A stretch of 40,625 nucleotides of DNA, taken from IMG/VR virus record IMGVR_UViG_2541047915_000011; one strand, 5' to 3'. How positions within the stretch are numbered: the first letter of the stretch is position 1; every line of letters begins with the position of its first letter. The translations under genes and the position numbers were made by a program. The notes beneath the pieces are model-generated. The model ran no database searches. It was not told the DNA's origin and saw only the letters and a list, made by a program, of their open reading frames with translations. Positions 1 to 40,625 of the stretch are shown piece by piece. The DNA is from a virus (lineage: Duplodnaviria > Heunggongvirae > Uroviricota > Caudoviricetes).

Positions 1-2148
1 TTACACCATACTGTTAACCTGGCCGGGTAATTCGCTAGCTGGAATACGAAAGGTATACCAGGCATAACGACAGCGTTTCCACAGGCTGGAGAAATGGAGA
101 TGATAAAGGCAATCTGCAATAATTTCGTTATCTGGATATAAAGACTCGGCAAAATGTGTCCAGCGCGCACTGAGTTTCATGTTAAACAGTTTTTCATCTT
201 CTTTGTTACCATACAGGCGCGACAAAGTAATCATTGCTTCGAGCGTACCTTTATTCGCTTCTTCTTGTACCTGTTGGAGGTGCAAATGAGCAAGTGAGAG
301 TTCTTTCACCTCAAAGATATTAAGTAAAAAAAGCCCCCATGCTTTTTCATGTCCAGCTTCATGAGCCAGAAATAAATTGTCAAGGAGATTTTTTTCATAA
401 ATAGCCCGTGTTTCTTTAGAAATTTCTTGTTTATTTAGTGCCTGGTAGCAGATAGCAATGCTAAAATAAATATTTTGTAGATCTTGTTGATGTTCGCTAT
501 AACCATAATTTTTTACCAGTGGATAAGATACCGAGCTATGGAAATTTAGGTCATCTTGAAGTATTTTAAGTGCCCGTCGAAAATACTCCAAAGCTGTAGA
601 TGGTTCATAAGGTAATTTTGTATTGTCTTCCTTATCCAAATATTCAAGAGCAACTAAATTTAATGCGGCAGGAATATTTCTTTGCTTACCAATTGTCGCA
701 AGCGGAATGAAATAATCAGAAAGGTCAAACCAACTCAAATCTTTTATTGCCGACCGCCAATTATGATTGTATTTAATGTCACTAGTTTTTTCCAGCCAAG
801 CATCGCCCTGCCCTTCATCTTTTTCAAAACCCAAAATACCCTCTCGCTGGAAAAACCCCCTATAAATAACAGGTGTAGCATAAGTTGTATTCTGTGAATT
901 TTGGCAGATAAAATTATATATCCAGAATGAATCTGGATAATAACTTAATGCAAATTTTATCGCGTACGCAGTGTAATAATTATTGAGCTTCATGTCTTCC
1001 ATCACCGCTCGCTGTATACAGCACCACAACTTATCGTGATCGTTCTGCTTGTTATAGCAGGCAAGTAACCACTCTAGGGCATTATGGCGACATTCCTGAA
1101 ATTGTGCGTACTGAGCAATATTCTCTGCTAAGTCGATTGCATATTGTTGCTCCTCGGGCGCAATGTCCTCAATGCTGACATCTCGGTAATCATCCCACCA
1201 AAGTAAGAGATCCATATAGTCATGTTCTTCGGTAGATAAGTGCTTACAGGTTACTGAATCCAGCAATTCGGAAATTTCTTTATGCGACCCTCCCCAGCGT
1301 GGCATTCGAAATGGTATATATTCAACAAAAGGATAAAAAGTGTGAGGAAAAATAGTCAGGCAAACAGAAAGCCAATATTTTTGCCCACCATCATCATCAT
1401 ACTCAGGAAGTATATTGGGGCGAGGCAAAACGGGGCATATTGCATGCTCAAACGAAAGTCCGGAATACGCCATCAACGCTTCCACTTCTTGCGGGGAGCG
1501 GCGGTGATAATTTTTCAGTGCGATCATTAATGGTATTCCTGCGACACTATCACCGTTAAGGTGTGCCGCCAGCCAGGCTGGCTGACCAAATACTTTTGAG
1601 TTGGTGCTGGTAAGTAATGCAGCCATCCATTGTCGTGGGTCACAATCAATTGCTTTAAGTGTAGCGATGACCATTTGTTCATTACATGCACCAGCACAAA
1701 GCCACATTGCATGTGTGGTATCATTTGCCCAGCCATAACTGCGATATAACCATGCACGGTGATTCCAGTATTGTGCTTCGGCAAGCCAGGCATGTGTAGA
1801 ATGAGGTCTTGCTTGCTGCCAGGTTTTAATGAGTCTTAAACCTTCTGTTCCGGCATCAACTAGCGTGTTCATATCATAAAAATAGTTGCACATTTGGGTC
1901 CAGGATAAAAAATAGCGCTTTTCAGCCTGACGAGAAGTGAAACTCTCCTGTAATACCTGGTTATAAATTTCATCTAGTTCCTGATAACGTTTTTCTTGTA
2001 ACATATAAGGAATATTTGCGATTTGCCATTTTCTCTCAAGAGTATTAAGTGGCATTTTTTGGTCACACATCTTTTGCATTGCACTGAGTAAACGAGCATC
2101 CTGTTCCATAGATATCCTTTTAATTAGGTTCAAAAATTTTAAATTCAT
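1..2148 (-). CDS. Hypothetical large protein (715 aa by longest ORF; an internal ATG at about 2109 with an AAGGA Shine-Dalgarno would give about 702 aa). Trp-rich N-terminal region, TPR/Sel1-like helical repeats in the C-terminal third. Distal gene of a 3-gene operon.
   Basis: Complete ORF with stop at 1-3. Overlaps or abuts the upstream 238-aa gene. AT-rich relative to yegQ. No family assigned from sequence alone. Confidence 0.6.
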   Translation of the reverse strand: MNLKFLNLIKRISMEQDARLLSAMQKMCDQKMPLNTLERKWQIANIPYMLQEKRYQELDEIYNQVLQESFTSRQAEKRYFLSWTQMCNYFYDMNTLVDAGTEGLRLIKTWQQARPHSTHAWLAEAQYWNHRAWLYRSYGWANDTTHAMWLCAGACNEQMVIATLKAIDCDPRQWMAALLTSTNSKVFGQPAWLAAHLNGDSVAGIPLMIALKNYHRRSPQEVEALMAYSGLSFEHAICPVLPRPNILPEYDDDGGQKYWLSVCLTIFPHTFYPFVEYIPFRMPRWGGSHKEISELLDSVTCKHLSTEEHDYMDLLLWWDDYRDVSIEDIAPEEQQYAIDLAENIAQYAQFQECRHNALEWLLACYNKQNDHDKLWCCIQRAVMEDMKLNNYYTAYAIKFALSYYPDSFWIYNFICQNSQNTTYATPVIYRGFFQREGILGFEKDEGQGDAWLEKTSDIKYNHNWRSAIKDLSWFDLSDYFIPLATIGKQRNIPAALNLVALEYLDKEDNTKLPYEPSTALEYFRRALKILQDDLNFHSSVSYPLVKNYGYSEHQQDLQNIYFSIAICYQALNKQEISKETRAIYEKNLLDNLFLAHEAGHEKAWGLFLLNIFEVKELSLAHLHLQQVQEEANKGTLEAMITLSRLYGNKEDEKLFNMKLSARWTHFAESLYPDNEIIADCLYHLHFSSLWKRCRYAWYTFRIPASELPGQVNSMV

Positions 2149-2836
2149 TCCACGGCAATTTTTTCCAGTTACTGGATGGATCTTTCAACCATGCAGTGAC
2201 TTCCTTTAAATCACGGTTCGCAGTGGCGACGGGGGTATCGTATATCATTAACCATTTTTGTCGGGCGCGAACATAAGCACTGGCATAATCTTCCCATGAA
2301 GCGAAACAATCTTGTGCTCTTTGAGCATTCAGTAATAACACTATCCAGGCCTGGTTTTCATCGCACCAGCCTAAACCGGCGATGCAACGAGTTAAAAAAG
2401 CAGTGCGCATACAGTCAAACGCCAGCCCATCCAGAACCTGGCCTTGTGCTGCCAGTTGTTCGTAAAAATCATGTGGAGAATTACCAAGCCCTGTAGCCCA
2501 GCGCTGTAATATAACGCCAATTTGTTGACGGAAATCTTCGTTGCTTTGGTAAGTTTCTGTTCCTAGCTCTTGTTTAACCTGTAGTGCAAGTTGTTGACGC
2601 TTATCATCAGTCAACTTTAAATCTAACGTGAAGCCATTTACTGACAGTCCATTACGACGAGCAACTATATCACCAATTGCTAATGCCCACTTACGTCTCT
2701 TTGTTGCTCGTCTTTTGTCCTTGATTAGATCCTTTTCTTTTTCTTTAGCAATAAAAGCATCGATTTGTGGTTTGTTTTTTTTGTATCTATAGATAAAAAT
2801 AAATATTGCGACCAGGAGAACAATGATAAGACTCAT
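2120..2836 (-). CDS. Hypothetical protein, 238 aa, with N-terminal hydrophobic signal-anchor/TM segment (LIIVLLVAIFIFIY) followed by a basic stretch
   Basis: ORF track. Start overlaps the stop of the upstream 404-aa gene (TAATG-type overlap at 2834-2838), suggesting translational coupling. Confidence 0.6.
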   Translation of the reverse strand: MSLIIVLLVAIFIFIYRYKKNKPQIDAFIAKEKEKDLIKDKRRATKRRKWALAIGDIVARRNGLSVNGFTLDLKLTDDKRQQLALQVKQELGTETYQSNEDFRQQIGVILQRWATGLGNSPHDFYEQLAAQGQVLDGLAFDCMRTAFLTRCIAGLGWCDENQAWIVLLLNAQRAQDCFASWEDYASAYVRARQKWLMIYDTPVATANRDLKEVTAWLKDPSSNWKKLPWNEFKIFEPN

Positions 2837-4050
2837 TATTTTTCAACCTCTGACAGGGGTAAGTAATGAGATGTCTGTAATGTCAAACTCTCTATCTCAA
2901 AGGAAATGTTGCTGATATTTTGACCTGCAAATTGCGGATGCCACTCAGCGCCAGGGAATAACATTTCCGCAGAAGTAGCAACTATAGGGTCAATAGCATT
3001 AAGATAATGTAACTTATCAGGTGCGCTGTGTAACAGTAACCACTGCAACTCCACTGAAGGATTTGTAAAATGTTCTAATAAATGAAAGTTATTATGTAGT
3101 ACGCTTAGTAAAAAACTGGTTTCGTATACTTCCGTTGCATATTTCCACCCCTGATATTCAGGTGTATTTTCATAAACAATACCCATACCTTCACAATCAC
3201 TATGTCGAACTGCTTGTGGTGATAATAGTTGCAAAAGAGACAAAACATCGTCCGCATATTTTTTAACTGGATGACGATTTTGCTTACCTTTTATTTGATC
3301 AATTTCAAGTGAATCACCAACAACATTGAGAGCAATAGTAACATGAGGAATATTATTATTATCACGCAAACTGAATAACCGTAATTTATGTTGCTCAATT
3401 TGATTTGCATAATACTCACCATAACCACCGGTAAGATTTTTTCGATCATCAAACTGGCCTACGCAATGTTGCATATGCCATGATTCATAAGCCATTTCAC
3501 GACGAAGGTTCGAATGACTGGCATCAAACTCAACAATTTTTCCGTCTGGCACATCAAGTATTGACTTTACAGTATTTTGTTCACTCGGCTGCCACCCTTT
3601 CTCGCGTCGTTGAAGCATCTTTTCATGCTCTTCTTCACGCATTCTGAACGCAACGTAGCAGGTTATGCGCTGTAGTTTTGATTCCAGACGGGTACCACAT
3701 TTCCTGGAAAGAAATTCCACCAACTCCCGTTCTTTGGTTAATATTTGTTGATGATCGGTTTCGATATAATAAAGTGTCGCAGTTGATACTGAGGCAGTAT
3801 TAAACTTCGATACCAGCCATTCCGGGATTACATCATCATTTTTATTAAACAGTGAATATTCTGCAAGCGAGTTAATTTGTTGCACCATTGGAAAGTCACT
3901 AATTAGCCATCGATAAAAATGGTTGAGTAACCATTTTTGGATGGTCTCATTATCCTGGCGAAACAGACTTCTTTGCAAAATTGCTGTTTTTACTTCCGGG
4001 GCATTAATTACATCCCTTGCATTATAATTCTGGTGAATATTTCCAGTCAT
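2836..4050 (-). CDS. Hypothetical protein, 404 aa, first gene of the 3-gene operon
   Basis: ORF track. Preceded by a 487-bp AT-rich intergenic region (4051-4537). Contains an HCVGQF...GGYGEYY segment. No confident family call. Confidence 0.6.
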   Translation of the reverse strand: MTGNIHQNYNARDVINAPEVKTAILQRSLFRQDNETIQKWLLNHFYRWLISDFPMVQQINSLAEYSLFNKNDDVIPEWLVSKFNTASVSTATLYYIETDHQQILTKERELVEFLSRKCGTRLESKLQRITCYVAFRMREEEHEKMLQRREKGWQPSEQNTVKSILDVPDGKIVEFDASHSNLRREMAYESWHMQHCVGQFDDRKNLTGGYGEYYANQIEQHKLRLFSLRDNNNIPHVTIALNVVGDSLEIDQIKGKQNRHPVKKYADDVLSLLQLLSPQAVRHSDCEGMGIVYENTPEYQGWKYATEVYETSFLLSVLHNNFHLLEHFTNPSVELQWLLLHSAPDKLHYLNAIDPIVATSAEMLFPGAEWHPQFAGQNISNISFEIESLTLQTSHYLPLSEVEK

Positions 4051-4537
4051 AACATCCGCCCGTGTTTATTATATCACTCAAAGCAATAATTGTTGACTAT
4101 AGATTTTTTATCTAAATCAGCATGGTTGCAGGTACATACTCAAGTAAGCCACTCAAGAAAATAACGTAAACTCAATAGTGGCAGCGTCACAAACTTTGGA
4201 AATTATGTCTTATATTTGCAGTTTATTTTAGTGAATAATTGAGATAAATGACATTATTTTACATCCTCAATAATTCAGGCTGTAAGAGGACGGCAAATAC
4301 ATTCATAATTATCAGGGGATGAACATTCAGGAAAGTAGTCAGTATCGTCAACTTTTTCTTTTATCACTACATGAAGATTTCGTGTAGATACTCCCATCTC
4401 TGCCACTTCTCCCCTCACATTTACACTGGAGCTAAACCCGCCGATTGCGCTACAATGCCCGCCCTTAAAGTGGGGGCACTCCCCTAACCGCTTCATCAGG
4501 TGAAGCGGCTCTGACCTGTCATCAGAACGAGAGAATT

Positions 4538-5899
4538 ATGTTTAAACCGGAACTCCTTTCCCCGGCGGGAACGCTGAAAAATATGCGTTACGCTTTCGCT
4601 TATGGCGCAGATGCTGTTTATGCGGGCCAGCCGCGTTACTCCCTGCGTGTACGCAACAACGAATTCAACCACGAAAATCTTCAGCTCGGCATCAATGAAG
4701 CCCACGCGCTGGGGAAAAAGTTTTATGTCGTGGTCAACATTGCACCGCACAACGCCAAGCTGAAAACCTTTATCCGTGACCTGAAACCGGTGGTGGAAAT
4801 GGGGCCGGATGCGCTGATTATGTCCGATCCAGGGCTGATTATGCTGGTGCGTGAACACTTCCCGGAAATGCCAATCCACCTCTCGGTACAGGCTAACGCC
4901 GTAAACTGGGCGACGGTGAAATTCTGGCAGCAAATGGGTCTGACCCGCGTGATCCTCTCTCGCGAACTGTCACTGGAAGAGATTGAAGAGATCCGCAATC
5001 AGGTGCCGGATATGGAGATCGAAATCTTCGTTCACGGCGCGCTGTGCATGGCCTACTCCGGTCGCTGCCTGCTCTCTGGCTATATCAACAAGCGCGACCC
5101 GAACCAGGGCACCTGCACCAACGCCTGCCGCTGGGAGTACAATGTCCAGGAAGGGAAAGAAGATGACGTCGGCAACATCGTACACAAGTACGAGCCGATT
5201 CCGGTGCAAAATGTTGAGCCGACGCTGGGTATCGGCGCGCCAACCGACAAAGTGTTTATGATCGAAGAAGCCCAGCGTCCGGGCGAGTATATGACCGCGT
5301 TTGAAGATGAGCACGGCACTTACATCATGAACTCGAAAGATCTGCGCGCCATCGCCCATGTTGAACGCCTGACCAAAATGGGCGTGCATTCGCTGAAAAT
5401 CGAAGGCCGTACCAAATCTTTCTACTATTGCGCACGCACCGCGCAGGTTTACCGTAAAGCTATCGATGACGCCGCTGCGGGCAAACCGTTCGATACCAGC
5501 CTGCTGGAAACGCTGGAAGGTCTGGCGCATCGTGGCTATACCGAAGGTTTCCTGCGTCGTCATACCCACGACGATTATCAGAACTACGAATACGGTTATT
5601 CGGTTTCTGACCGCCAGCAGTTTGTTGGTGAGTTTACCGGTGAGCGCAAGGGGGAGCTCGCGGCGGTAGCGGTGAAAAATAAATTCTCCGTTGGCGACAG
5701 CCTTGAGCTGATGACGCCGCAAGGCAACATTAACTTTACCCTTGAGCATATGGAAAACGCCAAAGGTGAAGCGATGCCGGTCGCACCAGGCGATGGTTAT
5801 ACTGTGTGGCTCCCGGTGCCGCAGGATCTTGAGCTAAATTACGCGCTGCTGATGCGTAATTTCTCCGGGGAAACCACGCGTAACCCCCACGGTAAGTGA
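4538..5899 (+). CDS. yegQ: Peptidase U32 family protein YegQ (also called TrhP)
   Basis: 453-aa ORF whose sequence matches my recollection of E. coli YegQ over its length. Sits immediately upstream of CyaR as in E. coli. Confidence 0.9.
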   Translation: MFKPELLSPAGTLKNMRYAFAYGADAVYAGQPRYSLRVRNNEFNHENLQLGINEAHALGKKFYVVVNIAPHNAKLKTFIRDLKPVVEMGPDALIMSDPGLIMLVREHFPEMPIHLSVQANAVNWATVKFWQQMGLTRVILSRELSLEEIEEIRNQVPDMEIEIFVHGALCMAYSGRCLLSGYINKRDPNQGTCTNACRWEYNVQEGKEDDVGNIVHKYEPIPVQNVEPTLGIGAPTDKVFMIEEAQRPGEYMTAFEDEHGTYIMNSKDLRAIAHVERLTKMGVHSLKIEGRTKSFYYCARTAQVYRKAIDDAAAGKPFDTSLLETLEGLAHRGYTEGFLRRHTHDDYQNYEYGYSVSDRQQFVGEFTGERKGELAAVAVKNKFSVGDSLELMTPQGNINFTLEHMENAKGEAMPVAPGDGYTVWLPVPQDLELNYALLMRNFSGETTRNPHGK

Positions 5900-5939
5900 T
5901 TAATTTCGATTATTTTTCCCGGATGGAAAATTCTTAGAA

Positions 5940-5983
5940 ACCGATCACATACAGCTGCATTTATTAAGGTTATCATCCGTTTC
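5940..5983 (+). promoter_or_regulatory. Putative cyaR promoter region (CRP-dependent in E. coli)
   Basis: TATCAT -10-like hexamer at about 5971-5976, about 7 nt before the sRNA 5' end, and a TCACA half-site upstream. CyaR is known to be CRP-activated. Position inferred, not verified. Confidence 0.3.
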
Positions 5984-6070
5984 GCTGAAAAACATAACCC
6001 ATAAAATGCTAGCTGTACCAGGAACCACCTCCTTAGCCTGTGTAATCTCCCTTACACGGGCTTATTTTTT
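5984..6070 (+). ncRNA. cyaR: CyaR (RyeE) Hfq-dependent small RNA
   Basis: Sequence GCTGAAAAACATAACCC...ACCTCCTTAGCC...CCCTTACACGGGCTTATTTTTT matches my recollection of E. coli CyaR, including the CCUCCU seed and an intrinsic terminator. Lies between yegQ and ogr as in E. coli K-12. Confidence 0.7.
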
Positions 6071-6078
6071 ATGCATAA
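6044..6078. repeat. 35-bp direct repeat, copy 1 (prophage att core, ogr-proximal junction)
   Basis: AATCTCCCTTACACGGGCTTATTTTTTATGCATAA is identical to 39953-39987. Overlaps the CyaR terminator. Confidence 0.75.
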
Positions 6079-6133
6079 TCAATTGAAATAAAAGGATTTA
6101 TTTCTGGTCACGTCCACACATTGACCACATCGA

Positions 6134-6167
6134 CAAAAAAGCCCCTCGACTGAGGGGCTTTCTGTTT
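6134..6167. terminator. Bidirectional intrinsic terminator downstream of ogr
   Basis: A-run, GCCCCTC / GAGGGGC stem with GACT loop, then TTTCTGTTT. The A-run gives the U-tract for the minus-strand ogr transcript. Confidence 0.6.
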
Positions 6168-6171
6168 GTAA

Positions 6172-6390
6172 TTACATCCACATAATTTGCTGCCCTGACG
6201 GCAACGGGTGCGGCCTCACGGCGTGGACTTCTCCCGGCTTCACGATGTATCGCTGTACCGACTCATAAGTGATGAACGTGGCGCTGCAATTCACGTTCTG
6301 ACACTGGTGATAACGCTCTTTTGTCATGTCAGTGATATAGCGACTTGTACGCGCATGTGCGGCATGCTGGCATAAAGGACAATGAAACAT
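6172..6390 (-). CDS. ogr: Ogr, zinc-finger late-gene transcription activator (72 aa)
   Basis: MFHCPLCQHAAHARTSRYI... matches P2 Ogr. Start set at the internal ATG (6388-6390), which has an AAGAGGTG Shine-Dalgarno. The ORF-track extension to 6453 is probably not translated. Confidence 0.9.
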   Translation of the reverse strand: MFHCPLCQHAAHARTSRYITDMTKERYHQCQNVNCSATFITYESVQRYIVKPGEVHAVRPHPLPSGQQIMWM

Positions 6391-6471
6391 CGCGAGCACC
6401 TCTTCCGGTTTTGTTGATGGTGCCATTTTAGTTAATTTATCCTTATAAAACAAACAGATAAATAAATCATA

Positions 6472-7635
6472 TCACTCATCATCTTCTGTTTCGTACTCCA
6501 CATCAGAAAGCCTGACCTCAAGCTCTAAGGACGTCGTGAAGCCGCTATTATTCAGAAAATGTGTCACCTTAGTGATTGTCCAGTCCTGCTCGTCTATGAC
6601 GCGCTTAAAGCCTGACACTTTGACCGGCGTTTCCGTGTAAATATCTGCACGACCGGTAGCCAGGCTGATGGAGAACTCCGCAACGCCCCGTTGCAGCTTA
6701 TCCCACTTCGCCTGAGCGGCGCGCATGGCCTGCGCTTTCGTGGCATATACCGTGGTCAGGGCAAAAACGTTGTCAGCCTCACCGGCCATATATTCACCTT
6801 CGCGCGCTTCCGGTACTTTTGGCGCTTTCTTCTGCGTGACCGGTTTCGCTTTGGGGTGCTCCAGTGCGCGCAGGTGTTTTTCTTTCTTTTTGCGTTTCAG
6901 TTTTACCTTCTGCTTTTGAGGCTTCGGGTCTTTAGTGTGTAGCCATTTTGCCGTTACACCGGTGTAGGCTCCACGGTCAGCAATCGCAAAATGATGACGG
7001 TCGCCGTCGCTGCGGGTGATGATGACCTGCGGGATTTTCTTACCGCTGGCCGTCACCCCCCGCCCCACCTTAAGAAATAACAGTTTTCCCATTTTTACCG
7101 ACACCTCACCGCCGTTGCGTTCAGCAAGGCGGGTCAGGAATTTTGCATCAGACTCCTGCGACTGGTCGATGTGCGGGATTTTAATTCCGGCCAGTGACGG
7201 AGCAACACTGGCTTCCAGCTTGTTACGGGAGGCTATCGCCTCAACAATCGTACCGAGCGTGGTGTCATGCCAGGAGCCTTCCCGGCGGGAATTGAGCGTC
7301 CCGCGAAAATCTGCACTCCGGGCGCGGATGGTGACCACATCCGGCGCGCCCCGGTGTTCTACCTCATCAACGGTAAATTTCCCTTTGCATACCAGGGCAA
7401 AACCTTTCCAGCCGATATACACCGTCAGAACAGCACCACGAACCGGCAGCCCGACCTGCCCGTCGGCATCGTTCAGTTCAATATCAAGCTGGTCAGCCTC
7501 AAAGCCCCGGTTATCCGTCAGGGTCATGCTCATCAGACGGTCGCTGATATTGCCGGTAATATCCCTGCTGTCGAGCATCAGCATGTAATCCGGCGTCAGC
7601 GTACTGCCTGCATCAAATGTCAGTGCATCCAGCAT
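6472..7635 (-). CDS. D: Tail protein gpD
   Basis: 387 aa, position and length as P2 D. Confidence 0.9.
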   Translation of the reverse strand: MLDALTFDAGSTLTPDYMLMLDSRDITGNISDRLMSMTLTDNRGFEADQLDIELNDADGQVGLPVRGAVLTVYIGWKGFALVCKGKFTVDEVEHRGAPDVVTIRARSADFRGTLNSRREGSWHDTTLGTIVEAIASRNKLEASVAPSLAGIKIPHIDQSQESDAKFLTRLAERNGGEVSVKMGKLLFLKVGRGVTASGKKIPQVIITRSDGDRHHFAIADRGAYTGVTAKWLHTKDPKPQKQKVKLKRKKKEKHLRALEHPKAKPVTQKKAPKVPEAREGEYMAGEADNVFALTTVYATKAQAMRAAQAKWDKLQRGVAEFSISLATGRADIYTETPVKVSGFKRVIDEQDWTITKVTHFLNNSGFTTSLELEVRLSDVEYETEDDE

Positions 7636-8114
7636 TATCCCGCCCCCGTCATACCCGTGAATTTAGTCGCCATACTGCCAGCCTTACCGATGAGCGATTC
7701 CGCCTGTTTACCGATATCGCCATAAAGCGCGGCCAGTGATTCATCAACGCGGGTGAGCGACAGCGTAAAATCAATTTTTCGGGGTGTGCCGTCTGCAAAG
7801 AAAATACTCCCTGTTTCACTCACCTTGCTGATGACATACATGCCGTAAATCATGCCTGTGCCATCCAGCAACGGCCACGCCCGGCCTTCCTCTGCCATCA
7901 GCCTGAGCGTGGTCATCGTCAGCTTTCCGCCGGTCAGTTCGGGATAAAGCACACCGGCAAGCGTGATGTTTTCCTCGCCAACACCGAGAAACTGAAAGGC
8001 ATCCCGTTTACCGATACGGGAATTTGACGGCCAGCGATAATCTGATTCACGCTGCATGGTCTGGTGTGGCAGCGTCTGGCGCATAAAAACAAACATACCT
8101 AACGCGAGCATCAT
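7635..8114 (-). CDS. U: Tail protein gpU
   Basis: 159 aa, between T and D as in P2. Confidence 0.85.
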   Translation of the reverse strand: MMLALGMFVFMRQTLPHQTMQRESDYRWPSNSRIGKRDAFQFLGVGEENITLAGVLYPELTGGKLTMTTLRLMAEEGRAWPLLDGTGMIYGMYVISKVSETGSIFFADGTPRKIDFTLSLTRVDESLAALYGDIGKQAESLIGKAGSMATKFTGMTGAG

Positions 8115-8128
8115 TTTTCGTCACCTCC

Positions 8129-10576
8129 TTAACCGTCATGCATCATGCTGGCACGGGCGCGCGCACGTTTATCCCGCTCGTATTTTTCGAGCGCATCCTG
8201 TAACTGGCGGTCAAGCTGTGTCCCCGGCGCAGTACCCCCCGTCAGGCTGATGTGATATTCGTTTTTACTCTGGTCCACATAAGAGCGGCCAGCCGGTGCC
8301 GTAACCGGCTGATAAGCCTGATAACCTGCATAAGAGCTGGTCGCCGGAATATAACCACCGGTGCCATACGTGGCGGCATGAGTTCTGGCGGCGGTCTGGT
8401 CAAGTGTGTCTGACTCTTTGTTGATAACACCGAGTTTTTCCAGTACCCAGTCAATACCGCTGCGCAGTTTGTTGAACGCATTAAGCGGCAGCATCAGCGC
8501 GTCAGCCAGTGCCTGCCCGAACATGACGCCCGTGTCACGGCAACGGTTCAGGGTGTCCTGGGTGGCTTTGACCGAGGCAATCAGGTTTTTAAACCACTGC
8601 CACGCGGCCTGTAACTTTTCACCCAGCCAGTTAAACAGCGGCTTAAGTGGCGTGAACAGTTCCCCCACCGGCGCAAATGCCGCTTTCAGCCCTTCAACCA
8701 CACCGCCAAAGAATGCGCTGACAGGCTCCCAGTATTTACGGATAAGCAACGCCCCGGCGACAATGGCAGCCACCACGGCCACAACCGGCCAGCTAATCGC
8801 ACCGATGGCCGTCATAACGGCACTACCAACCGTCGTGAAGATTGCCCCCATTGCGCCTGCTGCCGCGATAATGGCATTGATGCCGGTGATAACCGGCCAG
8901 GCTACAAGGCCAATGGCACCGATGACACCAGTCAGCGCCAGTGCACCGCCGGCAATGATGCCGATGGTTGACGCCAGTGATTTGTTTTTCTGTATCCAGC
9001 CGTCGAGTTTTAACACATACTTTGTGGCCGTCTGCGTGAACTTACGCAGCGCGCCTTCCTGCTGGTCAAACAGGTCAGTCCCCACCGCCTCATAAGCGGA
9101 CTGAAACTCTTTAAAGTCACCGCCGAGGTTGTCCTGCATGATATTTACCAGCTCGGCGGTCTTCCCGTCTGAGGCTTTAAACGCAGCGGTCAGTTTGTCC
9201 AGCTTTCCGGTTGAGGCGGCAGTCATCAGCACGGCGGCGGCTGAGCTGGCCTCCTCCCCGAAAATAGTTTTCATGTATTCAGCCTGCTGGGCAGTACCGA
9301 GCCGGTTTTTCTCAAAACTGGCCTGCATTTCTTTCAGAATGGTAAATACTGGTCGGGTGTTTCCCTTGCTGTCTGAGGTTTTCACTCCAAGCTCTTTGAG
9401 TGCATCCCATGCTTTTCCCGTCGGTGCCTGCAGGCGGCTTAACACGGCACGGCTTCCCGTCCCCGCCATTGAGCCTGTGATTTTTGCGTCATGCAGCGCC
9501 CCGACCATTGCGGCGGTTTCTTCAATGCTGACACCGGCATTTTTTGCCACTGGTGCGGCATAGGTCAGCGCATCGCTCATACCGTCAAAATCGGCGGCGG
9601 TTTTGTTCATCGTCATGGAGAGAACATCCCCGATATGAGCGACCTTATCGTTTGAAAGCTGAAAGGCGGATTTCATCCCCATCAGCAGGGCGGCGTTTTC
9701 TTCCATCGTGCGGCGGTTCGCCAGCGCCATGTTCAGCGTGACCGGCGTTGCCGCCTGAATGGCATCAACATCCCCACCGGCTTTCGCGATAATAATCTGT
9801 GCACCGGCAGCATCATCCGCCGAGGCGGCGGTATTGTCGCCGAGCTGGCGCGCCTGCTTGCGTAGTGCAGCCATTTCGGCGGAGTCTTTTGCCACTCCGA
9901 GCACGGCCTGCAATTCTGAGTTTTTCTGCGCAAACTCATAACCGGGCATCAGCAGCTTAACTCCGGCCATCGTTCCCGCCGCCGCAATCCCCACACCGGC
10001 AGCGCCCACTGAGGCCATATTTCCGGCCAGTTCCTTTCCGGCCTGATAACGCTGTTTTACTGCGTTAAGTTTTGCCTGTTGCGCGCTGACACGCGCCAGC
10101 GCGTCGCGCTGACGGTTAAGCTGTGCGGTGGTTTCACTGATACGGTTTTTCAGTCCCTGCTCATCATGTGCAAGATTGCGGGTATTAATTCCCACAGCGG
10201 CCAGTTCCCGCTGCTGGCGTTTAACGGAATCTGTCAGGCGGTTATATTTCGCCTGTAAGTCCTCCGCCGCACGCTTTGCGGATTCCAGCACTTTCGCCTG
10301 AGCACGGGTCGGACGTTCGGTGTTTTTAAACTGTGTGGCAAGGGCTTCGGCCTCCTGCCGTGCCTTTTCAAGTGCATGACCAGTCACGGCGAGCTGTGCA
10401 CTGGTCTTGCGGAATCCCTCAATACGGGATGCCTGACCGTTCAGCTCGCGCAGTGATTTTTGTGTTTCCCGGATATCCCCCGACAGCGATTTGCTCGCTG
10501 TGCGGATGGATTTAAACGGGCGGGATGCCTGGTCAACAGCCCTGAGCAATACCTGTAATTTTACATTGTTACTCAT
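8129..10576 (-). CDS. T: Tail tape measure protein gpT
   Basis: 815 aa, Ala/Gly-rich with hydrophobic central segments, downstream of E/E'. Confidence 0.85.
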   Translation of the reverse strand: MSNNVKLQVLLRAVDQASRPFKSIRTASKSLSGDIRETQKSLRELNGQASRIEGFRKTSAQLAVTGHALEKARQEAEALATQFKNTERPTRAQAKVLESAKRAAEDLQAKYNRLTDSVKRQQRELAAVGINTRNLAHDEQGLKNRISETTAQLNRQRDALARVSAQQAKLNAVKQRYQAGKELAGNMASVGAAGVGIAAAGTMAGVKLLMPGYEFAQKNSELQAVLGVAKDSAEMAALRKQARQLGDNTAASADDAAGAQIIIAKAGGDVDAIQAATPVTLNMALANRRTMEENAALLMGMKSAFQLSNDKVAHIGDVLSMTMNKTAADFDGMSDALTYAAPVAKNAGVSIEETAAMVGALHDAKITGSMAGTGSRAVLSRLQAPTGKAWDALKELGVKTSDSKGNTRPVFTILKEMQASFEKNRLGTAQQAEYMKTIFGEEASSAAAVLMTAASTGKLDKLTAAFKASDGKTAELVNIMQDNLGGDFKEFQSAYEAVGTDLFDQQEGALRKFTQTATKYVLKLDGWIQKNKSLASTIGIIAGGALALTGVIGAIGLVAWPVITGINAIIAAAGAMGAIFTTVGSAVMTAIGAISWPVVAVVAAIVAGALLIRKYWEPVSAFFGGVVEGLKAAFAPVGELFTPLKPLFNWLGEKLQAAWQWFKNLIASVKATQDTLNRCRDTGVMFGQALADALMLPLNAFNKLRSGIDWVLEKLGVINKESDTLDQTAARTHAATYGTGGYIPATSSYAGYQAYQPVTAPAGRSYVDQSKNEYHISLTGGTAPGTQLDRQLQDALEKYERDKRARARASMMHDG

Positions 10577-10996
10577 TCGTGTTTCCGCTTCGCCGGAGCG
10601 CCTTTTCGCGCCATGTGATGAGTTCGGTCAGGCTCATGGGATACAGTTCTGATGGCGGCCAGTGAAATATCACTGCCACATCCGCCATCAGGTCATCGAC
10701 CGAGAGATTTTTCGGAAACGTTACTGCACCGAGTTCGGCGACAAAAAACCGACCACCTTACCGGCCAGCGCCACAAGGTCAGGCAGTTCCAGCGCGGCGA
10801 CCTCCTGCTCGGTCAGCATCGGTGCCGTCATGCGCGGCAGCACTTTAATCAGTGCATCGACTTCGGAGTTTGCGACCGCAGCCAGACTGACACCGCGCAG
10901 CGTCCCGGCATTGGGTTTCATCAGCGTGACCTGTTCGATAACCTGCTCACCACGTTTGACCGGATTGTCCAGGGTAATGACGTTTTCTTTGTTCAT
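10569..10996 (-). CDS. E+E': gpE+E' tail assembly chaperone fusion (about 142 aa) made by programmed -1 frameshift
   Basis: Slippery heptamer T-TTT-TTG at about 10742-10748 (minus strand) inside E. The -1 frame continues as VAELGAVTFPKN...RSGNTNE to a TAA at about 10569-10571, overlapping the T start. Confidence 0.7.
10721..10996 (-). CDS. E: gpE tail assembly chaperone (91 aa, zero-frame product)
   Basis: ORF track. Size and position as P2 E. Confidence 0.85.
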   Translation of the reverse strand: MNKENVITLDNPVKRGEQVIEQVTLMKPNAGTLRGVSLAAVANSEVDALIKVLPRMTAPMLTEQEVAALELPDLVALAGKVVGFLSPNSVQ

Positions 10997-11052
10997 GGTT
11001 TTCTCACTTCTGAATCGGGGTTAACCGGTCAGCCAGGCTGACCGGATGAAAA

Positions 11053-11571
11053 TCACAGGCCGATATTGCGGCGGTGTTGCTCCAGCCGGTCGACGCCGTT
11101 CACCTTCTCAATCATGTTGATGGTGTCAATTTCGACCAGCTCCTTACCGTCCATCGTCAGCCGGAAATAGGTGCAGACCACGGAGATTTTCGACTCGGTG
11201 TCTTCTCCCTGTTTACCCTCGCCGGTGTCGATTTCTTTCTGACGTCCACGCATGACCACTTCGACGGCCACCGTTTCGCCGGTATCGTCGCGCTGGTAAG
11301 AGCCTGCAAAACGAATCGGCACGGCATCCACACCGGTTGCGGCGTAAAGCTCCCAGATAACCGAATCCGGGAAGCCCCCGAGCGACCACTCCATTGACAG
11401 CGCATCGTCATCAAGGCCGAGGTCTACCGGTGCGCTGCCGTTCATCCCCGCACCGCGATAGTTTTCGAGCTTACGGGTCAGTTTTGGCAGCGTGACGGAC
11501 TTTGCAACGCCCTGATAGCTGTAGCCGTTCAGAAAGACGTTCATTAACTTGAGTTTGCGCGGCATTGCCAT
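11053..11571 (-). CDS. FII: Tail tube protein gpFII
   Basis: 172 aa, P2 FII size and position. Confidence 0.9.
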   Translation of the reverse strand: MAMPRKLKLMNVFLNGYSYQGVAKSVTLPKLTRKLENYRGAGMNGSAPVDLGLDDDALSMEWSLGGFPDSVIWELYAATGVDAVPIRFAGSYQRDDTGETVAVEVVMRGRQKEIDTGEGKQGEDTESKISVVCTYFRLTMDGKELVEIDTINMIEKVNGVDRLEQHRRNIGL

Positions 11572-11583
11572 CGGTCAGGCTCC

Positions 11584-12774
11584 TTAATTGCTGTTAACCG
11601 AGGTGACCAGATTTGCCAGATATTTATCGGTGATACGCTGGCGCAGGGTCAGGTTTTCGAGAGGAGGCACCGGGGTATAGTCGTAGTCGATATACAGTTT
11701 TCCGGCCTTGAGGGTTTCCGCATCGTTGGATTCTTCGCTGAACCAGCAGGTCGCATCCACGATATAGCCGTTTGTTTTCAGTTCACGGAATTTGGCATTA
11801 ATGCCGTCAACGATGTCGCGAATCAGCGTTGCGGTGATGGGCTTATCCACAGCCCACATGTGCGCCTCAGCCATCGTGTCGGCCAGCACCTGCGCGGTGC
11901 GGGTGTAGTTTTCAAAGAGGAACAGCGGGTCATCAGAGCAGGTACGGTTACCCCAGAACCGGAAACCGTCACGGCGAATCAGCGTTGTGACGCCTGACTC
12001 GTTAAGCAGGTCAGCATCGGTGCCGGACTCCTGCAAATCCCAGAATACAGATGCGCTGATGCCGGTAACACCGTTCACCCCGACATTGGACAGCGTTTTA
12101 TGCCAGCCCTGCTCCTGGTCGATTTTAGCGCGCAGCCCCAGCGCACGGGCGGTGGCATACGCGGTGGCGGTGGTACTGGTGACAGTATCCCATGCGAGGA
12201 AATCCGGCCAGATGACCATCAGCTCACGCTGGCTGAAATTCTGGCGGTAAGCTTTCACCTCGGAAATGGTTTTACAGCCCCATGCGCTGATATACCCGAA
12301 AGCGCGCAGCTTCTGACAGACTGATGCCAGTGCAACAGCCACCTCTTTGGTATCCAGTCCCGGCACGCCGAGAATACGCGGTTTAACACCGGTTACCGAC
12401 TCTGCCGCCAGCAGGGCTTTCAGTCCGGTATACTGACCGTTTTCGTCGGTGGTGCCGATGATATTGGAAACGGTCTGCGCGAGTTTCGTTTCCTCGTCAT
12501 CACCGGTGCCGTCTTCCACGCGCACGACAACGGTGACCGGTTTTGACTGGTCTGCGATGGCCTGCAACGATGCCGCCAGCGTGCCTTTTTTACCGGCCTT
12601 TGCAATTGCGCTCTGCACATTGGTAATCAGCACAGGTTTATTGAGGGGGAAGGTTTCCGCATCCGCATCGCTGGCCGTGCAGATCATGCCGACAATGGCA
12701 GTGGATACGGTGGAAATGACGCGGGTGCCGTCGTTAATCTCCAGCACCTGCACGCCGTGATGATAGTCACTCAT
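11584..12774 (-). CDS. FI: Contractile tail sheath protein gpFI
   Basis: 396 aa, P2 FI size and position. Confidence 0.9.
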   Translation of the reverse strand: MSDYHHGVQVLEINDGTRVISTVSTAIVGMICTASDADAETFPLNKPVLITNVQSAIAKAGKKGTLAASLQAIADQSKPVTVVVRVEDGTGDDEETKLAQTVSNIIGTTDENGQYTGLKALLAAESVTGVKPRILGVPGLDTKEVAVALASVCQKLRAFGYISAWGCKTISEVKAYRQNFSQRELMVIWPDFLAWDTVTSTTATAYATARALGLRAKIDQEQGWHKTLSNVGVNGVTGISASVFWDLQESGTDADLLNESGVTTLIRRDGFRFWGNRTCSDDPLFLFENYTRTAQVLADTMAEAHMWAVDKPITATLIRDIVDGINAKFRELKTNGYIVDATCWFSEESNDAETLKAGKLYIDYDYTPVPPLENLTLRQRITDKYLANLVTSVNSN

Positions 12775-12865
12775 CCGTTTAACTCCGTGGTTAATGGGTG
12801 CAACTATTTTCTGTTGTGCAGAGCATGAGACGCTATTTGACCTAGCTGGTTAGTGGATGAAACAA

Positions 12866-12897
12866 CAGATAAAGAAAAGGCGGGCAATTCGCCCGCC
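12866..12897 (-). terminator. Intrinsic terminator downstream of the Z/fun-locus gene, upstream of FI
   Basis: GGCGGGC / GCCCGCC stem with AATTC loop. On the minus strand it is followed by TTTTCTTTATCTG. Confidence 0.45.
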
Positions 12898-13103
12898 TGT
12901 CCTGATTTGAACTCACTCATTTTCCGACTGACAATTTACATAGCCCAAAAGTTATCAAATCTGACGGTCTGCTTTGAACAAGAAGCGGACATTTGCCTGT
13001 CAGGGTATATGCCGCTCTGCGGTTATTATCCAGAATCAATAATTCATCTGAGTTGGATTACATATAAAACATAGTTACCCCATGAATAACCATTAGCAGA
13101 TTA

Positions 13104-13697
13104 TCAATTATGTAAATCTTTTGTTTTATGTTCTTTGGCGTGTTGTGACAACAAATGGCTATAGCGTTTAAGCAAAATATTAGAAAGATTAAGCTCATTC
13201 ATGAAGTGTTCTTCTAATAAGTAACCATCAATATCAACTTTAATATCATTACCACTTTTCATCTTCTGTAACGTAGATTTTACACGCTCCAGCAGGATGC
13301 TTTGCTCATGGTAATAGTCCATAAGAAGAGTAACATCCTCTTTATCAAGCTTACTTAATTCGCTGAAGTAGGATTTAAACACTTTATCAGTCTGGTTTAA
13401 TGCAATCTGTAAGCGAGGCCCCCCTAATGATTTGACATTAATGGCAAAAGGCTCGCCAACAAAATGCTCCGAATTTTCGTCAAAGCCAATATATCTCGTT
13501 TTATCAAGAAAAGTGAGAGCGCGATGGTTATTAGCGATTTCATATGCAAACATTGTTCTGATACTGTCCCTCTCAGCCTCCATGCTTATATCATCACGAT
13601 GATTTGTATAAAATATATTTCCAACAAAGAGAACCATAGCAAGAATCACTGAACTTGCCTCCCAGTTAATATTTTTTAATCGTCGCTTAGTAAACAT
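13104..13697 (-). CDS. Z/fun-locus protein, 197 aa, N-terminal signal-anchor/TM helix, function unknown
   Basis: AT-rich ORF in the variable slot between G and FI. AAGGTG Shine-Dalgarno about 5 nt before the ATG. Hydrophobic segment SSVILAMVLFVGNIFY near the N-terminus. Confidence 0.7.
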   Translation of the reverse strand: MFTKRRLKNINWEASSVILAMVLFVGNIFYTNHRDDISMEAERDSIRTMFAYEIANNHRALTFLDKTRYIGFDENSEHFVGEPFAINVKSLGGPRLQIALNQTDKVFKSYFSELSKLDKEDVTLLMDYYHEQSILLERVKSTLQKMKSGNDIKVDIDGYLLEEHFMNELNLSNILLKRYSHLLSQHAKEHKTKDLHN

Positions 13698-13918
13698 ACC
13701 GCACCTTAATTATCAAAAATATTCCTTCAGTGTTATCTGGTTAGCCTAAACCAAGTCATTAAAGTCTGCAGGATATCATATACATAAAATGTATTGATTA
13801 GAATTTGCACTAATAAAATAATGCTTTACTAAAATCTACTCCAGACACAGAGCGGCCTGTCAGATTAGGCTTTACTCTGTGCCATAGATATGTTTGCTCA
13901 CTCCAGAGATCATACAAC

Positions 13919-14446
13919 TTATTGCGGCATTTCCGGCCATTCAGGATTTGCAGGATCCACACGACTGACCAGAACGCTGTAACGCTCCCATGCATCCAGT
14001 CGGCTACGCTCCTCATCTGTTGCCATGTTCAGTCTGACCGCGCGCTCCAGCGGCAAAATCACGGATTCAGCATCTGCAAGAAGTCTGGCTTTCCGGTTTT
14101 CTGCCTGCTGCAGCAATTCCTCTGCCGTATAAATGCGTTTAATCACTTTGCCGTCCTTAAACATCCAGCCCCCTGAAATGTCCGCCCGTCGGTTAGCAGT
14201 AATATCCGCCACTTCAACAACACTTAATCCATCCGGTCTGATAGCTGTCACATCCTTTTCCACATAGCGGATAATATTATCTTTGTCGTACGCTATTTTT
14301 ATCGTGTCATCAGCAAAATACTTTTGTTCTTCGTACCAGTTCTTACCATCTTCTGAAAAAAACCAGACAACATCAAAACCCTTTGTCAATTGATATTGTT
14401 CAACCGTTTTTGGATTACCCGCCGTAATATTTTTTAAATGCTGCAT
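13919..14446 (-). CDS. G: Tail fibre assembly protein gpG
   Basis: 175 aa, immediately downstream of H as in P2. Confidence 0.85.
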
Positions 14447-14449
14447 AAA

Positions 14450-17209
14450 TTATACCTGCGCCACGTTATACCATGTCCCGTTAATGTATTTCTGAACCGG
14501 CCTGTAATATACACCACCAATGTTATCGGCAGAGTTTGAGCCGGTATCCTGAACAATAATGCCGGAATATACACACCCGGACGGTGCCTGATGTGTCCAT
14601 GTCATGCCATTGTTCGCAGGTTTGTATGTGGCAGCACCACCAAGCCGGATATCCCGGACATAGCGGGAATCAAAGTTACCGTAATCCGAGGGATTAACAC
14701 GCCCCGTAATATTTATGGTTTTATTACTTTGAATACTTCCCGAGACAAAGCGCATAATATGGACGCTATTAGCATAAACATCCAGATTACCATCACCATT
14801 TTGTTTAAAGCCCGTGTCATTATCACCCAAAACAATCGAATTACCGCCAAGAGCACTGGATGTTCCTATACCCAGAGCACCATTCAATTGACCACCAGAT
14901 AACGGCAGTGCACCGACATCTCCCGCTGTAGGTTTTCGCGTTGTGGTATAAAACTCAGACCAGTCAGCCTCGAATCCGTAACCGTCACGAGCAGAACGAT
15001 AAAAAATACCGCCGTTCTTATAATTAACGCGGAACTGGGCGGCGGGACAACTTCCTTCACCGATATTAAAATGAAGAATTAACGTTGATGCCCCACCAGT
15101 AGTTGCGTTATAGGCTCCGCTACTCCAGTTCCACCCAACGGCTTTATCATTCGCAACGGTGTCTCCTGTTTTTCCTGAAGCAAATGCACCAATATTTTTC
15201 GGCGTCAAGTTAATATCTGATGTTCCATCAAACGAAACGTTATTAATTTTACGGGCTGTTTTCAGCTTTGTTGCTGTCGCCGCATTGCCGGACAGTTCAC
15301 CAGAAAGGCCAGCACTGAATGTCTGTTTCGCGCCCCATGTCTGGGCTTCGTCAATGATTGGTACTCGTCTTGCTGTGATCGTGCGGCTTCCCGGATTTCC
15401 TGAAATACGCACCATAAAAAAGCGGTAGTTCGCTTTACTTACAGTGCTGCGCCATACATGCATTGAGCGCCCCGTACCGGAATCATCACTCGGACCAACT
15501 ACGATGTTTATCAGGTTGCCATCAATGACGCCCCAGTCCATACCGTCGGGAATGTTGGTCATGTTATCAAGCCGCACGGTTATCAGACTGCCCGGCACAA
15601 AATCGTAGGTCTGCCAGTCCAGACTGGATAGTTTTGCCACTGCGCCACCGATGCCCAGATTCAGAGGCAACGAAAAGGAGTTATATACTTCTCGCCATTC
15701 GGTCCATTTGCTCCCGGCGTAGACGCGCTCAAAAGTGCGTCCCTGTGTGGTTTCTGATTTCCCTGTGGTTGTGTAACGCTGCCAGACAGACACACCATCA
15801 AAACGTCTGATTACTTCCAGTATCCCAAGTAGTGTCGCGCCAACGGTGTCCAGCATCGGACCGTTTGTTGCCTTTCCTGTAACACTGTAAATACCGGGGT
15901 CGGTTAGAACATTTAAATCACCTTCGTAATAACGACTCTCTGACTGATGACCGACTCTTAACCACGGTTCCCACTGCGGATTTGATGCATCCCAGCTTGC
16001 CGCAAGACAGCGGACATACATATTTCCACGGCGAGTGGTATAACGTTGCGTTCTTCCATAATTTCCGCCTTCGAGGATCTCAAGCATCCCCTGAGCAAAG
16101 CCGCCTTCCTCTGGATAATTGCGTTCATATGAAGCTATAGCTGAGCTACTGTTACGCCATAAACCAAGATGCTCGGCGGCTCCAAGCGTATTCAGGTCTA
16201 TAGTCGTACTCAAAGGGCGGGTAGCAGATTGAGTGTGACGCCATACGCCCCACGGACCATCAGTGCCATTCCACTTATTGGCGAGTTTACGCATGTATAC
16301 ATTGCCGTCTCTCGTGGTAAAGCGTTGCGTACCTGCAAAATTGCCGGCAGCAAAAACCTCAAGCACACCGACAGCATTATCTTCCGGGAAATTTTTCTCC
16401 AGTGTTGCGTTGGTGGATGTTGCTTTAGACCAGATACCTGAATAAGCCTTAACAGGACCAAACGTATTCAGATCAGCATCAAGCGGCATTTCGCCATTGT
16501 TTTTCATAAACGTCAGGCTGGTAACGCCAACATTGTCCAGAAAAGCTGATTTATCCTGGATATCTGCACCGTTCTGATTTTTCGCCAGACGTGAATTTGC
16601 GTTGTCATTCGCAGCCTTGACCGCTTTTGGCGTTGCCGCCAGCTTTTCACTGGTGCTGTTTGTTGCACTGCTTAACTGAGTAAAACCTTTTTCTGTCAGC
16701 GTGGCGTCAGGATGGCGGCGGGACTGCTCATGCTCTGCGATTTTGTCATCGACGTAATCCTGCGTCGCCATCACTGTGCTGGCATCAATACTCAGCTCAA
16801 CGGACGCCACGTTGCTGAGAATAATAACCATGCGGCAGGTCTGCGCACGTCCGGAGCCTTCAGCCAGTTCTGGCTTATAGCTTTCTGCCATGTTGGATAC
16901 CGCAATCAGTGTTCCGGCATCGTCATACAGACCAAGCTCACGCATCCAGAAGCCGCCCACTTCTGGCGGAACAACCAGTTCAGCCACAATATAGTTTTTA
17001 TTCTTATTATCCACACTGACTTTATTCAGAGCGTGACGCCAGACCTCATGCACCAGTTTCGTCTGACCGGCATCCGGCACCGGTAATTTGCCATTACCGT
17101 CACCCACGGCCATTGCAGACAGGTTTACTTTTTTCCCGCCGGGGACAGTGGCGGCAGCCAGCTTTGCGGCTCCGGCAGTAGTGATAACGGTTTTAAATTT
17201 CGTGCTCAT
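14450..17209 (-). CDS. H: Tail fibre protein gpH (919 aa, longer than the 669 aa I recall for P2 H)
   Basis: N-terminus MSTKFKTVITTAGAAKLAAATV... is P2 H-like. Central region carries three tandem repeats of about 85 aa, each with a conserved QR(F/Y)TT core. C-terminal part has the tail-fibre motif SGNAATATKL. Confidence 0.9.
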   Translation of the reverse strand: MSTKFKTVITTAGAAKLAAATVPGGKKVNLSAMAVGDGNGKLPVPDAGQTKLVHEVWRHALNKVSVDNKNKNYIVAELVVPPEVGGFWMRELGLYDDAGTLIAVSNMAESYKPELAEGSGRAQTCRMVIILSNVASVELSIDASTVMATQDYVDDKIAEHEQSRRHPDATLTEKGFTQLSSATNSTSEKLAATPKAVKAANDNANSRLAKNQNGADIQDKSAFLDNVGVTSLTFMKNNGEMPLDADLNTFGPVKAYSGIWSKATSTNATLEKNFPEDNAVGVLEVFAAGNFAGTQRFTTRDGNVYMRKLANKWNGTDGPWGVWRHTQSATRPLSTTIDLNTLGAAEHLGLWRNSSSAIASYERNYPEEGGFAQGMLEILEGGNYGRTQRYTTRRGNMYVRCLAASWDASNPQWEPWLRVGHQSESRYYEGDLNVLTDPGIYSVTGKATNGPMLDTVGATLLGILEVIRRFDGVSVWQRYTTTGKSETTQGRTFERVYAGSKWTEWREVYNSFSLPLNLGIGGAVAKLSSLDWQTYDFVPGSLITVRLDNMTNIPDGMDWGVIDGNLINIVVGPSDDSGTGRSMHVWRSTVSKANYRFFMVRISGNPGSRTITARRVPIIDEAQTWGAKQTFSAGLSGELSGNAATATKLKTARKINNVSFDGTSDINLTPKNIGAFASGKTGDTVANDKAVGWNWSSGAYNATTGGASTLILHFNIGEGSCPAAQFRVNYKNGGIFYRSARDGYGFEADWSEFYTTTRKPTAGDVGALPLSGGQLNGALGIGTSSALGGNSIVLGDNDTGFKQNGDGNLDVYANSVHIMRFVSGSIQSNKTINITGRVNPSDYGNFDSRYVRDIRLGGAATYKPANNGMTWTHQAPSGCVYSGIIVQDTGSNSADNIGGVYYRPVQKYINGTWYNVAQV

Positions 17210-17219
17210 TGTTTCTCAC

Positions 17220-17750
17220 TTATCCGGGATAAACAGTAATAACATCACCATCACAGACCACACCGCCTGTATACAGATAGCCGGGAATGTCCTGGATAAT
17301 GTTCAGACCGATAAGGTGGCGACTTGCGGGTTTGGCATCGGCAATCAGCCGTTCCATTTCCAGATACATCTCCTCCGTGATGCCGCTTTCCAGCACACCG
17401 ATATCAAGGCGAAAGGTGCCGGGCGGGTCGTTTGTCTCCCACCATTCCTTTACGTTAATGAGATAGCCGAGCGGCTCCACCACACGCCGGATTGCGCCTA
17501 TAGTGCCTTTATGACAGTGGATGAAATAGGCATCGCGAATAACGGCGCGTTTTGTCGCTTCCGGCCACTTTTCATCCCACCTGTCGACCGAAAACGCCCA
17601 TGCCAGCCACGGCAGCAAATTTGCCGGGCAGGTGTCCGGGTTCCACAGCTCACGAATCCTGACCGGCGTTTTTTCAATTTCCGCACAGGCTTTTGCGGCA
17701 GCAACTTCAAGCGGTGATGAGCCGGTCGGCAGCAGTCGCGAATCACTCAT
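17220..17750 (-). CDS. I: Baseplate protein gpI
   Basis: 176 aa, P2 I size and position. Confidence 0.85.
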   Translation of the reverse strand: MSDSRLLPTGSSPLEVAAAKACAEIEKTPVRIRELWNPDTCPANLLPWLAWAFSVDRWDEKWPEATKRAVIRDAYFIHCHKGTIGAIRRVVEPLGYLINVKEWWETNDPPGTFRLDIGVLESGITEEMYLEMERLIADAKPASRHLIGLNIIQDIPGYLYTGGVVCDGDVITVYPG

Positions 17751-18651
17751 CCGAGCCTCCGGTCACGACGCGGTATTCGGTGCAGAAAGACGCCTGCGTA
17801 CTGTTGAGCACGATGTCGGCCAGTGGTGCGGCCAGTTCGACACGCTGCACGCCTTCCACATGCAAAGCGGCATAAATGGCAGACAGACGGATGTCGCGCC
17901 CCAGCCGGTGCTGTGCCGTGATGTATGCTTCCAGTTTTTTCACGGCGGCCGCGCGGATGGGTTCACTTTCGGGACCAGGGTAAAGGTAAAGCGTGGCGTT
18001 TATCTGGTATTCAACAATGGCGGCAGACTGCACGGTCACGCGGTCGGCCACCGGTCTGACGTCCTCGCCATTCAGGGCGTTACGCACCACCGCCAGCAGG
18101 TCTTCGGATGCGACACCGTTATTCTCACGTGACAGCACAGAGATGGTGACGCAGGCCGGAGACGGACTGGTGACAGAGATATCCGCGACACGCCCGTCAG
18201 CACTGCGACCATGATACTGATAGGCACCCACCGACCCGGCGACGCTTAAACCTTCAAACGCCTGCTGAATACGCAGACGATAATCCGTGTCAGATTCCAT
18301 CACTGCCGGTGTCGGCGGGAGGGTCGAATCATCTGCCGGGGTGATAATCAGGCGCGTGGTGTTGTAATTGGCACCAATCACATCAAGGTCATTACCGGCG
18401 GCACAGGCCAGCATTACCGCCCGTGCGGCCTCATTCACACGCTGACGCCAGATAAGCTCACGATAAGCATTTTCCTCCAGCAGTTTGACGAGAGGCTCAG
18501 ATTCCAGCGTCAGGGTACGGGCGACCGCCTCCTGCTGGTCTTCCGGGTAAAGGGAAATCAGTGTCGCCTTGCGTTCGGCGAGAATGGTTTCAAAGTCCAG
18601 CTCCTCGACCACATCCGGTGCGGGTAGCTGGTTCAGGTCGATAATCGGCAT
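17743..18651 (-). CDS. J: Baseplate assembly protein gpJ
   Basis: 302 aa, P2 J size and position. Confidence 0.9.
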   Translation of the reverse strand: MPIIDLNQLPAPDVVEELDFETILAERKATLISLYPEDQQEAVARTLTLESEPLVKLLEENAYRELIWRQRVNEAARAVMLACAAGNDLDVIGANYNTTRLIITPADDSTLPPTPAVMESDTDYRLRIQQAFEGLSVAGSVGAYQYHGRSADGRVADISVTSPSPACVTISVLSRENNGVASEDLLAVVRNALNGEDVRPVADRVTVQSAAIVEYQINATLYLYPGPESEPIRAAAVKKLEAYITAQHRLGRDIRLSAIYAALHVEGVQRVELAAPLADIVLNSTQASFCTEYRVVTGGSDE

Positions 18652-18655
18652 GGTT

Positions 18656-19003
18656 TCAACTCACAGGGATGGTTAACGAAAGTGGCTGGCCGGTGTCGTT
18701 GTGCTGGCCGGTTAACGTGACCGTCATTCGCCCGTCAAAACTGCGCGCCGTGGTGACAGATGACAGCGTGACGCGGGGTTCCCATTTCAGCACCGCCATG
18801 TAACAGGCGACCTTAATCTGCAACTCAAGCGCCGGGGTCTGCGGCTGGTCAATCATTGACGCCAGCAACGAGCCGTAATCACGACGCATCACCCGTGAGC
18901 CGACCGGTGTGCGCAGGATATCGCCGATACTCTGGCTGATATGCTCAAGGTCAGTGACCGTCAGGCCATCACTGCGATTCATTCCGAGATAACGCGCTGT
19001 CAT
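18656..19003 (-). CDS. W: Baseplate protein gpW
   Basis: 115 aa, P2 W size and position. Confidence 0.85.
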   Translation of the reverse strand: MTARYLGMNRSDGLTVTDLEHISQSIGDILRTPVGSRVMRRDYGSLLASMIDQPQTPALELQIKVACYMAVLKWEPRVTLSSVTTARSFDGRMTVTLTGQHNDTGQPLSLTIPVS

Positions 19004-19635
19004 AGAGGGCTCCCGGTTGTGCCGCCGCTGTCGCCGGGGTGTTTATGGGTATGCAGTACCTTACCGTTTGATGAGAGTTCACCGCCGGTGTGTTCAATGT
19101 TGCCGCGCATCGTCCCGCCCTTCTGCACTTCCAGCGTGCCGGTAATCAGCCTGTTGGTGCAAACCACCTCCGGTGTGTCCAGGGTGACGCGGGTTGATGC
19201 TTTCACCATGACCACCGGCACCGTGGCAGTAACAGAATCAGAAGCCGTCACGCTGGCCGTTTTAATTCCGCTTACCGTGAGTGCACTGGTTTCGGGTTCA
19301 TACTCAATCACCGCCCCGTCAGGGAAACGGATATGCAGGGCATCCGCCGACGCAGACGGCGCGGGGTTATCGCCGGAATAAATCCCCGGCAGAACGAACG
19401 CCGTGTCGAGTTCACCGCCCACAGCCAGAATCAGCACCTGTTCCCCCACGGAAGGTGCCCACCATGTGCGCGAACGTCCGGCACGATGGGTCAGCCACTG
19501 AAGCCAGTCAGTGCACATGCCACCGGTCTGCACACGGCAGCGACCGGCTTTAAGGTTGGTTTCGACGACAAGGCCGGTACGAATCATGTTGCGCAGTGCG
19601 CGCGCGAGTTCCTGAATATTTGCGAGAGTGTTCAT
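19000..19635 (-). CDS. V: Baseplate spike protein gpV (211 aa)
   Basis: MNTLANIQELARALRNMIRTGLVV... matches P2 V from the internal ATG at 19633-19635. The ORF-track start at 19653 is a TTG extension. Confidence 0.85.
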   Translation of the reverse strand: MNTLANIQELARALRNMIRTGLVVETNLKAGRCRVQTGGMCTDWLQWLTHRAGRSRTWWAPSVGEQVLILAVGGELDTAFVLPGIYSGDNPAPSASADALHIRFPDGAVIEYEPETSALTVSGIKTASVTASDSVTATVPVVMVKASTRVTLDTPEVVCTNRLITGTLEVQKGGTMRGNIEHTGGELSSNGKVLHTHKHPGDSGGTTGSPL

Positions 19636-19718
19636 GCGTGTGAGATTGCACAATATATAAAAGTTATGCTATCTGGATTCATTTGTAGAACGACCATACA
19701 ACATTCGAGGAGAGCGTA

Positions 19719-20504
19719 ATGTTCAGTGATAATGTGACTAATGCGTGGTGGTTTATCTCTTTGTATCTATTTTTATTAATAGCATTAACATTTATTACCT
19801 TTGGTAAAAGTAATCTTATGAGGTTTATTGCACATCATTTCAATTTTGAGTATTCAGACAGAAAGTTAAAAATGCTCGACAAAAAATGGCGCGACATTCA
19901 ACTATTTAAAATAATTAACGGAATCAATGTATCAGGCATCGAAGATGTGAGAATGATACAGCAGGGGCTGATTGATGGAAAACTAAAAACATCGTATTTT
20001 TTTCTTACTCGCTTCTGGGGTGACATAACAAAACCACCACACATAATTAAAACAATAATTGTAATTCTGTCCAGCATTATTTATATTCTCTTCGCATGTT
20101 ATATACACAACAAACAATCCGCTATAGTAAGAGATGCCATAGGCATACCATATAAAAATATGATGTACTATGTTTATAGTGACAAAGTTCTTTTATCCTT
20201 CAACAATAAAACAGTTGAATTCAATAAAACTTATAGCCATGCCGATTGCAAGAGGCTACGAAACGTATTTATAAAAGACACACTTCCTGAGATCGCCTGC
20301 AATAAGCTCTTACAGCTAAACGAGGAGGACTCGGAATGGTTAAGTCAGGAGATTAAAGATAATAACAGCCAAAAAAAAGCATTATTAATAATATCCCTCA
20401 TCTATTTCATTTCAGGTCTGGTTATATTCCTGTCATATACAAAATTCCTTTACGCCAATAAGAAGGTTGTAGAATACAAAGCATCAAATAAAAATCACTC
20501 ATAA
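19719..20504 (+). CDS. orf30-locus polytopic membrane protein, 261 aa, function unknown
   Basis: AT-rich ORF on the opposite strand between V and S, the slot of P2 orf30. GAGGAG Shine-Dalgarno at about 19707-19712. At least three hydrophobic TM-like segments (N-terminal, central, C-terminal). Confidence 0.7.
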   Translation: MFSDNVTNAWWFISLYLFLLIALTFITFGKSNLMRFIAHHFNFEYSDRKLKMLDKKWRDIQLFKIINGINVSGIEDVRMIQQGLIDGKLKTSYFFLTRFWGDITKPPHIIKTIIVILSSIIYILFACYIHNKQSAIVRDAIGIPYKNMMYYVYSDKVLLSFNNKTVEFNKTYSHADCKRLRNVFIKDTLPEIACNKLLQLNEEDSEWLSQEIKDNNSQKKALLIISLIYFISGLVIFLSYTKFLYANKKVVEYKASNKNHS

Positions 20505-20575
20505 ACCTCTAAACATTGAGCGACCAGCATGGCCGCTCAATGTTTAATTGCGCATCAGCCTCTGCCTGGATAAAA

Positions 20576-21028
20576 CTAACGCTCAAGGTGAGCCAGGATA
20601 ATCTCTTCAATCATCTGCACATCCTCACCGGTAAAGCCGAGCAGAGGACGCGCCGGATAATCAATTTTCTTACCGTCTTTCCGGGTTTCTTCCGACAGAC
20701 CGAACTGATGCACACTGGCGATTTTCGGCGACTTCCCGCCGTAAAATTCCATTGATGCCTGTTCCGGGCTGGCGCGGATATGCAAAAAACGACTGGTGAT
20801 AAGTTTCGCAAACATTTTTCGCTTAACACGACCGGTCTTTTTTCTGGCGCTCTGCTGCTGGCGTGGCGCGTAGGGTGTGCCGTCCGGGGCTTTCTGTGCC
20901 ATCACCCGACGCTGCTGACTCTGCCGCAGACGCTTCGCCAGCTCTGCACTCAGCCGCCGACGCCCTGACGGTGACAGCGATTCAATAAGTCCCGCCAGCC
21001 GGTCTTCAAAACGCTTAAACTCATTCAT
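20576..21028 (-). CDS. S: Tail completion protein gpS
   Basis: 150 aa, P2 S size and position. Confidence 0.85.
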   Translation of the reverse strand: MNEFKRFEDRLAGLIESLSPSGRRRLSAELAKRLRQSQQRRVMAQKAPDGTPYAPRQQQSARKKTGRVKRKMFAKLITSRFLHIRASPEQASMEFYGGKSPKIASVHQFGLSEETRKDGKKIDYPARPLLGFTGEDVQMIEEIILAHLER

Positions 21029-21488
21029 CCCACTTGCTCACCAGTTCGCCATTGATATAAAGCTCCATCGGGCGGGTGGCCGGCTCCGGCGGCGTGGGTT
21101 CCGGGATATTCTTCACATGCAGCGCGCCGTCCACCTCACTGACCAGCGTGCGCTCGGTCAGCATCAGGCTGATACTGATATCAAAGCTGCTGTCATTGTT
21201 GATGTCTGCATAAAACGTGAAGCCCTTTTTCTGGCCTGCGTCGGTGGTCATGATGTCGGGCTGATTTTCCCGCAGCCACGCCAGCACCGGCACGATGAGC
21301 AGGTCAAAATCACCGGTAAAGTCGGTCACAATGACATTGAGCGTGTAACGCTTTTCGAATGACAACGACGCCGCCAGTGTGGAGGCAATACTCCCGTTAT
21401 CCACGAATATCCGCAGCATATCGGGGTTAGTTTTCAGCACCGTGACGGCATCAGTCAGCGCCCTGCGCAGGCTGTCGGGTTTGAGCAT
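21021..21488 (-). CDS. R: Tail completion protein gpR
   Basis: 155 aa, P2 R size and position. Confidence 0.85.
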   Translation of the reverse strand: MLKPDSLRRALTDAVTVLKTNPDMLRIFVDNGSIASTLAASLSFEKRYTLNVIVTDFTGDFDLLIVPVLAWLRENQPDIMTTDAGQKKGFTFYADINNDSSFDISISLMLTERTLVSEVDGALHVKNIPEPTPPEPATRPMELYINGELVSKWDE

Positions 21489-21741
21489 CGTTTTCGTCCT
21501 GACAGTGTTTAATCATTTTTACCTGGCTGGCACAGCGTGCCAGCGCGTTCTCAAGCTGCCGGATATCGGCACTTAAATCACCGTTCGTCTGCGGGTCACT
21601 GCCCGGCATCGGGCAAAGGCTCACTTTCGGGCAGGCGTTGTGGACAATCACTGGCGTCGGTGCAGGCCGGGCGCTGGTGCAACCGGCGCACAGCATCAGG
21701 CAGGTCAGCACCGTACCAGCGGCGAAAATCTTCGTTTTCAT
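21451..21741 (-). CDS. lysC: LysC, Rz1-like outer-membrane spanin (lipoprotein-like), overlapping lysB and R
   Basis: 96-aa ORF in an alternative frame across the lysB 3' end. N-terminal signal-like segment with Cys cluster (LMLCAGC), Pro-rich middle. Confidence 0.65.
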   Translation of the reverse strand: MKTKIFAAGTVLTCLMLCAGCTSARPAPTPVIVHNACPKVSLCPMPGSDPQTNGDLSADIRQLENALARCASQVKMIKHCQDENDAQTRQPAQGAD

Positions 21742-22021
21742 TCAGTAACCTCGTGATGGTTTTCTCGCGCTGTGCTTCACGTTTCGCGGCGTTCTCCAGT
21801 TCCTGACGCAGTGCCACCTGCGCCAGCTCGTTTTTGTCTGCCCTGGTGAGTGCAACATGAAGCTGATTTTTCAGCATGGTGATGGTCGTCTGCTGCCCAC
21901 TGGCGACATTGTTCGCCCTGTCCAGCGAGGCGCGCAGGCTGGCATTTTTGTGTTTCACCAGAAACAGCCCCGCCAACGCCAGCGATAACAACACGACCAG
22001 CACAGTCATCAGCCTTGACAT
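21596..22021 (-). CDS. lysB: LysB, Rz-like inner-membrane spanin
   Basis: 141 aa, N-terminal TM segment then coiled-coil-like charged region. P2 LysB size and position. Confidence 0.75.
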   Translation of the reverse strand: MSRLMTVLVVLLSLALAGLFLVKHKNASLRASLDRANNVASGQQTTITMLKNQLHVALTRADKNELAQVALRQELENAAKREAQREKTITRLLNENEDFRRWYGADLPDAVRRLHQRPACTDASDCPQRLPESEPLPDAGQ

Positions 22022-22434
22022 GGTTTCCGCCCCTCAAGACGCTGGCGGCAGGCCGTATGCATCAACCGGAAAAATAGCGACGCCACAAGATAAATCAGCG
22101 CGGTAAAAATCCACCCGGCGGCGACCAGCGAGATAAACGTCGCCACCATCACCACCAGACCCACCGCCCGTCTGCACCACGTCACCGGCTGCAAAAACAG
22201 CGACGTGACAATCTTCACGGCCAGCGATTCCGGCGGCAGCTCCCGCCCGTAGCGTTCAAGTACATACTCAGTGGCATACACGCCGACACCACCGGCAACC
22301 ACACAGATAACCGTCGCCAGAATCGCCCAGGCAGCGACAAAACTGACGGCCACGCTCTGCGGGTAAATCAGGGACAGTGCCAGCATCAGCGCCAGCAACA
22401 CGTTCAGCATCAGTGAAAGGGATAATTTCTTCAT
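22009..22434 (-). CDS. lysA: LysA, membrane protein of the lysis cassette (lysis timing)
   Basis: 141 aa with multiple hydrophobic segments, between K and lysB as in P2. Confidence 0.75.
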   Translation of the reverse strand: MKKLSLSLMLNVLLALMLALSLIYPQSVAVSFVAAWAILATVICVVAGGVGVYATEYVLERYGRELPPESLAVKIVTSLFLQPVTWCRRAVGLVVMVATFISLVAAGWIFTALIYLVASLFFRLMHTACRQRLEGRKPCQG

Positions 22435-22448
22435 GGTGTTTACTCCGT

Positions 22449-22946
22449 TTAAGCCGGTACGCCGCCAGCGGTACGCCAGACGGTGACCAGTTTTTCCAGT
22501 GAATGCTCACGCTGACCGTAACCGGCACCCGGCAGGGACGCCCAGATATTGCGACAGCGTGAAATGGCGCGCTCAATGCGTCCCGCCCGGATGTCATCCA
22601 GTGCACCGCGTTCGCGGATCAACTGAATGGCAAGTCTGTCCTGTGACAACGGACTGAAATCCGGCAGGGCAAGCTGTTTGCGGTAGTGCGGCCAGAACAG
22701 GTAAAGCTGCTGATAGCGACCGGAGGCCGTGGATTTTTCACCGCGACGGTTAAACACCTTCGCCGGTCGGCCATGCGCGAACGGGTGGTCACTGTAGTCG
22801 GTGAAAATTTCCGGCTTCCCGTCCAGTCCGGTGACTATCACGTCATAGCCCCGGTTTTTCGTCAGCGGATGATTCGCCGTCCCTTCGGACACGGCCAGCA
22901 TGTCGAGAAAGGCGGCGATATTCTGGTGCGTGTTAATTACCGGCAT
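22449..22946 (-). CDS. K: Endolysin gpK
   Basis: 165 aa, P2 K size and position, directly downstream of the holin. Confidence 0.85.
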   Translation of the reverse strand: MPVINTHQNIAAFLDMLAVSEGTANHPLTKNRGYDVIVTGLDGKPEIFTDYSDHPFAHGRPAKVFNRRGEKSTASGRYQQLYLFWPHYRKQLALPDFSPLSQDRLAIQLIRERGALDDIRAGRIERAISRCRNIWASLPGAGYGQREHSLEKLVTVWRTAGGVPA

Positions 22947-23227
22947 TACGGTTTCCCCCTGCCCTTAAAGCGGCGCTGAATGGCAATCTCAATCACCTGA
23001 TAACCGGCGATACCCAGCATGGAGCCGATGCCGCACACCGCAGGCAGTGACAGGTCAGGAAACTGCACCAGAACAACACCGGCAACCATCGAGACAAAAC
23101 CACCGAGCAACATGCGCCCGATAAACAGACGCGGGGTGATGGGTTCACCACCGGCAAGCACCTTGCCGACAACAATCAGCACCCCAATCATGAAAAGCGA
23201 CAGGACGCTTTTTTCTTCTGCTGTCAT
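22946..23227 (-). CDS. Y: Holin gpY
   Basis: 93 aa, hydrophobic with charged C-terminus, P2 Y size and position. Confidence 0.8.
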   Translation of the reverse strand: MTAEEKSVLSLFMIGVLIVVGKVLAGGEPITPRLFIGRMLLGGFVSMVAGVVLVQFPDLSLPAVCGIGSMLGIAGYQVIEIAIQRRFKGRGKP

Positions 23228-23230
23228 GCG

Positions 23231-23434
23231 TTACTCCCACAGATTGACAGTTTCAGCCACGGGCGCGGTCTGAACGTCGGGCAGTTCGACGGCGGTGCCG
23301 TGTGGCAGCACCGCACCCAGTTCAGACAGTCCCGGATTTGCGGCGAGCACGGTCTCAACCACGCCCTCAGTGCGCCCGTAATACCGGACACAAATGGCGT
23401 CGAGCGTGTCGCCCTGTAGCGCAAAGGTCTTCAT
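23231..23434 (-). CDS. X: Tail protein gpX (67 aa)
   Basis: MKTFALQGDTLDAICVRYYG... Start placed at the internal Met, by arithmetic from the ORF-track end, to give the 67-aa P2 X size. Confidence 0.8.
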   Translation of the reverse strand: MKTFALQGDTLDAICVRYYGRTEGVVETVLAANPGLSELGAVLPHGTAVELPDVQTAPVAETVNLWE

Positions 23435-23943
23435 CAGATTTGACTCACGATGCAGCGCGGCTTGTCCTGGATACGCGCCACCGCCCAGCGCATATCCCGC
23501 CACAGCTCATCAATGGTGCTGTCTATGCTGTCGGCCTTTTTGTCGCCTTTCGCACTGGCATCCACGCCGCGATAACGCTCATAAAGCGACGCGGTCGCCA
23601 TCGCACACACGGCGCGCTCGTAGTAAAAAACCTTGATGCTTTCACCGTCGATGTCGTCCGCCGGGACGTCCGCCAGACGCGTAAAACCGGCGGCAATTTT
23701 CTGTTCGCGGTACTCGTACAGCTCCGCATTCGTCTCCGCCATGCCTGACTTGATGGCCTCTCGCAGACGGGCGGGGGCGACGGTCTGCTCAAGGCGCATA
23801 CGTTCCCGGACGCGCTTCGGGTCGATATCGGGAAAAAAGAACGTGTTTTTAATCACCGGCTCGTCGCCTGCCGGTTGCGGGATGACCACCGTACCCTCAC
23901 CGGACACGGGAGCCTCCTTTCGCGGAATAATCAGCGTCATCAT
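23434..23943 (-). CDS. L: Head completion protein gpL (169 aa)
   Basis: MMTLIIPRKEAPVSGEGTVV... Start at the ATG at 23941-23943. The ORF-track upstream extension begins at GTG and is probably not translated. Confidence 0.85.
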   Translation of the reverse strand: MMTLIIPRKEAPVSGEGTVVIPQPAGDEPVIKNTFFFPDIDPKRVRERMRLEQTVAPARLREAIKSGMAETNAELYEYREQKIAAGFTRLADVPADDIDGESIKVFYYERAVCAMATASLYERYRGVDASAKGDKKADSIDSTIDELWRDMRWAVARIQDKPRCIVSQI

Positions 23944-24042
23944 GACTACCTCTGAAAAGTCGGGCGGTGGACGCCGGTGCAGTGTCAGGTGATTCACCCT
24001 CACTGACCGGCGTGCCGCCCTGGCGCGGGGCACATTCGGTTG

Positions 24043-24780
24043 TTAACTGGCTTTCTTTTTCGGGCGTCCACGTTTTGCCGGTGTCGCACTCCGGGTCTTA
24101 CGCGGGGCGCGGGTGACCGCTTTTGGCTCCGGCTTCGGTTTCAGCTCCCGCTCCAGTCGTTCAATCTCTTTTTTGACGCCTGCCTGACAGTCGAGCTGTG
24201 TCGCACGTTGCAGGTGTGCCAGCGCACCTGCGGCATCACCACCGTCACGCAGAAACAGACCGGTGATTTTGTGCAGCTTTGCGCGCACTTCATCAGGCAT
24301 GTCAGCCGTGGCGGTCAGTTCAAGGGTGTCCGTCAGCAGGCGGGGATCCACAGACTCACCGGCAGCGTGAGCGCGCATGGCCGCAAGCGCCACCTCCTCG
24401 GTGAACATGTACGGCGGGGTGCGGCGGTGTTTACCCGGCATGGTCAGACCGTACTTCAGGGCATAACGGGCAATCTCCAGCGCACCGGCAATATCGCCGG
24501 TATCCAGACGCCACAGCATGACCGTCATCAGAATGTCATCCTGTGCACCTTTGCCCTGCTCCAGCACGCCGTTCACCCACGGCAACCAGAACGGCAGCAG
24601 TTCGCGTTTTTTCGCGGCCTTCAGCTCTTTTGAATAAATTGCTTTCAGTGTGCGCTGGTCTGCGGCGAGCTTAACCAGCATCTGCTCATAGACAGTTGCA
24701 TGTCGCAGCGGGGCGGCTTCCCGCTGCGCGGTCATCGCTGCCGAGACCCGCATCATGTGGCGCTGTGCGGGACTCGTCAT
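24043..24780 (-). CDS. M: Terminase endonuclease (small) subunit gpM
   Basis: 245 aa, P2 M position, basic C-terminal tail. Confidence 0.85.
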   Translation of the reverse strand: MTSPAQRHMMRVSAAMTAQREAAPLRHATVYEQMLVKLAADQRTLKAIYSKELKAAKKRELLPFWLPWVNGVLEQGKGAQDDILMTVMLWRLDTGDIAGALEIARYALKYGLTMPGKHRRTPPYMFTEEVALAAMRAHAAGESVDPRLLTDTLELTATADMPDEVRAKLHKITGLFLRDGGDAAGALAHLQRATQLDCQAGVKKEIERLERELKPKPEPKAVTRAPRKTRSATPAKRGRPKKKAS

Positions 24781-24783
24781 CGG

Positions 24784-25857
24784 TTACGCTCCCGGCTCTG
24801 CGGTCGCCTTAGCCGGTGTGGAGAAATCACCGACCTTAATTTTTTCCACCAGACAACCGGCGGCGTAGTCTTCCACCACGTAATCAATGTTCATTGACTC
24901 GTAGTTCTCCACGCGGTCGAGTTTCGGGTTTTCCTCAATCACGCGGCGATGGCTGTCATCCATGTAGTAGATGGACAGGTTTTCCAGCTTCGTGATGAGC
25001 ATCGCATCCGCCGGGAAGTACGGGACGCGTACCGCCGGCAGGTTACCGATGCGTTTCTGACTGATGATGACGTCAGCGGCCAGCATTTCGCTGTTGTCCT
25101 GCTCCTTGTTGACGATGGGAAAATACTTGTCCGCCAGTAGCTGACGTCCCACAATCACCACAAGGTCAGGGTCTTCCTGATACCACGGCTCAATCAGGTT
25201 GTTGGTCGCATCCATCACCAGTGCGTCAAGGCTGGCATAATCACCGCCCTTGCCCACGCGGATGACCTCAGAGGTGGTGTGCCCTTCCTCGTCAGTGACC
25301 TTGCTCATCACGCGCGCCGGAGCTTCATTGCGGTATTTCTGCAGCCAGCCGACCGCCACATCCTGCAGCATCGGATTACTGCTGCGGTCAGAGGTTTCGG
25401 CACGCTTCACGCCGTTAAAACCGGCCATGATGAAATCAAGGGACTGGCGTTTGATAATGGCGTTACGGATACGGAGCTGGAAATCCTGATAACGCGCCCA
25501 CAGGTCCAGCGTTTTGTAGCGGATATAAAAATCGAAGTTAATCTGGTCGCATTCGTACTTGTTGGACGCCAGCTTCGAGAAGTCCTTCGGCTGACGCTCG
25601 GTGCCACCGGCGGTGTCGGTGGTGCTGGCGATGGAGCCGGTGACGCCGATGCCAATTTTTTCCCCTTTCATTTCGCTGACCGGCACAATGTTGATGCGGG
25701 TCAGAAAGTCAGAGGACTCCTGCATGGTGTTCATCAGGGTCTGGGTGACCGACGGTTCAACGGTGAATTTTTTCGACACATCACCGGCGTCGATGCCGTT
25801 CAGTTCGGCAACACGGGACAGGTAAGCATTAAATTTAAAGCGGGTTTCCTGGCGCAT
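24784..25857 (-). CDS. N: Major capsid protein gpN
   Basis: 357 aa, P2 N size and position. Confidence 0.9.
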   Translation of the reverse strand: MRQETRFKFNAYLSRVAELNGIDAGDVSKKFTVEPSVTQTLMNTMQESSDFLTRINIVPVSEMKGEKIGIGVTGSIASTTDTAGGTERQPKDFSKLASNKYECDQINFDFYIRYKTLDLWARYQDFQLRIRNAIIKRQSLDFIMAGFNGVKRAETSDRSSNPMLQDVAVGWLQKYRNEAPARVMSKVTDEEGHTTSEVIRVGKGGDYASLDALVMDATNNLIEPWYQEDPDLVVIVGRQLLADKYFPIVNKEQDNSEMLAADVIISQKRIGNLPAVRVPYFPADAMLITKLENLSIYYMDDSHRRVIEENPKLDRVENYESMNIDYVVEDYAAGCLVEKIKVGDFSTPAKATAEPGA

Positions 25858-25915
25858 AGTTTTTCCTGAAATTAAGGGTTAATCGTGAAGGTTTTCCCGG
25901 ACTGACTGATGCCGG

Positions 25916-26770
25916 TCAGCAGTTCGTCATCAGGGCGTCACCGCCACCACCGGTGGCCTTGCTGCGGCGCTGCTGGGTCAGACTTTCGGTGTGGTCGAGA
26001 CTGTTTTTCAGGCGGGTGAATGCCTGGCTGGTTTCATCCGCCCTGTCAGCTACATCCTGCTTAAGTGCGGAAAAGGCGGTTTCCATCTCAGCGAGGCGCT
26101 GCTCAGTGGCACTCAGTTTTTCCTGCACATGTTCAGCAACAGCGGTCACCGCTTCATGCACGTCATTCAGACGGGCGTCATCGCTGGCCTGTTTGCGGCC
26201 AAAAATGGATTTCACCTTTTCGGTCAGGGCGGTGAACACGGTTTCAGGCAGGTCTTCAAATTCCAGCTCAACAGGCGTTGCCACTGAAATCAGGTTTTCA
26301 GGGCTTAATTTGAAGCGGTTCAGGGGGTTATGTTTTGCCGTGCGGCAGAATTCCAGGTATTCCGTGCCGAGGCTTGCCGGGTCATCGGTGACGGCCAGCC
26401 CCACCAGATAACATTTGCCGGTGTTGGCAAAGTTCGGCTGAATTTCCATTGAGGTGTAGACCTTCTGCGCAGCCTTGTTCATCGCGATAAGGTCATCGGT
26501 CGGGGTGATTTTCGCAAACAGCGCCCATTTGCCTTTCAGCGCCGAATCATCGTCAATCTTTTCGGCCTTCAGTTCGGCCACATCGCCATAACGCTTAAAA
26601 ATACCGTCAGGCAGGATGCCGCGCAGATGTTCCAGGTTAATGCGGCAACCATAGACTCGCGGGTCAAAGGTTTCGGCCATTTCCTGAATATCCTGCGCAC
26701 TGATGACACGCCCGTCACAGGTGTCACCCTCAACTCCGATACGAAAGAATTTTGAGACTTTTTTTGCCAT
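25916..26770 (-). CDS. O: Capsid scaffolding protein gpO (284 aa)
   Basis: MAKKVSKFFRIGVEGDTCDG... from the ATG at 26768-26770. The ORF-track N-terminal extension is discounted. Confidence 0.85.
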   Translation of the reverse strand: MAKKVSKFFRIGVEGDTCDGRVISAQDIQEMAETFDPRVYGCRINLEHLRGILPDGIFKRYGDVAELKAEKIDDDSALKGKWALFAKITPTDDLIAMNKAAQKVYTSMEIQPNFANTGKCYLVGLAVTDDPASLGTEYLEFCRTAKHNPLNRFKLSPENLISVATPVELEFEDLPETVFTALTEKVKSIFGRKQASDDARLNDVHEAVTAVAEHVQEKLSATEQRLAEMETAFSALKQDVADRADETSQAFTRLKNSLDHTESLTQQRRSKATGGGGDALMTNC

Positions 26771-26943
26771 TGTCAGGAGTCCTGAATAGTGATTAGAGGA
26801 GTCACATGTCGGCATCAGTTTCCCGACGATGCGCATCCTCCGCCATCAGTCCCGGATGGCTTATCACTGACACAACAGCACCTTAGCGAATCGCGGGGCG
26901 CGACTCAGTAGCCTTGCCGTGTATTCATCACGGCGAGGTATTC
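26771..26943. promoter_or_regulatory. Divergent late-promoter region between O and P (expected Ogr-dependent PO/PP)
   Basis: Intergenic region between divergently transcribed O and P. Contains dyads (GTCGG-N10-CCGAC, CCGTG-N7-CACGG) but no perfect TGT-N12-ACA. Call rests on known P2 organisation. Confidence 0.4.
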
Positions 26944-28716
26944 ATGACCATCACCACAGACACCACTCTTTTACACGACCCGCGTCGTCAGGCGGCACTG
27001 CTGTACTGGCAGGGGTTTTCCGTGCCGCAGATTGCCGCCATGTTGCAGATGAAACGCCCGACGGTGCAGAGCTGGAAACAGCGCGACGGCTGGGACAGCG
27101 TTGCCCCCATCAGCCGTGTCGAAATGAGCCTGGAAGCGCGGCTGACCCAGCTCATCATCAAACCGCAGAAAACCGGCGGTGACTTCAAGGAAATTGACCT
27201 GCTGGGACGCCAGATTGAACGACTGGCACGGGTAAATCGCTACAGCCAGACCGGCAACGAGGCAGACCTTAATCCGAACGTCGCTAACCGCAACAAAGGC
27301 GGGCGGCGCAAACCGAAAAAGAATTTTTTCAGTGACGAAGCCATCGAAAAGCTGGAGCAGATTTTCTTTGAGCAGTCTTTCGACTATCAGTTGCACTGGT
27401 ATCGCGCCGGGCTTGAGCACCGCATCCGCGATATCCTGAAATCCCGCCAGATTGGCGCGACATTTTATTTTTCCCGCGAGGCGCTGCTGCGCGCCCTGAA
27501 AACCGGTCATAACCAGATTTTTCTGTCGGCCAGTAAAACGCAGGCGTATGTGTTCCGCGAATACATCATCGCCTTTGCCCGGCTGGTTGACGTTGACCTG
27601 ACCGGTGACCCAATTGTCCTCGGCAATAACGGCGCAAAACTGATTTTTCTCGGCACCAACTCCAACACCGCGCAGAGCCATAACGGCGACCTGTACGTCG
27701 ACGAGATTTTCTGGATCCCGAATTTTCAGGTGCTCCGTAAGGTGGCATCAGGTATGGCCTCACAGAGTCACCTGCGCTCGACCTATTTCTCCACCCCGTC
27801 CACGCTGGCGCACGACGCCTACCCGTTCTGGTCCGGTGAACTGTTTAACCGGGGACGCGCCAGCGCCGCCGAACGCGTGGAAATCGACGTCAGTCATAAC
27901 GCCCTTGCCGGTGGGCTTCTCTGTGCGGACGGCCAGTGGCGGCAGATTGTCACCATTGAGGACGCCCTGAAAGGCGGCTGCACATTGTTCGACATTGAGC
28001 AGCTTAAACGCGAAAACAGCGCCGACGATTTTAAAAACCTGTTCATGTGTGAATTTGTTGACGACAAGGCGTCGGTGTTCCCGTTCGAGGAGCTGCAACG
28101 CTGCATGGTCGACACGCTGGAAGAATGGGAAGACTATGCGCCGTTTGCCGCGAATCCGTTCGGCTCCCGCCCGGTATGGATTGGTTACGACCCGTCACAC
28201 CGTGGCGACAGTGCCGGATGCGTGGTGCTGGCACCGCCGGTGGTGGCCGGTGGCAAATTCAGAATACTTGAGCGTCACCAGTGGAAAGGCATGGACTTTG
28301 CCATTCAGGCTGAATCCATCCGCAAACTCACCGAAAAATACAACGTCGAATACATCGGTATTGATGCCACCGGCCTCGGTGTCGGCGTGTTCCAGCTCGT
28401 GCGCTCGTTCTATCCCGCCGCGCGCGATATCCGCTACACACCGGAAATGAAAACCGCAATGGTGCTCAAGGCAAAAGACGTTATCCGCCGTGGCTGTCTG
28501 GAATATGACGTCAGCGCCACCGACATCACCAGCTCGTTTATGGCTATCCGCAAGACCATGACCAGCAGCGGACGCAGCGCCACCTATGAGGCCAGCCGCA
28601 GCGAGGAAGCCAGCCACGCCGACCTCGCCTGGGCGACCATGCACGCCCTGTTAAATGAGCCACTCACCGCCGGTATCAGCACCCCGCTGACATCCACCAT
28701 TCTGGAGTTTTACTGA
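26944..28716 (+). CDS. P: Terminase ATPase (large) subunit gpP (590 aa)
   Basis: MTITTDTTLLHDPRRQAALLYWQGF... from the ATG at 26944, preceded by a GAGGT Shine-Dalgarno. P2 P size. Confidence 0.9.
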   Translation: MTITTDTTLLHDPRRQAALLYWQGFSVPQIAAMLQMKRPTVQSWKQRDGWDSVAPISRVEMSLEARLTQLIIKPQKTGGDFKEIDLLGRQIERLARVNRYSQTGNEADLNPNVANRNKGGRRKPKKNFFSDEAIEKLEQIFFEQSFDYQLHWYRAGLEHRIRDILKSRQIGATFYFSREALLRALKTGHNQIFLSASKTQAYVFREYIIAFARLVDVDLTGDPIVLGNNGAKLIFLGTNSNTAQSHNGDLYVDEIFWIPNFQVLRKVASGMASQSHLRSTYFSTPSTLAHDAYPFWSGELFNRGRASAAERVEIDVSHNALAGGLLCADGQWRQIVTIEDALKGGCTLFDIEQLKRENSADDFKNLFMCEFVDDKASVFPFEELQRCMVDTLEEWEDYAPFAANPFGSRPVWIGYDPSHRGDSAGCVVLAPPVVAGGKFRILERHQWKGMDFAIQAESIRKLTEKYNVEYIGIDATGLGVGVFQLVRSFYPAARDIRYTPEMKTAMVLKAKDVIRRGCLEYDVSATDITSSFMAIRKTMTSSGRSATYEASRSEEASHADLAWATMHALLNEPLTAGISTPLTSTILEFY

Positions 28717-29735
28717 TGAGTAAGAAAAAAGGGAAAACACCGCAACCTGCGGCAAAAAAAATGACCGCCAGCGCCCCGAAAATGGAGGCATTCACCTTTG
28801 GTGAGCCGGTGCCGGTACTCGACCGCCGTGACATTCTGGATTACGTCGAGTGCATCAGTAACGGCAGATGGTATGAGCCGCCGGTCAGCTTTACCGGTCT
28901 GGCGAAAAGCCTGCGTGCTGCCGTGCATCACAGCTCGCCGATTTACGTCAAACGCAATATTCTGGCCTCGACATTTATCCCGCATCCGTGGCTTTCCCAG
29001 CAGGATTTCAGCCGCTTTGTGCTGGATTTTCTGGTGTTCGGTAATGCGTTTCTGGAAAAGCGTTACAGCACCACCGGTAAGGTCATCAGACTGGAAACCT
29101 CACCGGCAAAATATACCCGCCGTGGCGTGGAGGAGGATGTTTACTGGTGGGTGCCGTCCTTCAACGAGCCGACAGCCTTCGCGCCCGGCTCCGTGTTTCA
29201 CCTGCTGGAGCCGGATATCAATCAGGAGCTGTACGGCCTGCCGGAATATCTCAGCGCCCTTAACTCTGCCTGGCTGAATGAGTCGGCCACGCTGTTCCGC
29301 CGCAAGTATTACGAAAACGGCGCTCATGCCGGATACATCATGTATGTCACCGATGCCGTGCAGGATCGCAACGATATCGAAATGCTTCGCGAAAACATGG
29401 TTAAGTCGAAAGGCCGCAACAACTTTAAAAACCTGTTTCTCTATGCCCCACAGGGGAAAGCCGACGGCATTAAAATTATCCCCCTCAGTGAAGTGGCGAC
29501 GAAGGACGATTTTTTTAATATCAAAAAAGTCAGCGCCGCAGATCTCCTGGACGCACACCGCATCCCCTTTCAGTTGATGGGCGGTAAGCCGGAGAATGTC
29601 GGGTCACTAGGAGATATTGAAAAAGTGGCAAAGGTCTTTGTCCGCAATGAACTCATTCCATTACAGGAGAGAATAAAGTCAATAAATGAATGGTTAGATA
29701 TGGAAGTCATAAAATTCCTTGATTATAACTTATAA
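28716..29735 (+). CDS. Q: Portal protein gpQ
   Basis: 339 aa, start overlaps the P stop. P2 Q position, on the opposite strand to the capsid genes. Confidence 0.9.
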   Translation: MSKKKGKTPQPAAKKMTASAPKMEAFTFGEPVPVLDRRDILDYVECISNGRWYEPPVSFTGLAKSLRAAVHHSSPIYVKRNILASTFIPHPWLSQQDFSRFVLDFLVFGNAFLEKRYSTTGKVIRLETSPAKYTRRGVEEDVYWWVPSFNEPTAFAPGSVFHLLEPDINQELYGLPEYLSALNSAWLNESATLFRRKYYENGAHAGYIMYVTDAVQDRNDIEMLRENMVKSKGRNNFKNLFLYAPQGKADGIKIIPLSEVATKDDFFNIKKVSAADLLDAHRIPFQLMGGKPENVGSLGDIEKVAKVFVRNELIPLQERIKSINEWLDMEVIKFLDYNL

Positions 29736-29746
29736 GTAAATATATA

Positions 29747-29775
29747 AAGTTGGCGGAATGCAATCCCGCCAACTT
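29747..29775. terminator. Stem-loop between convergent Q and the 2-TM gene (possible bidirectional terminator)
   Basis: Perfect 10-bp stem AAGTTGGCGG / CCGCCAACTT with 9-nt loop. Flanking U-tracts are weak on both strands. Confidence 0.45.
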
Positions 29776-29867
29776 AACTATATATACTTCCTTTTTACTC
29801 TACTTAATTCTATCACTGATGAGGAGTGACAAAATGACAAATTAATAGTATCGATATAATCCAAAAT

Positions 29868-30485
29868 TTAACTCTCAACCTCAATAAAAATATTTTTGGG
29901 CCCATTACTAATCGATATACCGATTTCATCCAAAACAGCCATCATTTTTCTCTGATGAGTTTTATATTTATAGTCTTTATTTTCCTCTGTAATATGTGCA
30001 TTGGCTTCCTCAATAACACATTTGATTCTAGATATTATTTCTAGATAATCTCTCGAAACAGATATATCACCGCCTTGCGCTTCAGGGAACATAACCCTAT
30101 ACCATCTAAAAAAATTAACTTTCTCTGGATAGATGCTACTTCTTTTAGTTAACTCAGCACTTGCAAATTCTCTAAACATCGTCAGATGACTAGTGTAATT
30201 ACTATTATTATTATTTTTAACTCCAGCGTTATATGTCATCAAAGCAATCATAACACCAAAAACGGTAACAAAAGTTGTTATAAGCCATCCAAACGCCTGA
30301 AAATACATTACTATACCAGATGTTTTTTCCGCAAAAAATTTTAAGCACTGGCTATCGAAGCATATATCACGCTCATATAGCTTTTCATTCTGAATAGTTT
30401 CAAAAAGAGAAATTAGCGAAAAAATCAAAAAAAGAGCTGACGACACACCGACAATATATTTGAGAAGTCTAATATTTGCATTCAT
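29868..30485 (-). CDS. Small 2-TM membrane protein (205 aa), candidate effector partner of the adjacent reverse transcriptase
   Basis: ATG at 30483-30485 overlaps the RT stop (ATGA overlap). Hydrophobic helices at about residues 10-28 and 58-84. Strongly AT-rich. Confidence 0.7.
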   Translation of the reverse strand: MNANIRLLKYIVGVSSALFLIFSLISLFETIQNEKLYERDICFDSQCLKFFAEKTSGIVMYFQAFGWLITTFVTVFGVMIALMTYNAGVKNNNNSNYTSHLTMFREFASAELTKRSSIYPEKVNFFRWYRVMFPEAQGGDISVSRDYLEIISRIKCVIEEANAHITEENKDYKYKTHQRKMMAVLDEIGISISNGPKNIFIEVES

Positions 30486-31672
30486 AATGGTTTTAAAGAT
30501 GCCAATCTAGATTTAAAACACTCCAGTTTTTCTTTAAATGATTCAGAGCGAGTAAGAATAATCATCTTATATCTCGTCAAATCATATTTTCTTTTATACC
30601 AATGTTTATTTTGATTACCTTTCGAATACGACAACTCTAAACTTTTTATAGCTGCATCAATCACAGCAACATCTCTTTTAGATGGCATCGGTTTTATTGC
30701 CTGCAACTGTTTCTTGAATGATTCATATTTTTCATGCCCAACACGGCCAAGCTTATTCACTCTCCCCATACATCTATTGAATTCTTTTCTGTATGCAACA
30801 CTTGTTTTTGTGTTATTTTTTGCCGCCAGTAATTTCAAATTATGTATAGATGCCCTGATTCTTTTGACTTCATCGGATGGTAGTCGAGGTGAGTCATAGT
30901 CAACTCTTAAACCATGTACTTTTATAGGTTCAGATGAACAGTGAAATATTTTAGTTTTGTGCTTATTTATCGGCAAGTCATGCTCAGAAAGCATCCTCTC
31001 TATATGGCTTTGCATTTGAGAAAAATCATAATTACTTATTTTAGATGACACGGTAATATCATCTACCAAACGCGTATAAACAAGTCCTTTCCTCTGCGCA
31101 CGTCTTACCACATCCCCTTCAACAGCGAATAAACACAAAGTTGCTATATAGCTTGATGTTAAGGCCCCCTGTACGACAAAATCATCCTTAGTACATATAT
31201 CCACCAAGTATTCAAGAGCCTCATCCTTAATATGCAATATCTCCTCAAACACGCTCCTAACCAGATCTCTATGGATATTATCGAAAAAATTACTTATATC
31301 CACCTTGAGAACTGTTTTTGCTCCACAATGAGCCTTTGCACATGAAACATAGTCACGTTTGACATTAGAATTTAACACATCATTTTTACTGGGAACTGAA
31401 CCAAACAAAAATGAAGGAAAAACAACCAATTCCTTAAAGATACGTTTATTAATTCTACTCTGTAATAATCTCATTTTAGGATGCAGGGAGTAGACAATCC
31501 GTTTGCTTCCGTCAATTTTGGGAATTTCTTTTAGAGTATATTTCTCATCTAATGGTAATTCTGCAATAGCTTTAAGCTCTTCAACAGAAATCGATAAAGC
31601 CTTTGACAACTTTTCAAGTGTTGTGATAGGAGCATTGGATTTGCTGTATGGTTTAAATTTATCCATAAACAT
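30482..31672 (-). CDS. Reverse transcriptase, retron-like (UG/Abi-type not excluded). About 396 aa from the ATG at 31672; the ORF track extends to a TTG at 31756.
   Basis: RT motifs in order: IPKIDGSKRIV, CAKAH, VLKVDISNFFDNI, QGALTSSYIATL, LVYTRLVDDITV (catalytic DD), INKHKTKIF, IKVHGLRV, then a basic C-terminal domain of about 135 aa. Start is ambiguous; the upstream extension overlaps a structured inverted-repeat region. Confidence 0.8.
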   Translation of the reverse strand: MFMDKFKPYSKSNAPITTLEKLSKALSISVEELKAIAELPLDEKYTLKEIPKIDGSKRIVYSLHPKMRLLQSRINKRIFKELVVFPSFLFGSVPSKNDVLNSNVKRDYVSCAKAHCGAKTVLKVDISNFFDNIHRDLVRSVFEEILHIKDEALEYLVDICTKDDFVVQGALTSSYIATLCLFAVEGDVVRRAQRKGLVYTRLVDDITVSSKISNYDFSQMQSHIERMLSEHDLPINKHKTKIFHCSSEPIKVHGLRVDYDSPRLPSDEVKRIRASIHNLKLLAAKNNTKTSVAYRKEFNRCMGRVNKLGRVGHEKYESFKKQLQAIKPMPSKRDVAVIDAAIKSLELSYSKGNQNKHWYKRKYDLTRYKMIILTRSESFKEKLECFKSRLASLKPL

Positions 31673-31689
31673 ACCATTCAAATTCAAAG

Positions 31690-31820
31690 TTACGTACGGT
31701 CTTCCCATACTCAAGGGTGGAACAGCAGAGATGCTTACATCAACAATTGTCAGCAACAGCCTCTGCTATCTTTCGACCGTACGTAATGTCGTCGGCTACG
31801 GCACCATCGTAGTTGACGAC
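31690..31820 (-). repeat. Nested inverted repeats and hairpins in the RT leader (candidate structured RNA element)
   Basis: 12-bp perfect inverted repeat TTACGTACGGTC (31690-31701 and 31775-31786) enclosing a 7-bp inner repeat AGCAGAG/CTCTGCT. Adjacent hairpin at 31788-31820 with 13-bp imperfect stem GTCGTCGGCTACG / CGTAGTTGACGAC. Confidence 0.5.
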
Positions 31821-31997
31821 GGTGGGGCCTCGCTGATAGGTCCATAGTGGACGCTTTTTTGTAAAAGCAAAAACTGACAATTTAATGTTGTTGACTGCCG
31901 CATACCAAGCGAATCGCTGGTGCGCTAAGAATAATGCAACAAAAAAATAAGAATTTCAACCGGGTAACTGCAAGCCAGCGACATCGTTTAGCGCGCA

Positions 31998-32016
31998 GTG
32001 CTTTCCCCGCCTCGCC
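31998..32016. other. cos cohesive-end sequence (P2 type)
   Basis: Minus strand reads GGCGAGGCGGGGAAAGCAC, matching the 19-nt P2 cohesive end as I recall it. Lies between the RT and gene A. Confidence 0.7.
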
Positions 32017-32588
32017 CGCCCGCTTCATGTGGCGGTTTTAATGCAGTTGCATAGATACTATGGATCCGCACCAGCTCTGACCGCAAGCAGCTGGAACGGG
32101 CATCCCCGACGCATGCAAAAACATTCACTTGTTGCATGCACGGCTTATTTAATGACAAATCAACTTAAGCGTCACCGAAGCTCCCACAAAAAAAACGTAA
32201 CGCCATGATTTTAGTGATATTTATGACTTTTTTAATTGCTTATTTAAGTCCGCCATATTGAAACCGTGCATTTTTTAGCCACCAATAACTTTAAAAAATT
32301 TACATTGCTTTCAATACCTTATCATCCGTAGTCCCTGCTTTTTACTTTGAGCTATATCAAAAAAAGCTCAAACATCCTTGATGCAAAACCAGTATTACAC
32401 AACATAAAATGCAACCAGAAACAACGACATACTATATGTTGTGTTGTTCAGGCTCTCTGTTCGGTGATATGCCAGATCACTTTGCGTTTAAACAGAGCAT
32501 TATTTCAGGGCAAGACTTCGCTAAATAGTAACTCCGCCTTAGAAGCGCATATATCGGCGGAAATTGCCCTCTGCTTACAGGAGGAGAT

Positions 32589-32699
32589 ATGAAGAAGTGC
32601 TATTACTGCATTCTCGTTCTGGCCCTCTTTGGCTATCCATATGGTAGTCCAAGTGGTTTGTCAGTAAACGTCAGTAATATCCATGTAAGTATTATTCTT
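32589..32699 (+). CDS. Possible small hydrophobic protein (36 aa, MKKCYYCILVLALFGYPYGSPSGLSVNVSNIHVSIIL)
   Basis: AGGAGG Shine-Dalgarno at 32579-32584, ATG at 32589, stop TAG directly before the bidirectional terminator. Below the ORF-track size cut-off. Expression unverified. Confidence 0.3.
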
Positions 32700-32713
32700 T
32701 AGTATGCTTCAAA

Positions 32714-32745
32714 CAAAAAAACCACCTGCCAGGGTGGTTTTTTTG
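32714..32745. terminator. Bidirectional intrinsic terminator (ends the A operon on the minus strand and the small ORF on the plus strand)
   Basis: A7 tract, AACCACC / GGTGGTT stem with TGCCAG loop, then T7 tract. Confidence 0.6.
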
Positions 32746-33004
32746 CGCCTGTCATCATTCCGATGAAAGACTAGCAAGACTTCGCTCGAGATGAATTATG
32801 CTTCGACAAAAGGTCACTCGCAATGGTTTTATTAGCCGAAATAGATGCTCTTTTATGACTCGAATCAAATAGCTGCCTTAAATTACATGCTAGCGATTCA
32901 ATACAATTTAGCCTTCTACTTCAGCATGCTATTGCTCCTCATCTGCCTTAGAGGCGCTTCGCATAATCCATTCAAAGGCATATAAAATCACGCTGCATTT
33001 TTAC

Positions 33005-35287
33005 TCAAATGGGTAACAAAAATCCAGGCCACTCATCAGCGACCTGATAATTGAAAGATTTCCCGTAATAATTTACGGTCGCGCCACGCGCCAGCGCCTC
33101 AAGCTCCCATCGCTGCGGCCTGATACCGTTCTGAGCAAGGTCAACGCGGATACGGGTAATTTGCATTCTTTCCGACCGGGTCAGTCTGGCCGATGGTGCA
33201 ATTTCATGTGGTTTTAACGGGCTTCCGTTTCTTTGCTGACGATTTGGTGTTCTCAGGTCGTGTTTTAATGCCCCCCTGAGCGCCCTCACGACCTCCGTGT
33301 CATTCCATTCGATAACACCGTCATCAACCAGATTAAGCACTGCTGCGGCGTGTTCAGAAGGTGTGGGAGCCGGTAACGAAGTATCACCACCGGTGAGCTT
33401 TCCACAGTTATTGACAGGACTCCGAGGCGCGGCGATGCCGCTTTTTAAAGTCAAAGGCTCAACGACCGGAACTTTCGGCACAATGCGCCAGTCCGTCGTT
33501 CTGGTGATATGAATATGACGCGCGCCGAGATGCGGCGCGTAAATGCCGACCACTCTCTCGACTTCTTCCTCGTACTCGTTAACGTCATCCGACGGGCTAC
33601 GGGCGACCCTGACAGTCTGACAATCGCGCGGGACATTTGCCCCGCCCTGCGCGCTGATATACAACGCAAAATCACCACTGTCTGCAGCGGCGCGTGCAGC
33701 CTCGACGCGCTCGTCAAACTCATCAGCAATGCTGACGCCGCGAGGCAATTTGCGTAGTTCACGGTAAGCCCCCATTGTCGGCAGACCAACCGTTTTAAAT
33801 TGCGGAATGCGCCACGTTGACGCCCATGCGGTAACAGCCGCTGCAGTATCTTTCAGCGGCCTGCCGGTATCGTTATCGAGCTGACCATCCAGTGCATAGC
33901 CGTCGATGTTTTTTGAAATGTATTTCGCGATATACCCCGCAGCACCGCCCCGGTTAAGATGTTTTGCCTGAAAACGGTTTCGCGCAGCTCCTCTTTCGTC
34001 GCCATCCTCTTTGAGCGCGTAGCGACGCATGATTTCAATAATCTGGTTACGCTGGCGTGGATTACAAAAAAGCATCATATGCCAGTGCGGCGTTCCGTCG
34101 TGGTGTGGCTCGACGACTCGCAAACCGTAGACCTGTAAATCATTATCCTTGAATGCCGTGCGCATCAGGCTCCAGATACGGCAGAGATATCGCTGCGCAT
34201 CCTTTGGATTAAATGCCTCATCATTCCAGCCGTGATTAAGCTGGACGGTTTTACTTTCGCCTTTTCCGACCTGACGTGTCGGGTGATACTTTGACGGCGC
34301 GGTCAGCGTGATAAACATCCCCACATCGCCCTCTGCGGCGGCGTAACGCTCAATACCGGCAATGGTGTTCATCAGCTCCATCCGGCGAATTTCAGGATTA
34401 GAAATACTGCCCATAACCTTACTGATAAGGTCGATGCGCTCGCCGGTTTCCCTGTTTTCAAGGTCACACGATTTAAGAAATTCCAGATTTGCCTGGCGGC
34501 GCGCACGCACATCACGAATGGCATGTTTACTGGCATAAGGAGAACGGTCTTTATTCACCTCCCCGACAGCAATCAGTAACGCCTCATGCCAGCGCATACG
34601 CTGGCCTTTAAGCTGACTAATCCACCACTCATCGTTAAACAGGCGGGCAATGGCAGAATATGCCTGCCTCGTGGTCATCTGTCCTTTACGGTATTTTTTC
34701 CAGAAAAGCGGGGAAATATTGAAAGCACGTGCAGCGCCAGCAACATGACCATACAGATGCGCCTGCGCCTCATCTGTAAACAGCGATTCTTTCTCGCCAT
34801 GTGCATCAACCCAGGCATCGCAGAGTTCCTCATACATCATGAAAAGCTGCGATGAAATACGGGCGGCAAACTTTTTCAGCTCCTTGTCATTCATCCCCGG
34901 CAGACGCGCATAATGGTCACGCTCTGCCAGAAACAGCAACGACGCGTCGGTGTTCATTTCATGGCGCTGATTCACGCGCTCAATACGCGGCCATAAACGG
35001 CGCTGAAAAGTGGATGTGAGGAAATAAAACCCGTGTAGCGGGCTTTTATTGCGCCGTATGTAGTCATAACGTGAAGTAAACAGCGAGCGCAAAAAGTAAG
35101 GCAGGCGGTTAATCGTGGATAAAACACCTTGCACCTGACGCATCTCGTCACGTGTAAGGGGTCTTTCGCGCCCGACAGCCTCGCGTGGCGTATTCCATGC
35201 ATAAGCACCGGTAAACGCCTTACCGGTGCCTGCGGCAAACGCAGACGGAGGTACGCAGGTGTATTGCTCCTGGAAAGAATGACTCAT
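33005..35287 (-). CDS. A: Replication initiation protein gpA (rolling-circle initiator)
   Basis: 760 aa, P2 A size and position. Start overlaps the stop of the upstream PP-loop gene. Confidence 0.9.
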   Translation of the reverse strand: MSHSFQEQYTCVPPSAFAAGTGKAFTGAYAWNTPREAVGRERPLTRDEMRQVQGVLSTINRLPYFLRSLFTSRYDYIRRNKSPLHGFYFLTSTFQRRLWPRIERVNQRHEMNTDASLLFLAERDHYARLPGMNDKELKKFAARISSQLFMMYEELCDAWVDAHGEKESLFTDEAQAHLYGHVAGAARAFNISPLFWKKYRKGQMTTRQAYSAIARLFNDEWWISQLKGQRMRWHEALLIAVGEVNKDRSPYASKHAIRDVRARRQANLEFLKSCDLENRETGERIDLISKVMGSISNPEIRRMELMNTIAGIERYAAAEGDVGMFITLTAPSKYHPTRQVGKGESKTVQLNHGWNDEAFNPKDAQRYLCRIWSLMRTAFKDNDLQVYGLRVVEPHHDGTPHWHMMLFCNPRQRNQIIEIMRRYALKEDGDERGAARNRFQAKHLNRGGAAGYIAKYISKNIDGYALDGQLDNDTGRPLKDTAAAVTAWASTWRIPQFKTVGLPTMGAYRELRKLPRGVSIADEFDERVEAARAAADSGDFALYISAQGGANVPRDCQTVRVARSPSDDVNEYEEEVERVVGIYAPHLGARHIHITRTTDWRIVPKVPVVEPLTLKSGIAAPRSPVNNCGKLTGGDTSLPAPTPSEHAAAVLNLVDDGVIEWNDTEVVRALRGALKHDLRTPNRQQRNGSPLKPHEIAPSARLTRSERMQITRIRVDLAQNGIRPQRWELEALARGATVNYYGKSFNYQVADEWPGFLLPI

Positions 35288-36291
35288 TCACATACACCGG
35301 CATAGACACTACTGCAAACGGCTTTATCATTCGCCGAAGCCAGTAAATCAAACTGAGTACCCCCACGCGTTGTCATTGTCCAGTCATGGTAGGTTTCAAT
35401 TCCGTATGCCTCGACTGTTACAACCTCAATACGACGTTCTGCGCGTAACGGATCATGTGTGGATGGGAAAAAAGTGGAATTTCCCCGACGGGAGCACGAC
35501 GCAACCAGTCGTTCCCATTCAGCAACCCGCTTTATTTCCTCCGGCCACCGGCGAAAAATTTCTGCCAGTTCAGATTTACGGACATGAATACATGGCATAC
35601 AACCAACACGGCCACACCCCTGCTGATATAACGGATTTGGCTTAATGTCATGTCTTCTGGCTATTGCAAATACATCTTCATGCTTCCAGTGCAAAATCGG
35701 GCGATATACATGCAATCCGGGGGTGTTGTCTGCATCCTCTTCCCAGACAGGTAAAGCTGCGCGTGATGGCGATTCCTGAGCACGCACTCCCTGCCAGCTA
35801 ATCACTTCCTCAAATTCATTGAGTAAAGGCAGGATTACCTGAGAACGCACGGGTTCATGTTTCAGTTCAAATGTGCAAAATCTGGCTTTGGTTGATGGGA
35901 AACGCCCCTTCCACAGACACAAATCAAGAAACGGGATACCCGTTGGTTTGAGAATTTCCAGCGCACAACTGATGCGCTGGTGCGCTTCTTCTTCCGACAT
36001 TCCACAATCGTTAACCAACAAATCAGGCCATTTGGTCTGGATAAACTTGCGCTTTGATTCAATCCGGCAGGAAAAATCAGCCCTGACCCTTTTAATTGGG
36101 CCAAGCCGTTTTTCCAGATAATCCAGATATTTCATTGTCTGTGGATGTTCATGTCCCGTATCAGCAAAAACCGGCAATATGGGTACATTTTCTTCAATAG
36201 CGACAAGCCACTGAGCAAGGCTGTCCTTTCCACCTGAAACAAAAATAACATTGATGGTATTTTCAGTATGGCAACGAGCATCAGTAATCAT
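35284..36291 (-). CDS. PAPS-reductase-like PP-loop ATP pyrophosphatase family protein (335 aa)
   Basis: PP-loop motif FVSGGKDS near the N-terminus and a C-terminal Cys cluster (CGRVGCMPC). 4-nt overlaps with orf83 upstream and A downstream. Confidence 0.75.
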   Translation of the reverse strand: MITDARCHTENTINVIFVSGGKDSLAQWLVAIEENVPILPVFADTGHEHPQTMKYLDYLEKRLGPIKRVRADFSCRIESKRKFIQTKWPDLLVNDCGMSEEEAHQRISCALEILKPTGIPFLDLCLWKGRFPSTKARFCTFELKHEPVRSQVILPLLNEFEEVISWQGVRAQESPSRAALPVWEEDADNTPGLHVYRPILHWKHEDVFAIARRHDIKPNPLYQQGCGRVGCMPCIHVRKSELAEIFRRWPEEIKRVAEWERLVASCSRRGNSTFFPSTHDPLRAERRIEVVTVEAYGIETYHDWTMTTRGGTQFDLLASANDKAVCSSVYAGVCE

Positions 36292-36566
36292 TCAGACGCT
36301 CCTCTGGAGAACGCCTCTGAACAACGCTTGCTGAGCTGCTCAACCTGCGCGTTTAAATCGGCAAAAGACTTTGCGCTTCCGGTCAGAATATCGTGATGCA
36401 TCAGGCCGGAAACGAGCTGGCTTAATTTCGGGTAATAACCAACCACCGACAGCCATTCCTGACCGGCGTTTTTACCGCTTTCCGCTCTCTTTTTCTCGTG
36501 GAGAATAAACTGAAAGCTGTCACTGGTAACGACATAACGTTCGCCAATTTCAATACGAATACTCAT
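36288..36566 (-). CDS. Early-operon small protein, P2 orf83-like
   Basis: 92-aa ORF in the expected position, overlapping neighbours by 4 nt. Confidence 0.7.
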   Translation of the reverse strand: MSIRIEIGERYVVTSDSFQFILHEKKRAESGKNAGQEWLSVVGYYPKLSQLVSGLMHHDILTGSAKSFADLNAQVEQLSKRCSEAFSRGASE

Positions 36567-36787
36567 GCCGTTCTCCGGTAATGTTTGTTTTTTGCTTCAA
36601 AGACTGACTGACAGGAAACACAACGCGTGGCTGACGGATAAGCCGCACGACGGGCAGCAGGTATTGGCGCGTCACACTCTTCGCAAACCAGCGCAGAAGC
36701 ACCGCAATGTTTTACCCTTGCCGCGTTAATCTGGCGCTCCAGTAATTCAGTCTGTTGTTCCTGAATAAAATCTACGTTGTCCGGCAT
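36563..36787 (-). CDS. TraR/DksA-family C4 zinc-finger protein, P2 orf82-like
   Basis: 74 aa with CxxC-N17-CxxC (CEECDAPIPAARRAAYPSATRCVSC). Confidence 0.75.
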   Translation of the reverse strand: MPDNVDFIQEQQTELLERQINAARVKHCGASALVCEECDAPIPAARRAAYPSATRCVSCQSVFEAKNKHYRRTA

Positions 36788-36789
36788 TA

Positions 36790-37092
36790 TCAGCTCCTTT
36801 TATCGTTAAGTTTCCTGGATACATCAGCGCAATAACTGGCAAGTTCTGTCGTTAATTTTGTCAGTTCATCCACGGAGGAAATTTGCTTGTGGAATACAGC
36901 GCGTTTAACAAGTAAATTGACCACATCAGACAGGAGGTTTAATTCATTCTGATAAATCGCGATAACAGATTCAGTGATGTCGCGTTTTTCTTTATCAAGA
37001 CAAAGTTGAATAAGAGACAAATCACCATTTTCCATAACGGCGATTTTTAAGGCGTTATTCAGTAATACAACTGAATGAGAACAGGACATCAA
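36790..37092 (-). CDS. Early-operon small protein, P2 orf81-like
   Basis: 100-aa ORF, position. Confidence 0.7.
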
Positions 37093-37346
37093 AGTACCTC
37101 CCCGCGAGACAATCCGATATTGTGAAATTTTTCCGACTCCTGACTGAGCAGCTCGACTATCTCCACGCGGGATAACTCCGCCTTTGTGATGTGGCGAATC
37201 ATGGCGTCAAGATGAGAAGAAAAGCGCGTCGCCGCGTCGGCCTGTGCTTCGGTTCTGGCCTGTTGCAGCAGTAATGCGTATTTACCGCACTGATTTTCAG
37301 AAACTGTATGCATGACTTTCTCCAGGCAAAAAGAAGCCCCGCACAA
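37089..37346 (-). CDS. Early-operon small protein, P2 orf80-like
   Basis: 85-aa ORF, position. Confidence 0.7.
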
Positions 37347-37376
37347 TTAAGTGCGTTAAAAACTCTGGTTAATTAC

Positions 37377-37877
37377 TTAATGCAGATATTGCTCTGGTTT
37401 TACCGACGTCAGAATTGTCGGTGCATACTCAAACAGGCTGAATAATTCACGTAATGCACGGAATAAAGCATCACGCCAGTAACATGACTCTTCATTAATT
37501 CGCCAGTATGGCTGGTTGAATTCTTTTTCAGTCAATCCGGCATGCATAAATAAAGTACGACGCTGACTGACTGTTAAAAAACTAATATATGCATACTCAC
37601 TTGCACCGACCTGACGGCGTTTTGAGAATGCCCCACGCAATTCATCAATTGCACAAACCAGCCGTTCACGTTCGACGTCGTTCATTTCTTCAAAACGCAT
37701 CGTTGCGTGACGTTGTTTTAACTGCGCATGAAAGCAAACTGTTAGCCGTTCGCGCTCCATCATCTGATTATAATAATCACATGTATCCTGCCAGCGAGGA
37801 ACGGCAAGATGCTTACCAATTATCCGGCGCATGGTTGCTGGCTGTTTTTCAACGAGATTGAGCGTCATCACTGTCAT
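37377..37877 (-). CDS. B: Replication protein gpB (166 aa)
   Basis: MTVMTLNLVEKQPA... from the third Met of the ORF-track ORF, giving the P2 B length. Confidence 0.8.
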   Translation of the reverse strand: MTVMTLNLVEKQPATMRRIIGKHLAVPRWQDTCDYYNQMMERERLTVCFHAQLKQRHATMRFEEMNDVERERLVCAIDELRGAFSKRRQVGASEYAYISFLTVSQRRTLFMHAGLTEKEFNQPYWRINEESCYWRDALFRALRELFSLFEYAPTILTSVKPEQYLH

Positions 37878-38068
37878 TTCCATACCCTCCGGCTTTTCAG
37901 AAAGGTCAGAGCCTTTTTTAACGGACTCTGTTTTTTGGTGCGGATAATGATTCCCTTACGCCCCTTACCGTGGGTGATGGTGAAGTCAATCGCCCTGGGG
38001 CTTTCGTTACGCAGTAACTGAGCAATACAACGAGGCTCATTCATACGGTTCTCCTTAACGTGGTTCAC
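37874..38068 (-). CDS. Small basic protein, P2 orf78-like (start uncertain)
   Basis: 64-aa ORF between cox and B. Overlaps the cox 3' end; a later internal Met may be the true start. Confidence 0.45.
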   Translation of the reverse strand: MNHVKENRMNEPRCIAQLLRNESPRAIDFTITHGKGRKGIIIRTKKQSPLKKALTFLKSRRVWK

Positions 38069-38330
38069 CGAGACCTAACCACATCAACCAGCCGTCACGA
38101 ATCTCTTTAGGGCGGCTTTCATAAGCCAGTTTTAGTCCGTTATTCCATGCCGGAAGGTATACCCAATATTCACCTGCACGACCTGAAGCTGATTGTGGAT
38201 CGGTCATATCAATTACAGGCAGCTTTCCTTTATCGATCATCCGACGAACCGCTCCTGTCGATTTTCCTATTAGTTTTGCGAACTCCTGATAAGGAATCGC
38301 ATCAGCCATGAGTGTTACTTGCTTGCTCAT
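38055..38330 (-). CDS. cox: Cox, excisionase and early-promoter regulator
   Basis: 91 aa, divergent from C, P2 Cox size. Confidence 0.8.
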   Translation of the reverse strand: MSKQVTLMADAIPYQEFAKLIGKSTGAVRRMIDKGKLPVIDMTDPQSASGRAGEYWVYLPAWNNGLKLAYESRPKEIRDGWLMWLGLGEPR

Positions 38331-38444
38331 GTCGTCCCCCAGCCCTCATGAATTGCGTTTAATGCCTTATAATGCCTTTTAGTGCCCACATCCAAGCACT
38401 AAACAATCTACATCTAAACCAAATACTATTGAGATCTAAACACT
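38331..38444. promoter_or_regulatory. Immunity switch region (expected divergent Pe/Pc promoters with operator repeats)
   Basis: TATAAT at about 38368-38373 (plus strand). Tandem direct repeats AATGCCTT (38361-38368, 38371-38378) and ATCTAAAC (38412-38419, 38434-38441). Lies between divergent cox and C. Confidence 0.5.
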
Positions 38445-38744
38445 ATGTCAAACACGATAAGCGAGAAGATAGTCTTAATGCGAAAATCAGAGTATTTGAG
38501 CAGACAACAACTTGCTGATTTAACAGGGGTACCGTATGGCACGCTGAGTTACTATGAAAGTGGTCGTTCAACACCTCCAACAGATGTCATGATGAACATC
38601 CTGCAGACCCCACAATTCACCAAATACACTTTATGGTTCATGACCAATCAGGTCGCTCCTGAGTCCGGGCAAATTGCGCCCGCTCTCGCACACTTTGGGC
38701 AAAACGAAACAACGTCGCCCCACTCCGGTCAAAAGACTGGTTAA
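38445..38744 (+). CDS. C: Immunity repressor C
   Basis: 99 aa, P2 C size, upstream of int on the same strand. Confidence 0.85.
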   Translation: MSNTISEKIVLMRKSEYLSRQQLADLTGVPYGTLSYYESGRSTPPTDVMMNILQTPQFTKYTLWFMTNQVAPESGQIAPALAHFGQNETTSPHSGQKTG

Positions 38745-38859
38745 CAATTCATCGTGAATATATTCATCACAAGTGCCTACTATTGGTGGCTAAATTTCAG
38801 CCACCACGAAAAAAGCGATTAGTAGTCGCAAAAAAACACACCACTCGGAGGGTTTTCTG

Positions 38860-39873
38860 ATGGCAATCAAAAAACTCGATGATGGTCGATATGAAGTGGA
38901 CATCCGCCCTACTGGACGTAACGGAAAACGCATCCGTAGGAAGTTTGATAAGAAAAGCGAAGCTGTCGCTTTCGAAAAATACACGTTGTACAACCACCAC
39001 AATAAAGAATGGCTATCAAAACCAACAGACAAACGACGTCTGTCGGAGCTGACACAGATCTGGTGGGATTTAAAGGGTAAACACGAAGAGCATGGGAAAT
39101 CTAATCTTGGAAAAATTGAAATCTTCACAAAAATAACGAATGACCCATGCGCATTTCAAATTACGAAATCGCTTATCAGCCAGTACTGCGCCACCCGAAG
39201 AAGTCAGGGTATTAAACCTTCGAGTATCAATCGTGATTTAACATGTATTAGCGGCATGTTTACAGCCCTGATTGAAGCGGAGTTATTCTTTGGTGAGCAC
39301 CCTATCAGAGGGACAAAAAGGCTTAAGGAGGAAAAACCAGACACAGGCTATCTCACGCAGGAAGAAATTGCCTTACTGCTTGCTGCTCTTGACGGCGACA
39401 ACAAAAAGATTGCGATTCTTTGCCTGAGCACTGGAGCACGTTGGGGAGAAGCAGCTCGTTTGAAAGCAGAAAATATCATCCATAACCGCGTCACGTTTGT
39501 TAAAACGAAAACAAACAAACCACGCACCGTCCCGATCTCAGAGGCTGTTGCCAAAATGATCGCGGATAACAAACGAGGTTTTTTATTCCCTGATGCTGAT
39601 TACCCTCGCTTCAGACGAACAATGAAAGCAATAAAACCGGATTTGCCAATGGGGCAAGCCACACATGCACTAAGGCACAGCTTTGCCACTCATTTCATGA
39701 TTAATGGAGGAAGTATTATCACGCTACAACGGATACTAGGTCACACGCGGATTGAGCAAACTATGGTTTACGCTCATTTTGCGCCAGAGTACCTTCAGGA
39801 CGCCATTTCTCTTAATCCGCTAAGAGGTGGTACTGAGGCCGAGAGTGTCCACACAGTGTCCACAGTAGAGTAA
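38860..39873 (+). CDS. int: Tyrosine integrase
   Basis: 337 aa with C-terminal catalytic-region motifs (ARWGEA...HALRHSFATHF...LGHTRIEQTMVYAH). Adjacent to the att repeat. Confidence 0.9.
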   Translation: MAIKKLDDGRYEVDIRPTGRNGKRIRRKFDKKSEAVAFEKYTLYNHHNKEWLSKPTDKRRLSELTQIWWDLKGKHEEHGKSNLGKIEIFTKITNDPCAFQITKSLISQYCATRRSQGIKPSSINRDLTCISGMFTALIEAELFFGEHPIRGTKRLKEEKPDTGYLTQEEIALLLAALDGDNKKIAILCLSTGARWGEAARLKAENIIHNRVTFVKTKTNKPRTVPISEAVAKMIADNKRGFLFPDADYPRFRRTMKAIKPDLPMGQATHALRHSFATHFMINGGSIITLQRILGHTRIEQTMVYAHFAPEYLQDAISLNPLRGGTEAESVHTVSTVE

Positions 39874-39952
39874 CGTTTAAGGGCTTTCAGTGGTAATTTA
39901 TGCCGCTCAAACCCGCATTGTACCGTTGAAAGCCCCTACTGGTGACACCCTA

Positions 39953-39987
39953 AATCTCCCTTACACGGGCTTATTTTTTATGCATAA
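39953..39987. repeat. 35-bp direct repeat, copy 2 (prophage att core, int-proximal junction)
   Basis: Identical to 6044-6078. Duplicates the 3' terminator portion of CyaR. Confidence 0.75.
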
Positions 39988-40307
39988 GCCCTATCCCTGG
40001 TCACCGTCTTCCATTGACCACATCGATAGAATCCTCCTTCATAGCACGATGCTTTTCACTTATCGACATCGTGCTCGCACAGGTTCCGGTTACGCACAGC
40101 CAGAACGCGCATGTTTGACGCTTACCAAAAAATGAACCTAAAGCATTGGAACATTTTTGACATCATTTTCTGATGGCTGCATAAAATAAAAATTCTGCTT
40201 TAGTTTCATCTATCTGTTTGTCATTATTACTCACATTCAATAATGGTGTTGAAGAATATCCCATCACAGATAAAATAAATATGTGCATGGTAGTCTTGAA
40301 TCTATTC

Positions 40308-40625
40308 TCACTCTCCACATTTGAATGTCAGACGAGCGACGCCATGTAATCCTGCACCTTCTGTCTTCAGGTCAACTATCTGCATTTTTTTGCCCTGAGT
40401 AACACAGAAATGAACTGCATCATTTTTTACTATATTTTCTGCACCAGATATTCTACCCCTGGCTAAAGAAGCTTCGGCTTCGGTGTAGTATTGGTTATCG
40501 AGTTTACGCTGAATATTACTTTTATATGCAAGACCAAATTTACCGATACTTGTCTCATCATTATGTACAGCACACCCAGACATAAGAAAAACACTAATTA
40601 ATGATATAGCAGCTATCTTTTTCAT
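40308..40625 (-). CDS. yegR: Lipoprotein-like protein YegR (105 aa)
   Basis: N-terminal signal peptide with lipobox-like LMSGC. 105 aa, as I recall for E. coli YegR, which follows the ogrK remnant in K-12. Start ATG at the window edge. Confidence 0.65.
   Translation of the reverse strand: MKKIAAISLISVFLMSGCAVHNDETSIGKFGLAYKSNIQRKLDNQYYTEAEASLARGRISGAENIVKNDAVHFCVTQGKKMQIVDLKTEGAGLHGVARLTFKCGE

Follow-up and report, generated by a model that had tools for sequence, protein, structure and literature searches.

A P2-type prophage integrated at the 3′ end of the cyaR small RNA gene, between yegQ and yegR

Phages that integrate into RNA genes follow a common logic, in which the attachment core contains the 3′ hairpin of the target gene and the phage copy of that hairpin restores it (PMC3448106, PMC3032704, PMC3603311, PMC3333887). 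The gene of the small RNA CyaR, also called RyeE, is one of the targets described. In fact, P2-type elements of diverse Escherichia coli strains have been listed with 'cyaR RNA' as their insertion site (Wphi2 in W, ogr-D′ in K-12 and P2*B in B; PMC3032704 Table 2), and ryeE of E. coli has been presented as 'previously known to be targeted by phages' (Bobay et al., PMC3603311, citing Wassarman et al. 2001). In K-12, CyaR is transcribed in a CRP-cAMP-dependent manner and its regulation of targets depends on Hfq (cited in PMC3333887). Additionally, a consensus, tgTGGaCa, is available for the arm-type sites of the integrase (PMC3448106), and the core and arm sites of P2 are already annotated in GenBank (AF063097). 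A literature search for reports linking cyaR or yegQ by name to attB or to a P2-type prophage returned no match.

Here, we describe the element carried by the window, that is, the whole stretch of 40,625 nucleotides that was analysed (IMG/VR record IMGVR_UViG_2541047915_000011). With a probability of about 95%, we read it as an intact P2-type prophage (genus Peduovirus) that occupies the classical preferred site of P2, overlapping the 3′ end of cyaR (ryeE) between yegQ and yegR. We take this site to be the locI of the P2 literature (Barreiro & Haggard-Ljungquist 1992; Yu et al. 1989), the preferred site of P2 in E. coli. What was observed comprises the anatomy of the element, the empty site and the attP junction, as well as recombination proteins identical to those of P2. 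The sequence-only reading of this DNA had pointed out that an sRNA gene, rather than a tRNA gene, serves here as attB, which is correct but not new, as cyaR/ryeE is a published target of P2-type elements (PMC3032704 Table 2; PMC3603311). The observation is accurate, sharply delimited and already known, and it contributes little that is new; the prophage illustrates, in textbook fashion, how a temperate phage can target the 3′ hairpin in the gene of a conserved structured RNA while bringing along a replacement copy of the hairpin, the host consequently keeping a working CyaR.

The limits of the prophage are given by AATCTCCCTTACACGGGCTTATTTTTTATGCATAA, a 35-mer found exactly twice in the window, both times on the + strand and without mismatches (Table 1). 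Identity breaks off sharply in the flanks at both ends of the repeat, and a repeat of this length is not expected by chance, as none of 100 shuffled sequences contained any match even when up to 3 mismatches were allowed. The span bounded by the two copies, from 6044 to 39987, measures 33.9 kb, and for annotation the boundaries of the prophage can be placed to the single base (on the left, 6044/6079; on the right, 39952/39987). The repeat opens with 27 bases, AATCTCCCTTACACGGGCTTATTTTTT, that are the reverse complement of positions 24356-24382 of the P2 record AF063097, where attP is annotated (the 'Int attP core' of the same record covers 24356-24383). The 27-bp attP core of P2, AAAAAATAAGCCCGTGTAAGGGAGATT, is thus found as its reverse complement at both prophage ends, at 6044-6070 and 39953-39979.

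Table 1. Features of the cyaR locus and of the prophage, with their positions in the window, followed by the 8 bp that stand to the right of the core in the alleles compared.
Feature	Position	Strand	Remarks
yegQ / trhP, upstream host gene	4538-5899	+	NCBIfam NF011996 TrhP, 876 bits against a cutoff of 534
CyaR (RyeE) sRNA gene	5982-6067	+	Rfam RF00112; transcript ends in the T-run 6062-6070
CyaR intrinsic terminator	6035-6070	+	11-bp stem AGCCTGTGTAA/TTACACGGGCT, loop TCTCCC, then TATTTTTT
attL common sequence	6044-6078	+	6044-6070, canonical 27-bp P2 core; 6071-6078, ATGCATAA, extra identity
IHF-binding region of P arm (predicted)	6069-6102		Ungapped correspondence with P2 protein_bind IHF 24324-24357
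P2-type prophage body	6079-39952		Collinear with P2 (AF063097) by blastn, 96-98% DNA identity, six segments replaced
P arm	6106-6133		P2 'Int P arm' 24293-24320; arm-type Int sites CGTCCACA at 6111-6118 and TGACCACA at 6122-6129
Terminator of ogr and F operon	6138-6161		P2 terminator 24265-24288; terminator scan match
ogr, late-gene activator	6172-6390	-	72/72 aa identical to P2 Ogr
cos, 19-nt cohesive end GTGCTTTCCCCGCCTCGCC	31998-32016		Identical to P2 cosL/cosR
cox, excisionase / directionality factor	38055-38330	-	91/91 aa identical to P2 Cox
C, immunity repressor	38445-38744	+	99/99 aa identical to P2 C
int, tyrosine integrase	38860-39873	+	337/337 aa identical to P2 Int; Pfam Int_N and Phage_integrase
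P′ arm, within the 3′ end of int	39839-39865		P2 'Int P′ arm' 24470-24496; TGTCCACA at 39846-39853 and 39857-39864
Cox-binding region (predicted)	39863-39936		Position inferred from P2 protein_bind Cox 24399-24472
attR common sequence	39953-39987	+	27-bp core at 39953-39979, then ATGCATAA; exact repeat
Degenerate P-arm relic, bacterial flank	39997-40026		CTGGTCAC, CGTCTTC, CATTGACCACATCGA; intact arm-type site TGACCACA at 40015-40022
yegR, downstream host gene	40308-40625	-	105-aa ORF; position as annotated yegR in ZJ3920 and K-12
8 bp right of core, window attL			ATGCATAA
8 bp right of core, host attB			ATGCATAA
8 bp right of core, P2 attP			ACGTACAA
8 bp right of core, P2_2H1, 10W and K-12 remnant			ACGCGTAA
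8 bp right of core, PSUO2 and FDAARGOS_1337 attL			ATGCGTAA

Between the repeats, the genes follow the order ogr-D-U-T-E-FII-FI ... H ... V-S-R-lys-K-Y-X-L-M-N-O / P-Q, cos, A, B, cox, C, int, which is reversed relative to the P2 record and permuted at att, as expected of an integrated P2. The lengths of the ORFs match those of the P2 genes; the full head, tail, lysis and replication set is present, with all the essential genes of P2 at full length, and cox and C form a divergent switch adjoining int, which is the P2 arrangement. The P arm, the IHF site, the Cox sites and the P′ arm annotated in P2 map onto the window without gaps, and each side of the core carries two direct arm-type sites that fit the consensus. 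The proposal that exact 35-bp att repeats bracket a complete prophage is therefore borne out, both by the two exact copies and by the collinearity with P2, the level of DNA identity, cos and the essential genes between them; the range 5984-6135, originally assigned to the integration feature, is also a fair one, as it comprises CyaR, the core and the IHF/P-arm region of the phage. As discussed below, a part of the '35-bp att' claim has to be modified.

Junctions of this kind are frequent. Using 5,426 complete E. coli genomes and requiring at least 80% probe coverage, an ogr-side (attL-type) junction at cyaR was found in 1,195 genomes (22%) and an int-side (attR-type) junction in 817 (15%), and the same arrangement is present in about one in six complete genomes. 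The surplus of attL-type junctions reflects remnants such as ogrK-D′ of K-12. Such remnants are thus common at this site, and it might be argued from the two counts, and from the one that K-12 holds, that the element in the window is likewise a decaying, immobile remnant whose repeats are only historical scars. This is very unlikely, as both att sites are perfect, cos is intact, every essential gene of P2 is there at full length and the Int, Cox, C and Ogr proteins show 100% identity to those of P2. The reading as an intact prophage is the one followed below.

The cyaR loci of GTDB species representatives were also scanned; these loci are 8 kb long, so that only the attL junctions are visible. 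P2-like attL junctions were found in Citrobacter youngae, Citrobacter sp. Awk 4, Enterobacter sp. UNJFSC 003, Enterobacteriaceae bacterium G50 and 'Bacterium BS0013'. They consist of a core and an IHF/P-arm-like sequence, joined by an ogr homologue (64-70% identity) in those loci that extend far enough. The prevalence in E. coli amounts to a heavy use of the cyaR site, and the attL junctions of other genera agree with it. In six loci of the other-genus group, that of C. youngae among them, the attL core has the local variant of the cyaR terminator, ACGCAGG instead of ACACGGG. In those genera, for which only the attL junctions are visible, the phage core might conceivably vary together with the terminator of the host.

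The sRNA gene itself is complete. The match to RF00112 covers the full length of the model (1-85/85) with 100.7 bits against a gathering score of 47 (E 3.9e-19), the gene lies downstream of yegQ, which is also annotated in the matching E. coli records, and it ends in a Rho-independent terminator. The terminator RNA, with the stem AGCCUGUGUAA/UUACACGGGCU, the loop UCUCCC and a U-tract, folds with -18.4 kcal/mol (z = -4.8), coincides with a terminator scan match at 6035-6062 and agrees with the consensus structure of Rfam. The repeat starts with the last 2 nt of the 5′ arm of this stem and, consequently, takes in the loop, the complete 3′ arm and the U-tract. It had been claimed that the copy near yegQ forms the terminator hairpin and U-tract of CyaR; Rfam and the fold confirm this in the sense that the copy supplies the loop, the 3′ arm and the U-tract, and the related claim that integration rebuilds the 3′ end of CyaR from the core brought by the phage is supported by the same three elements.

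Supporting the integrity of CyaR, positions 5977-6071 of the window are identical to K-12 and to ZJ3920, and the divergence from the empty site and from K-12 only starts past the U-tract, beyond the 3′ end of the transcript. CyaR is unchanged by integration because the crossover lies within sequence that is identical in phage and host. For annotation purposes, CyaR should be marked as intact, and the copy of the core at attR should not be called a second sRNA. We also considered that the core might double as the terminator of int at attR and attP, an idea that was dropped as the fold is weak (-9.7 kcal/mol, z = -1.5). On the other side of yegQ, positions 1-4050 of the window hold a host island on the minus strand that codes for DUF4034 (an ORF of 715 aa, which may be cut by the start of the window), DUF1266 and PcfJ-domain proteins. 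The same DUF1266 and PcfJ genes are found upstream of yegQ in ZJ3920; K-12 is without them, and there yegQ is preceded by baeR-yegP.

The comparison with a prophage-free yegQ-cyaR-yegR region, which the sequence-only reading had suggested as a check, gave a clear result. The left flank, one copy of the repeat and the right flank, joined as a synthetic empty site, match E. coli ZJ3920 at 100% over 526 bp, and at least 80% of this empty site is covered in 878 genomes. Furthermore, in genomes that lack the prophage, the match to the attL probe ends at 6078 and the match to the attR probe starts at 39953, so that both boundaries of the common sequence are defined by population data.

A second suggested check, the attP-type junctions of excised circles, has a comparative equivalent in the attP of phage genome records, as judged from their sequences. 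The predicted junction, made of the left side of attR, the core and the right side of attL, is present in P2, P2_2H1 and 10W, with 425-426 identities over 435 positions. The exact attP junction of the present prophage had no match in the IMG/VR scan, its exact core-to-P-arm allele had none in the IMG/VR contigs and its exact attP allele had no 100% match in the phage collection. As this allele is found in no phage record or IMG/VR contig, the attP of the present prophage is reconstructed rather than observed.

The few differences of P2, P2_2H1 and 10W from the predicted attP cluster in the 8 bp directly to the right of the 27-bp core (Table 1). In the P2 record, these 8 positions fall in the region annotated as IHF-protected, outside the Int core, and the seven bases that follow also vary among phage alleles (TCAATTG in the window versus TACAATG or TAAATTG). 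The allele of the window attL is present in only 9 of the 5,426 complete E. coli genomes, the O145:H28 strains RM12761 and RM13516 among them. In PSUO2, attL and attR are identical over only 29 bp, the attR reading ATACATAA.

These observations bear on the claim of a 35-bp att. The general recombination core is the known 27-28 bp of P2, and the 35-bp identity is one rare allele of a polymorphic patch, which happens to coincide with the host flank; the identity over 35 bp is real, while the last 8 bp are allele-specific and do not belong to the recombination core proper. An impression from megablast extents, that all 35 bp are common to phages P2_2H1, P24C9 and 10W, proved wrong when the sequences were read, as they have ACGCGTAA. 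It could still be proposed that the whole 35 bp is the functional core of a P2 lineage in which the core was enlarged. The equality of attL and attR over 35 bp would agree with this, and the extra 8 bp, when the TT ahead of them is included, make up a perfect 10-bp palindrome, TTATGCATAA; the allele that is commoner, TTACGCGTAA, is perfectly palindromic too, which could hint at constraint. Nevertheless, the Int of this prophage is 100% identical to P2 Int, for which the annotated core is 27-28 bp and the 8 bp are an IHF-protected region, and phages and prophages whose int regions are near-identical, but which have ACGTACAA, ACGCGTAA or ATGCGTAA in place of the 8 bp, occupy the same site. Considering, in addition, the 29-bp identity of PSUO2 and the rarity of the window allele, a functional core of 35 bp is extremely improbable.

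The palindromes are seen at 6068-6078 of the window and at the equivalent positions of P2_2H1, 10W and K-12; the two alleles are two symmetric changes apart, and the version of P2, TTACGTACAA, is not palindromic. They could be due to chance or to a weak constraint in the IHF region.

A different possibility is that there was no pre-existing phage allele with these 8 bp, and that the extra identity is secondary, having arisen when gene conversion or mismatch repair acted between attL and attR, or when the incoming phage recombined with the host or with a relic. The fact that an attP with ATGCATAA-TCAATTG is found in no free-phage record or IMG/VR contig, the rarity of the allele and the existence of an intermediate, ATGCGTAA, in PSUO2 and FDAARGOS_1337 would fit this explanation. 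We regard it as unlikely, however. The bases past the 8 bp (TCAATTG) differ from the other phage alleles and do not agree with those of the host, which argues that the patch is simply hypervariable in phages, and the attR of PSUO2 does not have the reciprocal pattern. Moreover, the host flank resembles the decayed P arm of an older phage with ATGCATAA beside its core, so that the identity is accounted for just as well by a common origin of the allele. The hybrid ATGCGTAA of PSUO2 had also been considered as the mark of a crossover outside the 27 bp, in which case the reciprocal ACGCATAA would be expected in the PSUO2 attR; it was not found there, and the crossover is not mapped by this hybrid.

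The resemblance of the host flank to a P arm deserves a description of its own. To the right of attB, in occupied and empty sites, the host sequence consists of ATGCATAA, GCCCTATCC, CTGGTCAC, CGTCTTC and CATTGACCACATCGA. When it is aligned with the phage P arm from position 6104 (CTGGTCAC, GTCCACA, CATTGACCACATCGA), 25 of 32 positions are identical without gaps, and the score of the local alignment is 38, compared with 15.1 +/- 2.4 (maximum, 29) for dinucleotide shuffles, none of which reached 38 in 1000 trials. Compared with the phage, the flank lacks 16 bp of the IHF region. A probe containing this flank is matched by 5,410 of the 5,426 E. coli genomes, that is, by essentially all of them; Escherichia sp. 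E1V33 lacks the flank. On the simplest reading, the host flank to the right of attB would be the scar of an older P2-like prophage with ATGCATAA in its attP, the status of the segment as a relic being well supported by the alignment. This reading offers an explanation by descent for the 35-bp identity.

It is tempting to go further and to propose that the attB of cyaR is itself an old attL scar, that the terminator and the sequence downstream were supplied by a phage in ancient times and that the arm site might favour the preference of P2 for this location. This extension is speculative and, in our opinion, quite improbable; if it were true, P2's preferred location would have an attB that carries an arm-type site. 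In the scan of the GTDB species representatives, independent, truncated P-arm relics were also found beside cyaR in Escherichia albertii and in Salmonella enterica subsp. diarizonae, and these truncated relics are scars of older integrations at the same site. The locus of E. coli ECMA0423 also shows the P-arm relic in its flank.

The probable course of integration can be outlined from P2 biochemistry, from which the position of the exchange, the roles of IHF and Cox and any present-day activity of the prophage are deduced. The use of P2 biology for these steps is justified by the 100% identity of the proteins involved. The attP would consist of the core between the P arm and the P′ arm, each with two sites of the tgTGGaCa type, and the tyrosine recombinase Int, together with the IHF of the host, would bring it into synapsis with attB. 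Strand exchange would then take place inside the common 27-28 bp, at positions that a perfect identity of 35 bp does not allow to be read exactly. The resulting attL would join the bacterial 5′ part of cyaR to the core and to the IHF site, P arm and ogr of the phage, while attR would join the int end, the P′ arm and the Cox sites to the core and the bacterial flank. As the common sequence holds, in addition to the final 2 nt of the 5′ arm, the loop, the 3′ arm and the U-tract, attL would reconstitute an unchanged CyaR, and the core at attR would be a second copy of the terminator half, devoid of a promoter. Excision would be the reversal of this process by Int, IHF and Cox.

In the blastn comparison, six segments of the prophage have no counterpart in P2. 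Between the portal gene Q and cos, at 29868-31756 on the minus strand, there is a defence system of the retron Ec48 family, with a reverse transcriptase (an ORF of 424 aa; PADLOC RT_IV, 586 bits; Pfam RVT_1) and a 2TM effector of 205 aa (NCBIfam NF038235, 202 bits against a cutoff of 65). This cargo is 99.7% identical in Escherichia phage pro147. When msr/msd or other RNAs were searched for near the reverse transcriptase gene, using Rfam at relaxed thresholds, only chance-level matches were obtained. The old/tin position (32046-33020, about 1 kb) has no ORF of at least 70 aa except for one of 81 aa that starts with TTG; it includes a bidirectional terminator-like hairpin near 32713-32746, and sequences about 94% similar are found in Salmonella phage MET_P1_103_31 and in the 'Peduovirus P2' record OU784750.

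The Z/fun position is a known cargo hotspot of P2. In the window, Z/fun is replaced by an ORF of 197 aa (13104-13697, minus strand), between the tail-fibre assembly gene and the sheath gene, for which no Pfam, PADLOC or NCBIfam match was found. Relative to P2, a protein of 335 aa with a PAPS-reductase domain (35284-36291, minus strand; Pfam, 121 bits, with weak matches to SspD/BrxP/DndC-like proteins) is encoded between the replication gene A and the orf83 region. The tail-fibre gene H (14450-17209, minus strand) codes for 919 aa, versus 669 in P2, and its C-terminus is unrelated to that of P2; the segment 14505-16603 resembles P2 little or not at all, and the identity of the assembly gene G is just 77%. 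The divergence of H and G suggests that the receptor specificity is different.

The closest described system is P2 itself, with which the prophage shares identical Int, Cox, C and Ogr proteins and 27-bp core, the same arm sites and gene order and the same host site between yegQ and yegR. By contrast, the patch to the right of the core is ACGTACAA in P2 and ATGCATAA in the window, and the identity of the att sites extends over 27-28 bp in the former and 35 bp in the latter. The cargo is also different, as the window has a retron Ec48-type system beside cos, an ORF of 197 aa instead of Z/fun, an additional PAPS-reductase-domain gene and another tail-fibre C-terminus, while the old/tin segment of P2 is without a counterpart.

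The cryptic remnant ogrK-D′ of K-12 has the same attL, formed by cyaR, the 27-bp core, the P arm and ogr; it differs in that only ogr and a fragment of D are left, which a deletion has brought next to a truncated attR core (ACACGGGCTTATTTTTTT...) with the same right flank. Wphi2 of E. coli W and P2*B of E. coli B, which are likened to the present prophage by their listing in PMC3032704 Table 2, are P2-type elements at the same sRNA gene, in other strains and with other cargo. More distantly, the prophage may be compared with other elements found in the 3′ ends of RNA genes, such as the P2-type elements at rybB, SopEPhi/Fels-2 at ssrA, the phages of Salmonella at ryeB/sdsR and 186 at tRNA-Ile. 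The elements at rybB, ssrA, ryeB and tRNA-Ile differ from it in the target gene and, in the case of the 186-type phages, also in the arm-site class of the integrase.

Follow-up and report, generated by a model that had tools for sequence, protein, structure and literature searches.

The slot between the tail fibre assembly gene G and the tail sheath gene FI of the P2-type backbone is a documented hotspot, the second P2 hotspot (Vassallo 2022, PMC9519451; PMC13586616; iLund4u preprint 10.1101/2024.10.15.618418), known to hold fun and three functionally validated PD systems (PMC9519451). In P2 itself (NC_001895), the slot is occupied by fun(Z), which encodes a 528-aa protein on the strand opposite to G and FI, and whose known phenotype is T5 exclusion and FUdR sensitivity, a case of lysogenic conversion. 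Fun(Z) carries a Walker-A-like P-loop (GEKGTGKT) near its N-terminus, with no membrane anchor seen. It is without a relative among solved structures, and this classical T5-exclusion protein is apparently mechanistically uncharacterised.

Slot contents differ from phage to phage: fun(Z) is present in P2, a 251-aa ORF on the other strand in P22H4, and an MFS efflux gene, among others, in Yersinia phage vB_YpM_115. Together with the literature, this bears out the preliminary description of the locus, which had taken the G-FI interval as a variable cargo site. The hotspot and the swapping of its cargo are well known; the gene presented here is itself unannotated and, as far as the searchable literature goes, unstudied. 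It was found in a stretch of 40,625 nucleotides from a tailed phage (IMG/VR record IMGVR_UViG_2541047915_000011), hereafter the window.

The cargo module of the G-FI slot

The cargo gene is located at 13104-13697 on the minus strand, starts with ATG, and encodes a 197-aa product (RefSeq WP_000494502.1), a predicted bitopic membrane protein whose family (PHROG 3829) is uncharacterised. The gene is preceded, in transcriptional order, by G (13919-14446, minus strand; Pfam Caudo_TAP, 3e-34), and downstream lies FI (11584-12774, minus strand; Pfam sheath domains, 98.5% identity to P2 FI), so that all three genes are co-directional. The ORF list and the Pfam matches of the flanks thus agree with the earlier placement of the gene. 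It is also the sole gene of the slot, as had been proposed, apart from two short ORFs (a plus-strand one of 73 aa at 12853-13074, and one of 38 aa annotated in PhiR44_1), neither of which gained support. An Rfam search of the slot gave nothing meaningful.

The ORF is considered a real gene rather than a chance one given its cluster of about 570 members, its homologues in at least six genera, and a dN/dS of 0.10-0.15 between genera, which indicates purifying selection. In the record of P2_SIDE7 (OU784746; locus L002, 3330-3875), the gene is annotated from an internal ATG that yields 181 aa, which would leave the protein without its basic tail and with only half of its membrane helix. The 197-aa start is favoured given the conservation of residues 9-20 (N11, W12, E13, A14 and V17 are invariant, and S16 is at least nearly so) and the Shine-Dalgarno sequence described below.

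When the window was compared with the P2 reference by blastn, homology extended from the FI side as far as 12989 and resumed at 13846, towards G. The cargo module therefore measures 856 bp (12990-13845), with sharp break-points at 12989/12990 and 13845/13846, and includes a 3' untranslated stretch (12990-13103, minus strand) that reaches the homology break. The equivalent P2 segment is 2.1 kb long and contains fun(Z) and the V-operon terminator; the same comparison found no fun(Z) remnant in the module. The alignment to Z/fun suggested in the preliminary description, which had left the choice between orthologue and replacement open, gave a best BLASTP E-value of 2.8 over 68 residues. Orthology to Fun(Z) was rejected given this value, the difference in length (528 against 197 aa), the opposite strand, and the end of nucleotide homology at the slot edges. 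By sequence comparison, the cargo gene is a replacement of Z/fun. Given the P-loop of Fun(Z), in which no membrane anchor was seen, a shared mechanism of the two proteins is improbable. Hence, while the position assigned to the gene in the Z/fun slot stands, its link to T5 exclusion is positional only. A similarity of Fun(Z) to a KAP-NTPase found beside a distant relative of the cargo gene was also compared, and rejected.

The base composition of the module is distinct. The cargo ORF has a GC content of 0.352 (0.338 at third codon positions), compared with 0.455 for G, 0.560 for FI and 0.493 for the whole window, and the 856-bp module as a whole has a GC content of 0.345 against 0.455-0.568 for the flanking genes. 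The AT-richness reported at first sight is therefore real (35% GC against 46-56% for the flanking tail genes). As in morons, the gene is absent from some related genomes at a fixed junction and differs from its surroundings in base composition.

The module also brings its own 5' region. A Shine-Dalgarno sequence, AAGGTG, is located at 13702-13707 (minus strand), 4 nt 5' of the ATG, as had been noticed; it is kept in homologues on other types of elements, where its conserved form is TTAAGGAG. Upstream alignment of homologues and comparison with P2 delimit an AT-rich 5' region borne by the cargo (13698-13845, minus strand): about 150 nt upstream of the start align with the sequences that precede homologues on a chromosomal island of Pantoea, on an IncFII plasmid of Enterobacter and on a metagenomic contig, with conserved blocks that include ...ATTTTAYRTATATGATATYCT..., ACTAACCA and TTTTTGATAATTAAGGWG. 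In this region, TGATATCCT at 13778-13770 is a putative extended -10-like element and a possible candidate for a promoter of the gene's own. A scan for the sigma-70 consensus gave fewer matches than shuffled sequence, so a promoter is not established; its sole match by the gene, at 13736-13709, overlaps with the region of ribosome binding and does not exceed chance. The 856-bp locus is best explained as a horizontally acquired moron in the G-FI slot, in line with the preliminary description, which had read the AT-richness as a sign of horizontally acquired cargo. The gene travels among unrelated mobile elements with its own 5' region.

In terms of transcript ends, the preliminary description had assigned the gene a terminator before FI. 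A hairpin is indeed present there (12898-12878, minus strand; 9-bp stem with 7 GC pairs, followed by a T-run), just upstream of the pF promoter region, but the alignment with P2 shows that it is conserved in P2 itself, which makes it a part of the backbone rather than of the cargo. This intrinsic-terminator-like element would end transcripts that pass through the cargo gene. A second hairpin, also of the P2 backbone, lies just 3' of G (13840-13888, minus strand); it is without an adjacent T-run and was not scored as a terminator. In the terminator scan, no good terminator was found between G and the cargo ORF, and the first good one comes after the cargo gene. Given no good terminator or adjacent T-run follows G, late read-through from the V operon into the cargo gene is probable.

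Such co-transcription would suit an accessory of the phage's own lytic cycle, which would tune the timing of lysis by a logic like that of the T4 RI antiholin, or prevent re-adsorption to, or superinfection of, infected cells. The gene is oriented like the V-W-J-I-H-G operon, no T-run adjoins the hairpin that follows G, and the first good terminator comes only after the cargo gene. A weakly hydrophobic N-terminal anchor joined to a helical periplasmic domain, the architecture predicted here, would moreover resemble periplasmic lysis regulators. We nevertheless regard this reading as very unlikely: close relatives are found in P4-like satellites, plasmids, an ICE, the end of a lambdoid prophage and chromosomal islets, all without a P2 late operon or P2 lysis genes, only about 11% of P2-like slots carry the gene, the 5' region moves with it, and there is no similarity to the P22 Rz spanin.

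Both break-points of the slot are marked by an imperfect 19-nt inverted repeat that brackets the variable region, with one arm on the FI side (12958-12976) and another on the G side (13848-13866), complementary at 15 of 19 positions. The arms (AATCTGACGGTCTGCTTTG / CAGAGCGGCCTGTCAGATT) are conserved P2 backbone. In P22H4, the same pair (16/19) brackets a different cargo, and P2 fun(Z) is bracketed by a shorter core, AATCTGA[C]AGT. The repeat might be a site of cassette exchange or inversion, which would fit the finding of cargo in either orientation; it might equally be simply hairpin sequence of the backbone.

Elsewhere in the window, the other P2 hotspot, between the portal gene Q and the replication gene A, holds a type IV retron (29868-31756, minus strand) composed of a 424-aa reverse transcriptase (PADLOC RT_IV, 8e-177; Pfam RVT_1) followed by a 205-aa 2TM effector (2TM_IV, 2e-75). 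The prophage thus has one recognised defence system besides the cargo gene. A 261-aa ORF at 19719-20504 (plus strand), opposite to the surrounding baseplate and tail genes and without a Pfam or PADLOC match, lies at what we take to be about the position of the non-essential orf30 of P2, and may be another cargo position. Positions 1-5899, beyond the D gene, encode non-phage proteins (a DUF4034 protein of 715 aa cut by the window end, a DUF1266 protein, a PcfJ-like protein and a peptidase U32) and are probably host flank or another islet.

The protein and its family

The 197-aa product matches the PHROG 3829 HMM over its full length (E-value 2e-137, residues 1-197 of 197), a family without annotated function. 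Searches of the query against Pfam, NCBIfam and PADLOC gave no match, and the Pfam and PADLOC searches of 20 family members gave nothing consistent (PADLOC v2 returned three scattered single-member matches, with E-values of at least 0.004). Sequence searches of the PDB, with the single sequence and with a profile, returned nothing below an E-value of 0.2. The family is very small and limited to Enterobacterales: the HMM profile found 28 proteins among 1.84 billion representatives, word-indexed searches of 5.8 billion proteins found 38-50, all of Enterobacterales, and a second word-indexed profile search gave no further named relative. The cluster has 569 members; relatives at 53-70% identity are found in Pantoea, Kosakonia, Salmonella, Enterobacter and Pluralibacter, and more distant ones in Proteus, Dickeya and Pectobacterium.

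Many members are named "lysogenic conversion protein" by NCBI. This appears to be a positional label rather than a tested function, and a literature search found no experimental source for the name. The accession WP_000494502 is absent from searchable papers and from the DefensePredictor supplements searched.

R47, N57 and L117 show no variation among the members compared, the most distant of which have about 20% identity, and S16, A51, E53, I54 and Y129 are nearly invariant. R47, E53 and N57 are located on the long helix that follows the membrane segment. Each member has one hydrophobic segment, which in the query spans residues 13-31 and is moderately hydrophobic (mean Kyte-Doolittle of 1.54). 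The N-tail is net positive (+1 to +7) in nearly all of 36 members, and the downstream flank is neutral or acidic; in the query, the N-tail has four K/R and no D/E, and the 15 residues past the segment have two K/R and five D/E. Hydropathy and charge bias across the family, together with the AF2 helix, place the single N-terminal hydrophobic helix at residues 12-31 (13605-13664, minus strand), and the predicted topology is N-in/C-out, which would leave the helical bundle in the periplasm.

The AF2 model, built from an alignment of 24 sequences, presents a pLDDT of 74 and a pTM of 0.70. It places helices at residues 12-31 and, in the bundle, at 37-69, 88-116 (kinked), 119-148 and 154-178, with a short hairpin at 72-79, which makes the soluble domain a predicted four- or five-helix bundle of about 165 residues. 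The closest folds, of weak similarity, are chemoreceptor ligand-binding domains and OspC/Vsp, i.e., membrane-tethered extracytoplasmic helical bundles. As modelled, the fold is a generic helical bundle, and the structure points to no mechanism. The initial reading of the product as signal-anchored and without a recognisable motif has therefore held: one hydrophobic segment was found, the domain databases gave no match, and the remote-homology and structure searches, once run, yielded only this weak and generic similarity.

Distribution and genomic contexts

The gene is carried by 13 of 50,697 phage records, which represent eight distinct phages, all P2-like coliphages, and by 13 of the 67 phage records with the flank. 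P2-like FI slots number about 1950 in 1685 of the 5426 complete E. coli genomes, i.e., P2-like prophages are present in about one third of them. The gene itself occurs in 203 of the 5426 genomes, at 209 places, which corresponds to about 11% of the slots, or about one in nine. A scan of species-representative genomes found only two loci. The cargo slots of P2-like prophages have already yielded new immune systems. The gene fills about one ninth of those detected, has no functional annotation and was missed by the functional and computational screens checked.

About 30 E. coli and IMG/VR loci share one fixed spacing: G, 225 nt, the ORF, 333 nt, and FI. Their G alleles are 70 to 100% identical and their H genes differ, which suggests the module stays static while tail-fibre alleles recombine around it. 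In the E. coli replicon CP088669 (locus L016, 1713-3094), an IS1 lies between a truncated G and an intact cargo gene. Truncated versions of the protein (99 aa; cluster members P0041 and P0043) are found on about 40 contigs, which indicates that the gene is sometimes decaying.

About 15 distinct contexts of the family were surveyed, this window's slot among them. A recognised defence gene adjoins the relative in six of these, several further contexts are known hotspots, and about nine of 15 are without a recognised defence neighbour. In P2 hotspot 1, a relative lies beside the KAP-NTPase PDC-S49 (4e-88). In four P4-like satellites of Pantoea and Kosakonia, relatives are found downstream of the primase, a position described as a lesser hotspot of P4 for defence genes (PMC13586616). 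At the end of a lambdoid prophage of Salmonella, a relative adjoins a type II RM pair (1e-178 to 1e-182), a Proteus islet has one beside putAbiC and an HD protein, a ParA plasmid has one beside Lamassu LmuA/LmuB (1e-154 and 1e-249), an ICE has one inside its tra genes beside a PDC-M14A-like gene, and an IncFII plasmid has one beside a VapC toxin-antitoxin pair. Five further loci are islets of unannotated genes.

The remaining locus (L051, 5090-6657) has a distant member of 218 aa, at 29% identity and with extra CxC and CxxxxC motifs at its ends, located 38 nt downstream of the TIR protein PDC-S66 (2e-112), on the same strand and directly after an integrase. The two genes may form an unrecognised two-gene system of a TIR and a membrane protein; PDC-S66 is catalogued as a single-gene candidate.

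This arrangement bears on the idea of an abortive-infection effector, inert until infection, which would then disrupt the inner membrane and kill or arrest the cell, either alone or with a cytoplasmic sensor such as a TIR. Besides the co-directional TIR neighbour, the idea draws on TIR, CBASS and retron systems usually having membrane proteins as their effectors (Rousset 2022), on the type IV retron with a 2TM effector in the same prophage, and on the helix being only moderately hydrophobic. However, the gene is solitary in the P2 slot and in most other contexts, the cytoplasmic tail has only about 10 residues, which leaves little to receive a cytoplasmic signal, and the conserved sequence falls mostly in the large soluble domain, predicted to be periplasmic. 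In addition, the TIR adjacency occurs in one lineage only, and PDC-S66 is listed as a candidate of one gene only. We consequently regard an abortive-infection effector as improbable. A factor that blocks entry fits better than a sensor-effector system, given the gene is solitary and the protein is predicted to be almost wholly extracytoplasmic.

Proposed function

Chances are slightly better than even that the gene is anti-phage in some way. As a working proposal, to which we give somewhat less than even chances, the cargo protein would be an envelope-level phage-exclusion factor that acts alone, most likely by blocking genome entry. This proposal is favoured by the solitary gene, its putative expression signals, the protein's predicted, almost wholly extracytoplasmic location, the constrained helix surface and the recurrent location in defence hotspots. 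Transcription in the lysogen would start in the AT-rich region that the module carries upstream of the gene, with a probable late contribution from the V-W-J-I-H-G operon through read-through. The N-tail would lie in the cytoplasm and the helical bundle would face the periplasm, where the conserved R47/E53/N57/Y129 surface would bind the ejection or tape-measure machinery of an incoming phage, or a host inner-membrane entry factor. Such binding by a superinfection-exclusion protein would leave genome entry blocked. That the protein works specifically as an entry block is, taken by itself, possible but doubtful.

A broader proposal, which we hold tentatively, is that the gene is the founder of a new single-gene envelope anti-phage family, with either an entry block or a periplasm-facing trigger. 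It would be a promoter-plus-gene cassette shuttled in Enterobacterales among P2 (both hotspots), P4, ICEs, plasmids and lambdoid prophages, and in one lineage a member would have come to serve the TIR protein PDC-S66 as its membrane partner.

Published lysogens bear on these proposals. P2_AC1 and P2_SIDE7, which carry the cargo gene as a 95% and a 99.5% allele, respectively, were used by Rousset et al. 2022 to lysogenise E. coli C. Their panel comprised lambda, T4, P1, 186, CLB_P2, LF82_P8, AL505_P2 and T7, without T5-like phages. Of the two, AC1 alone was reported to protect, with an effect against lambda and LF82_P8 that the TIR system of the other hotspot reproduces in full (Rousset et al. 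2022). Given the AC1 protection is explained by the TIR system, the cargo gene shows no obvious protection against those eight phages in E. coli C.

The absence of extra phage resistance in this panel would suit a lysogenic conversion apart from phage defence, such as tolerance of stress or serum, adhesion and colonisation, or the sensing of, or protection from, a periplasmic compound. The NCBI name of many members says as much, apparently on positional grounds, and the nearest folds, those of OspC/Vsp and of chemoreceptor ligand-binding domains, are bundles that bind at the surface or in the periplasm. The slot is, moreover, mixed-purpose (iLund4u preprint), as the MFS efflux gene of a Yersinia P2-like phage illustrates, which counts against a defence reading. 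Set against this are the repeated RM, Lamassu, TIR, KAP-NTPase and AbiC-like neighbours and the P2 and P4 defence hotspots, a protein without enzymatic or adhesin features, and hosts that are alike commensal, clinical and environmental. On this evidence, a conversion unrelated to defence is unlikely, and envelope-level exclusion is kept as the working proposal.

If the exclusion proposal is true, a compact single-gene exclusion family would be added to those known, the phage susceptibility of clinical E. coli would be better predicted, and the targeted entry component, of phage or host, could be traced through the conserved periplasmic surface. If no phage phenotype exists, the case would caution against inferring function from hotspot position alone.

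Comparison with known systems

In comparison with Fun(Z), the cargo gene shares the G-FI slot of a P2-type backbone, the character of non-essential AT-rich cargo, and the common flanking backbone with its junction inverted repeat. The two differ in arrangement: the P2 gene opposes the tail operons and ends at the V-operon terminator, whereas the cargo ORF is co-directional with G and FI.

Superinfection-exclusion membrane proteins as a class, which includes P22 SieA, resemble the cargo gene by analogy, as small solitary AT-rich prophage genes with an N-terminal anchor and a predicted action at the inner membrane or periplasm; expression signals of its own, putative in the cargo gene, would be a further likeness. 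In architecture, the cargo protein may likewise be likened to HK97 gp15, T4 Imm/Sp and lactococcal Sie2009. In contrast with the resemblance, there is no homology to SieA or SieB, and gene-bearing lysogens are not reported as resistant to the eight phages above. Homology to P22 SieA and SieB was rejected with hhalign probabilities of 0.8% and 1.4%, respectively. A Rz-type i-spanin was rejected as well, with a probability of 0.3% against P22 gp15 and with the gene outside the lysis cassette.

The PD-T4, PD-T7 and PD-lambda systems and the PDC candidates (Vassallo 2022; PADLOC-DB) have in common with the cargo gene the second P2 hotspot, single-gene size, uncharacterised domains, and a spread over prophages and other mobile elements. 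They differ in that the cargo family has no consistent PADLOC v2 match and the gene was neither recovered nor mentioned in those screens.

Finally, 4HB extracytoplasmic domains, both those of chemoreceptors and sensor kinases and the Borrelia OspC/Vsp proteins, are similar in size to the predicted membrane-tethered helical bundle of the cargo protein. With OspC/Vsp, the likeness extends to a small beta-hairpin between long helices.

Follow-up and report, generated by a model that had tools for sequence, protein, structure and literature searches.

The window analysed here, 40,625 nucleotides in full, is a P2-like prophage inside an E. coli chromosome. The genes around the tail fibre gene H follow the order V-W-J-I-H-G, as in P2, and the neighbours of H are recognised by Pfam as Tail_P2_I and Caudo_TAP. 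The H protein begins with MSTKFKTVITTAGAAKLAAA, a start that agrees with that of P2 H (ORF translation and BLASTP), and RefSeq holds an identical gene with the same ends under the name "phage tail-collar fiber domain-containing protein". The Pfam domain PF12571 at its N-terminus and its position between I and G identify the product as a P2-family gpH. Its length of 919 aa, against 669 aa for P2 H (NC_001895, 12734..14743), had been given correctly in the original prediction. The genes and the segments of H, with residue numbers of the H protein, are as follows.

14450..17209, minus strand: tail fibre gene H, an ORF of 919 aa, L-413C type
13919..14446, minus strand: gene G, tail fibre assembly chaperone (Pfam PF02413 Caudo_TAP, E=3e-34), directly downstream of H as in P2
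16757..17209, minus strand: N-terminal tail-collar fibre domain, residues 1-151 (Pfam PF12571, E=3e-57; 82% identical to P2 H, 100% to L-413C H)
16577..16702, minus strand: single phage tail fibre repeat (Phage_fiber_2), residues 170-211 (Pfam PF03406, E=1e-20; also matches Mu S 110-176)
16223..16489, minus strand: knob repeat 1, residues 241-329 (repeat HMM, 110.8 bits)
15944..16213, minus strand: knob repeat 2, residues 333-422 (repeat HMM, 115.2 bits)
15677..15934, minus strand: knob repeat 3, the divergent copy, residues 426-511 (repeat HMM, 82.9 bits)
15335..15673, minus strand: D4, a fourth beta-rich domain, residues 513-625 (six strands, pLDDT about 80-90 in a 400-aa model)
15197..15334, minus strand: linker with SGNAATATKL, residues 626-671 (100% identical to L-413C H, 68% to T6 gp37 63-103)
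14903..15196, minus strand: segment matching Mu S/S' and gp37_C, residues 672-769 (PDB 8ju3, Pfam PF12604; 100% identical to L-413C H)
14453..14902, minus strand: C-terminal tip, residues 770-919 (39% identical to P2 H 477-669, 72% to L-413C H)

Residues 1-151 probably attach the fibre to the baseplate, and the tip is presumed to be the primary receptor-binding domain. In the distal half, residues 321-417 of the Mu S/S' chimera 8ju3 match H 672-768 (domain E=3.6e-48), and at the end of the tip there is a further match, to the C-terminus of Mu S (5yvq) and to that of a short tail fibre (9cuy). D4 is 96-98% conserved among E. coli homologues, and its AlphaFold prediction, confident within the 400-aa model, fell to a pLDDT of 38.5 when the domain was predicted alone. 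D4 was also considered as a fourth knob, but its sequence has no detectable relation to the knob profile (hhalign E=0.16-0.28).

Three tandem repeats of the pyocin knob type

The three tandem repeats predicted for the centre of H, at 15686..16483 (residues 243-508), are real and rightly placed, but their period is about 92 aa, not the roughly 85 aa first proposed. A repeat HMM built from an alignment of 24 repeat sequences finds exactly three domains in H, which together occupy 15677..16489. When H was split and its parts were compared by BLASTP, copy 1 (246-323) and copy 2 (338-416) were 42.5% identical over 80 aa (E=2e-23), and a comparison of profiles made from the homologues of each copy joined them at E=7e-30 (hhalign). 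Copy 3 had no significant BLASTP match to copies 1 or 2 (E about 0.1-1); in the same profile comparison it matched copy 1 over 70 columns at E=3e-7 and copy 2 at E=1.7e-5. Against an HMM of the copy 1 and copy 2 families only, copy 3 scored 13.3 bits, and the best of 2000 shuffles scored 10.5. The self-comparison suggested as a check of the prediction has thus revealed significant internal repeats, by split-protein BLASTP and by profiles; splitting was needed, since self-BLASTP of the unsplit protein returns the trivial self-hit only. Copy 3 is only marginally detectable without profiles. The 24-sequence alignment yields a common pattern, DLN..G.[WY]..N.P..G.LEV..QR[YF]TT..W..W, with four columns invariant across all three repeat families, and the core motif proposed originally, built around QR[FY]TT, lies inside this wider pattern and was found in 3/3 copies. 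The three-copy repeat goes far beyond chance.

These repeats are tandem pyocin-type knob domains. Among PDB sequences, the profile of the three repeat families matched the R1 pyocin fibre best (6cl5_A, positions 140-209, E=1.7e-6), with further matches to the R2 pyocin fibre 6cl6 (6.3e-5), 6ct8 (7e-4), the P68 tail fibre (9e-4) and a gp47 tail fibre (2e-3). With the residue numbers converted from the construct start at residue 323, the 6cl5 match covers about residues 457-526, inside Knob2 of the R1 pyocin fibre, which has been delimited as 445-528 (Buth et al. 2018, PMC6116203); a second, weak match falls over Knob1 of the R1/R2 pyocin fibre. An AlphaFold model of H residues 236-635 (mean pLDDT 79.9) has 5-6 strands per repeat in the same order, and in this model and in Foldseek comparisons the repeats appear as antiparallel beta-sheets of five or six strands. 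The top Foldseek matches in the PDB were phi11 gp45 (5efv), the phi812 baseplate, the 80alpha RBP and 6cl5, each with a probability of 1.00, and phi11 gp45 has been counted as knob-like by Buth et al. (PMC6116203). The global TM-scores were low (0.19-0.30) because a single chain of a multi-domain trimeric fibre was compared, and the match to the knob fold therefore rests on local similarity together with the sequence profile. Many H homologues already bear the NCBI name "pyocin knob domain-containing protein". No model in Pfam or NCBIfam matched the H repeats, and PHROGs assigned H to generic tail-fibre families only.

The arrangement of the repeats is also that of the R1/R2 pyocin fibres (6cl5, 6cl6), in which tandem knobs in a contractile-tail fibre separate the attachment region from the distal binding domain; in H they occupy residues 241-511, between the N-terminal domain (1-151) and the tip (770-919). 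Nevertheless, the two kinds of fibre differ in several respects. H has three knobs, whereas the R1/R2 pyocin fibres have two; the knobs of H are followed by D4 and a distal part resembling Mu S and gp37, whereas those of the R-pyocins are followed by an iron-containing shaft and a lectin foot; and the sequence identity between the knobs is low, with hosts among enterobacteria on one side and Pseudomonas on the other.

Mosaic composition of H and age of the triplication

The comparison with P2 H indicates that H is a P2-family fibre by its position and by both its ends and is not an orthologue of P2 H throughout. The operon position and the chaperone are common to both, but similarity does not run colinearly along the whole length: only residues 1-207 (83.6% identity) and 770-919 (39%) align by BLASTP, and no BLASTP match to P2 H was found for residues 208-769. 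P2 gpH, which is 250 aa shorter, lacks the knobs, D4, the SGNAATATKL linker and the segment matching Mu S'. The N-terminus is therefore P2-like, as had been predicted, through residues 1-207; the SGNAATATKL region, to which the same description had been applied, is not, since P2 H contains neither the motif nor its sub-strings. The possibility that P2 H itself might be of similar length and carry the same region, which would have spoken against the prediction, did not hold for this protein of 669 aa, in which the knob region is absent and the best repeat-HMM match scored -2.0 bits. The block of knobs and D4 takes the place of the alanine-rich central rod of P2 H.

Of the characterised fibres, that of Yersinia phage L-413C stands nearest, and H is a full member of its mosaic type, with pyocin-knob domains and an internal block shared with T-even gp37. 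L-413C gpH (913 aa, six residues shorter than H) has the same domain order and is 77% identical to H at 100% coverage, and nine of nine H segments align in order with it. Its knobs, at 241-328, 333-422 and 426-513, match the knob positions of H, and gpG is encoded downstream of its H gene, the operon position found here. In the account of Garcia et al. (2008) given in PMC7460101, L-413C gpH is itself a mosaic, with P2-like N-terminal 207 and C-terminal 137 residues around a foreign mosaic middle. The identity between the two proteins is distributed very unevenly. Residues 1-235 are 99-100% identical and residues 626-769 are 100% identical, whereas the values are 45% for knob 1, 71% for knob 2, 47% for knob 3, 72% for D4 and 72% for the tip; knob 1, knob 3 and the tip of H are thus alleles distinct from those of L-413C H.

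The middle of H is in turn shared with gp37, the distal subunit of the long tail fibre in T6-type T-even phages. The block of three knobs and D4 is colinear with T6 gp37 115-506, in which knob 1 is 67% identical (115-209), knob 2 72.5% (210-300), knob 3 41% and D4 56% (394-506). In T6 gp37 the linker of the SGNAATATKL type precedes the knobs (63-103), whereas in H it follows them. The ends of gp37 in phages of the T4 type form the joint to gp36 and the tip region. These terminal regions are missing from H, in which H residues 1-235 and 672-919 gave no alignment with T6 gp37, so that only the internal block, and the linker, are common to the two proteins. Finally, Mu S/S' resembles H at residues 672-768 and at the C-terminus. 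The modular remodelling of the fibre that had been proposed is supported by this mosaic map and by the independent assortment of the knobs among E. coli homologues described below.

Two explanations of the repeats deserve to be weighed against a knob array of old descent. One is that copy 3, or the entire pattern, is a motif that matches by chance in a fibre protein rich in beta structure, and the BLASTP E-values of only 0.1-1 between copy 3 and copies 1 and 2 would fit such a match. However, this is very improbable, because profile comparison placed copy 3 at E=3e-7 and 1.7e-5, the shuffle test ranked it first of 2001, the predicted strand pattern is alike in all three copies, the four invariant columns run through all three repeat families, and copies 1 and 2 agree at E=2e-23. 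The other explanation accepts the repeats and attributes them to a recent tandem duplication in this prophage lineage, that is, to a local expansion of the fibre. The tandem arrangement of the copies speaks for it, as does the sole direct repeat recurring in the H DNA, a 17-nt remnant whose copies are spaced 276 nt apart. The copies are, however, only about 20-42% identical to one another, no extended DNA repeat accompanies them, and L-413C H and T6 gp37 contain these three copies too, in an unchanged order, with same-position copies closest; in T6, each H knob is nearer its same-position gp37 knob (41-72%) than its neighbours in H (about 20-42%). Since the DNA similarity amounts to the 17-nt remnant only, a recent duplication is rejected, and we regard it as even less probable than a chance match. 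Searched by tblastn, the whole 273-aa array was found in 223 phage records, mostly T-even gp37, the T-even share being about 190 records at an identity of about 58-60%. Thus, because same-position knobs are the closest, because the DNA retains a mere 17-nt remnant and because the array is widespread in T-even gp37, the sequences argue that the triplication of the knob is ancient, was inherited as a block and was not formed in this prophage. The block of knobs and D4 would have been passed on by recombination.

Prevalence of the fibre and possible roles of the knobs

The fibre had been presented as a feature of this prophage; in fact it is a widespread and already sequenced allele. Four complete E. 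coli genomes carry an H gene whose DNA is 100% identical to this one, and 169 of 5426 complete E. coli genomes contain homologues that extend over 80% or more of the gene. The same allele is carried by the Peduovirus phages PhiR44_1, P24E6b, D8 and 12W, with fibres 99.7-99.8% identical over all 919 aa, and the fibres of P2-like phages isolated on Y. pestis EV76 are 93-94% identical to H. A literature search returned no paper spelling out "three tandem knob domains in gpH". The findings on H are nevertheless already in the databases and largely in the literature, and they carry little weight as a discovery, as the allele has been sequenced, the L-413C mosaic has been on record since 2008 and the pyocin knob is a catalogued domain. 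A sharper annotation of H is possible, namely "L-413C-type tail fibre with three pyocin-knob domains".

The repeats, the identity of the domains, the mosaic map and the prevalence of the allele are direct results; the geometry of the trimer and any role in receptor binding are what we infer. In the solved R-pyocin fibres, the knobs of the three chains are arranged around the fibre axis, their sheets buried in the trimer interface, so that the shaft carries a globular bead (PMC6116203). By analogy with these structures and from what is known of P2, H would be a homotrimer whose knobs would each give rise, as in the R-pyocins, to a globular bead centred on the three-fold axis. The knobs would lengthen and segment the fibre and would serve as units of folding and trimerisation, and they probably present secondary surfaces of low affinity for saccharides, by which the fibre is oriented on the LPS. 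Primary contact with the LPS core would fall to the C-terminal tip, folded with the chaperone gpG.

A binding role for the knobs would accord with the variation in H. Knobs 1 and 3 vary more than any other segment, with 45-47% identity to L-413C H against 99-100% in the flanks, and in E. coli homologues the three knobs are combined independently of one another, with D4 remaining at 96-98%; one homologue, for example, has knobs 1, 2 and 3 that are 44%, 77% and 99% identical to those of H, with D4 at 96%. The variability of the knobs could instead reflect relaxed constraint on surface loops.

The original prediction concluded from the remodelled fibre that the host range of the phage would differ from that of P2. 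A difference in host range is plausible, but the presence of additional knobs does not by itself lead to it. L-413C gpH binds Y. pestis cells (PMC7460101), and L-413C depends, as does P2 vir1, on the terminal GlcNAc in the outer core of Y. pestis LPS (PMC3182234). Because this requirement is common to a phage with knobs and to one without them, extra knobs alone do not imply a different receptor, and the shared LPS residue speaks for the tip rather than the knobs as the determinant of the primary receptor. The knobs might then be purely structural, acting as spacers and as nuclei of trimer folding that determine how long and how stiff the fibre is, without touching the cell surface, and with the host range set by the tip and the chaperone only. 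The use of the same critical GlcNAc by L-413C and P2 vir1 favours this explanation, a folding role for knob-like domains has been proposed by Buth et al. (PMC6116203), and it is the tip of H that shares homology with the tips by which P2 H and Mu S bind their receptors. On the other hand, the sequence diversity and the bound ligand mimics of the R-pyocins map to Knob2 as well as to the C-terminal domain, and not to the tip alone (PMC6116203), and the far greater variability of knobs 1 and 3 relative to their flanks, with their independent assortment, is typical of host-driven selection on surfaces. We consider a purely structural role possible, at a chance somewhat below even. It is also conceivable that the knobs, especially knobs 1 and 3, are exchangeable specificity cassettes that pass independently from one P2-like prophage or T-even phage to another; they would act as secondary LPS-binding sites and tune the host range apart from the tip. 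The uneven knob identities of the homologue cited above would fit such cassettes, which we put forward only tentatively, as a rather unlikely proposal.

Taken as a whole, we hold with high confidence that H is a P2-family tail fibre, presumably homotrimeric, of the L-413C mosaic type, in which three knobs and D4 form an ancient block whose roles may lie in spacing, in folding and in contact with LPS. Natural junctions for the engineering of P2, pyocin or T-even fibres can be read from the domain map and from the way in which the knobs assort independently, and the same junctions offer a simple test of the contribution of the knobs to host range.

Retron between Q and A

In the region between the portal gene Q and the replication gene A, where P2 carries the old/tin cargo, the prophage has an Ec48-type retron, as assigned by PADLOC and RefSeq naming, and a gap is observed beside its genes.

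29868..31756 (-), Ec48-type retron, reverse transcriptase and 2TM effector
31757..33004, ORF-free gap of ~1.2 kb

The reverse transcriptase was matched in PADLOC to RT_IV (E=8e-177) and the effector to 2TM_IV (E=2e-75), and the latter is named 'retron Ec48 family effector membrane protein' in RefSeq. No match to the msr/msd RNA was obtained in Rfam at the gathering threshold, so the ncRNA was not located.

Other ORFs among the P2-like genes

Three further ORFs were observed among the genes of P2-like order.

13104..13697 (-), 197-aa ORF between G and FI, annotated as hypothetical in RefSeq
19719..20504 (+), 261-aa ORF between S and V, on the opposite strand
35284..36291 (-), 335-aa protein with a PAPS-reductase domain, taken from the annotation

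The ORF between the tail fibre assembly chaperone gene G and FI, at the site occupied by fun(Z) in P2, is AT-rich (35-37% GC versus 50-60% in its neighbours); it had no match in Pfam or PADLOC and is a candidate for a role as cargo or in defence. The ORF between S and V, where P2 has orf30, shows a GC content of ~33% and an apparently hydrophobic product, as judged by eye, and PADLOC gave no match. The PAPS-reductase-domain gene lies directly downstream of the replication endonuclease gene A, which it overlaps, and it is not known from P2 itself.

Prophage edge

5982..6067 (+), CyaR/RyeE sRNA (Rfam RF00112, 100.7 bits)
1..4050 (-), three host-side genes adjoining the prophage, encoding DUF4034, DUF1266 and PcfJ-domain proteins

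The sRNA is flanked by trhP on one side and by the ogr-bearing prophage end on the other, and the region between trhP and ogr looks like the prophage-chromosome junction.

Knob domains of the tail fibre

E. coli homologues of the tail fibre H were aligned over residues 241-625 (alignment A1), covering its three tandem pyocin knob domains and the fourth beta-rich domain, D4. Identity to H across knobs 1, 2 and 3 was 44, 77 and 99% in homologue P0024, and 94, 100 and 76% in P0003, while D4 remained steady at 96-98%. These sequence comparisons indicate that the knob variants recombine independently, which represents domain-level shuffling inside a single fibre family.

Follow-up and report, generated by a model that had tools for sequence, protein, structure and literature searches.

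Within the window analysed here (the whole stretch of 40,625 nucleotides of a caudoviricete genome, IMG/VR record IMGVR_UViG_2541047915_000011), the block of late genes extending from ~6.4 to 26.8 kb is read from the minus strand and contains a sole non-shadow ORF on the plus strand, situated between the genes for the baseplate spike protein gpV and the tail completion protein gpS (Table 1). The earlier note on this DNA had described it as a 261-aa, AT-rich ORF preceded by a strong GAGGAG Shine-Dalgarno sequence and embedded between V and S in an otherwise uniformly minus-strand late region, and each element of this description was confirmed. The GC content of the ORF is 32.3% (35, 27 and 35% at the three codon positions) as compared with 55-60% in the flanking genes, and a low-GC trough (31-36%) covers approximately positions 19650-20550. 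No other gene shares the space between V and S in the window prophage, and the same single-gene arrangement is observed in P2, Yersinia, Sodalis and BL21.

Table 1. Features of the V-S region of the window, with the grounds on which each was placed
Feature	Position	Strand	Remarks
gpV, baseplate spike gene	19000-19635	-	left flank, divergent from orf30; ATG at 19635 corresponds to the P2 V start
AT-rich orf30 cassette	19636-20575		entire V-S intergenic space; replaces the 66-bp spacer of 'empty' P2-like prophages
Divergent control region, 83 bp	19636-19718		between the V and orf30 start codons; P2 annotation transferred by alignment
Shine-Dalgarno sequence, GAGGAG	19707-19712	+	6 nt 5' of the ATG; read from the sequence
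orf30 orthologue, CDS	19719-20504	+	ATG start; 261 aa plus stop; phrog_2407 match and alignment with P2
TM1 (aa 8-28)	19740-19802	+	hydropathy; preceded by a 7-residue N-tail lacking Lys/Arg
Predicted cytoplasmic helical domain (aa 29-105)	19803-20033	+	family alignment; AlphaFold2 pLDDT 85-94
TM2 (aa 106-130)	20034-20108	+	hydropathy and AlphaFold2 model
Predicted periplasmic alpha/beta domain (aa 131-220)	20109-20378	+	AlphaFold2 secondary structure; Cys pair
TM3 (aa 221-243)	20379-20447	+	hydropathy and AlphaFold2 model
Basic C-terminal tail, predicted cytoplasmic (aa 244-261)	20448-20501	+	K+R charge; N247 and K254 conserved
Strong hairpin	20510-20546		common to the convergent orf30 and S transcripts; in P2, putative rho-independent terminator of the O operon
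gpS, tail completion gene	20576-21028	-	right flank, convergent with orf30

The encoded protein matches phrog_2407 (function unknown) over its entire length (residues 1-261 of 261, E=1.1e-143). Its comparison with the product of orf30 of phage P2 (AAD03281.1 in AF063097, also assigned to phrog_2407) showed 84.3% amino acid identity by tblastn and 92.7% identity at the nucleotide level, with both proteins comprising 261 aa and both genes located between V and S and oriented against them. The flanking elements match as well, the divergent PV control region being 95% identical and the downstream hairpin terminator 100% identical. Based on this combination of identity, equal length and matching flanking elements, sequence comparison identifies the ORF as a true orthologue of P2 orf30, in agreement with the slot originally suggested for it. 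The window copy represents a different allele, with 41 amino acid differences concentrated in TM1 and TM2, and its closest relative is found in Peduovirus P24A7b (98.9% identity). This match provides a name for the window gene without explaining its function. In fact, the P2 record annotates orf30 as non-essential, the literature still lists it as 'unknown', and our literature search for any phenotype of orf30 or of DUF6216 (the Pfam family of a possible relative, see below) returned none.

That orf30 is a real gene under purifying selection follows from the analysis of its natural alleles. Among the 72 full-length alleles present in viral contigs, 71 are intact at 786 nt (the single exception, L089, is frameshifted), and the protein alleles number 46; in each of the 76 viral loci with sufficient flanking sequence, the neighbours are V and S. 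The overall dN/dS of 0.46, taken together with the full-length phrog_2407 match and the intact alleles, excludes a chance reading frame, and conservation at the protein level likewise rules out that the ORF is spurious or that the stretch is just an AT-rich spacer or a terminator. For the neighbouring genes V, S, W and R the corresponding dN/dS values are 0.06-0.15. Within orf30, the two soluble domains have values of 0.33 (cytoplasmic) and 0.24 (periplasmic), TM1 is the most variable part of the protein (~1.2), and TM3 is likewise elevated; the high values in TM1 and TM3 may simply mean that interchangeable hydrophobic residues suffice there, with no need to invoke an arms race.

In an alignment with an empty site (locus L008), homology breaks off precisely at the start codon of V and picks up again precisely at the stop codon of S. 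The V-S region is present in 1585 E. coli genomes, of which 460 carry the cassette and ~70% lack it, V and S themselves being near-identical, and orf30 is found in ~8% of complete E. coli genomes. The slot may be empty or occupied by other cargo, but mostly it contains one protein family or nothing. In P2-like prophages of Yersinia, Pectobacterium, Cronobacter and Sodalis, this slot likewise contains an opposite-strand homologue (23-32% identity), and the synteny extends to Enterobacter, one further enterobacterium and (with a DUF6216 gene) E. coli B. The GC content of these syntenic homologues is always 30-35%, and the additional genes present in the slot of Pectobacterium and Cronobacter are not conserved. 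This distribution only partially agrees with the view, mentioned in the earlier note, of orf30 as a foreign insertion: its presence is indeed polymorphic in E. coli, but a unique insertion in P2 is ruled out by the synteny across genera. As the divergent homologues share both slot and orientation in at least six other enterobacterial genera, the comparison identifies orf30 as a lineage-wide accessory gene, either fast-evolving or swapped as a cassette, rather than a one-off acquisition. Relatives are also found in other settings. For example, the Pantoea homologue is the last gene of a compact CI-YebY-Int operon, where it overlaps the stop codon of int, P2 remnants that have decayed heavily (those of BL21, Klebsiella aerogenes and Serratia rubidaea) still keep the DUF6216 relative, and in Enterobacter a relative is carried by phage-free chromosomal islets.

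By homology to P2, the Ogr-dependent late promoter PV is placed in the region separating the divergent V and orf30 start codons, and the activator-binding site of the P2 annotation corresponds to 19677-19704, ending 3 nt before the orf30 Shine-Dalgarno sequence. This region is 95-100% identical among 8 alleles and more conserved than the ORF itself, and any promoter of orf30 must either overlap it or sit within V. A search for sigma-70 promoters reading into orf30 (at least 9 of 12 matching positions) produced no match in the window or in six homologous loci. As for an Ogr-activated late expression of orf30, it can be ruled out by inference, since just 14 nt separate the upstream site from the ATG, and a promoter activated from about -55 would begin inside the ORF. 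At the other end of the gene, the hairpin has fold energies of -21.3 kcal/mol on the plus strand and -26.3 kcal/mol on the minus strand (z-scores -5.8 and -6.2), with weak T-runs on both strands; an Rfam scan gave only sub-threshold hairpin matches. Binding and silencing by H-NS have been reported for the DUF6216 gene of BL21: ChIP places an H-NS peak on it, and its expression rises in hns/stpA mutants (bioRxiv 10.64898/2026.09.05.749240). By analogy, this silencing suggests very low expression under laboratory conditions.

The hydropathy profile of the window protein contains exactly three hydrophobic segments (approximately aa 8-28, 106-130 and 221-243; 19-residue Kyte-Doolittle means of 2.1-2.6), consistent with the polytopic membrane protein of at least three hydrophobic helices recognised earlier. 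Throughout the 27 family members compared, the N-tail contains no Lys or Arg, based on which the N-terminus is predicted to be periplasmic, while the 15 residues following TM1 contain on average 2.4 K+R versus 0.04 D+E, and the 15 residues following TM3 contain 3.4 K+R. This positive-inside charge bias, consistent over all 27 homologues, predicts a three-pass inner-membrane protein with a periplasmic N-terminus and a cytoplasmic C-terminus. Inner-membrane localisation, predicted here from the three TM helices and the charge bias, is a hallmark of superinfection-exclusion proteins. The AlphaFold2 model of the window protein (pLDDT 85, pTM 0.75) features, in the periplasmic domain, a four-stranded sheet (aa 141-173) followed by helices, and TM3 as an extension of a long helix (aa 202-260) running from this domain into the cytoplasm. 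The most conserved motifs (G29, D.QLF(K/R)..NG(I/V)N, D76, G87 and (W/F)G.(I/V)(T/G)) belong to the cytoplasmic domain. The TM2-TM3 loop contains exactly two cysteines in all 27 members (27/27), Cys177 (20247-20249) and Cys194 (20298-20300, within the motif AC.(K/Y)L), which are both invariant in 54 alleles and probably form a disulfide. The motifs and the Cys pair persist across genera at 20% identity.

Our searches of Pfam and NCBIfam failed to assign the protein to any family, returning only sub-threshold, TM-driven or chance matches, such as DUF6535 (19.8 bits against a cutoff of 23.9) and an antiporter subunit, both of which were rejected. The sole match in PADLOC-DB v2, MTase_II, was rejected as well due to its chance-level score (E=0.016), and the BL21 DUF6216 relative had no PADLOC match. 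A Foldseek comparison of the better model with BFVD and PDB identified nothing at E<=0.001, the top matches being claudin/TARP-like with TM-scores of ~0.15. A role as holin, antiholin or spanin was rejected given the opposite strand, the location outside of the Y-K-lysA-lysB-lysC block and the lack of a Pfam holin or spanin match. A two-gene system, with a partner sensor in the operon as in abortive-infection membrane effectors (RexB-like, retron or CBASS 2TM), was also rejected, as no conserved partner is present.

A more distant comparison is with the DUF6216 protein (PF19723) encoded in the P2-like remnant of E. coli B/BL21(DE3) (WP_000115390.1). Its gene, with a GC content of 33%, is likewise situated between S and V and oriented against the late genes, and the 268-aa product combines three hydrophobic segments and an orf30-like charge bias with an invariant Cys pair in the TM2-TM3 loop. 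The profile comparison (hhalign) of the Orf30 family with BL21-type DUF6216 yielded a probability of 73% (E=3e-5) over 107 columns, which cover only the periplasmic domain and TM3. Five of the 27 Orf30-family members weakly match the DUF6216 model, all of them below its gathering threshold of 27.3 bits (best E of 8.7e-7), and the window protein itself has no match to PF19723 even at E<=1. On the other hand, there is no pairwise similarity between the BL21 and the window proteins (BLASTP E=0.15), and the BL21 type lacks the cytoplasmic domain with the QLF..NGIN motif and has a longer, conserved cytoplasmic C-terminal tail. What the two have in common in slot, orientation, size, topology and Cys pair makes a shared origin of Orf30 and DUF6216 plausible.

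The near-identical V-S regions with and without the cassette (460 of 1585 with it), and a slot that may be empty or hold other cargo, mark orf30 as accessory rather than structural; among the genes of P2-like prophages it counts as a non-essential 'moron'. The Pantoea copy in the int operon, the retention in degraded prophages and the phage-free islets further argue for selection at the level of the host or lysogen. P2 carries three other genes of this kind. Its old, tin and fun (Z/fun) are AT-rich and non-essential, vary in presence from one P2-like phage to another and are considered horizontal acquisitions, and all three are phage-exclusion genes. They differ from orf30 in occupying recognised defence hotspots with very diverse cargo and in having proven exclusion phenotypes. 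Recent surveys of P2 hotspots do not count the S-V slot among them. Seven systems from P2-like prophages emerged from a functional selection (challenge phages T4, lambda-vir and T7) based on 71 E. coli strains with 63 P2 portal proteins between them, four in one hotspot and three in the other; the library used may not include orf30.

Single-protein factors of superinfection exclusion or abortive infection, including P22 SieA, T4 Imm, HK97 gp15 and lambda RexB, are small phage inner-membrane proteins that are dispensable for virion production and act at the envelope without an enzymatic domain, and the prophage-borne ones among them are expressed from the prophage. In the PADLOC, PDB and BFVD searches, Orf30 had no sequence or fold similarity to any of these, and it is larger, with two sizeable soluble domains predicted on opposite sides of the membrane.

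The explanation that we favour, at a probability of about 45% and hence slightly short of even odds, is that Orf30 is an H-NS-gated envelope protein expressed in the lysogen and excluding other phages. According to this model, orf30 would be transcribed alone and in antisense orientation relative to the late operons. Its promoter would be weak, repressible by H-NS and overlapping with a silent PV, so that the protein would be made in the lysogen, apart from virion production. It would then act on its own at the cell envelope against other phages. One option is superinfection exclusion, in which it would keep incoming genomes from crossing the inner membrane; the other is abortive infection, in which its periplasmic domain might sense an envelope perturbation, upon which the cell shuts down. 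The lysogeny-related position of the Pantoea homologue and the retention in degraded prophages lend indirect support, by analogy, to both expression in the lysogen and the role in exclusion. Caution is suggested by the failure to detect a good sigma-70 promoter, by the H-NS binding of the BL21 relative, which is released only in hns/stpA mutants, by the absence of matches to known defence families and folds, and by the functional selection, whose P2-borne systems came only from the two hotspots other than S-V. P2 vir mutants plate on P2 lysogens, and therefore Orf30 cannot be a strong self-exclusion factor.

Several of these observations would be equally expected of a lysogenic-conversion protein with a host benefit unrelated to phages, such as immunity to a membrane-targeting bacteriocin, tailocin or contact-dependent toxin, tolerance of envelope stress, or a niche or virulence trait. 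Such a protein, too, could be AT-rich, under H-NS control and retained in degraded prophages, phage-free islets and a lysogeny operon of Pantoea; a three-pass inner-membrane protein with a periplasmic domain generally fits the immunity proteins against pore-formers, and no link to a known defence family stands in the way. We nevertheless consider it unlikely, since the Pfam, NCBIfam and structure searches did not connect the protein with virulence factors or with the immunity families for colicins and bacteriocins, no toxin gene is adjacent in any of the contexts examined, and the close tie to a single slot in a single phage lineage, along with the exclusion role of the other P2 morons, favours a function between phages. 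An accessory role in the lytic cycle (in lysis timing, in blocking re-infection, or in conditioning the inner membrane for the passage of tail or DNA) appears distinctly unlikely. It would account for the place of orf30 in the middle of the late region, with the lysis cassette and the genes for tail completion and baseplate next to it, for the adjacency to V kept across genera, and for the control region shared with PV. On the other hand, the gene is oriented against all of the late operons, in a geometry that rules out activation from the Ogr site, it is missing from ~70% of near-identical prophages and annotated as non-essential in P2, and its homologues are also encountered in phage-free surroundings, at the int end of a prophage and in remnants unable to produce virions.

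It is quite improbable, finally, that orf30 is a selfish or near-neutral passenger, e.g. a toxic membrane protein silenced by H-NS and kept without any benefit to host or phage by hitch-hiking and recombination between its conserved flanks, V and S. The AT-rich composition, the weak promoter, the H-NS silencing of the BL21 relative, a constraint relaxed in comparison with the neighbours and the frameshifted L089 allele are all compatible with a passenger. Nearly all alleles (71/72) are intact, however, with clearly purifying values in the soluble domains (0.24-0.33), motifs and Cys pair persist at 20% identity across genera, and the gene stays intact while the prophage around it decays.

The proposed exclusion of other phages by a lysogen-expressed Orf30 can be extended to a broader, and rather doubtful, proposal. 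Orf30 and DUF6216 might together form an unrecognised, Peduoviridae-wide protein family with a novel fold, conferring envelope immunity through a single gene that is divergent from V and gated by H-NS; a disulfide-stabilised periplasmic domain would detect or block the incoming tail tip or DNA conduit and the conserved cytoplasmic domain would transmit or execute the block. In that case, P2-like phages would have in the S-V slot a third defence locus that has so far been overlooked. The orf30 gene itself has already been known, as a gene of unknown function, and the new elements are its conserved position, its predicted topology and the remote link to DUF6216. P2 is a model temperate phage whose old, tin and fun each founded a class of phage exclusion, and orf30 is its remaining AT-rich, non-essential gene without a function. 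Should it prove to be a defence gene, it would add a new fold along with the third P2 defence locus, and if not, it would still represent an abundant prophage membrane protein in gut E. coli. In either case, the predicted topology and the Cys pair offer direct targets for mutational analysis.

The ORF between gpV and gpS was recovered as the earlier note had drawn it: 261 aa from an ATG start, preceded at 6 nt by a strong Shine-Dalgarno, AT-rich (32.3% GC, with all codon positions low at 35/27/35%) and the lone plus-strand gene, since the other real genes from ~6.4 to 26.8 kb are all on the minus strand. The at least three hydrophobic helices claimed for it are exactly three by hydropathy (aa ~8-28, 106-130 and 221-243). 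The genes flanking it have 55-59% GC (GC trough at ~19650-20550), and beyond gpS follow R, lysC/B/A, K and Y in the P2 order. The window is a P2-like E. coli prophage, and a 2-kb stretch of it is 100% identical to strain AH21I008. The assignment to the P2 orf30 slot also held and, as judged by sequence comparison, the ORF is moreover a true orthologue of P2 orf30: identity with the AF063097 gene is 92.7% (nucleotides) and 84.3% (amino acids), both products being 261 aa long, and Peduovirus P24A7b Orf30 is 98.9% identical to the window ORF. The protein matched phrog_2407 of PHROG end to end (E=1e-143), a family annotated as of unknown function, and GenBank labels P2 Orf30 'nonessential' and nothing more; Pfam, NCBIfam and PADLOC searches with the window protein returned nothing significant. 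The gene is already catalogued (P2 orf30, phrog_2407), and the window copy adds a new allele to a known uncharacterised family.

Features of the window and of comparison loci (L handles) in other genomes and contigs
Feature	Location	Strand	Remark
orf30	window 19719-20504	+	
Shine-Dalgarno of orf30	window 19707-19712	+	GAGGAG
N-tail + TM1	window 19719-19802	+	dN/dS 1.2, 54 alleles
TM3	window 20379-20447	+	dN/dS 1.5, 54 alleles
orf30 cassette	window 19636-20575		940 bp
gpV	window 19000-19635	-	neighbour of orf30
gpS	window 20576-21028	-	neighbour of orf30
Ogr (PV activator) binding site, putative	window 19677-19704		P2 annotation transferred by alignment
O-operon terminator, putative	window 20510-20546		P2 annotation transferred by alignment
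Spacer of orf30-less prophages	L008 837-902		66 bp
Two small opposite-strand ORFs, 66 + 126 aa	L006 1220-1962	+	E. coli 600468, S-V slot
245-aa same-strand ORF	L007 1214-1954	-	E. coli UPEC69, S-V slot; weak HNH-like matches
ORF6N-domain protein + two small ORFs	L027 6800-8440		Pectobacterium, adjoining orf30 homologue
180-aa ORF + DUF7480 protein	L029 3965-4899		Cronobacter, S-V slot alongside orf30 homologue
Disrupted orf30	L089 2501-3282		
orf30 homologue, Pantoea sp. S-LA4	L016 6001-6777	+	prophage-chromosome junction
Intact BL21-type DUF6216 genes	L019-L023; L009 25115-25921		heavily eroded P2 remnants
old/tin hotspot, type IV retron	window 29868-31756	-	island 32-37% GC
Retron reverse transcriptase	window 30482-31756	-	PADLOC RT_IV E=8e-177; Pfam RVT_1
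Retron 2TM effector	window 29868-30485	-	2TM_IV E=2e-75
Z/fun-slot ORF, 197 aa	window 13104-13697	-	~35% GC; island ~12800-13800
CyaR/RyeE sRNA	window 5982-6067	+	Rfam, 100.7 bits
U32 peptidase gene, yegQ-like	window 4538-5899	+	
Host flank, three ORFs	window 1-4050	-	AT-rich, 35-45% GC

Against an 'empty' prophage (L008), homology stops precisely at the V start codon and restarts at the S stop codon, so that the cassette replaces a 66-bp spacer. This spacer is unlike the window sequence as far as the V ATG itself, so that the region upstream of V, where P2 has its late promoter PV, is wholly different between orf30+ and orf30- prophages; 12 nt from the V start the spacer has a GC-rich hairpin (GCCGCCGG..CCGGCGGC). 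A V-S region is present in 1585 of 5426 complete E. coli genomes, and 460 of the 1585 contain orf30 (29% of V-S-bearing prophages, 8.5% of the complete genomes). The remaining regions are mostly empty, with other cargo rare, and the S-V slot resembles a minor hotspot for cargo. The orf30 locus has been described as one of three P2-like phage regions with horizontally acquired genes, its function being listed as unknown (PMC3091744); the hotspots named in recent surveys are old/tin, Z/fun and the tail-cI locus, the S-V slot not among them.

In a first set of eight phage alleles, all intact and of the same length, dN/dS (Nei-Gojobori) was 0.47 for orf30, 0.13 for V, 0.06 for S, 0.07 for W and 0.15 for R. 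IMG/VR holds 80 orf30 loci, and in each of the 76 with flanks long enough to judge, the gene lies between V and S; 71 of 72 full-length alleles are intact, the sole disrupted copy (L089) having a 1-nt deletion and a premature stop at ~codon 222. Among these alleles (54 distinct nucleotide and 46 protein sequences, pairwise identity down to 74%), dN/dS is 0.46 for the whole ORF, 0.33 for the aa 29-105 domain and 0.24 for the aa 131-220 domain, and exceeds 1 in TM1 and TM3, so the soluble domains are constrained whereas the membrane helices drift or diversify. Values above 1 may reflect relaxed exchange among hydrophobic residues or diversifying selection acting at a membrane-embedded surface. 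Overall, orf30 encodes a real protein under selection. The two intergenic regions around it are 95-100% conserved, above the ORF itself, which fits promoter and terminator roles.

When 5.8 billion proteins were searched by word index, only five clusters emerged (four orf30 alleles and one Enterobacter protein of 41% identity); an exhaustive profile search through 1.84 billion representatives gave 44, ~25 of them full-length proteins of 250-270 aa with 17-32% identity. All named sources (Enterobacter, Pectobacterium, Yersinia, Sodalis, Cronobacter and Pantoea) are Enterobacterales. The family alignment keeps three TM segments and the motifs G29, D.QLF(K/R)..NG(I/V)N, D76, G87, (W/F)G.(I/V)(T/G), a Cys pair (..DC.., AC.(K/Y)L), (E/W)L..(A/E)I, N247 and K254. 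In P2-like prophages of Yersinia, Sodalis, Enterobacteriaceae ATCC 29904 and an Enterobacter MAG the homologue occupies the S-V slot on the opposite strand; in Pectobacterium and Cronobacter the slot holds extra cargo alongside it. The exceptions are Pantoea, where it lies outside the slot, as the last gene of a compact CI-YebY-Int operon and with an 8-nt overlap with the stop codon of int, and two Enterobacter chromosomes, where it forms a single-gene AT-rich islet with phage genes absent nearby. Between genera, identity is 63-82% for V, 45-49% for S and only 23-32% for the Orf30-like protein, whose gene always has 30-35% GC irrespective of its neighbours.

The topology prediction proposed in the earlier note gave three TM segments with a charge bias consistent in 27 homologues: the N-tail has zero Lys/Arg, the 15 residues after TM1 average 2.4 K+R versus 0.04 D+E, those after TM3 average 3.4 K+R, and charge is balanced in the TM2-TM3 loop flanks. 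This loop has exactly two cysteines in 27/27, other segments averaging 0-0.7. Charge bias and Cys pair together argue for an N-terminus outside, a cytoplasmic aa 29-105, a periplasmic aa 131-220 with a disulfide and a C-terminus inside. In the AlphaFold2 model on the 27-sequence alignment (pLDDT 85, pTM 0.75), TM1 runs on as a cytoplasmic helix, followed by a small helical domain, TM2, a four-stranded sheet (aa 141-173) with two short helices, which together bear both cysteines, and a 59-residue helix (aa 202-260) passing from the periplasmic domain through TM3 to the cytoplasm. No structural match was found among solved or viral predicted structures.

Pfam DUF6216 (PF19723) matched 5/27 family members weakly (best E 8.7e-7, all under the gathering score). 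The P2-like remnant of BL21(DE3) carries, in precisely the S-V slot and in opposite orientation, a gene annotated 'DUF6216 family protein' (WP_000115390.1, 268 aa, 33% GC). Pairwise comparison of this protein with Orf30 gave no similarity, but profile-profile comparison of the two families gave 73% probability (E=3e-5) over 107 columns, comprising the Cys-pair domain and TM3, and the BL21 protein has the same three-segment hydropathy, charge pattern and invariant Cys pair. We therefore regard Orf30 as a probable remote relative of DUF6216, not as a formal member. The BL21 gene is reported to coincide with an H-NS ChIP peak and to be upregulated in hns/stpA mutants (10.64898/2026.09.05.749240). 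In E. coli B, and near rpoD-mug in Klebsiella aerogenes and Serratia rubidaea, BL21-type genes stay intact within heavily eroded P2 remnants, their neighbours being IS elements or just fragments of Ogr, S and R. New here are the orthology to P2 orf30, which is more than slot occupancy, the fidelity with which P2-like prophages throughout Enterobacterales keep the family in the S-V slot, the putative remote link with DUF6216 and, via that family, with reported H-NS silencing, the consistent N-out/C-in predicted topology with a periplasmic disulfide domain, and population evidence of selection.

The orf30 and V ATGs are 83 bp apart, and the orf30 Shine-Dalgarno begins 3 nt after the end of the transferred Ogr site. 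Since a promoter activated from this site at ~-55 would start its transcript inside the ORF, this spacing would rule out orf30 as an Ogr-activated late gene. The predicted orf30 promoter must overlap the PV core promoter or be internal to V, and would probably be occluded when PV is active late in infection. A sigma-70 scan toward orf30 in the window and homologous loci gave no good match, which fits a weak or silenced promoter; lysogenic expression stays putative. The terminator hairpin (-21.3 kcal/mol on the plus strand, -26.3 on the minus strand, z-scores near -6) could be used by both convergent transcripts, orf30 and S.

We tentatively propose, at a probability of about 0.45, that Orf30 is a lysogen-expressed, H-NS-gated inner-membrane accessory protein that would counter other phages at the envelope on its own, through genome-entry exclusion or abortive shutdown. 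This reading is suggested by a gene that is dispensable and polymorphic, holds a constant position throughout a phage lineage, survives where virion genes decayed and, in Pantoea, is wired into a repressor-integrase operon; besides, the other AT-rich morons of P2 are all exclusion genes. Against the anti-phage reading stand the literature, with no reported orf30 phenotype, the absence of homology to defence or exclusion proteins, a promoter that appears weak or silenced, and a functional screen of 63 P2 portals whose recovered defence systems all came from the two P2 hotspots already known, in a library that may or may not include orf30. A further point against it is that P2 vir grows on P2 lysogens, so strong self-exclusion by Orf30 is excluded.

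A host-fitness function unrelated to phages seems unlikely. That Orf30 serves lytic growth of the phage itself as an accessory factor is somewhat harder to credit, the strand of orf30, its dispensability and the non-phage contexts of homologues all arguing against it. Least probable is a selfish or neutral passenger, against which speak the intact alleles and the purifying selection at domain level. The orf30 gene is a cheap, well-defined and moderately interesting experimental target, although no surprise for a P2 specialist.

Elsewhere in the window, the old/tin hotspot contains a type IV retron, whose msr/msd ncRNA was not located (Rfam gave no match at gathering score). The Z/fun-slot ORF, without a match in Pfam and PADLOC searches, sits in an established defence hotspot of P2 and is a candidate for uncharacterised cargo. 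The three host-flank ORFs, the first of which runs past the window end, have DUF4034, DUF1266 and weak PcfJ-like domains, and PADLOC matches none of them. The CyaR/RyeE sRNA and the U32 peptidase gene lie just outside the late-gene block at its left end, and the prophage therefore appears to adjoin yegQ-cyaR.

Follow-up and report, generated by a model that had tools for sequence, protein, structure and literature searches.

A type IV retron of the Ec48/Eco6 family with a prematurely ended effector gene beside cos in a P2-like prophage

The window, that is, the whole stretch of 40,625 nt analysed here, is a P2-like prophage situated between trhP and yegR. It carries a pair of minus-strand genes that were originally predicted to form an AT-rich module for phage defence or abortive infection, made up of a retron-like reverse transcriptase (RT) and a two-transmembrane (two-TM) partner; an Abi-P2 or other UG/Abi class of RT was left open. 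The locus raises the questions of which kind of RT system it is and whether all of its parts are intact. It is almost certainly Retron Ec48, also called Retron-Eco6, a type IV retron that forms a three-part anti-phage cargo of the prophage and whose effector has been cut short. What was observed directly is which three parts are present, how they are arranged, and that the effector is truncated. The block is AT-rich as described, with a GC content of 0.35 in the module vs 0.49 in the window, and its coding features and outer limits are as follows.

30482-31666, minus strand: retron RT of type IV, 394 aa, with profile matches and a catalytic LVDD box
29868-30485, minus strand: two-TM effector of the Ec48 family, truncated allele of 205 aa, ending with TAA at 29870-29868
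29778-29867, minus strand: rest of the effector frame, untranslated, with codons 207-235 and the original stop
29747-29775, no strand assigned: palindromic hairpin of 13 bp, located where the effector and Q genes converge, a likely bidirectional terminator
31959 to 29747, minus strand: functional unit from promoter to terminator, including the non-coding RNA (ncRNA)

Both minus-strand reading frames lie where they had been placed, and the stop of the RT gene and the start of the effector gene overlap in the tetranucleotide ATGA (30482-30485). The segment 29868-31672, proposed as the module, does contain both genes; the functional unit is longer, extending from 31959 to 29747 with the ncRNA inside it. 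Consensus and terminator scans place a promoter and a terminator on the two flanks of the retron unit, and the terminator hairpin occupies the position of P2 tQ with another sequence. The original prediction had overlooked the ncRNA and the nonsense truncation, and had not identified the module as a named and characterised system.

The RT reading frame is open from a TTG and spans 30482-31756 on the minus strand. Its start is ambiguous: candidates are the ATG codons at 31708 (408 aa), at 31672 (396 aa, the start used originally), and at 31666 (394 aa, the choice of NCBI). Counted from 31666, all of the quoted motifs are present and in order, namely CAKAH at 109, VLKVDISNFFDNI at 119, QGALTSSYIATL at 166, LVDD at 200-203, INKHKTKIF at 233, and VHG at 250. 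The polymerase active site (xxDD) is therefore intact, and CAKAH and VHG represent the NAxxH-like and VTG-like motifs of retrons. Counted from 31708, the catalytic aspartates become residues 216 and 217, the same numbering as in the published Ec48 mutant D216A/D217A. The final 135 aa are basic, as had been noted, with 33 K+R vs 12 D+E and a pI of 10.3.

Profile searches confirm that the enzyme is a retron RT and assign it to type IV. The PADLOC model RT_IV is matched over positions 2-385 of 386 with 586 bits (E=7.6e-177), the second-best model is RT_V with 212 bits (E=3.8e-63), and RT_VI follows with E=5.8e-54. All of the 25 best PADLOC models are retron RTs except one CRISPR-associated RT. 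Pfam RVT_1 is matched end to end with E=1.7e-31. A search for solved structures found none for the RT or the effector, the nearest being the Ec86 RT (E=5e-16).

The partner protein belongs to the same family of systems. It matches the PADLOC model 2TM_IV with E=2e-75 and the NCBIfam equivalog NF038235 (retron_Ec48_2TM) with 202 bits, against a cutoff of 65. On identical DNA, RefSeq labels the two genes as 'retron Ec48 family effector membrane protein' and 'reverse transcriptase family protein'. Two hydrophobic segments, at residues ~7-30 and ~62-85, account for the two predicted TM helices; the earlier description of a 205-aa two-TM partner was thus correct as to topology, whereas the length of 205 aa is that of a truncated allele of a 235-aa protein. 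In the published classification, type IV retrons are the RT clade tied to a membrane protein with two TM segments, exemplified by Retron-Eco6 (Ec48) (Mestre 2020). The match to the published Ec48 is made via family models, annotation, and residue numbering, not by aligning the original 1997 sequence. The exact 394-aa RT sequence occurs in 227 public contigs, and the module is present in 57 of 5,426 complete E. coli genomes. It is a named, experimentally characterised defence system within a published prophage hotspot, and hence already known.

The third part of the system, a structured RNA, was located upstream of the RT gene. Its elements and the neighbouring signals are listed below in the order of transcription.

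31931-31959, minus strand: sigma-70-type promoter (TTGAAA, 17 nt, CATTAT) from a consensus scan
about 31925-31731, minus strand: retron ncRNA, upstream of the RT and on the same strand
31904-31921, minus strand: 5' hairpin before a1, ACCAGCG-AUU-CGCUUGGU, found by covariation
31874-31903, minus strand: a1 arm, long and interrupted, ending in a conserved AG and pairing with 31731-31753
31840-31868, minus strand: msr, with two small hairpins (31868-31853 and 31852-31840) in the minimum-free-energy fold
31802-31824, minus strand: conserved hairpin CACCGUCGU..ACGAUGGUG at the msr/msd junction
31754-31801, minus strand: msd, predicted template for an msDNA of ~48 nt, limits +/- 3 nt
31731-31753, minus strand: a2 arm, the partner of a1
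31683-31730, minus strand: nearly invariant leader linking a2 to the RT gene, from alignments

Related loci were collected from Buttiauxella, Xenorhabdus, Serratia, Enterobacter, Klebsiella, Photorhabdus, Proteus, viral contigs, and metagenomes. As no more than 2 loci emerged from scanning species-representative genomes with an effector alignment, the search relied instead on look-ups of exact proteins and on a DNA pattern from the leader. Two matches to the leader pattern (L035 and L044) were dropped as GC-rich chance matches without an RT. The RTs of the related loci are 55-100% identical to that of the window, and the two-TM gene lies downstream wherever the contig extends that far. The -35 and -10 hexamers hold the same place in the homologous loci of other genera, and transcription is predicted to start near 31925.

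Covariation among 18 distinct sequences supports the fold of the ncRNA. In the a1/a2 stem, 96.3% of alignment cells are paired vs 27-52% in slid controls, and seven pairs show changes on both sides. For the entire structure the values are 93.3% vs 34-43% with slid partners, and 19 pairs with changes on both sides. The 5' hairpin (31904-31921) has 98-100% of cells paired and compensatory changes in four of seven pairs, while the junction hairpin (31802-31824) has 95% paired, with compensatory and wobble changes. Both msr hairpins show compensatory changes, the second being partly misaligned in one clade. G31874 is invariant in all 18 distinct sequences and, from its position and invariance, is predicted to be the branching guanosine whose 2'-OH primes reverse transcription. 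Neither a retron RNA family nor an intron RNA was matched when 29000-33500 was scanned against Rfam at E<=1; the only matches in this interval are weak chance ones from the terminator hairpin at 32712-32746.

The size of the msd agrees with published data. The msDNA of Eco6 has been documented as 48 nt, and as 45 nt by sequencing (Palka 2022, PMC8989520). In the window, the 48 nt 5' of a2 stop exactly at the base of the hairpin 31824-31802, so that the length of the predicted template fits the published msDNA. A published msd sequence was not found in the supplements of Palka 2022 or in a literature search, and the limits of the msDNA given here are therefore predictions.

These results bear on the class of the RT. 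An enzyme of the Abi-P2 type or another UG/Abi (DRT) class, defence RTs that are not retrons and likewise occur in the P2 variable region, would work without an msr-msd RNA. An RT at this P2 locus was first described as Abi-P2 (Odegrip 2006), and the enzyme of the window does share weak similarity with the Drt3a, Drt2, and AbiA models. However, all three stay far below their cutoffs, with 40 bits for Drt3a (cutoff 200), 35 for Drt2 (390), and 24 for AbiA (250), whereas RT_IV reaches 586 bits and the best 25 PADLOC models are of retrons save the CRISPR-associated one. An a1/a2 msr-msd RNA supported by covariation and an Ec48-family effector as partner also argue against this class, which we regard as extremely improbable, although it had been left open originally. 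A group II intron RT or maturase was rejected as well, as TIGR04416 gives 45 bits against a cutoff of 300 and Rfam shows no intron RNA match.

With the locus assigned to Retron Ec48, its mode of action can be taken from the literature, from which msDNA synthesis, RecBCD guarding, and abortive infection are drawn; the loss of function is what we infer for the window. Ec48 defends by abortive infection, for which the DD box of the RT and the TM helices are required (Millman, bioRxiv 10.1101/2020.06.21.156273). The effector deletion used in Millman 2020 removed residues 3-85, an interval that spans both TM segments of the window effector. Escape mutants of lambda mapped to gam and those of T7 to gene 5.9; expression of either RecBCD inhibitor led to the death of retron-carrying cells, and Ec48 cannot be established in recB mutants (Millman 2020). 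The escape mutants, the killing by inhibitors, and the incompatibility with recB mutants gave rise to a model in which Ec48 guards RecBCD and acts by abortive infection (Millman 2020). Gam alone was later shown to be a sufficient trigger of Eco6 (Zhang 2025). The reading of the locus as a defence module is supported by these published experiments together with the family assignment. Toxicity of the two-TM protein alone, which had been suggested as a check, has a negative answer in print, as the effector expressed alone was not toxic (Palka 2022, PMC8989520).

As established for Ec48, one promoter would serve a structured ncRNA, the RT, and a translationally coupled two-TM effector. The RT would prime at the 2'-OH of the conserved guanosine where the a1/a2 stem ends and copy the msd into a multicopy single-stranded DNA of ~48 nt. 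The resulting complex would monitor RecBCD; once RecBCD is disabled by a phage inhibitor, for instance Gam of lambda or gp5.9 of T7, the membrane effector would kill the cell before the phage cycle is completed. Whether this applies to the allele of the window is doubtful owing to the stop at codon 206.

The premature stop results from one base. An A in place of G at 29870 converts codon 206 from CAA (Gln) to TAA, a C-to-T change on the coding strand. It is the sole difference from E. coli AH21I008 (NZ_CP196251.1) across 29700-32100. In that genome the RefSeq effector has 235 aa, so that the window copy comprises 205 of 235 residues, and the untranslated segment 29778-29867 is identical to its full-length gene. 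Over all 40,625 nt, the window and AH21I008 differ at five bases, which indicates that the stop arose recently. All 57 complete genomes with the module have G at 29870, and codon 206 is open in every E. coli-type viral or metagenome copy that reaches the end of the gene, bar a locus identical to the window. The exact 205-aa protein has the accession WP_021565820.1 in public data. A true internal stop occurs only in the draft assembly GCA_000460795.1, in a contig that matches the window at 100% identity across 6.6 kb. The possibility that the stop allele is widespread, raised by five other 205-aa entries, was rejected, as four of them are contigs that end there with the wild-type start of codon 206.

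The stop could be a sequencing or assembly error, in which case the strain would encode the 235-aa effector. It is a single transition in a single draft assembly, and four other draft contigs break <=2 nt from the site of codon 206, which hints at local assembly difficulty. These four contigs, however, read the wild-type CA at codon 206 (one ends after the C) and so give no evidence of an error at base 29870. The four other differences of the window from the nearest genome are ordinary substitutions, and the 205-aa protein has its own RefSeq accession. An error is improbable on this evidence, and we take the stop as a natural nonsense allele.

The residues lost are conserved. Homologues of the effector, down to 37% identity, are 232-238 aa long with a conserved C-terminus, and the missing tail holds the invariant residues D212, N215, F218, R232, and Y234. 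In an AlphaFold (AF2) model of the effector with a mean pLDDT of 78, the stop falls in the middle of helix 197-218, where the local pLDDT is 80-88. A fold search of the model against the PDB returned nothing at E<=0.001. On balance, conservation and the model suggest that the effector is impaired by the loss of its last 30 residues. As these residues are conserved, the system is probably weakened or inactive in the strain of the window. The truncated effector could still work, and no mutational data on the conserved C-terminal tail were found in a literature search.

In its strongest form, this loss would make the module an inactive remnant, in which the nonsense codon abolishes the effector, and the RT and msDNA are kept without Ec48-type protection. 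We consider this slightly more probable than its opposite. The stop deletes the five invariant residues, cuts a confidently modelled helix, and is absent from the 57 complete genomes and from the other viral and metagenome copies that reach the gene end. As Ec48 is lethal upon loss of RecBCD (Millman 2020), selection for loss of the effector is plausible. On the other hand, both TM helices and 120 of the ~150 soluble residues are retained, and no decay is seen in the remaining operon, the whole 40.6 kb having five differences from a strain with an intact gene; promoter, ncRNA, and RT are intact in the window copy. The allele is a natural nonsense mutation in a prophage that is intact in other respects; it offers a direct way to ask if the C-terminal tail is needed and illustrates a route by which effectors of abortive infection may be lost.

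The leader that separates a2 from the RT gene is strongly conserved among the loci compared: its 48 nt are almost unchanged among loci whose RTs share only 55% identity. Its 3' arm GACCGUACGUAA (31701-31690) is perfectly complementary to UUACGUACGGUC in the msd (31786-31775). When four flanking pairs are included, 97.6% of cells in this msd-leader helix are paired vs 24-38% in slid controls. It crosses the a1/a2 stem, which implies a pseudoknot or an alternation. The msd-leader helix is favoured by RNAalifold and also when the full leader is folded as a single sequence; because this crossing helix was preferred, RNAalifold alone did not return a1/a2, and both helices were then tested explicitly. 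The same GACCGUACGUAA arm can alternatively pair with a local arm, UUGAGUAUGG (31714-31705), which contains an invariant AUG at 31708-31706. This local hairpin has 95.1% of cells paired vs 27-40% in slid controls.

Variation in these pairings is limited. Positions 31694 (leader), 31782 (msd), and 31710 (local arm) co-vary from C/G/G to A/U/U in six sequences, which form one clade and so probably reflect a single evolutionary event. Most leader pairs show no variation at all, and the G-U pairs of the leader are compatible with the sense strand of the retron only. The covariation evidence for the leader pairings is suggestive, not strong. The AUG at 31708 is in the RT frame in the E. coli type, where it opens the 408-aa form, and starts an upstream ORF of 4-8 codons in other clades. 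An N-terminal extension conserved as protein (MGRPYVTL...) was rejected, as a stop follows after 4-8 codons in the other clades; the conservation of this AUG thus acts at the RNA level.

Tentatively, these pairings suggest that an RNA switch may lie between the ncRNA and the RT gene in type IV retrons, although we consider this rather unlikely at present. In such a switch, the leader arm would pair with the msd template as long as the template is present. Once the msd has been copied and RNase H1 has removed the template, the arm would fold onto the local arm and hide the AUG at 31708-31706. Translation of the RT and of the coupled effector would thereby be tied to the state of the msd. A literature search found no description of such a leader switch in type IV retrons, and the pairing observation may be new. 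If functional, the leader would extend the coupling of reverse transcription to translation within RT clade 3 from type VI to type IV.

Comparison with known systems places the module closest to Retron Ec48/Eco6 (Mao 1997, Millman 2020, Mestre 2020). The two share the families of RT and two-TM effector, the E. coli host, the order ncRNA-RT-effector, overlapping genes, msd size, DD at 216/217, and TM helices within residues 3-85; they differ in that the effector of the window ends at codon 206. Type V (Retron-Sen1/Se72) and type VI (Retron-Vpa2) are other members of RT clade 3 with related RTs. Type V retrons are likewise triggered by Gam, but their effector is a cold-shock-like protein, unlike the two-TM protein of the window. 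The effectors of type VI, also unlike it, are a small protein and an HTH protein. In type VI retrons, the msd is linked by an RNA to a coding region under translational control, to which the proposed leader switch would be a cousin. Their regulatory repeats are direct, so that the msDNA pairs with the riboregulator, whereas in the window it is the msd RNA that is complementary to the leader. The Abi-P2 RT of P2-EC30 is also an RT of the P2 variable region that excludes other phages; in contrast to the module of the window, it is a single protein of the UG/Abi class without an msr-msd RNA or a membrane partner (Odegrip 2006).

The position of the module in the prophage is that of accessory cargo, and one further feature marks the edge of the cargo site.

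31998-32016, minus strand: P2 cos sequence GGCGAGGCGGGGAAAGCAC, an exact 19-nt match with 0.02 expected by chance

Portal gene Q ends at 29735, which places the module between Q and cos, as originally described. Two earlier statements about P2 also hold. The P2 reference has no gene between cosL and Q, which lie just 167 nt apart with a terminator between them; its genes orf91, tin, and old stand between A and cosR, on the opposite side of cos. In the window, 32046-33020 takes the place of these three genes, and they are absent. Homology to P2 ends at 29674 inside Q and restarts at 31990, and around cos it covers only 31990-32045. The cos-proximal gpA-gpQ region of P2 has been reported as a hotspot of anti-phage cargo, retrons included (Rousset 2022). 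Like the module of the window, old and tin of P2 are accessory anti-phage cargo between gpA and gpQ, by cos, and old is linked to RecBCD status, as is Ec48. They are located on the A side of cos, in contrast to the module on the Q side, and the proteins are unrelated. The same placement of the retron was found in an Enterobacter prophage and in one metagenome contig. In a Serratia prophage, the retron is located between the tail-fibre and sheath genes, which is the other variable site of P2.

Comparison of the window with its nearest complete genome, that of E. coli AH21I008 (NZ_CP196251.1, positions 730120-770744), which carries an intact effector gene, gave an identity of 99.988% over the whole window. 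The two differ by five transitions in all 40,625 nt, three of which are missense (gpD A225T, terminase T454I, and DUF5405 I14T), while the remaining two are a synonymous change and the effector stop itself. Four independent draft or metagenome contigs with related retron loci (L014-L017) each end no more than 2 nt past effector codon 205, an end point (equivalent to window positions 29869-29871) that coincides with the site of the effector stop in the window. Those of the four that reach codon 206 have the wild-type C or CA there. A search of complete genomes for a second (repeat) copy of the 38 nt downstream of this break point found none.

In the related locus on metagenome contig OKVX01005496.1 (L029), alignment of the RT homologue stops at residue 301, and the effector match starts approximately 360 nt beyond the end of that alignment. 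The early end and the gap suggest that the RT gene is disrupted in this contig.

The region between a2 and the RT gene is nearly invariant, and a segment of the msd is able to pair with it.

31730-31683, minus strand: nearly invariant leader that separates a2 from the RT gene
31790-31775, minus strand: msd segment able to pair with the leader

The leader has two alternative partners, either the msd or a local arm that contains an invariant AUG (31708-31706). Leader pairing may represent a switch that couples the state of the msd to translation of the RT and effector. Positions 31782, 31694, and 31710 change jointly in six sequences.

A type IV retron is also found at another position in a P2-like prophage. 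In Serratia (L012, CP015613.1, locus 2784-4702), the retron lies between the tail-fibre and tail-sheath genes, and type IV retrons therefore occupy both known P2 cargo sites. In the window, the final ~60 nt of portal gene Q (29675-29735) show no alignment to P2 Q, so the variable cargo region starts within the 3' end of Q and not beyond it. Between cos and gene A, an AT-rich stretch of approximately 1 kb (32046-33020) without an annotated gene takes the place of P2 orf91-tin-old.

32589-32702, plus strand: ORF for a hydrophobic product of 37 aa, with a strong ribosome-binding site (GGAGGAG)
32712-32746: bidirectional terminator hairpin, 3' of the 37-aa ORF

A PHROG scan of this ORF returned no match. 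Positions 32290-33004 match a few P2-like phages at approximately 94% and are mostly unannotated there; one P2-like phage record lists a hypothetical protein for the region.

Two cargo-like ORFs and a PAPS-reductase-domain gene are also present in the prophage.

13104-13697, minus strand: 197-aa cargo-like ORF at the Z/fun site, flanked by the tail-fibre assembly and sheath genes
19719-20504, plus strand: 261-aa cargo-like ORF encoded on the opposite strand, flanked by a gene for virion morphogenesis and by baseplate gene V
35284-36291, minus strand: PAPS-reductase-domain gene (Pfam, E=5e-35)

The 197-aa and 261-aa ORFs both occupy further P2 variable positions, and neither had a PADLOC match or an above-threshold Pfam match. 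The PAPS-reductase-domain gene lies directly upstream of replication gene A, at a site where P2, unlike the window, carries no such gene, and shows a weaker likeness to the SspD, BrxP, and DndC models.

What the first reader, a model, noticed from the sequence alone, without database searches (positions are those of the whole stretch)
31673..31997. Highly structured leader between cos and the RT start: candidate RT-associated non-coding RNA
The roughly 320 bp between cos and the first in-frame ATG of the RT contain a 12-bp perfect inverted repeat (TTACGTACGGTC, arms at 31690-31701 and 31775-31786) that encloses a 7-bp inner inverted repeat (AGCAGAG/CTCTGCT). Together these could fold into a long imperfect hairpin of about 100 nt. 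A second hairpin with a 13-bp stem lies at 31788-31820, and further small stems follow toward cos. The upstream TTG/ATG extensions of the RT ORF fall inside this structure, so I favour the ATG at 31672 as the start. Long stable stem-loops directly upstream of a retron-type RT are what an msr-msd template RNA looks like. The alternative is that they are cos-proximal packaging or terminase-recognition sequences. I could find only weak candidate a1/a2 flanking repeats.
Basis: partly seen in the sequence, partly recalled or inferred. Interest (0 to 1): 0.6.

Follow-up and report, generated by a model that had tools for sequence, protein, structure and literature searches.

The report
Retron Ec48 template RNA gene
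The structured stretch between the phage cos site and the reverse transcriptase is the template-RNA (msr-msd) gene of the well-studied E. coli retron Ec48 (Retron-Eco6), an anti-phage defence system carried by a P2-like prophage.

Summary
The downstream genes are a type IV retron reverse transcriptase (PADLOC RT_IV, E 6e-177) and the Ec48-family two-transmembrane effector. The published Retron-Eco6 (Ec48) ncRNA aligns to the window's minus strand at 31945-31760. The first 48 nt of the published reverse-transcribed DNA equal the plus strand 31779-31826 exactly. The roughly 100-nt "long hairpin" (31688-31788) is not msDNA. It is an RNA-level 3' domain conserved in 27 other type IV retron loci, with abundant compensatory changes. 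A covariance model built without the window finds it once (E 8e-18). P2-like phages lacking the RT share only the cos core (from about 31990), which rules out a packaging role. The RT start is at 31672 or 31666, not at the upstream extensions. The branching G and the a1/a2-versus-hairpin topology stay unresolved. The verdict is: already known, correctly rediscovered. In this copy the effector carries a premature stop.

The parts
31998..32016 (.). P2-type cos cohesive-end sequence (GGCGAGGCGGGGAAAGCAC on the minus strand). This is the backbone boundary of the cargo and not part of the retron.
   Evidence: There is a single exact match in the window, with 0 expected by chance. Linear P2-like phage records begin or end exactly at the position that aligns with window 31998 (H28, H34, H35). 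That this sequence is the P2 cohesive end comes from my own knowledge.
31931..31959 (-). Predicted sigma-70 promoter TTGAAA-17-CATTAT of the retron operon. The implied transcription start is about 31923-31925.
   Evidence: It is the only promoter-like site found in 31600-32100. Nucleotide conservation with relatives begins right after it. Relatives carry -10-like hexamers at the same offset (sequences listed). The start site itself is inferred, not measured.
31900..31923 (-). SL0, the conserved 5' stem-loop of the ncRNA.
   Evidence: Cells are 95.7% paired across 28 loci, and 4 pairs show changes on both sides.
31874..31898 (-). a1, the 5' strand of helix P1. It consists of an outer segment UCAAC (31890-31894), an inner segment AUUGUCAG (31874-31881) and a conserved GC (31897-31898). 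G31874 at its inner end is my candidate for the branching G.
   Evidence: The window repeats are I6 and I16. The outer helix is 93.6% paired, and 5 of 5 pairs change on both sides. The duplex is present in all 28 loci, at -13 to -28 kcal/mol, with mean z = -3.5 against shuffles.
31840..31868 (-). msr stem-loops: SL1 (31853-31868, GCUUUU/AAAAGC) and SL2 (31840-31852, GUCCA/UGGAC).
   Evidence: They are 99.2% and 97.1% paired across 28 loci, each with 4 pairs changed on both sides. Both fold better as RNA than as the complement in 25 of 28 loci.
31779..31826 (-). msd, the template of msDNA-Ec48. The DNA product is the plus strand 31779-31826, and its hairpin stem is 31788-31800 / 31808-31820.
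   Evidence: The first 48 nt of the published, sequenced Retron-Eco6 RT-DNA match exactly. As DNA it forms a continuous 13-bp hairpin at -11.1 kcal/mol, z = -2.66. This segment folds better as the cDNA strand in 23 of 28 loci.
31688..31788 (-). It comprises closing stem C (31775-31786 / 31690-31701), stem I (31760-31770 / 31721-31731) and small hairpin S (31704-31717, with the invariant loop motif UAUG).
   Evidence: A covariance model built from 25 other loci hits here once in the window, at 77.1 bits and E 8e-18. Stem C is 93.4% paired, and 11 of 12 pairs change on both sides; hairpin S is 100% paired. The domain folds better as RNA than as the complement in 24 of 28 loci.
31733..31753 (-). 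a2, the 3' strand of helix P1. It lies inside the apical loop of stem I, so it crosses the long hairpin (a pseudoknot or an alternative fold).
   Evidence: The topology follows directly from the coordinates.
30482..31672 (-). Retron type IV reverse transcriptase (RT-Eco6/Ec48). The start is ATG 31672 (396 aa) or ATG 31666 (394 aa, the RefSeq choice).
   Evidence: PADLOC RT_IV scores E 6e-177 over the full length, and Pfam RVT_1 also matches. Homologues are mostly 394-396 aa. RefSeq calls it as 394 aa. DD lies at residues 204/205, which is 216/217 in the 408-aa numbering of Millman et al..
29868..30485 (-). Ec48-family two-transmembrane effector. It is 205 aa here because of a premature stop; the family norm is 235 aa.
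   Evidence: PADLOC 2TM_IV scores E 2e-75. NCBIfam NF038235 retron_Ec48_2TM scores 202 bits against a cut-off of 65. The nonsense change is at 29870.

Best explanation
The region is the non-coding RNA gene (msr-msd) of Retron-Eco6 (Ec48). This is a type IV retron carried as cargo in the cos-proximal variable hotspot of a P2-like prophage.

Proposed mechanism, step by step:
1. [quoted passage not shown]
2. The 5' part folds into SL0, the a1 strand and two msr stem-loops (shown by covariation).
3. The RT is translated from ATG 31672 or 31666. It primes from the 2'-OH of a G in the msr and copies the msd (established for this retron in the literature).
4. This gives the 48-nt msDNA-Ec48, which is the plus strand 31779-31826 with its 13-bp DNA hairpin (shown by identity to the published RT-DNA).
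5. Host RNase H1 trims the template and sets the 3' end (literature).
6. The roughly 100 nt between the msd and the RT start form a conserved three-helix RNA domain. Its 5' arm overlaps the first 8 template bases, and its apical loop holds a2 (shown by covariation). I infer that this domain positions the template start and the a1/a2 helix for priming, and that it is remodelled once the template is copied and degraded.
7. The RT-msDNA complex keeps the membrane effector silent. Phage RecBCD inhibitors (lambda Gam, T7 gp5.9) release it, and the infected cell dies (Millman et al. 2020).
For: Protein identity:
- RT_IV scores 6e-177 and 2TM_IV scores 2e-75.
- NF038235 retron_Ec48_2TM scores 202 bits against a cut-off of 65.
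- RefSeq names the neighbouring gene 'retron Ec48 family effector' in 57 E. coli genomes that carry the full locus.
- The RT has the Ec48 peculiarities described by Simon et al. (PMC6868368). VHG replaces VTG, and the N of NAXXH is substituted (CAKAH); both are visible in the translation.

RNA identity:
- The published Eco6 ncRNA aligns to 31945-31760. The only differences are 3 single-base indels, which look like machine-reading errors in the PDF text.
- The first 48 nt of the published RT-DNA equal 31779-31826 exactly.

Conservation:
- Nucleotide homology runs from about 31925 to about 31680 in Enterobacterales, Pseudomonas, Agarivorans, Marinobacter and Betaproteobacteria.
- The covariation score is 0.446 against 0.215 for shuffles (0 of 500 reach it), and 0.10-0.17 for the slid controls.
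- The covariance model built without the window hits at E 8e-18.

Strand asymmetry separates the DNA-level msd from the RNA-level stems.

It is not cos-related.

Function comes from the literature. Defence and RecBCD guarding are from bioRxiv 10.1101/2020.06.21.156273. The RNase H1 role and the 45-48-nt RT-DNA are from PMC8989520.
Against: - No Rfam family matches the region, even at E up to 10.
- The branching G was not identified. The published boundaries imply G31925 with an a1 at 31926-31945. That a1 overlaps my predicted promoter, and its pairing is weak and not conserved.
- The conserved a2 (31733-31753) lies 25 nt away from the sequenced template start at 31779. This is not the canonical geometry.
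- The full a1/a2 helix and stem I cross each other and probably cannot both be fully formed at once (my inference from loop lengths).
- There are no expression data for this window.
- The effector here is truncated, so this particular copy may not defend.
Confidence: 0.93

Rival explanations
1. The stems are cos-proximal packaging or terminase-recognition sequences of the P2-like phage.
For: They lie within 325 bp of cos.
Against: P2-like phages without this RT share only query positions 2191-2300, which is window 31990-32099. The same RNA elements sit next to the RT in 27 loci from other genera, and none of those loci contains the cos sequence within 1.5 kb. The compensatory changes include frequent G.U pairs on the RT strand, which points to selection on RNA.
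Confidence: 0.01
2. The long hairpin (31688-31788) is only an mRNA leader that controls RT translation or mRNA stability. It plays no part in msDNA synthesis, and the functional ncRNA ends near 31760, as in the published Eco6 annotation.
For: The published ncRNA stops at 31760. The domain directly precedes the RT start. In related type VI retrons, RNA structure next to the msr-msd represses translation until msDNA is made (10.1101/2025.10.22.683967).
Against: The a2 strand of the only family-wide a1/a2 helix lies inside this hairpin. The first 8 template bases are its 5' arm. The likely ribosome-binding region lies outside the stem, as seen in the sequences. The two roles are not exclusive.
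Confidence: 0.15
3. The priming stem is the published one: a1 at 31926-31945 pairs with a2 at 31760-31777, and the branching G is G31925 in UUAGCG. On this reading the conserved P1 helix has some other role.
For: These are the boundaries of the published Eco6 ncRNA. On the a2 side the geometry is canonical: the template start C31779 is followed by G31778 and then a2. The UUAGCG context resembles that of Ec86.
Against: The a1 overlaps the only promoter-like site. The best duplex is -5.8 kcal/mol, worse than the shuffles (z = +1.7). No comparable pairing exists in the 27 relatives. G31925 is not conserved. The a2 bases are instead tied up in covarying stems C and I.
Confidence: 0.2
4. It is the ncRNA of a non-retron defence RT, for example a DRT2-type rolling-circle template or a DRT3/DRT9-type RNA.
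For: It is a structured RNA of about 250 nt directly upstream of an RT of about 400 aa, the layout seen in DRT2 (from my own knowledge).
Against: The RT scores 35 bits against NCBIfam Drt2 (cut-off 390) and 40 bits against Drt3a (cut-off 200). It scores 587 bits against the retron RT_IV model. The measured product is a 45-48-nt msDNA.
Confidence: 0.01

Closest known systems
Retron-Eco6 (Ec48), E. coli. msDNA-Ec48 was described by Mao, Inouye and Inouye in 1997, and its defence role by Millman et al. in 2020.
   Same: This is the same element. The ncRNA and the first 48 nt of the RT-DNA are identical. The RT has the Ec48-specific motif variants, and its DD numbering is consistent with the published D216/D217. 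The effector family is the same.
   Different: The effector in this copy has a nonsense codon at residue 206. My family comparison places the functional RNA at about 31925-31688, whereas the published boundaries are 31945-31760.
Type IV retrons (Mestre et al. 2020, PMC7736814): clade 3 RT plus a two-TM effector, with a 'type IV' structured RNA family.
   Same: The gene order, RT clade and effector agree. The RNA shares all helices with 27 other members.
   Different: Nothing was found to differ. I could not see Mestre's consensus structure, because the supplement is not held. I therefore cannot say whether the a2-in-loop topology is already drawn there. The census ncRNA for an Acinetobacter type IV retron does start at the a1 equivalent and runs through the 3' domain.
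Canonical msr-msd, for example Retron-Eco1 (Ec86).
   Same: The order is promoter, a1, msr stem-loops, msd hairpin, a2, RT. The msd hairpin is selected at the DNA level.
   Different: In Ec86 the template start abuts a2, with two opposed unpaired G residues (and Millman's text). Here a2 is 25 nt from the template start and is buried in the loop of a conserved hairpin. There is also an extra 5' stem-loop (SL0).
Type VI retron hybrid RNA (Retron-Vpa2; bioRxiv 10.1101/2025.10.22.683967).
   Same: It belongs to the same RT clade 3. Structured arms lie between the msr-msd and the distal inverted repeats that resemble a1/a2.
   Different: In type VI the intervening arms encode a small toxic protein, and msDNA is made only on infection. 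Eco6 makes abundant msDNA constitutively, and its intervening RNA is non-coding.
The P2-like prophage hotspot between gpA and gpQ next to cos (Rousset et al. 2022, PMC9122126).
   Same: The retron sits between the portal gene (28716-29735) and cos, in the described hotspot. Retrons are listed among that hotspot's cargo.
   Different: There is none. This only gives the genomic context.

Membership tests
Retron (msr-msd ncRNA + RT) | The RT belongs to the retron clade and is encoded directly downstream of the ncRNA. | tested here: met
   RT_IV scores 6e-177 over the full length, and all other top hits are retron RT models. The ncRNA ends 16 nt before ATG 31672.
Retron (msr-msd ncRNA + RT) | Inverted repeats a1/a2 close the msr-msd. 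| tested here: met
   Helix P1 pairs 31874-31898 with 31733-31753. It is present in 28 of 28 loci. Its outer segment is 93.6% paired, with 5 of 5 pairs changed on both sides, and mean z is -3.5. The position of a2 is atypical: it lies inside a hairpin loop, 25 nt from the template start.
Retron (msr-msd ncRNA + RT) | There are short msr stem-loops that are not reverse transcribed. | tested here: met
   SL1 and SL2 are 97-99% paired and covary. They are favoured on the RNA strand in 25 of 28 loci.
Retron (msr-msd ncRNA + RT) | The msd hairpin is copied into multicopy single-stranded DNA. | tested here: met
   This rests on sequence identity to published experimental data, not on an experiment here. 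The sequenced RT-DNA equals 31779-31826. The segment is favoured on the cDNA strand in 23 of 28 loci.
Retron (msr-msd ncRNA + RT) | A conserved branching G follows a1 immediately, opposed by a second conserved G next to the template start. | tested here: inconclusive
   A G sits at or near the inner end of a1 in every locus (G31874 here). It is base-paired, however, and there is no invariant unpaired G pair. The published G31925 is not conserved. Settling this needs debranching or mutagenesis.
Type IV retron / Retron-Eco6 (Ec48) | A two-transmembrane effector is encoded directly downstream of, or overlapping, the RT. | tested here: met
   2TM_IV scores 2e-75. NF038235 (equivalog) scores 202 bits against a cut-off of 65. 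The effector overlaps the RT stop by 4 nt. It is truncated here at residue 205 of 235.
Type IV retron / Retron-Eco6 (Ec48) | The ncRNA and msDNA sequence match those of Ec48. | tested here: met
   183 of 186 positions match the published ncRNA string, and the differences are single-base indels in machine-read text. The RT-DNA matches at 48 of 48 positions.
Type IV retron / Retron-Eco6 (Ec48) | It gives anti-phage defence triggered by RecBCD inhibitors. | not testable with these tools
   This is known for Ec48 only from the literature. The effector nonsense mutation leaves it open for this copy.
Any Rfam RNA family (release 15) | The region matches a curated covariance model. | tested here: not met
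   Nothing was found inside the structured RNA (31688-31925) at E up to 10. The only hit touching the finding interval is a chance-level mir-9 match at 31629-31693 on the opposite strand.
DRT2-type RT + ncRNA | The RT belongs to the UG2/Drt2 family. | tested here: not met
   NF041746 Drt2 scores 35 bits against a cut-off of 390.

The most novel reading that the evidence does not exclude
The type IV retron ncRNA is not a simple nested msr-msd. It may be a two-state or pseudoknotted RNA, built as follows. The a2 strand is sequestered in the apical loop of a conserved three-helix domain. That domain also contains the first 8 template bases and abuts the RT start. Forming a1/a2 would then require opening stem I. 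Copying and RNase H removal of the template would then destroy the 5' arm of the closing stem. msDNA synthesis would therefore remodel the leader of the RT-effector mRNA, a feedback akin to the one just described for type VI retrons. A corollary is that the published Eco6 ncRNA boundaries are offset: their a1 would lie in the promoter, and about 70 nt of functional 3' RNA would be missing. The true branching G would be G31874.
Probability: 0.2. Interest if true: 0.45.

Novelty: already known. Interest (0 to 1): 0.15.

Why it matters
As a discovery it does not matter much. Retron Ec48 has been known since 1997, its defence role since 2020, and its RT is already used in genome-editing tools.

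The case is still useful in three ways:
- It shows that a blind reading of raw sequence recovered a real retron template RNA.
- It gives a family-wide, covariation-backed map of the Ec48 RNA. The map differs from the boundaries commonly used to engineer this retron, which could bear on its low editing performance (0.2x Eco1 in the census).
- It flags that this particular prophage copy carries a truncated effector.

Tried and rejected
- **Rfam.** A scan of 29500-33200 at E up to 10 gave nothing inside the structured RNA (31688-31925); the one hit touching the interval (mir-9, 31629-31693, opposite strand) is at chance level.
- **Original Ec48 paper.** PMC179752 is not held. The supplements of Simon 2019, Palka 2022, Kong 2021 and Mestre 2020 gave no sequence or structure, being images or not held. 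Only the census supplement did.
- **Published a1/a2.** I tested pairing between the 30 nt upstream of SL0 and the 22 nt after the template start in all 28 loci. There is no signal: z is about 0, and +1.7 in the window.
- **Extra helices.** I looked for helices that could bring a conserved G next to the template start at 31779. An all-against-all column covariation scan found only the helices already listed. Duplex tests of the linker against stem I strands, the linker against arm B, and the segment after a1 against the junction were all weak, with mean z between -0.9 and +0.3.
- **A branching G inside arm B.** G31697 would fit a hairpin-primed geometry. I rejected it because that position is A in Pseudomonas and Agarivorans.
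- **The conserved AUG at 31708 as the RT start.** I rejected it because it is in frame and open in only 3 of 27 relatives.
- **Pairing of GCGGCAGUC (31893-31901) with GGCUGUUGC (31753-31761).** I rejected it because changes in Pseudomonas break the pairs (by inspection).

Full report
**1. The observation**

- the perfect 12-bp inverted repeat, 31690-31701 / 31775-31786;
- the 7-bp inner repeat, 31724-31730 / 31761-31767;
- the 13-bp stem, 31788-31800 / 31808-31820 (85% complementary).

On the RT (minus) strand, 31688-31788 folds as RNA into a three-helix hairpin at -41.8 kcal/mol. Its z-score is -5.35, and 0 of 200 dinucleotide shuffles fold as well. The P2 cohesive-end sequence occurs once, at 31998-32016. 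The 325-nt interval between cos and the ATG at 31672 is therefore as described.

**2. The locus**

The ORF at 30482-31672 (minus strand) matches the PADLOC type IV retron RT model end to end (E 6e-177). The overlapping downstream ORF matches the type IV two-transmembrane effector model (E 2e-75). That ORF also passes the NCBIfam equivalog model 'retron Ec48 family effector membrane protein', at 202 bits against a cut-off of 65.

The RT shows the two motif peculiarities that Simon et al. report for RT-Eco6. VHG replaces VTG, and the asparagine of NAXXH is substituted (sequence). Its catalytic DD lies at 204/205. In the 408-aa reading that starts at ATG 31708 this becomes 216/217, which matches the D216A/D217A mutants of Millman et al..

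The whole 2.3-kb cargo is present at 99.7% identity or more in 57 complete E. coli genomes and in phage pro147. In each it lies between the portal gene and cos. This is the P2-like defence hotspot of Rousset et al..

**3. Identity of the RNA**

The supplement of the retron census (PMC10849725) prints the Retron-Eco6 ncRNA and the RT-DNA recovered by sequencing.

The ncRNA aligns to the window's minus strand at 31945-31760. The only differences are three single-base indels. The same bases are correct in the RT-DNA string, so these look like machine-reading noise.

The first 48 nt of the RT-DNA are identical to the plus strand 31779-31826. Palka et al. measured 45 nt with the same retron and showed that RNase H1 sets the 3' end.

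Its two A.C mismatches in the RNA become G.T pairs in the DNA, which folds into an unbroken 13-bp hairpin at -11.1 kcal/mol, z = -2.66.

**4. The packaging alternative**

P2-like phages without this RT match the query only from window position about 31990 onward. Several linear records begin or end exactly at 31998. None of the 80 loci fetched from other species contains the cos sequence.

**5. Family comparison**

A scan of one genome per species with an RT alignment returned 43 type IV relatives at 35-57% protein identity.

Nucleotide homology to the window's upstream region is detectable in Enterobacterales, Pseudomonas and Agarivorans with the single sequence. With a profile it extends to 27 loci, including Marinobacter, Aeromonas and Betaproteobacteria. 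These matches are nearly always full length, corresponding to about 31925 through about 31680.

On the 28-sequence alignment A3 I counted pairs for a structure that I specified myself.

| Element | Cells paired | Pairs changed on both sides |
|---|---|---|
| SL0 | 95.7% | 4 |
| SL1 | 99.2% | 4 |
| SL2 | 97.1% | 4 |
| Closing stem C (the 12-bp repeat) | 93.4% | 11 of 12 |
| Upper part of stem I | 100% (5 pairs) | 4 of 5 |
| Hairpin S | 100% | 2 of 3 |

The overall covariation score is 0.446. Column shuffles give 0.215 (0 of 500 reach the observed value), and sliding the partners gives 0.10-0.17. RNAalifold had independently predicted the same helices on a smaller alignment.

A covariance model of the 3' domain, built from 25 loci and excluding the window, finds exactly one hit in the 40.6-kb window. 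The hit is at 31688-31788 on the minus strand, at 77.1 bits and E 8e-18.

**6. The missing a1/a2**

Two window repeats, I6 and I16, together form a helix that I call P1. It pairs 31874-31894 with 31740-31753, and it is extended by a conserved GC/GC pairing at 31897-31898 / 31733-31734.

The outer segment of P1 is 93.6% paired, with all five pairs changed on both sides. The inner segment is too variable in spacing for the column alignment. Even so, a duplex of -13 to -28 kcal/mol is found at the same place in all 28 loci, with mean z = -3.5 against shuffles.

P1 has the position expected of a1/a2. Its 5' strand lies just before the msr stem-loops, and its 3' strand lies after the msd.

The census ncRNA for an Acinetobacter type IV retron starts at the equivalent of a1 and shows the same nesting: arm A, then the stem I analogue, then a2, then arm B (my reading of the sequence). 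The family model used in the field therefore probably already contains this helix.

**7. What is unusual**

The a2 strand lies in the apical loop of stem I. P1 therefore crosses stems I and C.

The loop leaves 6 nt on one side of a2 and essentially none on the other. From this I infer that the full P1 and the full stem I cannot coexist. Either stem I opens when a1/a2 forms, or only part of P1 forms.

Nested constrained folds put the two states within about 7 kcal/mol of each other. The stems C + I state is at -83.2 kcal/mol and the P1 state at -76.5 kcal/mol.

The sequenced template start (31779) lies 8 nt inside the 5' arm of stem C and 25 nt from a2. In Ec86, by contrast, the template start abuts a2.

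The strand-asymmetry test supports the division of labour:
- the segment between the conserved CACC and stem C folds better as cDNA in 23 of 28 loci;
- SL0 folds better as RNA in 21 of 28 loci;
- SL1-2 fold better as RNA in 25 of 28 loci;
- the 3' domain folds better as RNA in 24 of 28 loci.

Stems C and I contain many G.U pairs. They are RNA structures, not msDNA structures.

The nearest described analogue is the type VI 'hybrid RNA'. There, structured arms separate the msr-msd from distal a1/a2-like repeats.

**8. Boundaries and branching G**

The published ncRNA begins at 31945, which implies an a1 at 31926-31945 and a branching G at 31925 in UUAGCG. Four results argue against that a1:
- The only promoter-like site in the region is TTGAAA-17-CATTAT at 31959-31931, which would start the RNA at about 31923-31925.
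- Conservation begins exactly there.
- The proposed a1/a2 duplex is -5.8 kcal/mol, worse than shuffles, and has no counterpart in relatives.
- G31925 is not conserved.

A G at or next to the inner end of P1 (G31874 here) is present in every locus, and it is my candidate. It is base-paired, though, and the geometry to position 31779 is unexplained. I leave this as inconclusive.

**9. RT start**

Several results favour a start at 31672 or 31666:
- Homologues are mostly 394-396 aa.
- RefSeq starts the protein at 31666 (394 aa).
- The PADLOC profile begins at residue 8 of the 396-aa form.

The invariant AUG at 31708 sits in the loop of hairpin S. It is in frame and open in only 3 of 27 relatives. 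The 408-aa and 424-aa extensions therefore read through conserved RNA.

**10. Mechanism**

Shown here:
- the identity of the locus;
- the helices;
- the template;
- independence from cos.

Taken from the literature:
- 2'-OH priming and the msDNA product;
- trimming by RNase H1;
- RecBCD guarding and abortive infection through the two-TM effector.

Inferred:
- the promoter and start site;
- P1 as the priming stem, with G31874 as the branch;
- mutual exclusion of P1 and stem I;
- remodelling of the RT leader after the template is degraded.

**11. Verdict**

The novelty class is 'already known' and the interest is low. The only open scientific point is the non-canonical placement of a2 and the offset of the commonly used ncRNA boundaries.

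Noticed in passing
window 29868-29870 (effector gene 29868-30485, minus strand): A single base difference at 29870 turns Gln206 (CAA) into a stop (TAA): the plus strand has A here, against G in E. coli AH21I008 and phage pro147. The effector is therefore 205 aa instead of 235 aa. The truncated form exists in NCBI as WP_021565820.1. This retron copy may be disarmed or attenuated.
   Followed up: yes
window 31666-31756: Three different RT starts are in circulation: 408 aa (ATG 31708, the numbering used by Millman et al.), 396 aa (ATG 31672) and 394 aa (ATG 31666, RefSeq). The AUG at 31708 is invariant in 28 loci, but it lies in the loop of a conserved RNA hairpin. It is in frame and open in only 3 of 27 relatives, so the longer forms probably over-extend into the ncRNA.
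   Followed up: yes
window 31926-31945: The first 20 nt of the published Retron-Eco6 ncRNA (its presumed a1) overlap the -10 hexamer and spacer of the only promoter-like site. They show no conserved pairing with the presumed a2. Constructs built on those boundaries also lack the conserved RNA between 31688 and 31759.
   Followed up: partly
window 31874-31880 (plus strand) compared with the RT-DNA string in the census supplement: The published RT-DNA string differs from the window by a cluster of three changes (CTGACAA becomes GTACAAA), exactly at the candidate branching G31874. Elsewhere the string has only one single-base drop. This could be polymerase error at a 2'-5' branch. It could equally be machine-reading noise in the PDF, and I could not tell which.
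   Followed up: partly
window 31788-31820, and the msd segments of loci L002-L044: The msd hairpins carry A.C mismatches on the RNA strand that become G.T pairs on the cDNA strand. Across 28 loci the msd folds better as cDNA in 23, while all flanking stems fold better as RNA. This gives a simple sequence-only way to delimit the reverse-transcribed part of a retron RNA.
   Followed up: yes
window 32020-33004, and L001 5424-6968: The gpA side of the cos hotspot has no ORF longer than 81 aa in this window and no annotated gene in the identical RefSeq genome. Phage pro147 carries a second, unrelated RT gene there ('Sll1503'-type, 514 aa). A strong bidirectional terminator-like hairpin sits at about 32716-32746 and attracts only sub-threshold Rfam hits (RNAI, Phe leader).
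   Followed up: no

What the first reader, a model, noticed from the sequence alone, without database searches (positions are those of the whole stretch)
35284..36291. PAPS-reductase-like PP-loop gene embedded in the early replication operon, translationally coupled to gene A
A 335-aa protein with the PP-loop motif SGGKDS and a C-terminal cysteine cluster sits between orf83 and A, with 4-nt overlaps on both sides. As far as I recall P2 itself has A directly after orf83, and related phages carry accessory DNA-modification genes in this region. Early co-expression with the replication initiator would suit a DNA-modification or anti-restriction function, but the substrate cannot be inferred from sequence.
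Basis: partly seen in the sequence, partly recalled or inferred. Interest (0 to 1): 0.45.

Follow-up and report, generated by a model that had tools for sequence, protein, structure and literature searches.

The report
Phage 186 orf84-type PAPS-reductase-like early gene
A P2-type prophage carries an optional, already-annotated early gene (the counterpart of phage 186 orf84) for an ATP-using, probably iron-sulfur enzyme related to DNA-sulfur-modification proteins; the gene and its link to replication gene A are known, but what it acts on is still untested.

Summary
A 335-aa ORF lies on the minus strand at 35284..36291. It has a canonical SGGKDS PP-loop and a PF01507 domain (E=5e-35). ATGA start/stop overlaps join it to orf83 (DUF5405) and to replication gene A.

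It is not new. It is the orthologue (77% identity, same position) of phage 186 orf84, whose record says [quoted passage not shown]. Identical proteins are already annotated in RefSeq.

It is accessory. P2 lacks it: a 1,061-bp cassette replaces 41 bp of P2. Only 68 of 5,426 complete E. coli genomes carry a homologue, against 1,612 with the P2-type flank.

It fails the CysH, APS-reductase and DndC equivalog cut-offs. Four cysteines are near-invariant (C139, C231, C234, C334). The fold is closest to Fe-S APS reductase. dN/dS is at most 0.07.

DNA methyltransferases are its commonest neighbours. Dam sits within two genes upstream in at least 16 of 38 P2-like viral loci. A PAPS-Dam fusion was published as part of a two-gene anti-Dnd cassette.

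Best reading (about 0.45): an early-expressed, DNA-directed PP-loop/Fe-S modification or counter-defence enzyme, not a sulfate-assimilation gene. The substrate is unknown. Interest is modest.

The parts
35284..36291 (-). orf84-type PAPS-reductase-superfamily gene (335 aa plus stop)
   Evidence: ORF list. PF01507 E=5e-35. phrog_424 E=9e-86. 76.6% identical to phage 186 orf84 at the same position. dN/dS <=0.07 against the 186 and L036 alleles.
36220..36237 (-). Codons for the PP-loop S19-G-G-K-D-S24 (ATP pyrophosphatase motif)
   Evidence: Sequence. S19, G21, K22, D23 and S24 are invariant in 89 homologues. In profile alignments the CysH and APS-reductase chains have non-canonical sequence here, SSSFGIQ and SFSGAED.
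35875..35877 (-). Codon for Cys139 in the F-C-x-x-x-L-K motif
   Evidence: Conserved in 100% of 83 full-length representatives, and K144 is also 100% conserved. The motif is retained as FCTDRLK in lambda NinC. By my own reading of the alignment it corresponds to the Cys-Cys region (HECCRLRKV) of M. tuberculosis APS reductase.
35590..35601 (-). Codons for C231-M-P-C234 (CxxC)
   Evidence: C231 is 100% and C234 96% conserved. The motif aligns with the GCAPC and GCEPC CxxC motifs of the M. tuberculosis and P. aeruginosa APS reductases.
35287..35298 (-). Codons for the conserved C-terminus G332-V-C334-E335
   Evidence: G332 90%, C334 96% and E335 90% conserved. The segment lies in the low-confidence tail 274-335 of the model.
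35284..35287 (-). ATGA overlap: stop of the PAPS-like gene and start of gene A
   Evidence: The same junction occurs in phage 186, where the record states that translation to the end of orf84 appears necessary for A translation. No AGGAGG-like Shine-Dalgarno sequence precedes the A start (direct reading).
36288..36291 (-). ATGA overlap: stop of orf83 (DUF5405) and start of the PAPS-like gene
36299..36304 (-). GAGGAG Shine-Dalgarno sequence 7 nt upstream of the PAPS-like gene's ATG, inside the cassette-specific 3' end of orf83
   Evidence: Read directly: + strand ctcctc at 36299..36304.
35252..36312 (-). 1,061-bp cassette that replaces 41 bp of phage P2: last ~8 codons of orf83, the whole PAPS-like gene, and the first 12 codons of A
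   Evidence: Global alignment to P2 AF063097. Homology is 98.3% up to 36313 and 95.5% from 35251 onwards, with nothing meaningful between.
36288..36566 (-). orf83 homologue (DUF5405), the upstream neighbour
   Evidence: PF17399 E=6e-15. Aligned to P2 orf83.
33005..35287 (-). Gene A (rolling-circle replication initiator), the downstream coupled gene
   Evidence: PF05840 E=1e-123. phrog_91.
38423..38451 (-). Pe-like early promoter (TTGACA-17-TAGTAT), the likely driver of the operon cox...A
   Evidence: Promoter scan. Its position matches the annotated P2 Pe next to the C repressor start. No promoter-like site lies just upstream of the PAPS-like gene on the minus strand.

Best explanation
The feature is an optional single-gene cassette in the early (Pe) lytic operon of a P2-type prophage. 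It is the orthologue of phage 186 orf84.

Shown here. The protein belongs to the PAPS-reductase superfamily. It keeps a canonical ATP-type PP-loop (SGGKDS). It has four near-invariant cysteines: C139, the C231-x-x-C234 pair, and C334 one residue from the C-terminus. Its predicted core fold is closest to the [4Fe-4S] APS reductase. It is under strong purifying selection. It has its own Shine-Dalgarno sequence, and its stop overlaps the start of gene A (ATGA).

Inferred. The enzyme binds ATP and adenylates a substrate oxygen, releasing PPi. A [4Fe-4S] site (C139, C231, C234, with either an open iron site or C334 as fourth ligand) and the C334 thiol or persulfide on a flexible tail then deliver sulfur or act as the nucleophile. 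This is the chemistry proposed for DndC, SspD and BrxP, and for the TtuA-type thiolases.

The most likely substrate is replicating phage DNA. The enzyme would act with host factors (IscS, Dam) or, in most relatives, with an adjacent phage DNA methyltransferase. The most likely biological role is counter-defence during lytic growth. Because the gene lies in the repressor-controlled early operon, it should be silent in the lysogen.

Its termination codon also hands ribosomes to gene A. Enzyme and replication initiator are therefore made together and early.
For: Identity and anatomy.

Orthology and coupling: phage 186 orf84 is 76.6% identical, sits in the same position, and its record notes 'not essential; translation to end of orf84 appears necessary for translation of A'. 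The junction sequence is shared.

Accessory status: the cassette boundaries are defined. P2 lacks the gene. 68 of 5,426 E. coli genomes have a homologue against 1,612 with the flank.

Real enzyme: dN/dS <=0.07. 309 representative clusters score E<1e-30.

ATP-type PP-loop and conserved cysteines.

Relatives in DNA sulfur modification: SspD HMM E=3e-21, BrxP 8e-13, DndC 1e-7.

Linkage to DNA methyltransferases:
- C5, N6/N4 and MT-A70 methylases are the top Pfam families among 144 neighbours in 41 diverse viral loci, 11 members in all.
- A D12 Dam lies at gene position -1 or -2 in at least 16 of 38 P2-like loci and in a 186-like E. coli prophage with a 4-nt overlap.
- In phiE125 a C5-MTase gene overlaps the PAPS-like gene.
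- Methylases are also nearby in phages S1, Alfacinha1 and Parlo, in locus L012, and in E. coli C11.

Experiment in the literature: transferring a two-gene cassette that includes a PAPS-Dam fusion from one Vibrio phage to another let the recipient infect a Dnd-bearing host. Aca-regulated PAPS reductases have been proposed as anti-defence genes.

Operon position: the only promoter-like sites on the coding strand are Pe and one inside gene B.
Against: No substrate or activity has been measured for this family.

All four established phosphorothioation systems need a P-loop NTPase as well as the PAPS-reductase-domain protein. Isolates with a PAPS-reductase gene but no dndD-type NTPase showed no phosphorothioate. 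I found no methylase or partner gene in this cassette or among the unassigned window ORFs I scanned.

This window's phage has no methyltransferase next to the gene, unlike most relatives.

The protein fails the DndC equivalog cut-off by far: 21 bits against 290.

HMM similarity to SspD (74 bits) is no better than to CysH (67 bits), so homology alone does not pick the DNA-modifying branch.

The conserved C-terminal 60 residues are modelled with pLDDT <50, so the cysteine geometry is untested.

Methyltransferases are common in phage early regions, so part of the neighbourhood signal may be positional.

The published anti-Dnd fusion is a distant relative. It was transferred together with a second gene of unknown function, and the authors attribute the effect to the PAPS domain only 'at least in part'.
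Confidence: 0.45

Rival explanations
1. Subunit mimic or interference. The protein does not modify phage DNA on its own. It plugs into, or poisons, host phosphorothioation-based systems (Dnd, Ssp, BREX type 4) as a DndC/SspD look-alike. Either it recruits the host DndD/E or SspB/C machinery to phage DNA, or it blocks the restriction arm.
For: HMM similarity to SspD, BrxP and DndC. A published anti-Dnd phenotype for a phage cassette containing a PAPS-Dam fusion. A lone PAPS-domain protein is reported to be insufficient for phosphorothioate synthesis, which fits a need for host partners. The gene is a single-gene cassette.
Against: The full catalytic apparatus (PP-loop and four cysteines) is strictly conserved across more than 80 diverged relatives. 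A pure decoy would not require that. dnd and ssp clusters occur in only 4.3% and 3.0% of representative genomes, whereas the phage family is broad. The tight linkage to methyltransferases is not explained.
Confidence: 0.15
2. It is an RNA, nucleotide or small-molecule enzyme. It thiolates or adenylates tRNA or another RNA, or a free nucleotide, rather than DNA. Precedents are TtuA, NcsA and ThiI on tRNA, and YcfA on a guanine nucleotide.
Against: Sequence and fold are closer to the PAPS/APS-reductase branch, which includes DndC, SspD and BrxP. The genomic company is DNA methylases, ParB_N, helicase-primase and replication initiators, not RNA-modification genes.
Confidence: 0.15
3. It is an auxiliary metabolic gene: a CysH-like sulfonucleotide reductase that makes sulfite from PAPS or APS to boost sulfur assimilation during infection. 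This is the usual database-driven reading.
For: The annotation 'phosphoadenosine phosphosulfate reductase' is used everywhere. The best structural matches are APS and PAPS reductases. The DTG and G-x-R-x-E-S-x-x-R motifs are shared. One preprint interprets prophage PAPS reductases this way.
Against: It fails every curated equivalog cut-off: PRK02090 67 against 154, TIGR00434 47 against 165, TIGR02055 53 against 235, TIGR02057 40 against 254. It keeps the ATP-type SGGKDS where the aligned reductase chains have non-canonical sequence. It ends in G-V-C-E instead of the ECGLH catalytic motif that I recall for these reductases. From my own knowledge, E. coli already has cysH and the rest of the pathway. 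The gene sits in replication and early modules next to DNA methylases, not with sulfur genes.
Confidence: 0.1
4. It is a replication-linked helper or mainly a translational leader. The ORF would matter chiefly because ribosomes finishing it start gene A. Alternatively its product acts on the gpA or ori complex, for example on the nicked origin.
For: Coupling to A is documented in phage 186. An (A/G)TGA overlap ends the gene in 59 of 80 viral loci. There is recurrent adjacency to replication initiators: gpA in P2-like phages, RepB-family initiator in IncC plasmids, O/P proteins, primase and helicase.
Against: P2 and about 96% of E. coli genomes with the P2-type flank express A without it. The 186 record says 'not essential'. 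dN/dS <=0.07 and invariant catalytic residues show selection on the enzyme, not just on an ORF.
Confidence: 0.08
5. It is a prophage-encoded defence gene (lysogenic conversion), like the P2 genes old, tin and fun. It would modify host DNA or sense invaders.
For: PAPS-reductase-domain proteins occur in defence systems: Dnd, Ssp, BREX type 4 and a PANGU-like cluster. The same prophage carries a retron.
Against: The gene is internal to the repressor-controlled early lytic operon and has no promoter of its own. It is translationally coupled to A, so it should be silent in lysogens. It is not in the known P2 cargo hotspots (my own knowledge of P2).
Confidence: 0.05

Closest known systems
Phage 186 orf84 (NP_052288; CP84) and its PHROG family phrog_424
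   Same: 76.6% identical over the full length. Same slot immediately upstream of A, same ATGA stop/start junction and the same C-terminal ...SSVYAGVCE. The 186 record documents that it is non-essential and that A translation depends on translation to its end.
   Different: Here it sits on a P2-type (cox/C) backbone directly after orf83. In 186 it follows an extra exonuclease-like gene and a DUF5405 gene. In many 186-like prophages a Dam methylase gene precedes it. Biochemical function is unknown for both.
DndC, SspD and BrxP (PAPS-reductase-domain sulfur-inserting subunits of DNA phosphorothioation systems)
   Same: Same superfamily, and HMM hits to all three. The literature describes DndC as an Fe-S protein with ATP pyrophosphatase activity. 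All are associated with DNA modification and phage-host conflict.
   Different: It fails the DndC equivalog cut-off, 21 against 290 bits. It is much smaller than the DndC HMMs (447-586 positions) and BrxP (779). It lacks the DUF4007 fusion of BrxP. It has no neighbouring DndD, SspC or BrxC NTPase, no DndE or SspB, and no cysteine desulfurase. It has a family-specific conserved C-terminal region ending in C-E.
Assimilatory APS/PAPS reductases (CysH; PDB 2goy, 7lhr, 1sur, 6vpu)
   Different: It has a canonical ATP PP-loop where the aligned reductase chains do not. There is a single Cys where M. tuberculosis APS reductase has a Cys-Cys pair. It ends in GVCE, not the ECGLH motif I recall for these enzymes. 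It carries insertions and about 100 extra C-terminal residues. It scores below all curated cut-offs. It is found in a phage replication-module context.
Bacteriophage lambda NinC (ORF-290)
   Same: Homologous over the N-terminal two-thirds: hhalign probability 98%, E=7.5e-14, 27% identity. The same cysteine layout is present: FCTDRLK, a C-I-F-C pair, and C-S-E-S-C-E near the C-terminus. It too is an early-region phage gene of unknown function.
   Different: The PP-loop is SGGRTS. The C-terminal half is not alignable by profile. It lies in the nin region rather than next to the replication initiator.
PAPS-Dam fusion protein of Vibrio crassostreae podoviruses (Piel et al., 10.1101/2021.05.05.442762)
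   Same: A phage-encoded PAPS-reductase domain physically linked to a Dam methylase. This mirrors the Dam-PAPS gene pairs of P2/186-like phages. It is the only experimental phenotype in this area (anti-Dnd).
   Different: It is a fusion protein whose PAPS domain is only about 170 residues, and I did not align its sequence here. The phenotype was obtained by moving two genes together and is attributed to the PAPS domain only 'at least in part'. The window's gene has no phage Dam partner.

Membership tests
PAPS_reduct superfamily (Pfam PF01507) | Score above the Pfam gathering threshold over the whole domain | tested here: met
   121.4 bits against 22.5. Residues 15-236 cover profile positions 3-174 of 175.
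Phage 186 orf84 family (phrog_424) | Full-length similarity to 186 orf84 and to the PHROG profile | tested here: met
   76.6% identity over residues 2-335. phrog_424 E=8.6e-86 over residues 1-334.
Phage 186 orf84 family (phrog_424) | Position immediately upstream of replication gene A with a stop/start overlap | tested here: met
   ATGA at 35284..35287. The arrangement is identical in 186 and occurs in 35 of 38 P2-like viral loci.
Assimilatory PAPS/APS reductase (CysH) | Reaches the NCBIfam equivalog or subfamily cut-offs | tested here: not met
   PRK02090 67.4 against 154. TIGR00434 46.7 against 165.1. TIGR02055 53.1 against 235.3. TIGR02057 39.9 against 254.2.
Assimilatory PAPS/APS reductase (CysH) | C-terminal catalytic E-C-G-L-H motif (motif recalled from my own knowledge) | tested here: not met
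   The protein ends ...VYAGVCE. The family consensus is G-x-C-E at the last four residues.
Assimilatory PAPS/APS reductase (CysH) | Modified, non-ATP P-loop | tested here: not met
   The query has the canonical SGGKDS. The aligned CysH and APS-reductase chains have SSSFGIQ and SFSGAED.
DndC (DNA phosphorothioation sulfurtransferase) | TIGR03183 equivalog score | tested here: not met
   21.3 bits against a cut-off of 290.4, with only residues 132-209 matched. PADLOC DndC models score E=1e-7 or weaker.
DndC (DNA phosphorothioation sulfurtransferase) | Clustered with dndD (ATPase) and dndE, with or without dndA and dndB | tested here: not met
   The neighbours are DUF5405, TraR-type zinc finger, DUF2732, gpB and gpA. 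The window ORFs I scanned show no P-loop NTPase or cysteine desulfurase.
SspD (Ssp phosphorothioation) | Similarity to the SspD profile | tested here: inconclusive
   PADLOC SspD E=3.1e-21, 74 bits, but partial: residues 127-282 against profile positions 73-216 of 277. There is no curated cut-off. The score is similar to the CysH score.
SspD (Ssp phosphorothioation) | Clustered with sspB (nickase) and sspC (ATPase) | tested here: not met
   Neither is present in the operon or among the scanned window ORFs.
BrxP (BREX type 4) | PAPS-reductase domain fused to DUF4007, encoded next to brxC, brxZ and brxL | tested here: not met
   Only PF01507 is detected in the 335-aa protein. The BrxP HMM match is partial: E=8e-13, profile positions 212-336 of 779. 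The architecture is as described.
[4Fe-4S]-dependent PP-loop sulfur-insertion enzymes (works-like comparison: TtuA, NcsA, DndC) | Canonical SGGxDS PP-loop plus at least three invariant cysteines | tested here: met
[4Fe-4S]-dependent PP-loop sulfur-insertion enzymes (works-like comparison: TtuA, NcsA, DndC) | Actual Fe-S cluster binding and ATP pyrophosphatase or sulfur-transfer activity | not testable with these tools
   This needs purified protein (UV-vis, EPR, activity assays). The model's C-terminal 62 residues have pLDDT <50.
Lambda NinC-type phage PAPS-reductase homologues | Profile-level homology and a shared cysteine layout | tested here: met
   hhalign probability 98.1%, E=7.5e-14 over 173 columns. 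NinC has FCTDRLK, C-I-F-C and C-S-E-S-C-E. The relationship is distant and the C-terminal half does not align.

The most novel reading that the evidence does not exclude
The orf84/NinC-type proteins could be a phage-borne, minimal DNA sulfur-modification system. A single PP-loop/[4Fe-4S] enzyme would be guided by a DNA methyltransferase (the adjacent phage Dam or C5 methylase, or host Dam in this prophage). It would act on the nicked or single-stranded DNA produced by gpA-driven rolling-circle replication. It would install a phosphorothioate or thio-base mark on progeny phage DNA without the dedicated NTPase that the four established phosphorothioation systems require. This would be a fifth, virus-encoded route to sulfur in DNA, used as counter-defence.
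Probability: 0.15. Interest if true: 0.8.

Novelty: already known. Interest (0 to 1): 0.3.

Why it matters
The gene itself is ordinary. It is annotated, 100% identical copies exist in RefSeq E. coli genomes, and its position and coupling to A were recorded for phage 186.

What remains open is the function of the large class of 'PAPS reductase' genes in phages and plasmids: lambda NinC, 186 orf84, an IncC plasmid gene next to the replication initiator gene, and Bifidobacterium, Thermus and Burkholderia phages. These are routinely called sulfur-metabolism auxiliary genes.

This analysis gives concrete reasons to doubt that label for this family:
- an ATP-type PP-loop;
- scores below every CysH equivalog cut-off;
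- a conserved 3+1 cysteine layout;
- tight linkage to DNA methyltransferases and replication modules.

P2/186 is a tractable system in which natural with/without variants already exist. If the DNA-modification reading were confirmed, it would re-annotate thousands of mobile-element genes and could add a virus-encoded sulfur DNA modification.

Tried and rejected
1. Sequence search of PDB with the C-terminal 142 residues. It found only the APS-reductase CxxC region and chance hits, and nothing for residues 240-335.

2. A weak profile hit to a PDB chain named 'PptA' (21fy_C, E=0.0015). A literature search for PptA found nothing relevant, so I dropped it.

4. I looked for an intrinsic terminator early in gene A, like tM1 of phage 186. 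The scan reports no such site at the 5' end of A. A 10-bp perfect hairpin (GCACCGGTAA...TTACCGGTGC) is present about 60 nt into A but has no T-run. The only P2-annotated terminator equivalent is the one after gene B, at 37340..37355.

5. Rfam scan of 29500..38600 at E<=0.1 gave no hits.

6. BLAST clustering of neighbours in the diverse viral loci gave almost no recurrent clusters. Only the Pfam-level scan revealed the methyltransferase enrichment.

7. N-terminally extended or insertion-bearing relatives (P0121, P0123-P0125, P0134, P0139, P0250, Alfacinha gp49) show no extra Pfam domain, so I found no ParB or methylase fusion in this subfamily. Separate ParB_N genes do sit directly downstream in some metagenomic phages.

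8. GC content does not mark the cassette as foreign: 0.468 against 0.459 for the rest of the early operon.

9. I did not test whether host genomes carrying the gene also carry dnd or ssp clusters. The tools offer no annotation search, and a counter-defence gene need not match its current host.

10. My first alignment (A1) used a reference that dropped the start codon. Positions are therefore shifted by one. A2 uses the correct sequence.

Full report
**1. The observation**

The ORF is real but lies on the minus strand: 35284..36291, ATG start, 335 aa.
- Residues 19-24 are SGGKDS.
- Pfam PAPS_reduct (PF01507) matches residues 15-236 at E=5.4e-35.
- The upstream ORF (36288..36566) is DUF5405, the family of P2 orf83.
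- The downstream ORF (33005..35287, 760 aa) is replication gene A (Phage_GPA, E=1e-123).
- Both junctions are ATGA stop/start overlaps.
- A GAGGAG Shine-Dalgarno sequence lies 7 nt upstream of the ORF's ATG, while nothing comparable precedes the A start (read).
- The 'cysteine cluster' needs refining. Of the twelve cysteines, only C139, C231, C234 and C334 are near-invariant. C125 and C326 are 76-82% conserved. C226 is conserved in only 4% of 83 full-length representatives (confirmed in an 89-sequence alignment).

**2. It is an accessory cassette, and it is already known**

Megablast of the early region against phage records shows that P2 (AF063097) matches in two pieces, and its annotation has orf83 abutting A. 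A global alignment places the breakpoints at window 36313 and 35251. A 1,061-bp segment replaces 41 bp of P2. That segment carries the last ~8 codons of orf83, the whole gene and the first 12 codons of A, so it brings both coupling junctions with it.

The protein is 76.6% identical to phage 186 orf84, which occupies the same slot. The 186 record says: 'unknown function; not essential. translation to end of orf84 appears necessary for translation of A protein'. The junction ...TATGCCGGTGTATGTGAATGA is shared.

Distribution:
- Yersinia phage P37 and some Peduovirus genomes have an 81.5% identical allele.
- An identical protein already exists in public collections as a cluster with 185 member sequences.
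- At least 30 complete E. coli genomes carry the gene at >=99% nucleotide identity, and RefSeq annotates it as a PAPS reductase family protein.
- Among 5,426 complete E. coli genomes, 1,612 carry the P2-type flank but only 68 carry any homologue. These fall into three allele groups: >=99%, about 78% and about 72.6% nucleotide identity.

The gene is optional.

The gene is nevertheless a real enzyme gene. dN is 0.15-0.27 with saturated dS, giving dN/dS <=0.07. The wider family has 309 representative clusters at E<1e-30.

**3. What kind of enzyme**

Curated equivalog models reject CysH, APS reductase and DndC:
- PRK02090: 67 bits against a cut-off of 154.
- TIGR00434: 47 against 165.
- TIGR02055: 53 against 235.
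- TIGR03183 (DndC): 21 against 290.

In the defence-system library the best hits are SspD (E=3e-21), BrxP (8e-13) and DndC (1e-7). All are partial.

An AlphaFold2 model built from an 89-sequence alignment has mean pLDDT 78. It is confident for residues 1-230 and falls below 50 for residues 274-335. Its nearest solved structures are:

In sequence alignments C231-x-x-C234 coincides with the CxxC motif of the M. tuberculosis and P. aeruginosa APS reductases. By my own reading, C139 in F-C-x-x-x-L-K corresponds to their Cys-Cys/Lys region.

Unlike the aligned reductases, the family keeps the canonical ATP-pyrophosphatase PP-loop where they have non-canonical sequence. It also ends in an invariant G-x-C-E instead of the ECGLH motif that I recall for those enzymes.

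My inference is a PP-loop ATP pyrophosphatase with a three- or four-cysteine Fe-S site and a reactive cysteine on a flexible C-terminal tail. This is the chemistry attributed to DndC, SspD and BrxP and to the TtuA-type thiolases. It is not a PAPS reductase.

Lambda NinC is a distant relative with the same cysteine layout.

**4. Context**

In annotated phages carrying 42-47% identical homologues, DNA methyltransferases are adjacent or close:
- In phiE125 the gp56 C5-methylase gene overlaps gp57 by 4 nt.
- Methylases are nearby in S1, Alfacinha1 and Parlo.
- In metagenomic locus L012 the gene is flanked by N6_N4 and C5 methylases.

I then scanned 144 proteins within two genes of the homologue in 41 diverse IMG/VR loci. 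The top Pfam families were DNA_methylase (7 members) and N6_N4_Mtase (3), plus one MT-A70.

Among 38 P2-like loci, a D12 Dam methylase lies at gene position -1 or -2 in at least 16. The window's arrangement (DUF5405 directly upstream) occurs in only 5. gpA follows in most.

A 186-like E. coli prophage shows TraR-Dam-PAPS-A. A P2-like prophage with the ~78% allele has a cytosine methylase just after A.

Elsewhere the gene sits beside ParB_N, helicase and primase genes, primase and helicase genes, replication protein O or lambda-P-type replication proteins. In an IncC plasmid a distant homologue sits beside the RepB-family replication initiator gene.

The window's own prophage has no methylase next to the gene, and none turned up among its unassigned ORFs.

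**5. Literature**

- A Vibrio phage PAPS-Dam fusion, transferred together with a second gene of unknown function, let another phage infect a Dnd-bearing host. The authors attribute the effect to the PAPS domain 'at least in part' (10.1101/2021.05.05.442762).
- Aca-regulated phage PAPS reductases have been proposed as anti-defence genes (PMC13551039).
- PAPS-reductase homologues in lambda, Thermus phages and type IV-B CRISPR loci are described as unexplained (PMC11437467).
- Others interpret prophage copies as sulfur auxiliary metabolic genes (10.64898/2026.02.18.706556).
- One point cuts against the favoured reading. All established phosphorothioation systems need a P-loop NTPase as well as the PAPS-domain protein, and isolates with a PAPS-reductase gene but no dndD-type NTPase showed no phosphorothioate (PMC12914056).

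**6. How it most likely works**

Transcription comes from the Pe-like promoter at 38423..38451. No promoter-like site lies in front of the gene. The gene should therefore be off in the lysogen and on early in lytic growth.

Ribosomes load at the cassette's own Shine-Dalgarno sequence, translate the enzyme, and at the ATGA junction re-initiate on A. This is shown by the sequence, and functionally documented only for 186.

The enzyme then probably acts on replicating phage DNA using ATP and host sulfur supply. It may be targeted by host Dam here, and by a co-encoded methylase in most relatives. The result would be protection from, or interference with, host defence.

My confidence declines step by step:
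- about 0.7 that it is an ATP-using Fe-S PP-loop enzyme;
- about 0.45 that it has a DNA-modification or counter-defence role;
- about 0.15-0.2 that the product is specifically a sulfur mark made without a dedicated NTPase.

Rivals are a subunit mimic of host phosphorothioation systems, an RNA or nucleotide thiolase, a CysH-like metabolic gene, a leader or helper for A, and a prophage defence gene. They are listed with their tests.

**7. Verdict**

The feature is a known, annotated, optional gene of P2/186-like phages.

The points this analysis adds are:
- the exact cassette boundaries;
- the 3+1 conserved cysteine pattern;
- the failure of the CysH and DndC membership tests;
- the Dam-PAPS-A synteny;
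- the family-wide (A/G)TGA ending.

Interest is modest (0.3).

Noticed in passing
window 29868..31756 (-), plus 31757..33004: A retron-like pair lies between portal gene Q and gene A: a 424-aa reverse transcriptase (PF00078, E=2e-31) and a 205-aa ORF with no Pfam hit. The best phage match is pro147, annotated 'RNA-directed DNA polymerase' and 'retron Ec48 family effector membrane protein'. The next ~1.2 kb (31757..33004) has low GC (about 0.41 in its A-proximal part), has no ORF of 90 aa or more, and may hold the msr/msd RNA. Rfam found nothing.
   Followed up: partly
loci L013-L092 (IMG/VR), end of each PAPS-like gene; window 35284..35287: The gene ends in (A/G)TGA in 59 of 80 viral loci, including 24 of 42 diverse ones. 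Among the 71 loci where the ORF stops right after the conserved C-E, 59 use TGA, 7 TAA and 5 TAG. This suggests family-wide selection for a stop/start overlap with whatever gene follows, and it may partly explain conservation of the terminal Glu codon. I did not verify that a downstream gene really starts there in the diverse loci.
   Followed up: partly
L098 (IncC plasmid NZ_CP043192.1) 4494..5609; plasmid collection: Distant homologues (about 26% identity over residues 132-328) occur in 1,218 plasmid records, of which 1,052 are predicted conjugative. In the one IncC plasmid I examined, a 371-aa 'PAPS reductase family' gene lies about 1.5 kb from the RepB-family replication initiator gene. 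This echoes the phage placement next to replication genes.
   Followed up: partly
window 36288..36566 (-) and 36790..37092 (-); L094 344..637: The early operon holds two DUF5405 paralogues (the orf83-like and orf81-like genes). An unrelated Vibrio phage that carries a short PAPS-reductase gene in its primase/helicase module also has a 'CP83' family gene nearby. DUF5405/CP83 may therefore travel with this enzyme family.
   Followed up: no
L093 682..1554 (lambda NinC): Lambda NinC shares the PP-loop (SGGRTS), FCTDRLK, a C-I-F-C pair and a C-terminal C-S-E-S-C-E with the orf84 family. The two classic phage 'PAPS reductases' therefore seem to share one catalytic design.
   Followed up: partly
window 1..5899 and 19719..20504 (+): The left end of the window is host DNA. 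It has DUF4034 (715 aa, which reaches the window's left end), DUF1266 and PcfJ-like ORFs on the minus strand, and a U32 peptidase gene at 4538..5899. Inside the prophage late region, a 261-aa plus-strand ORF (19719..20504) has no significant Pfam match and is oriented against its neighbours, so it may be a cargo gene.
   Followed up: no
L097 5896..6008 (E. coli C11 prophage): In a P2-like prophage carrying the ~78% allele of the gene, a DNA cytosine methyltransferase gene sits immediately downstream of A. This is the slot that holds the retron region in the window.
   Followed up: no
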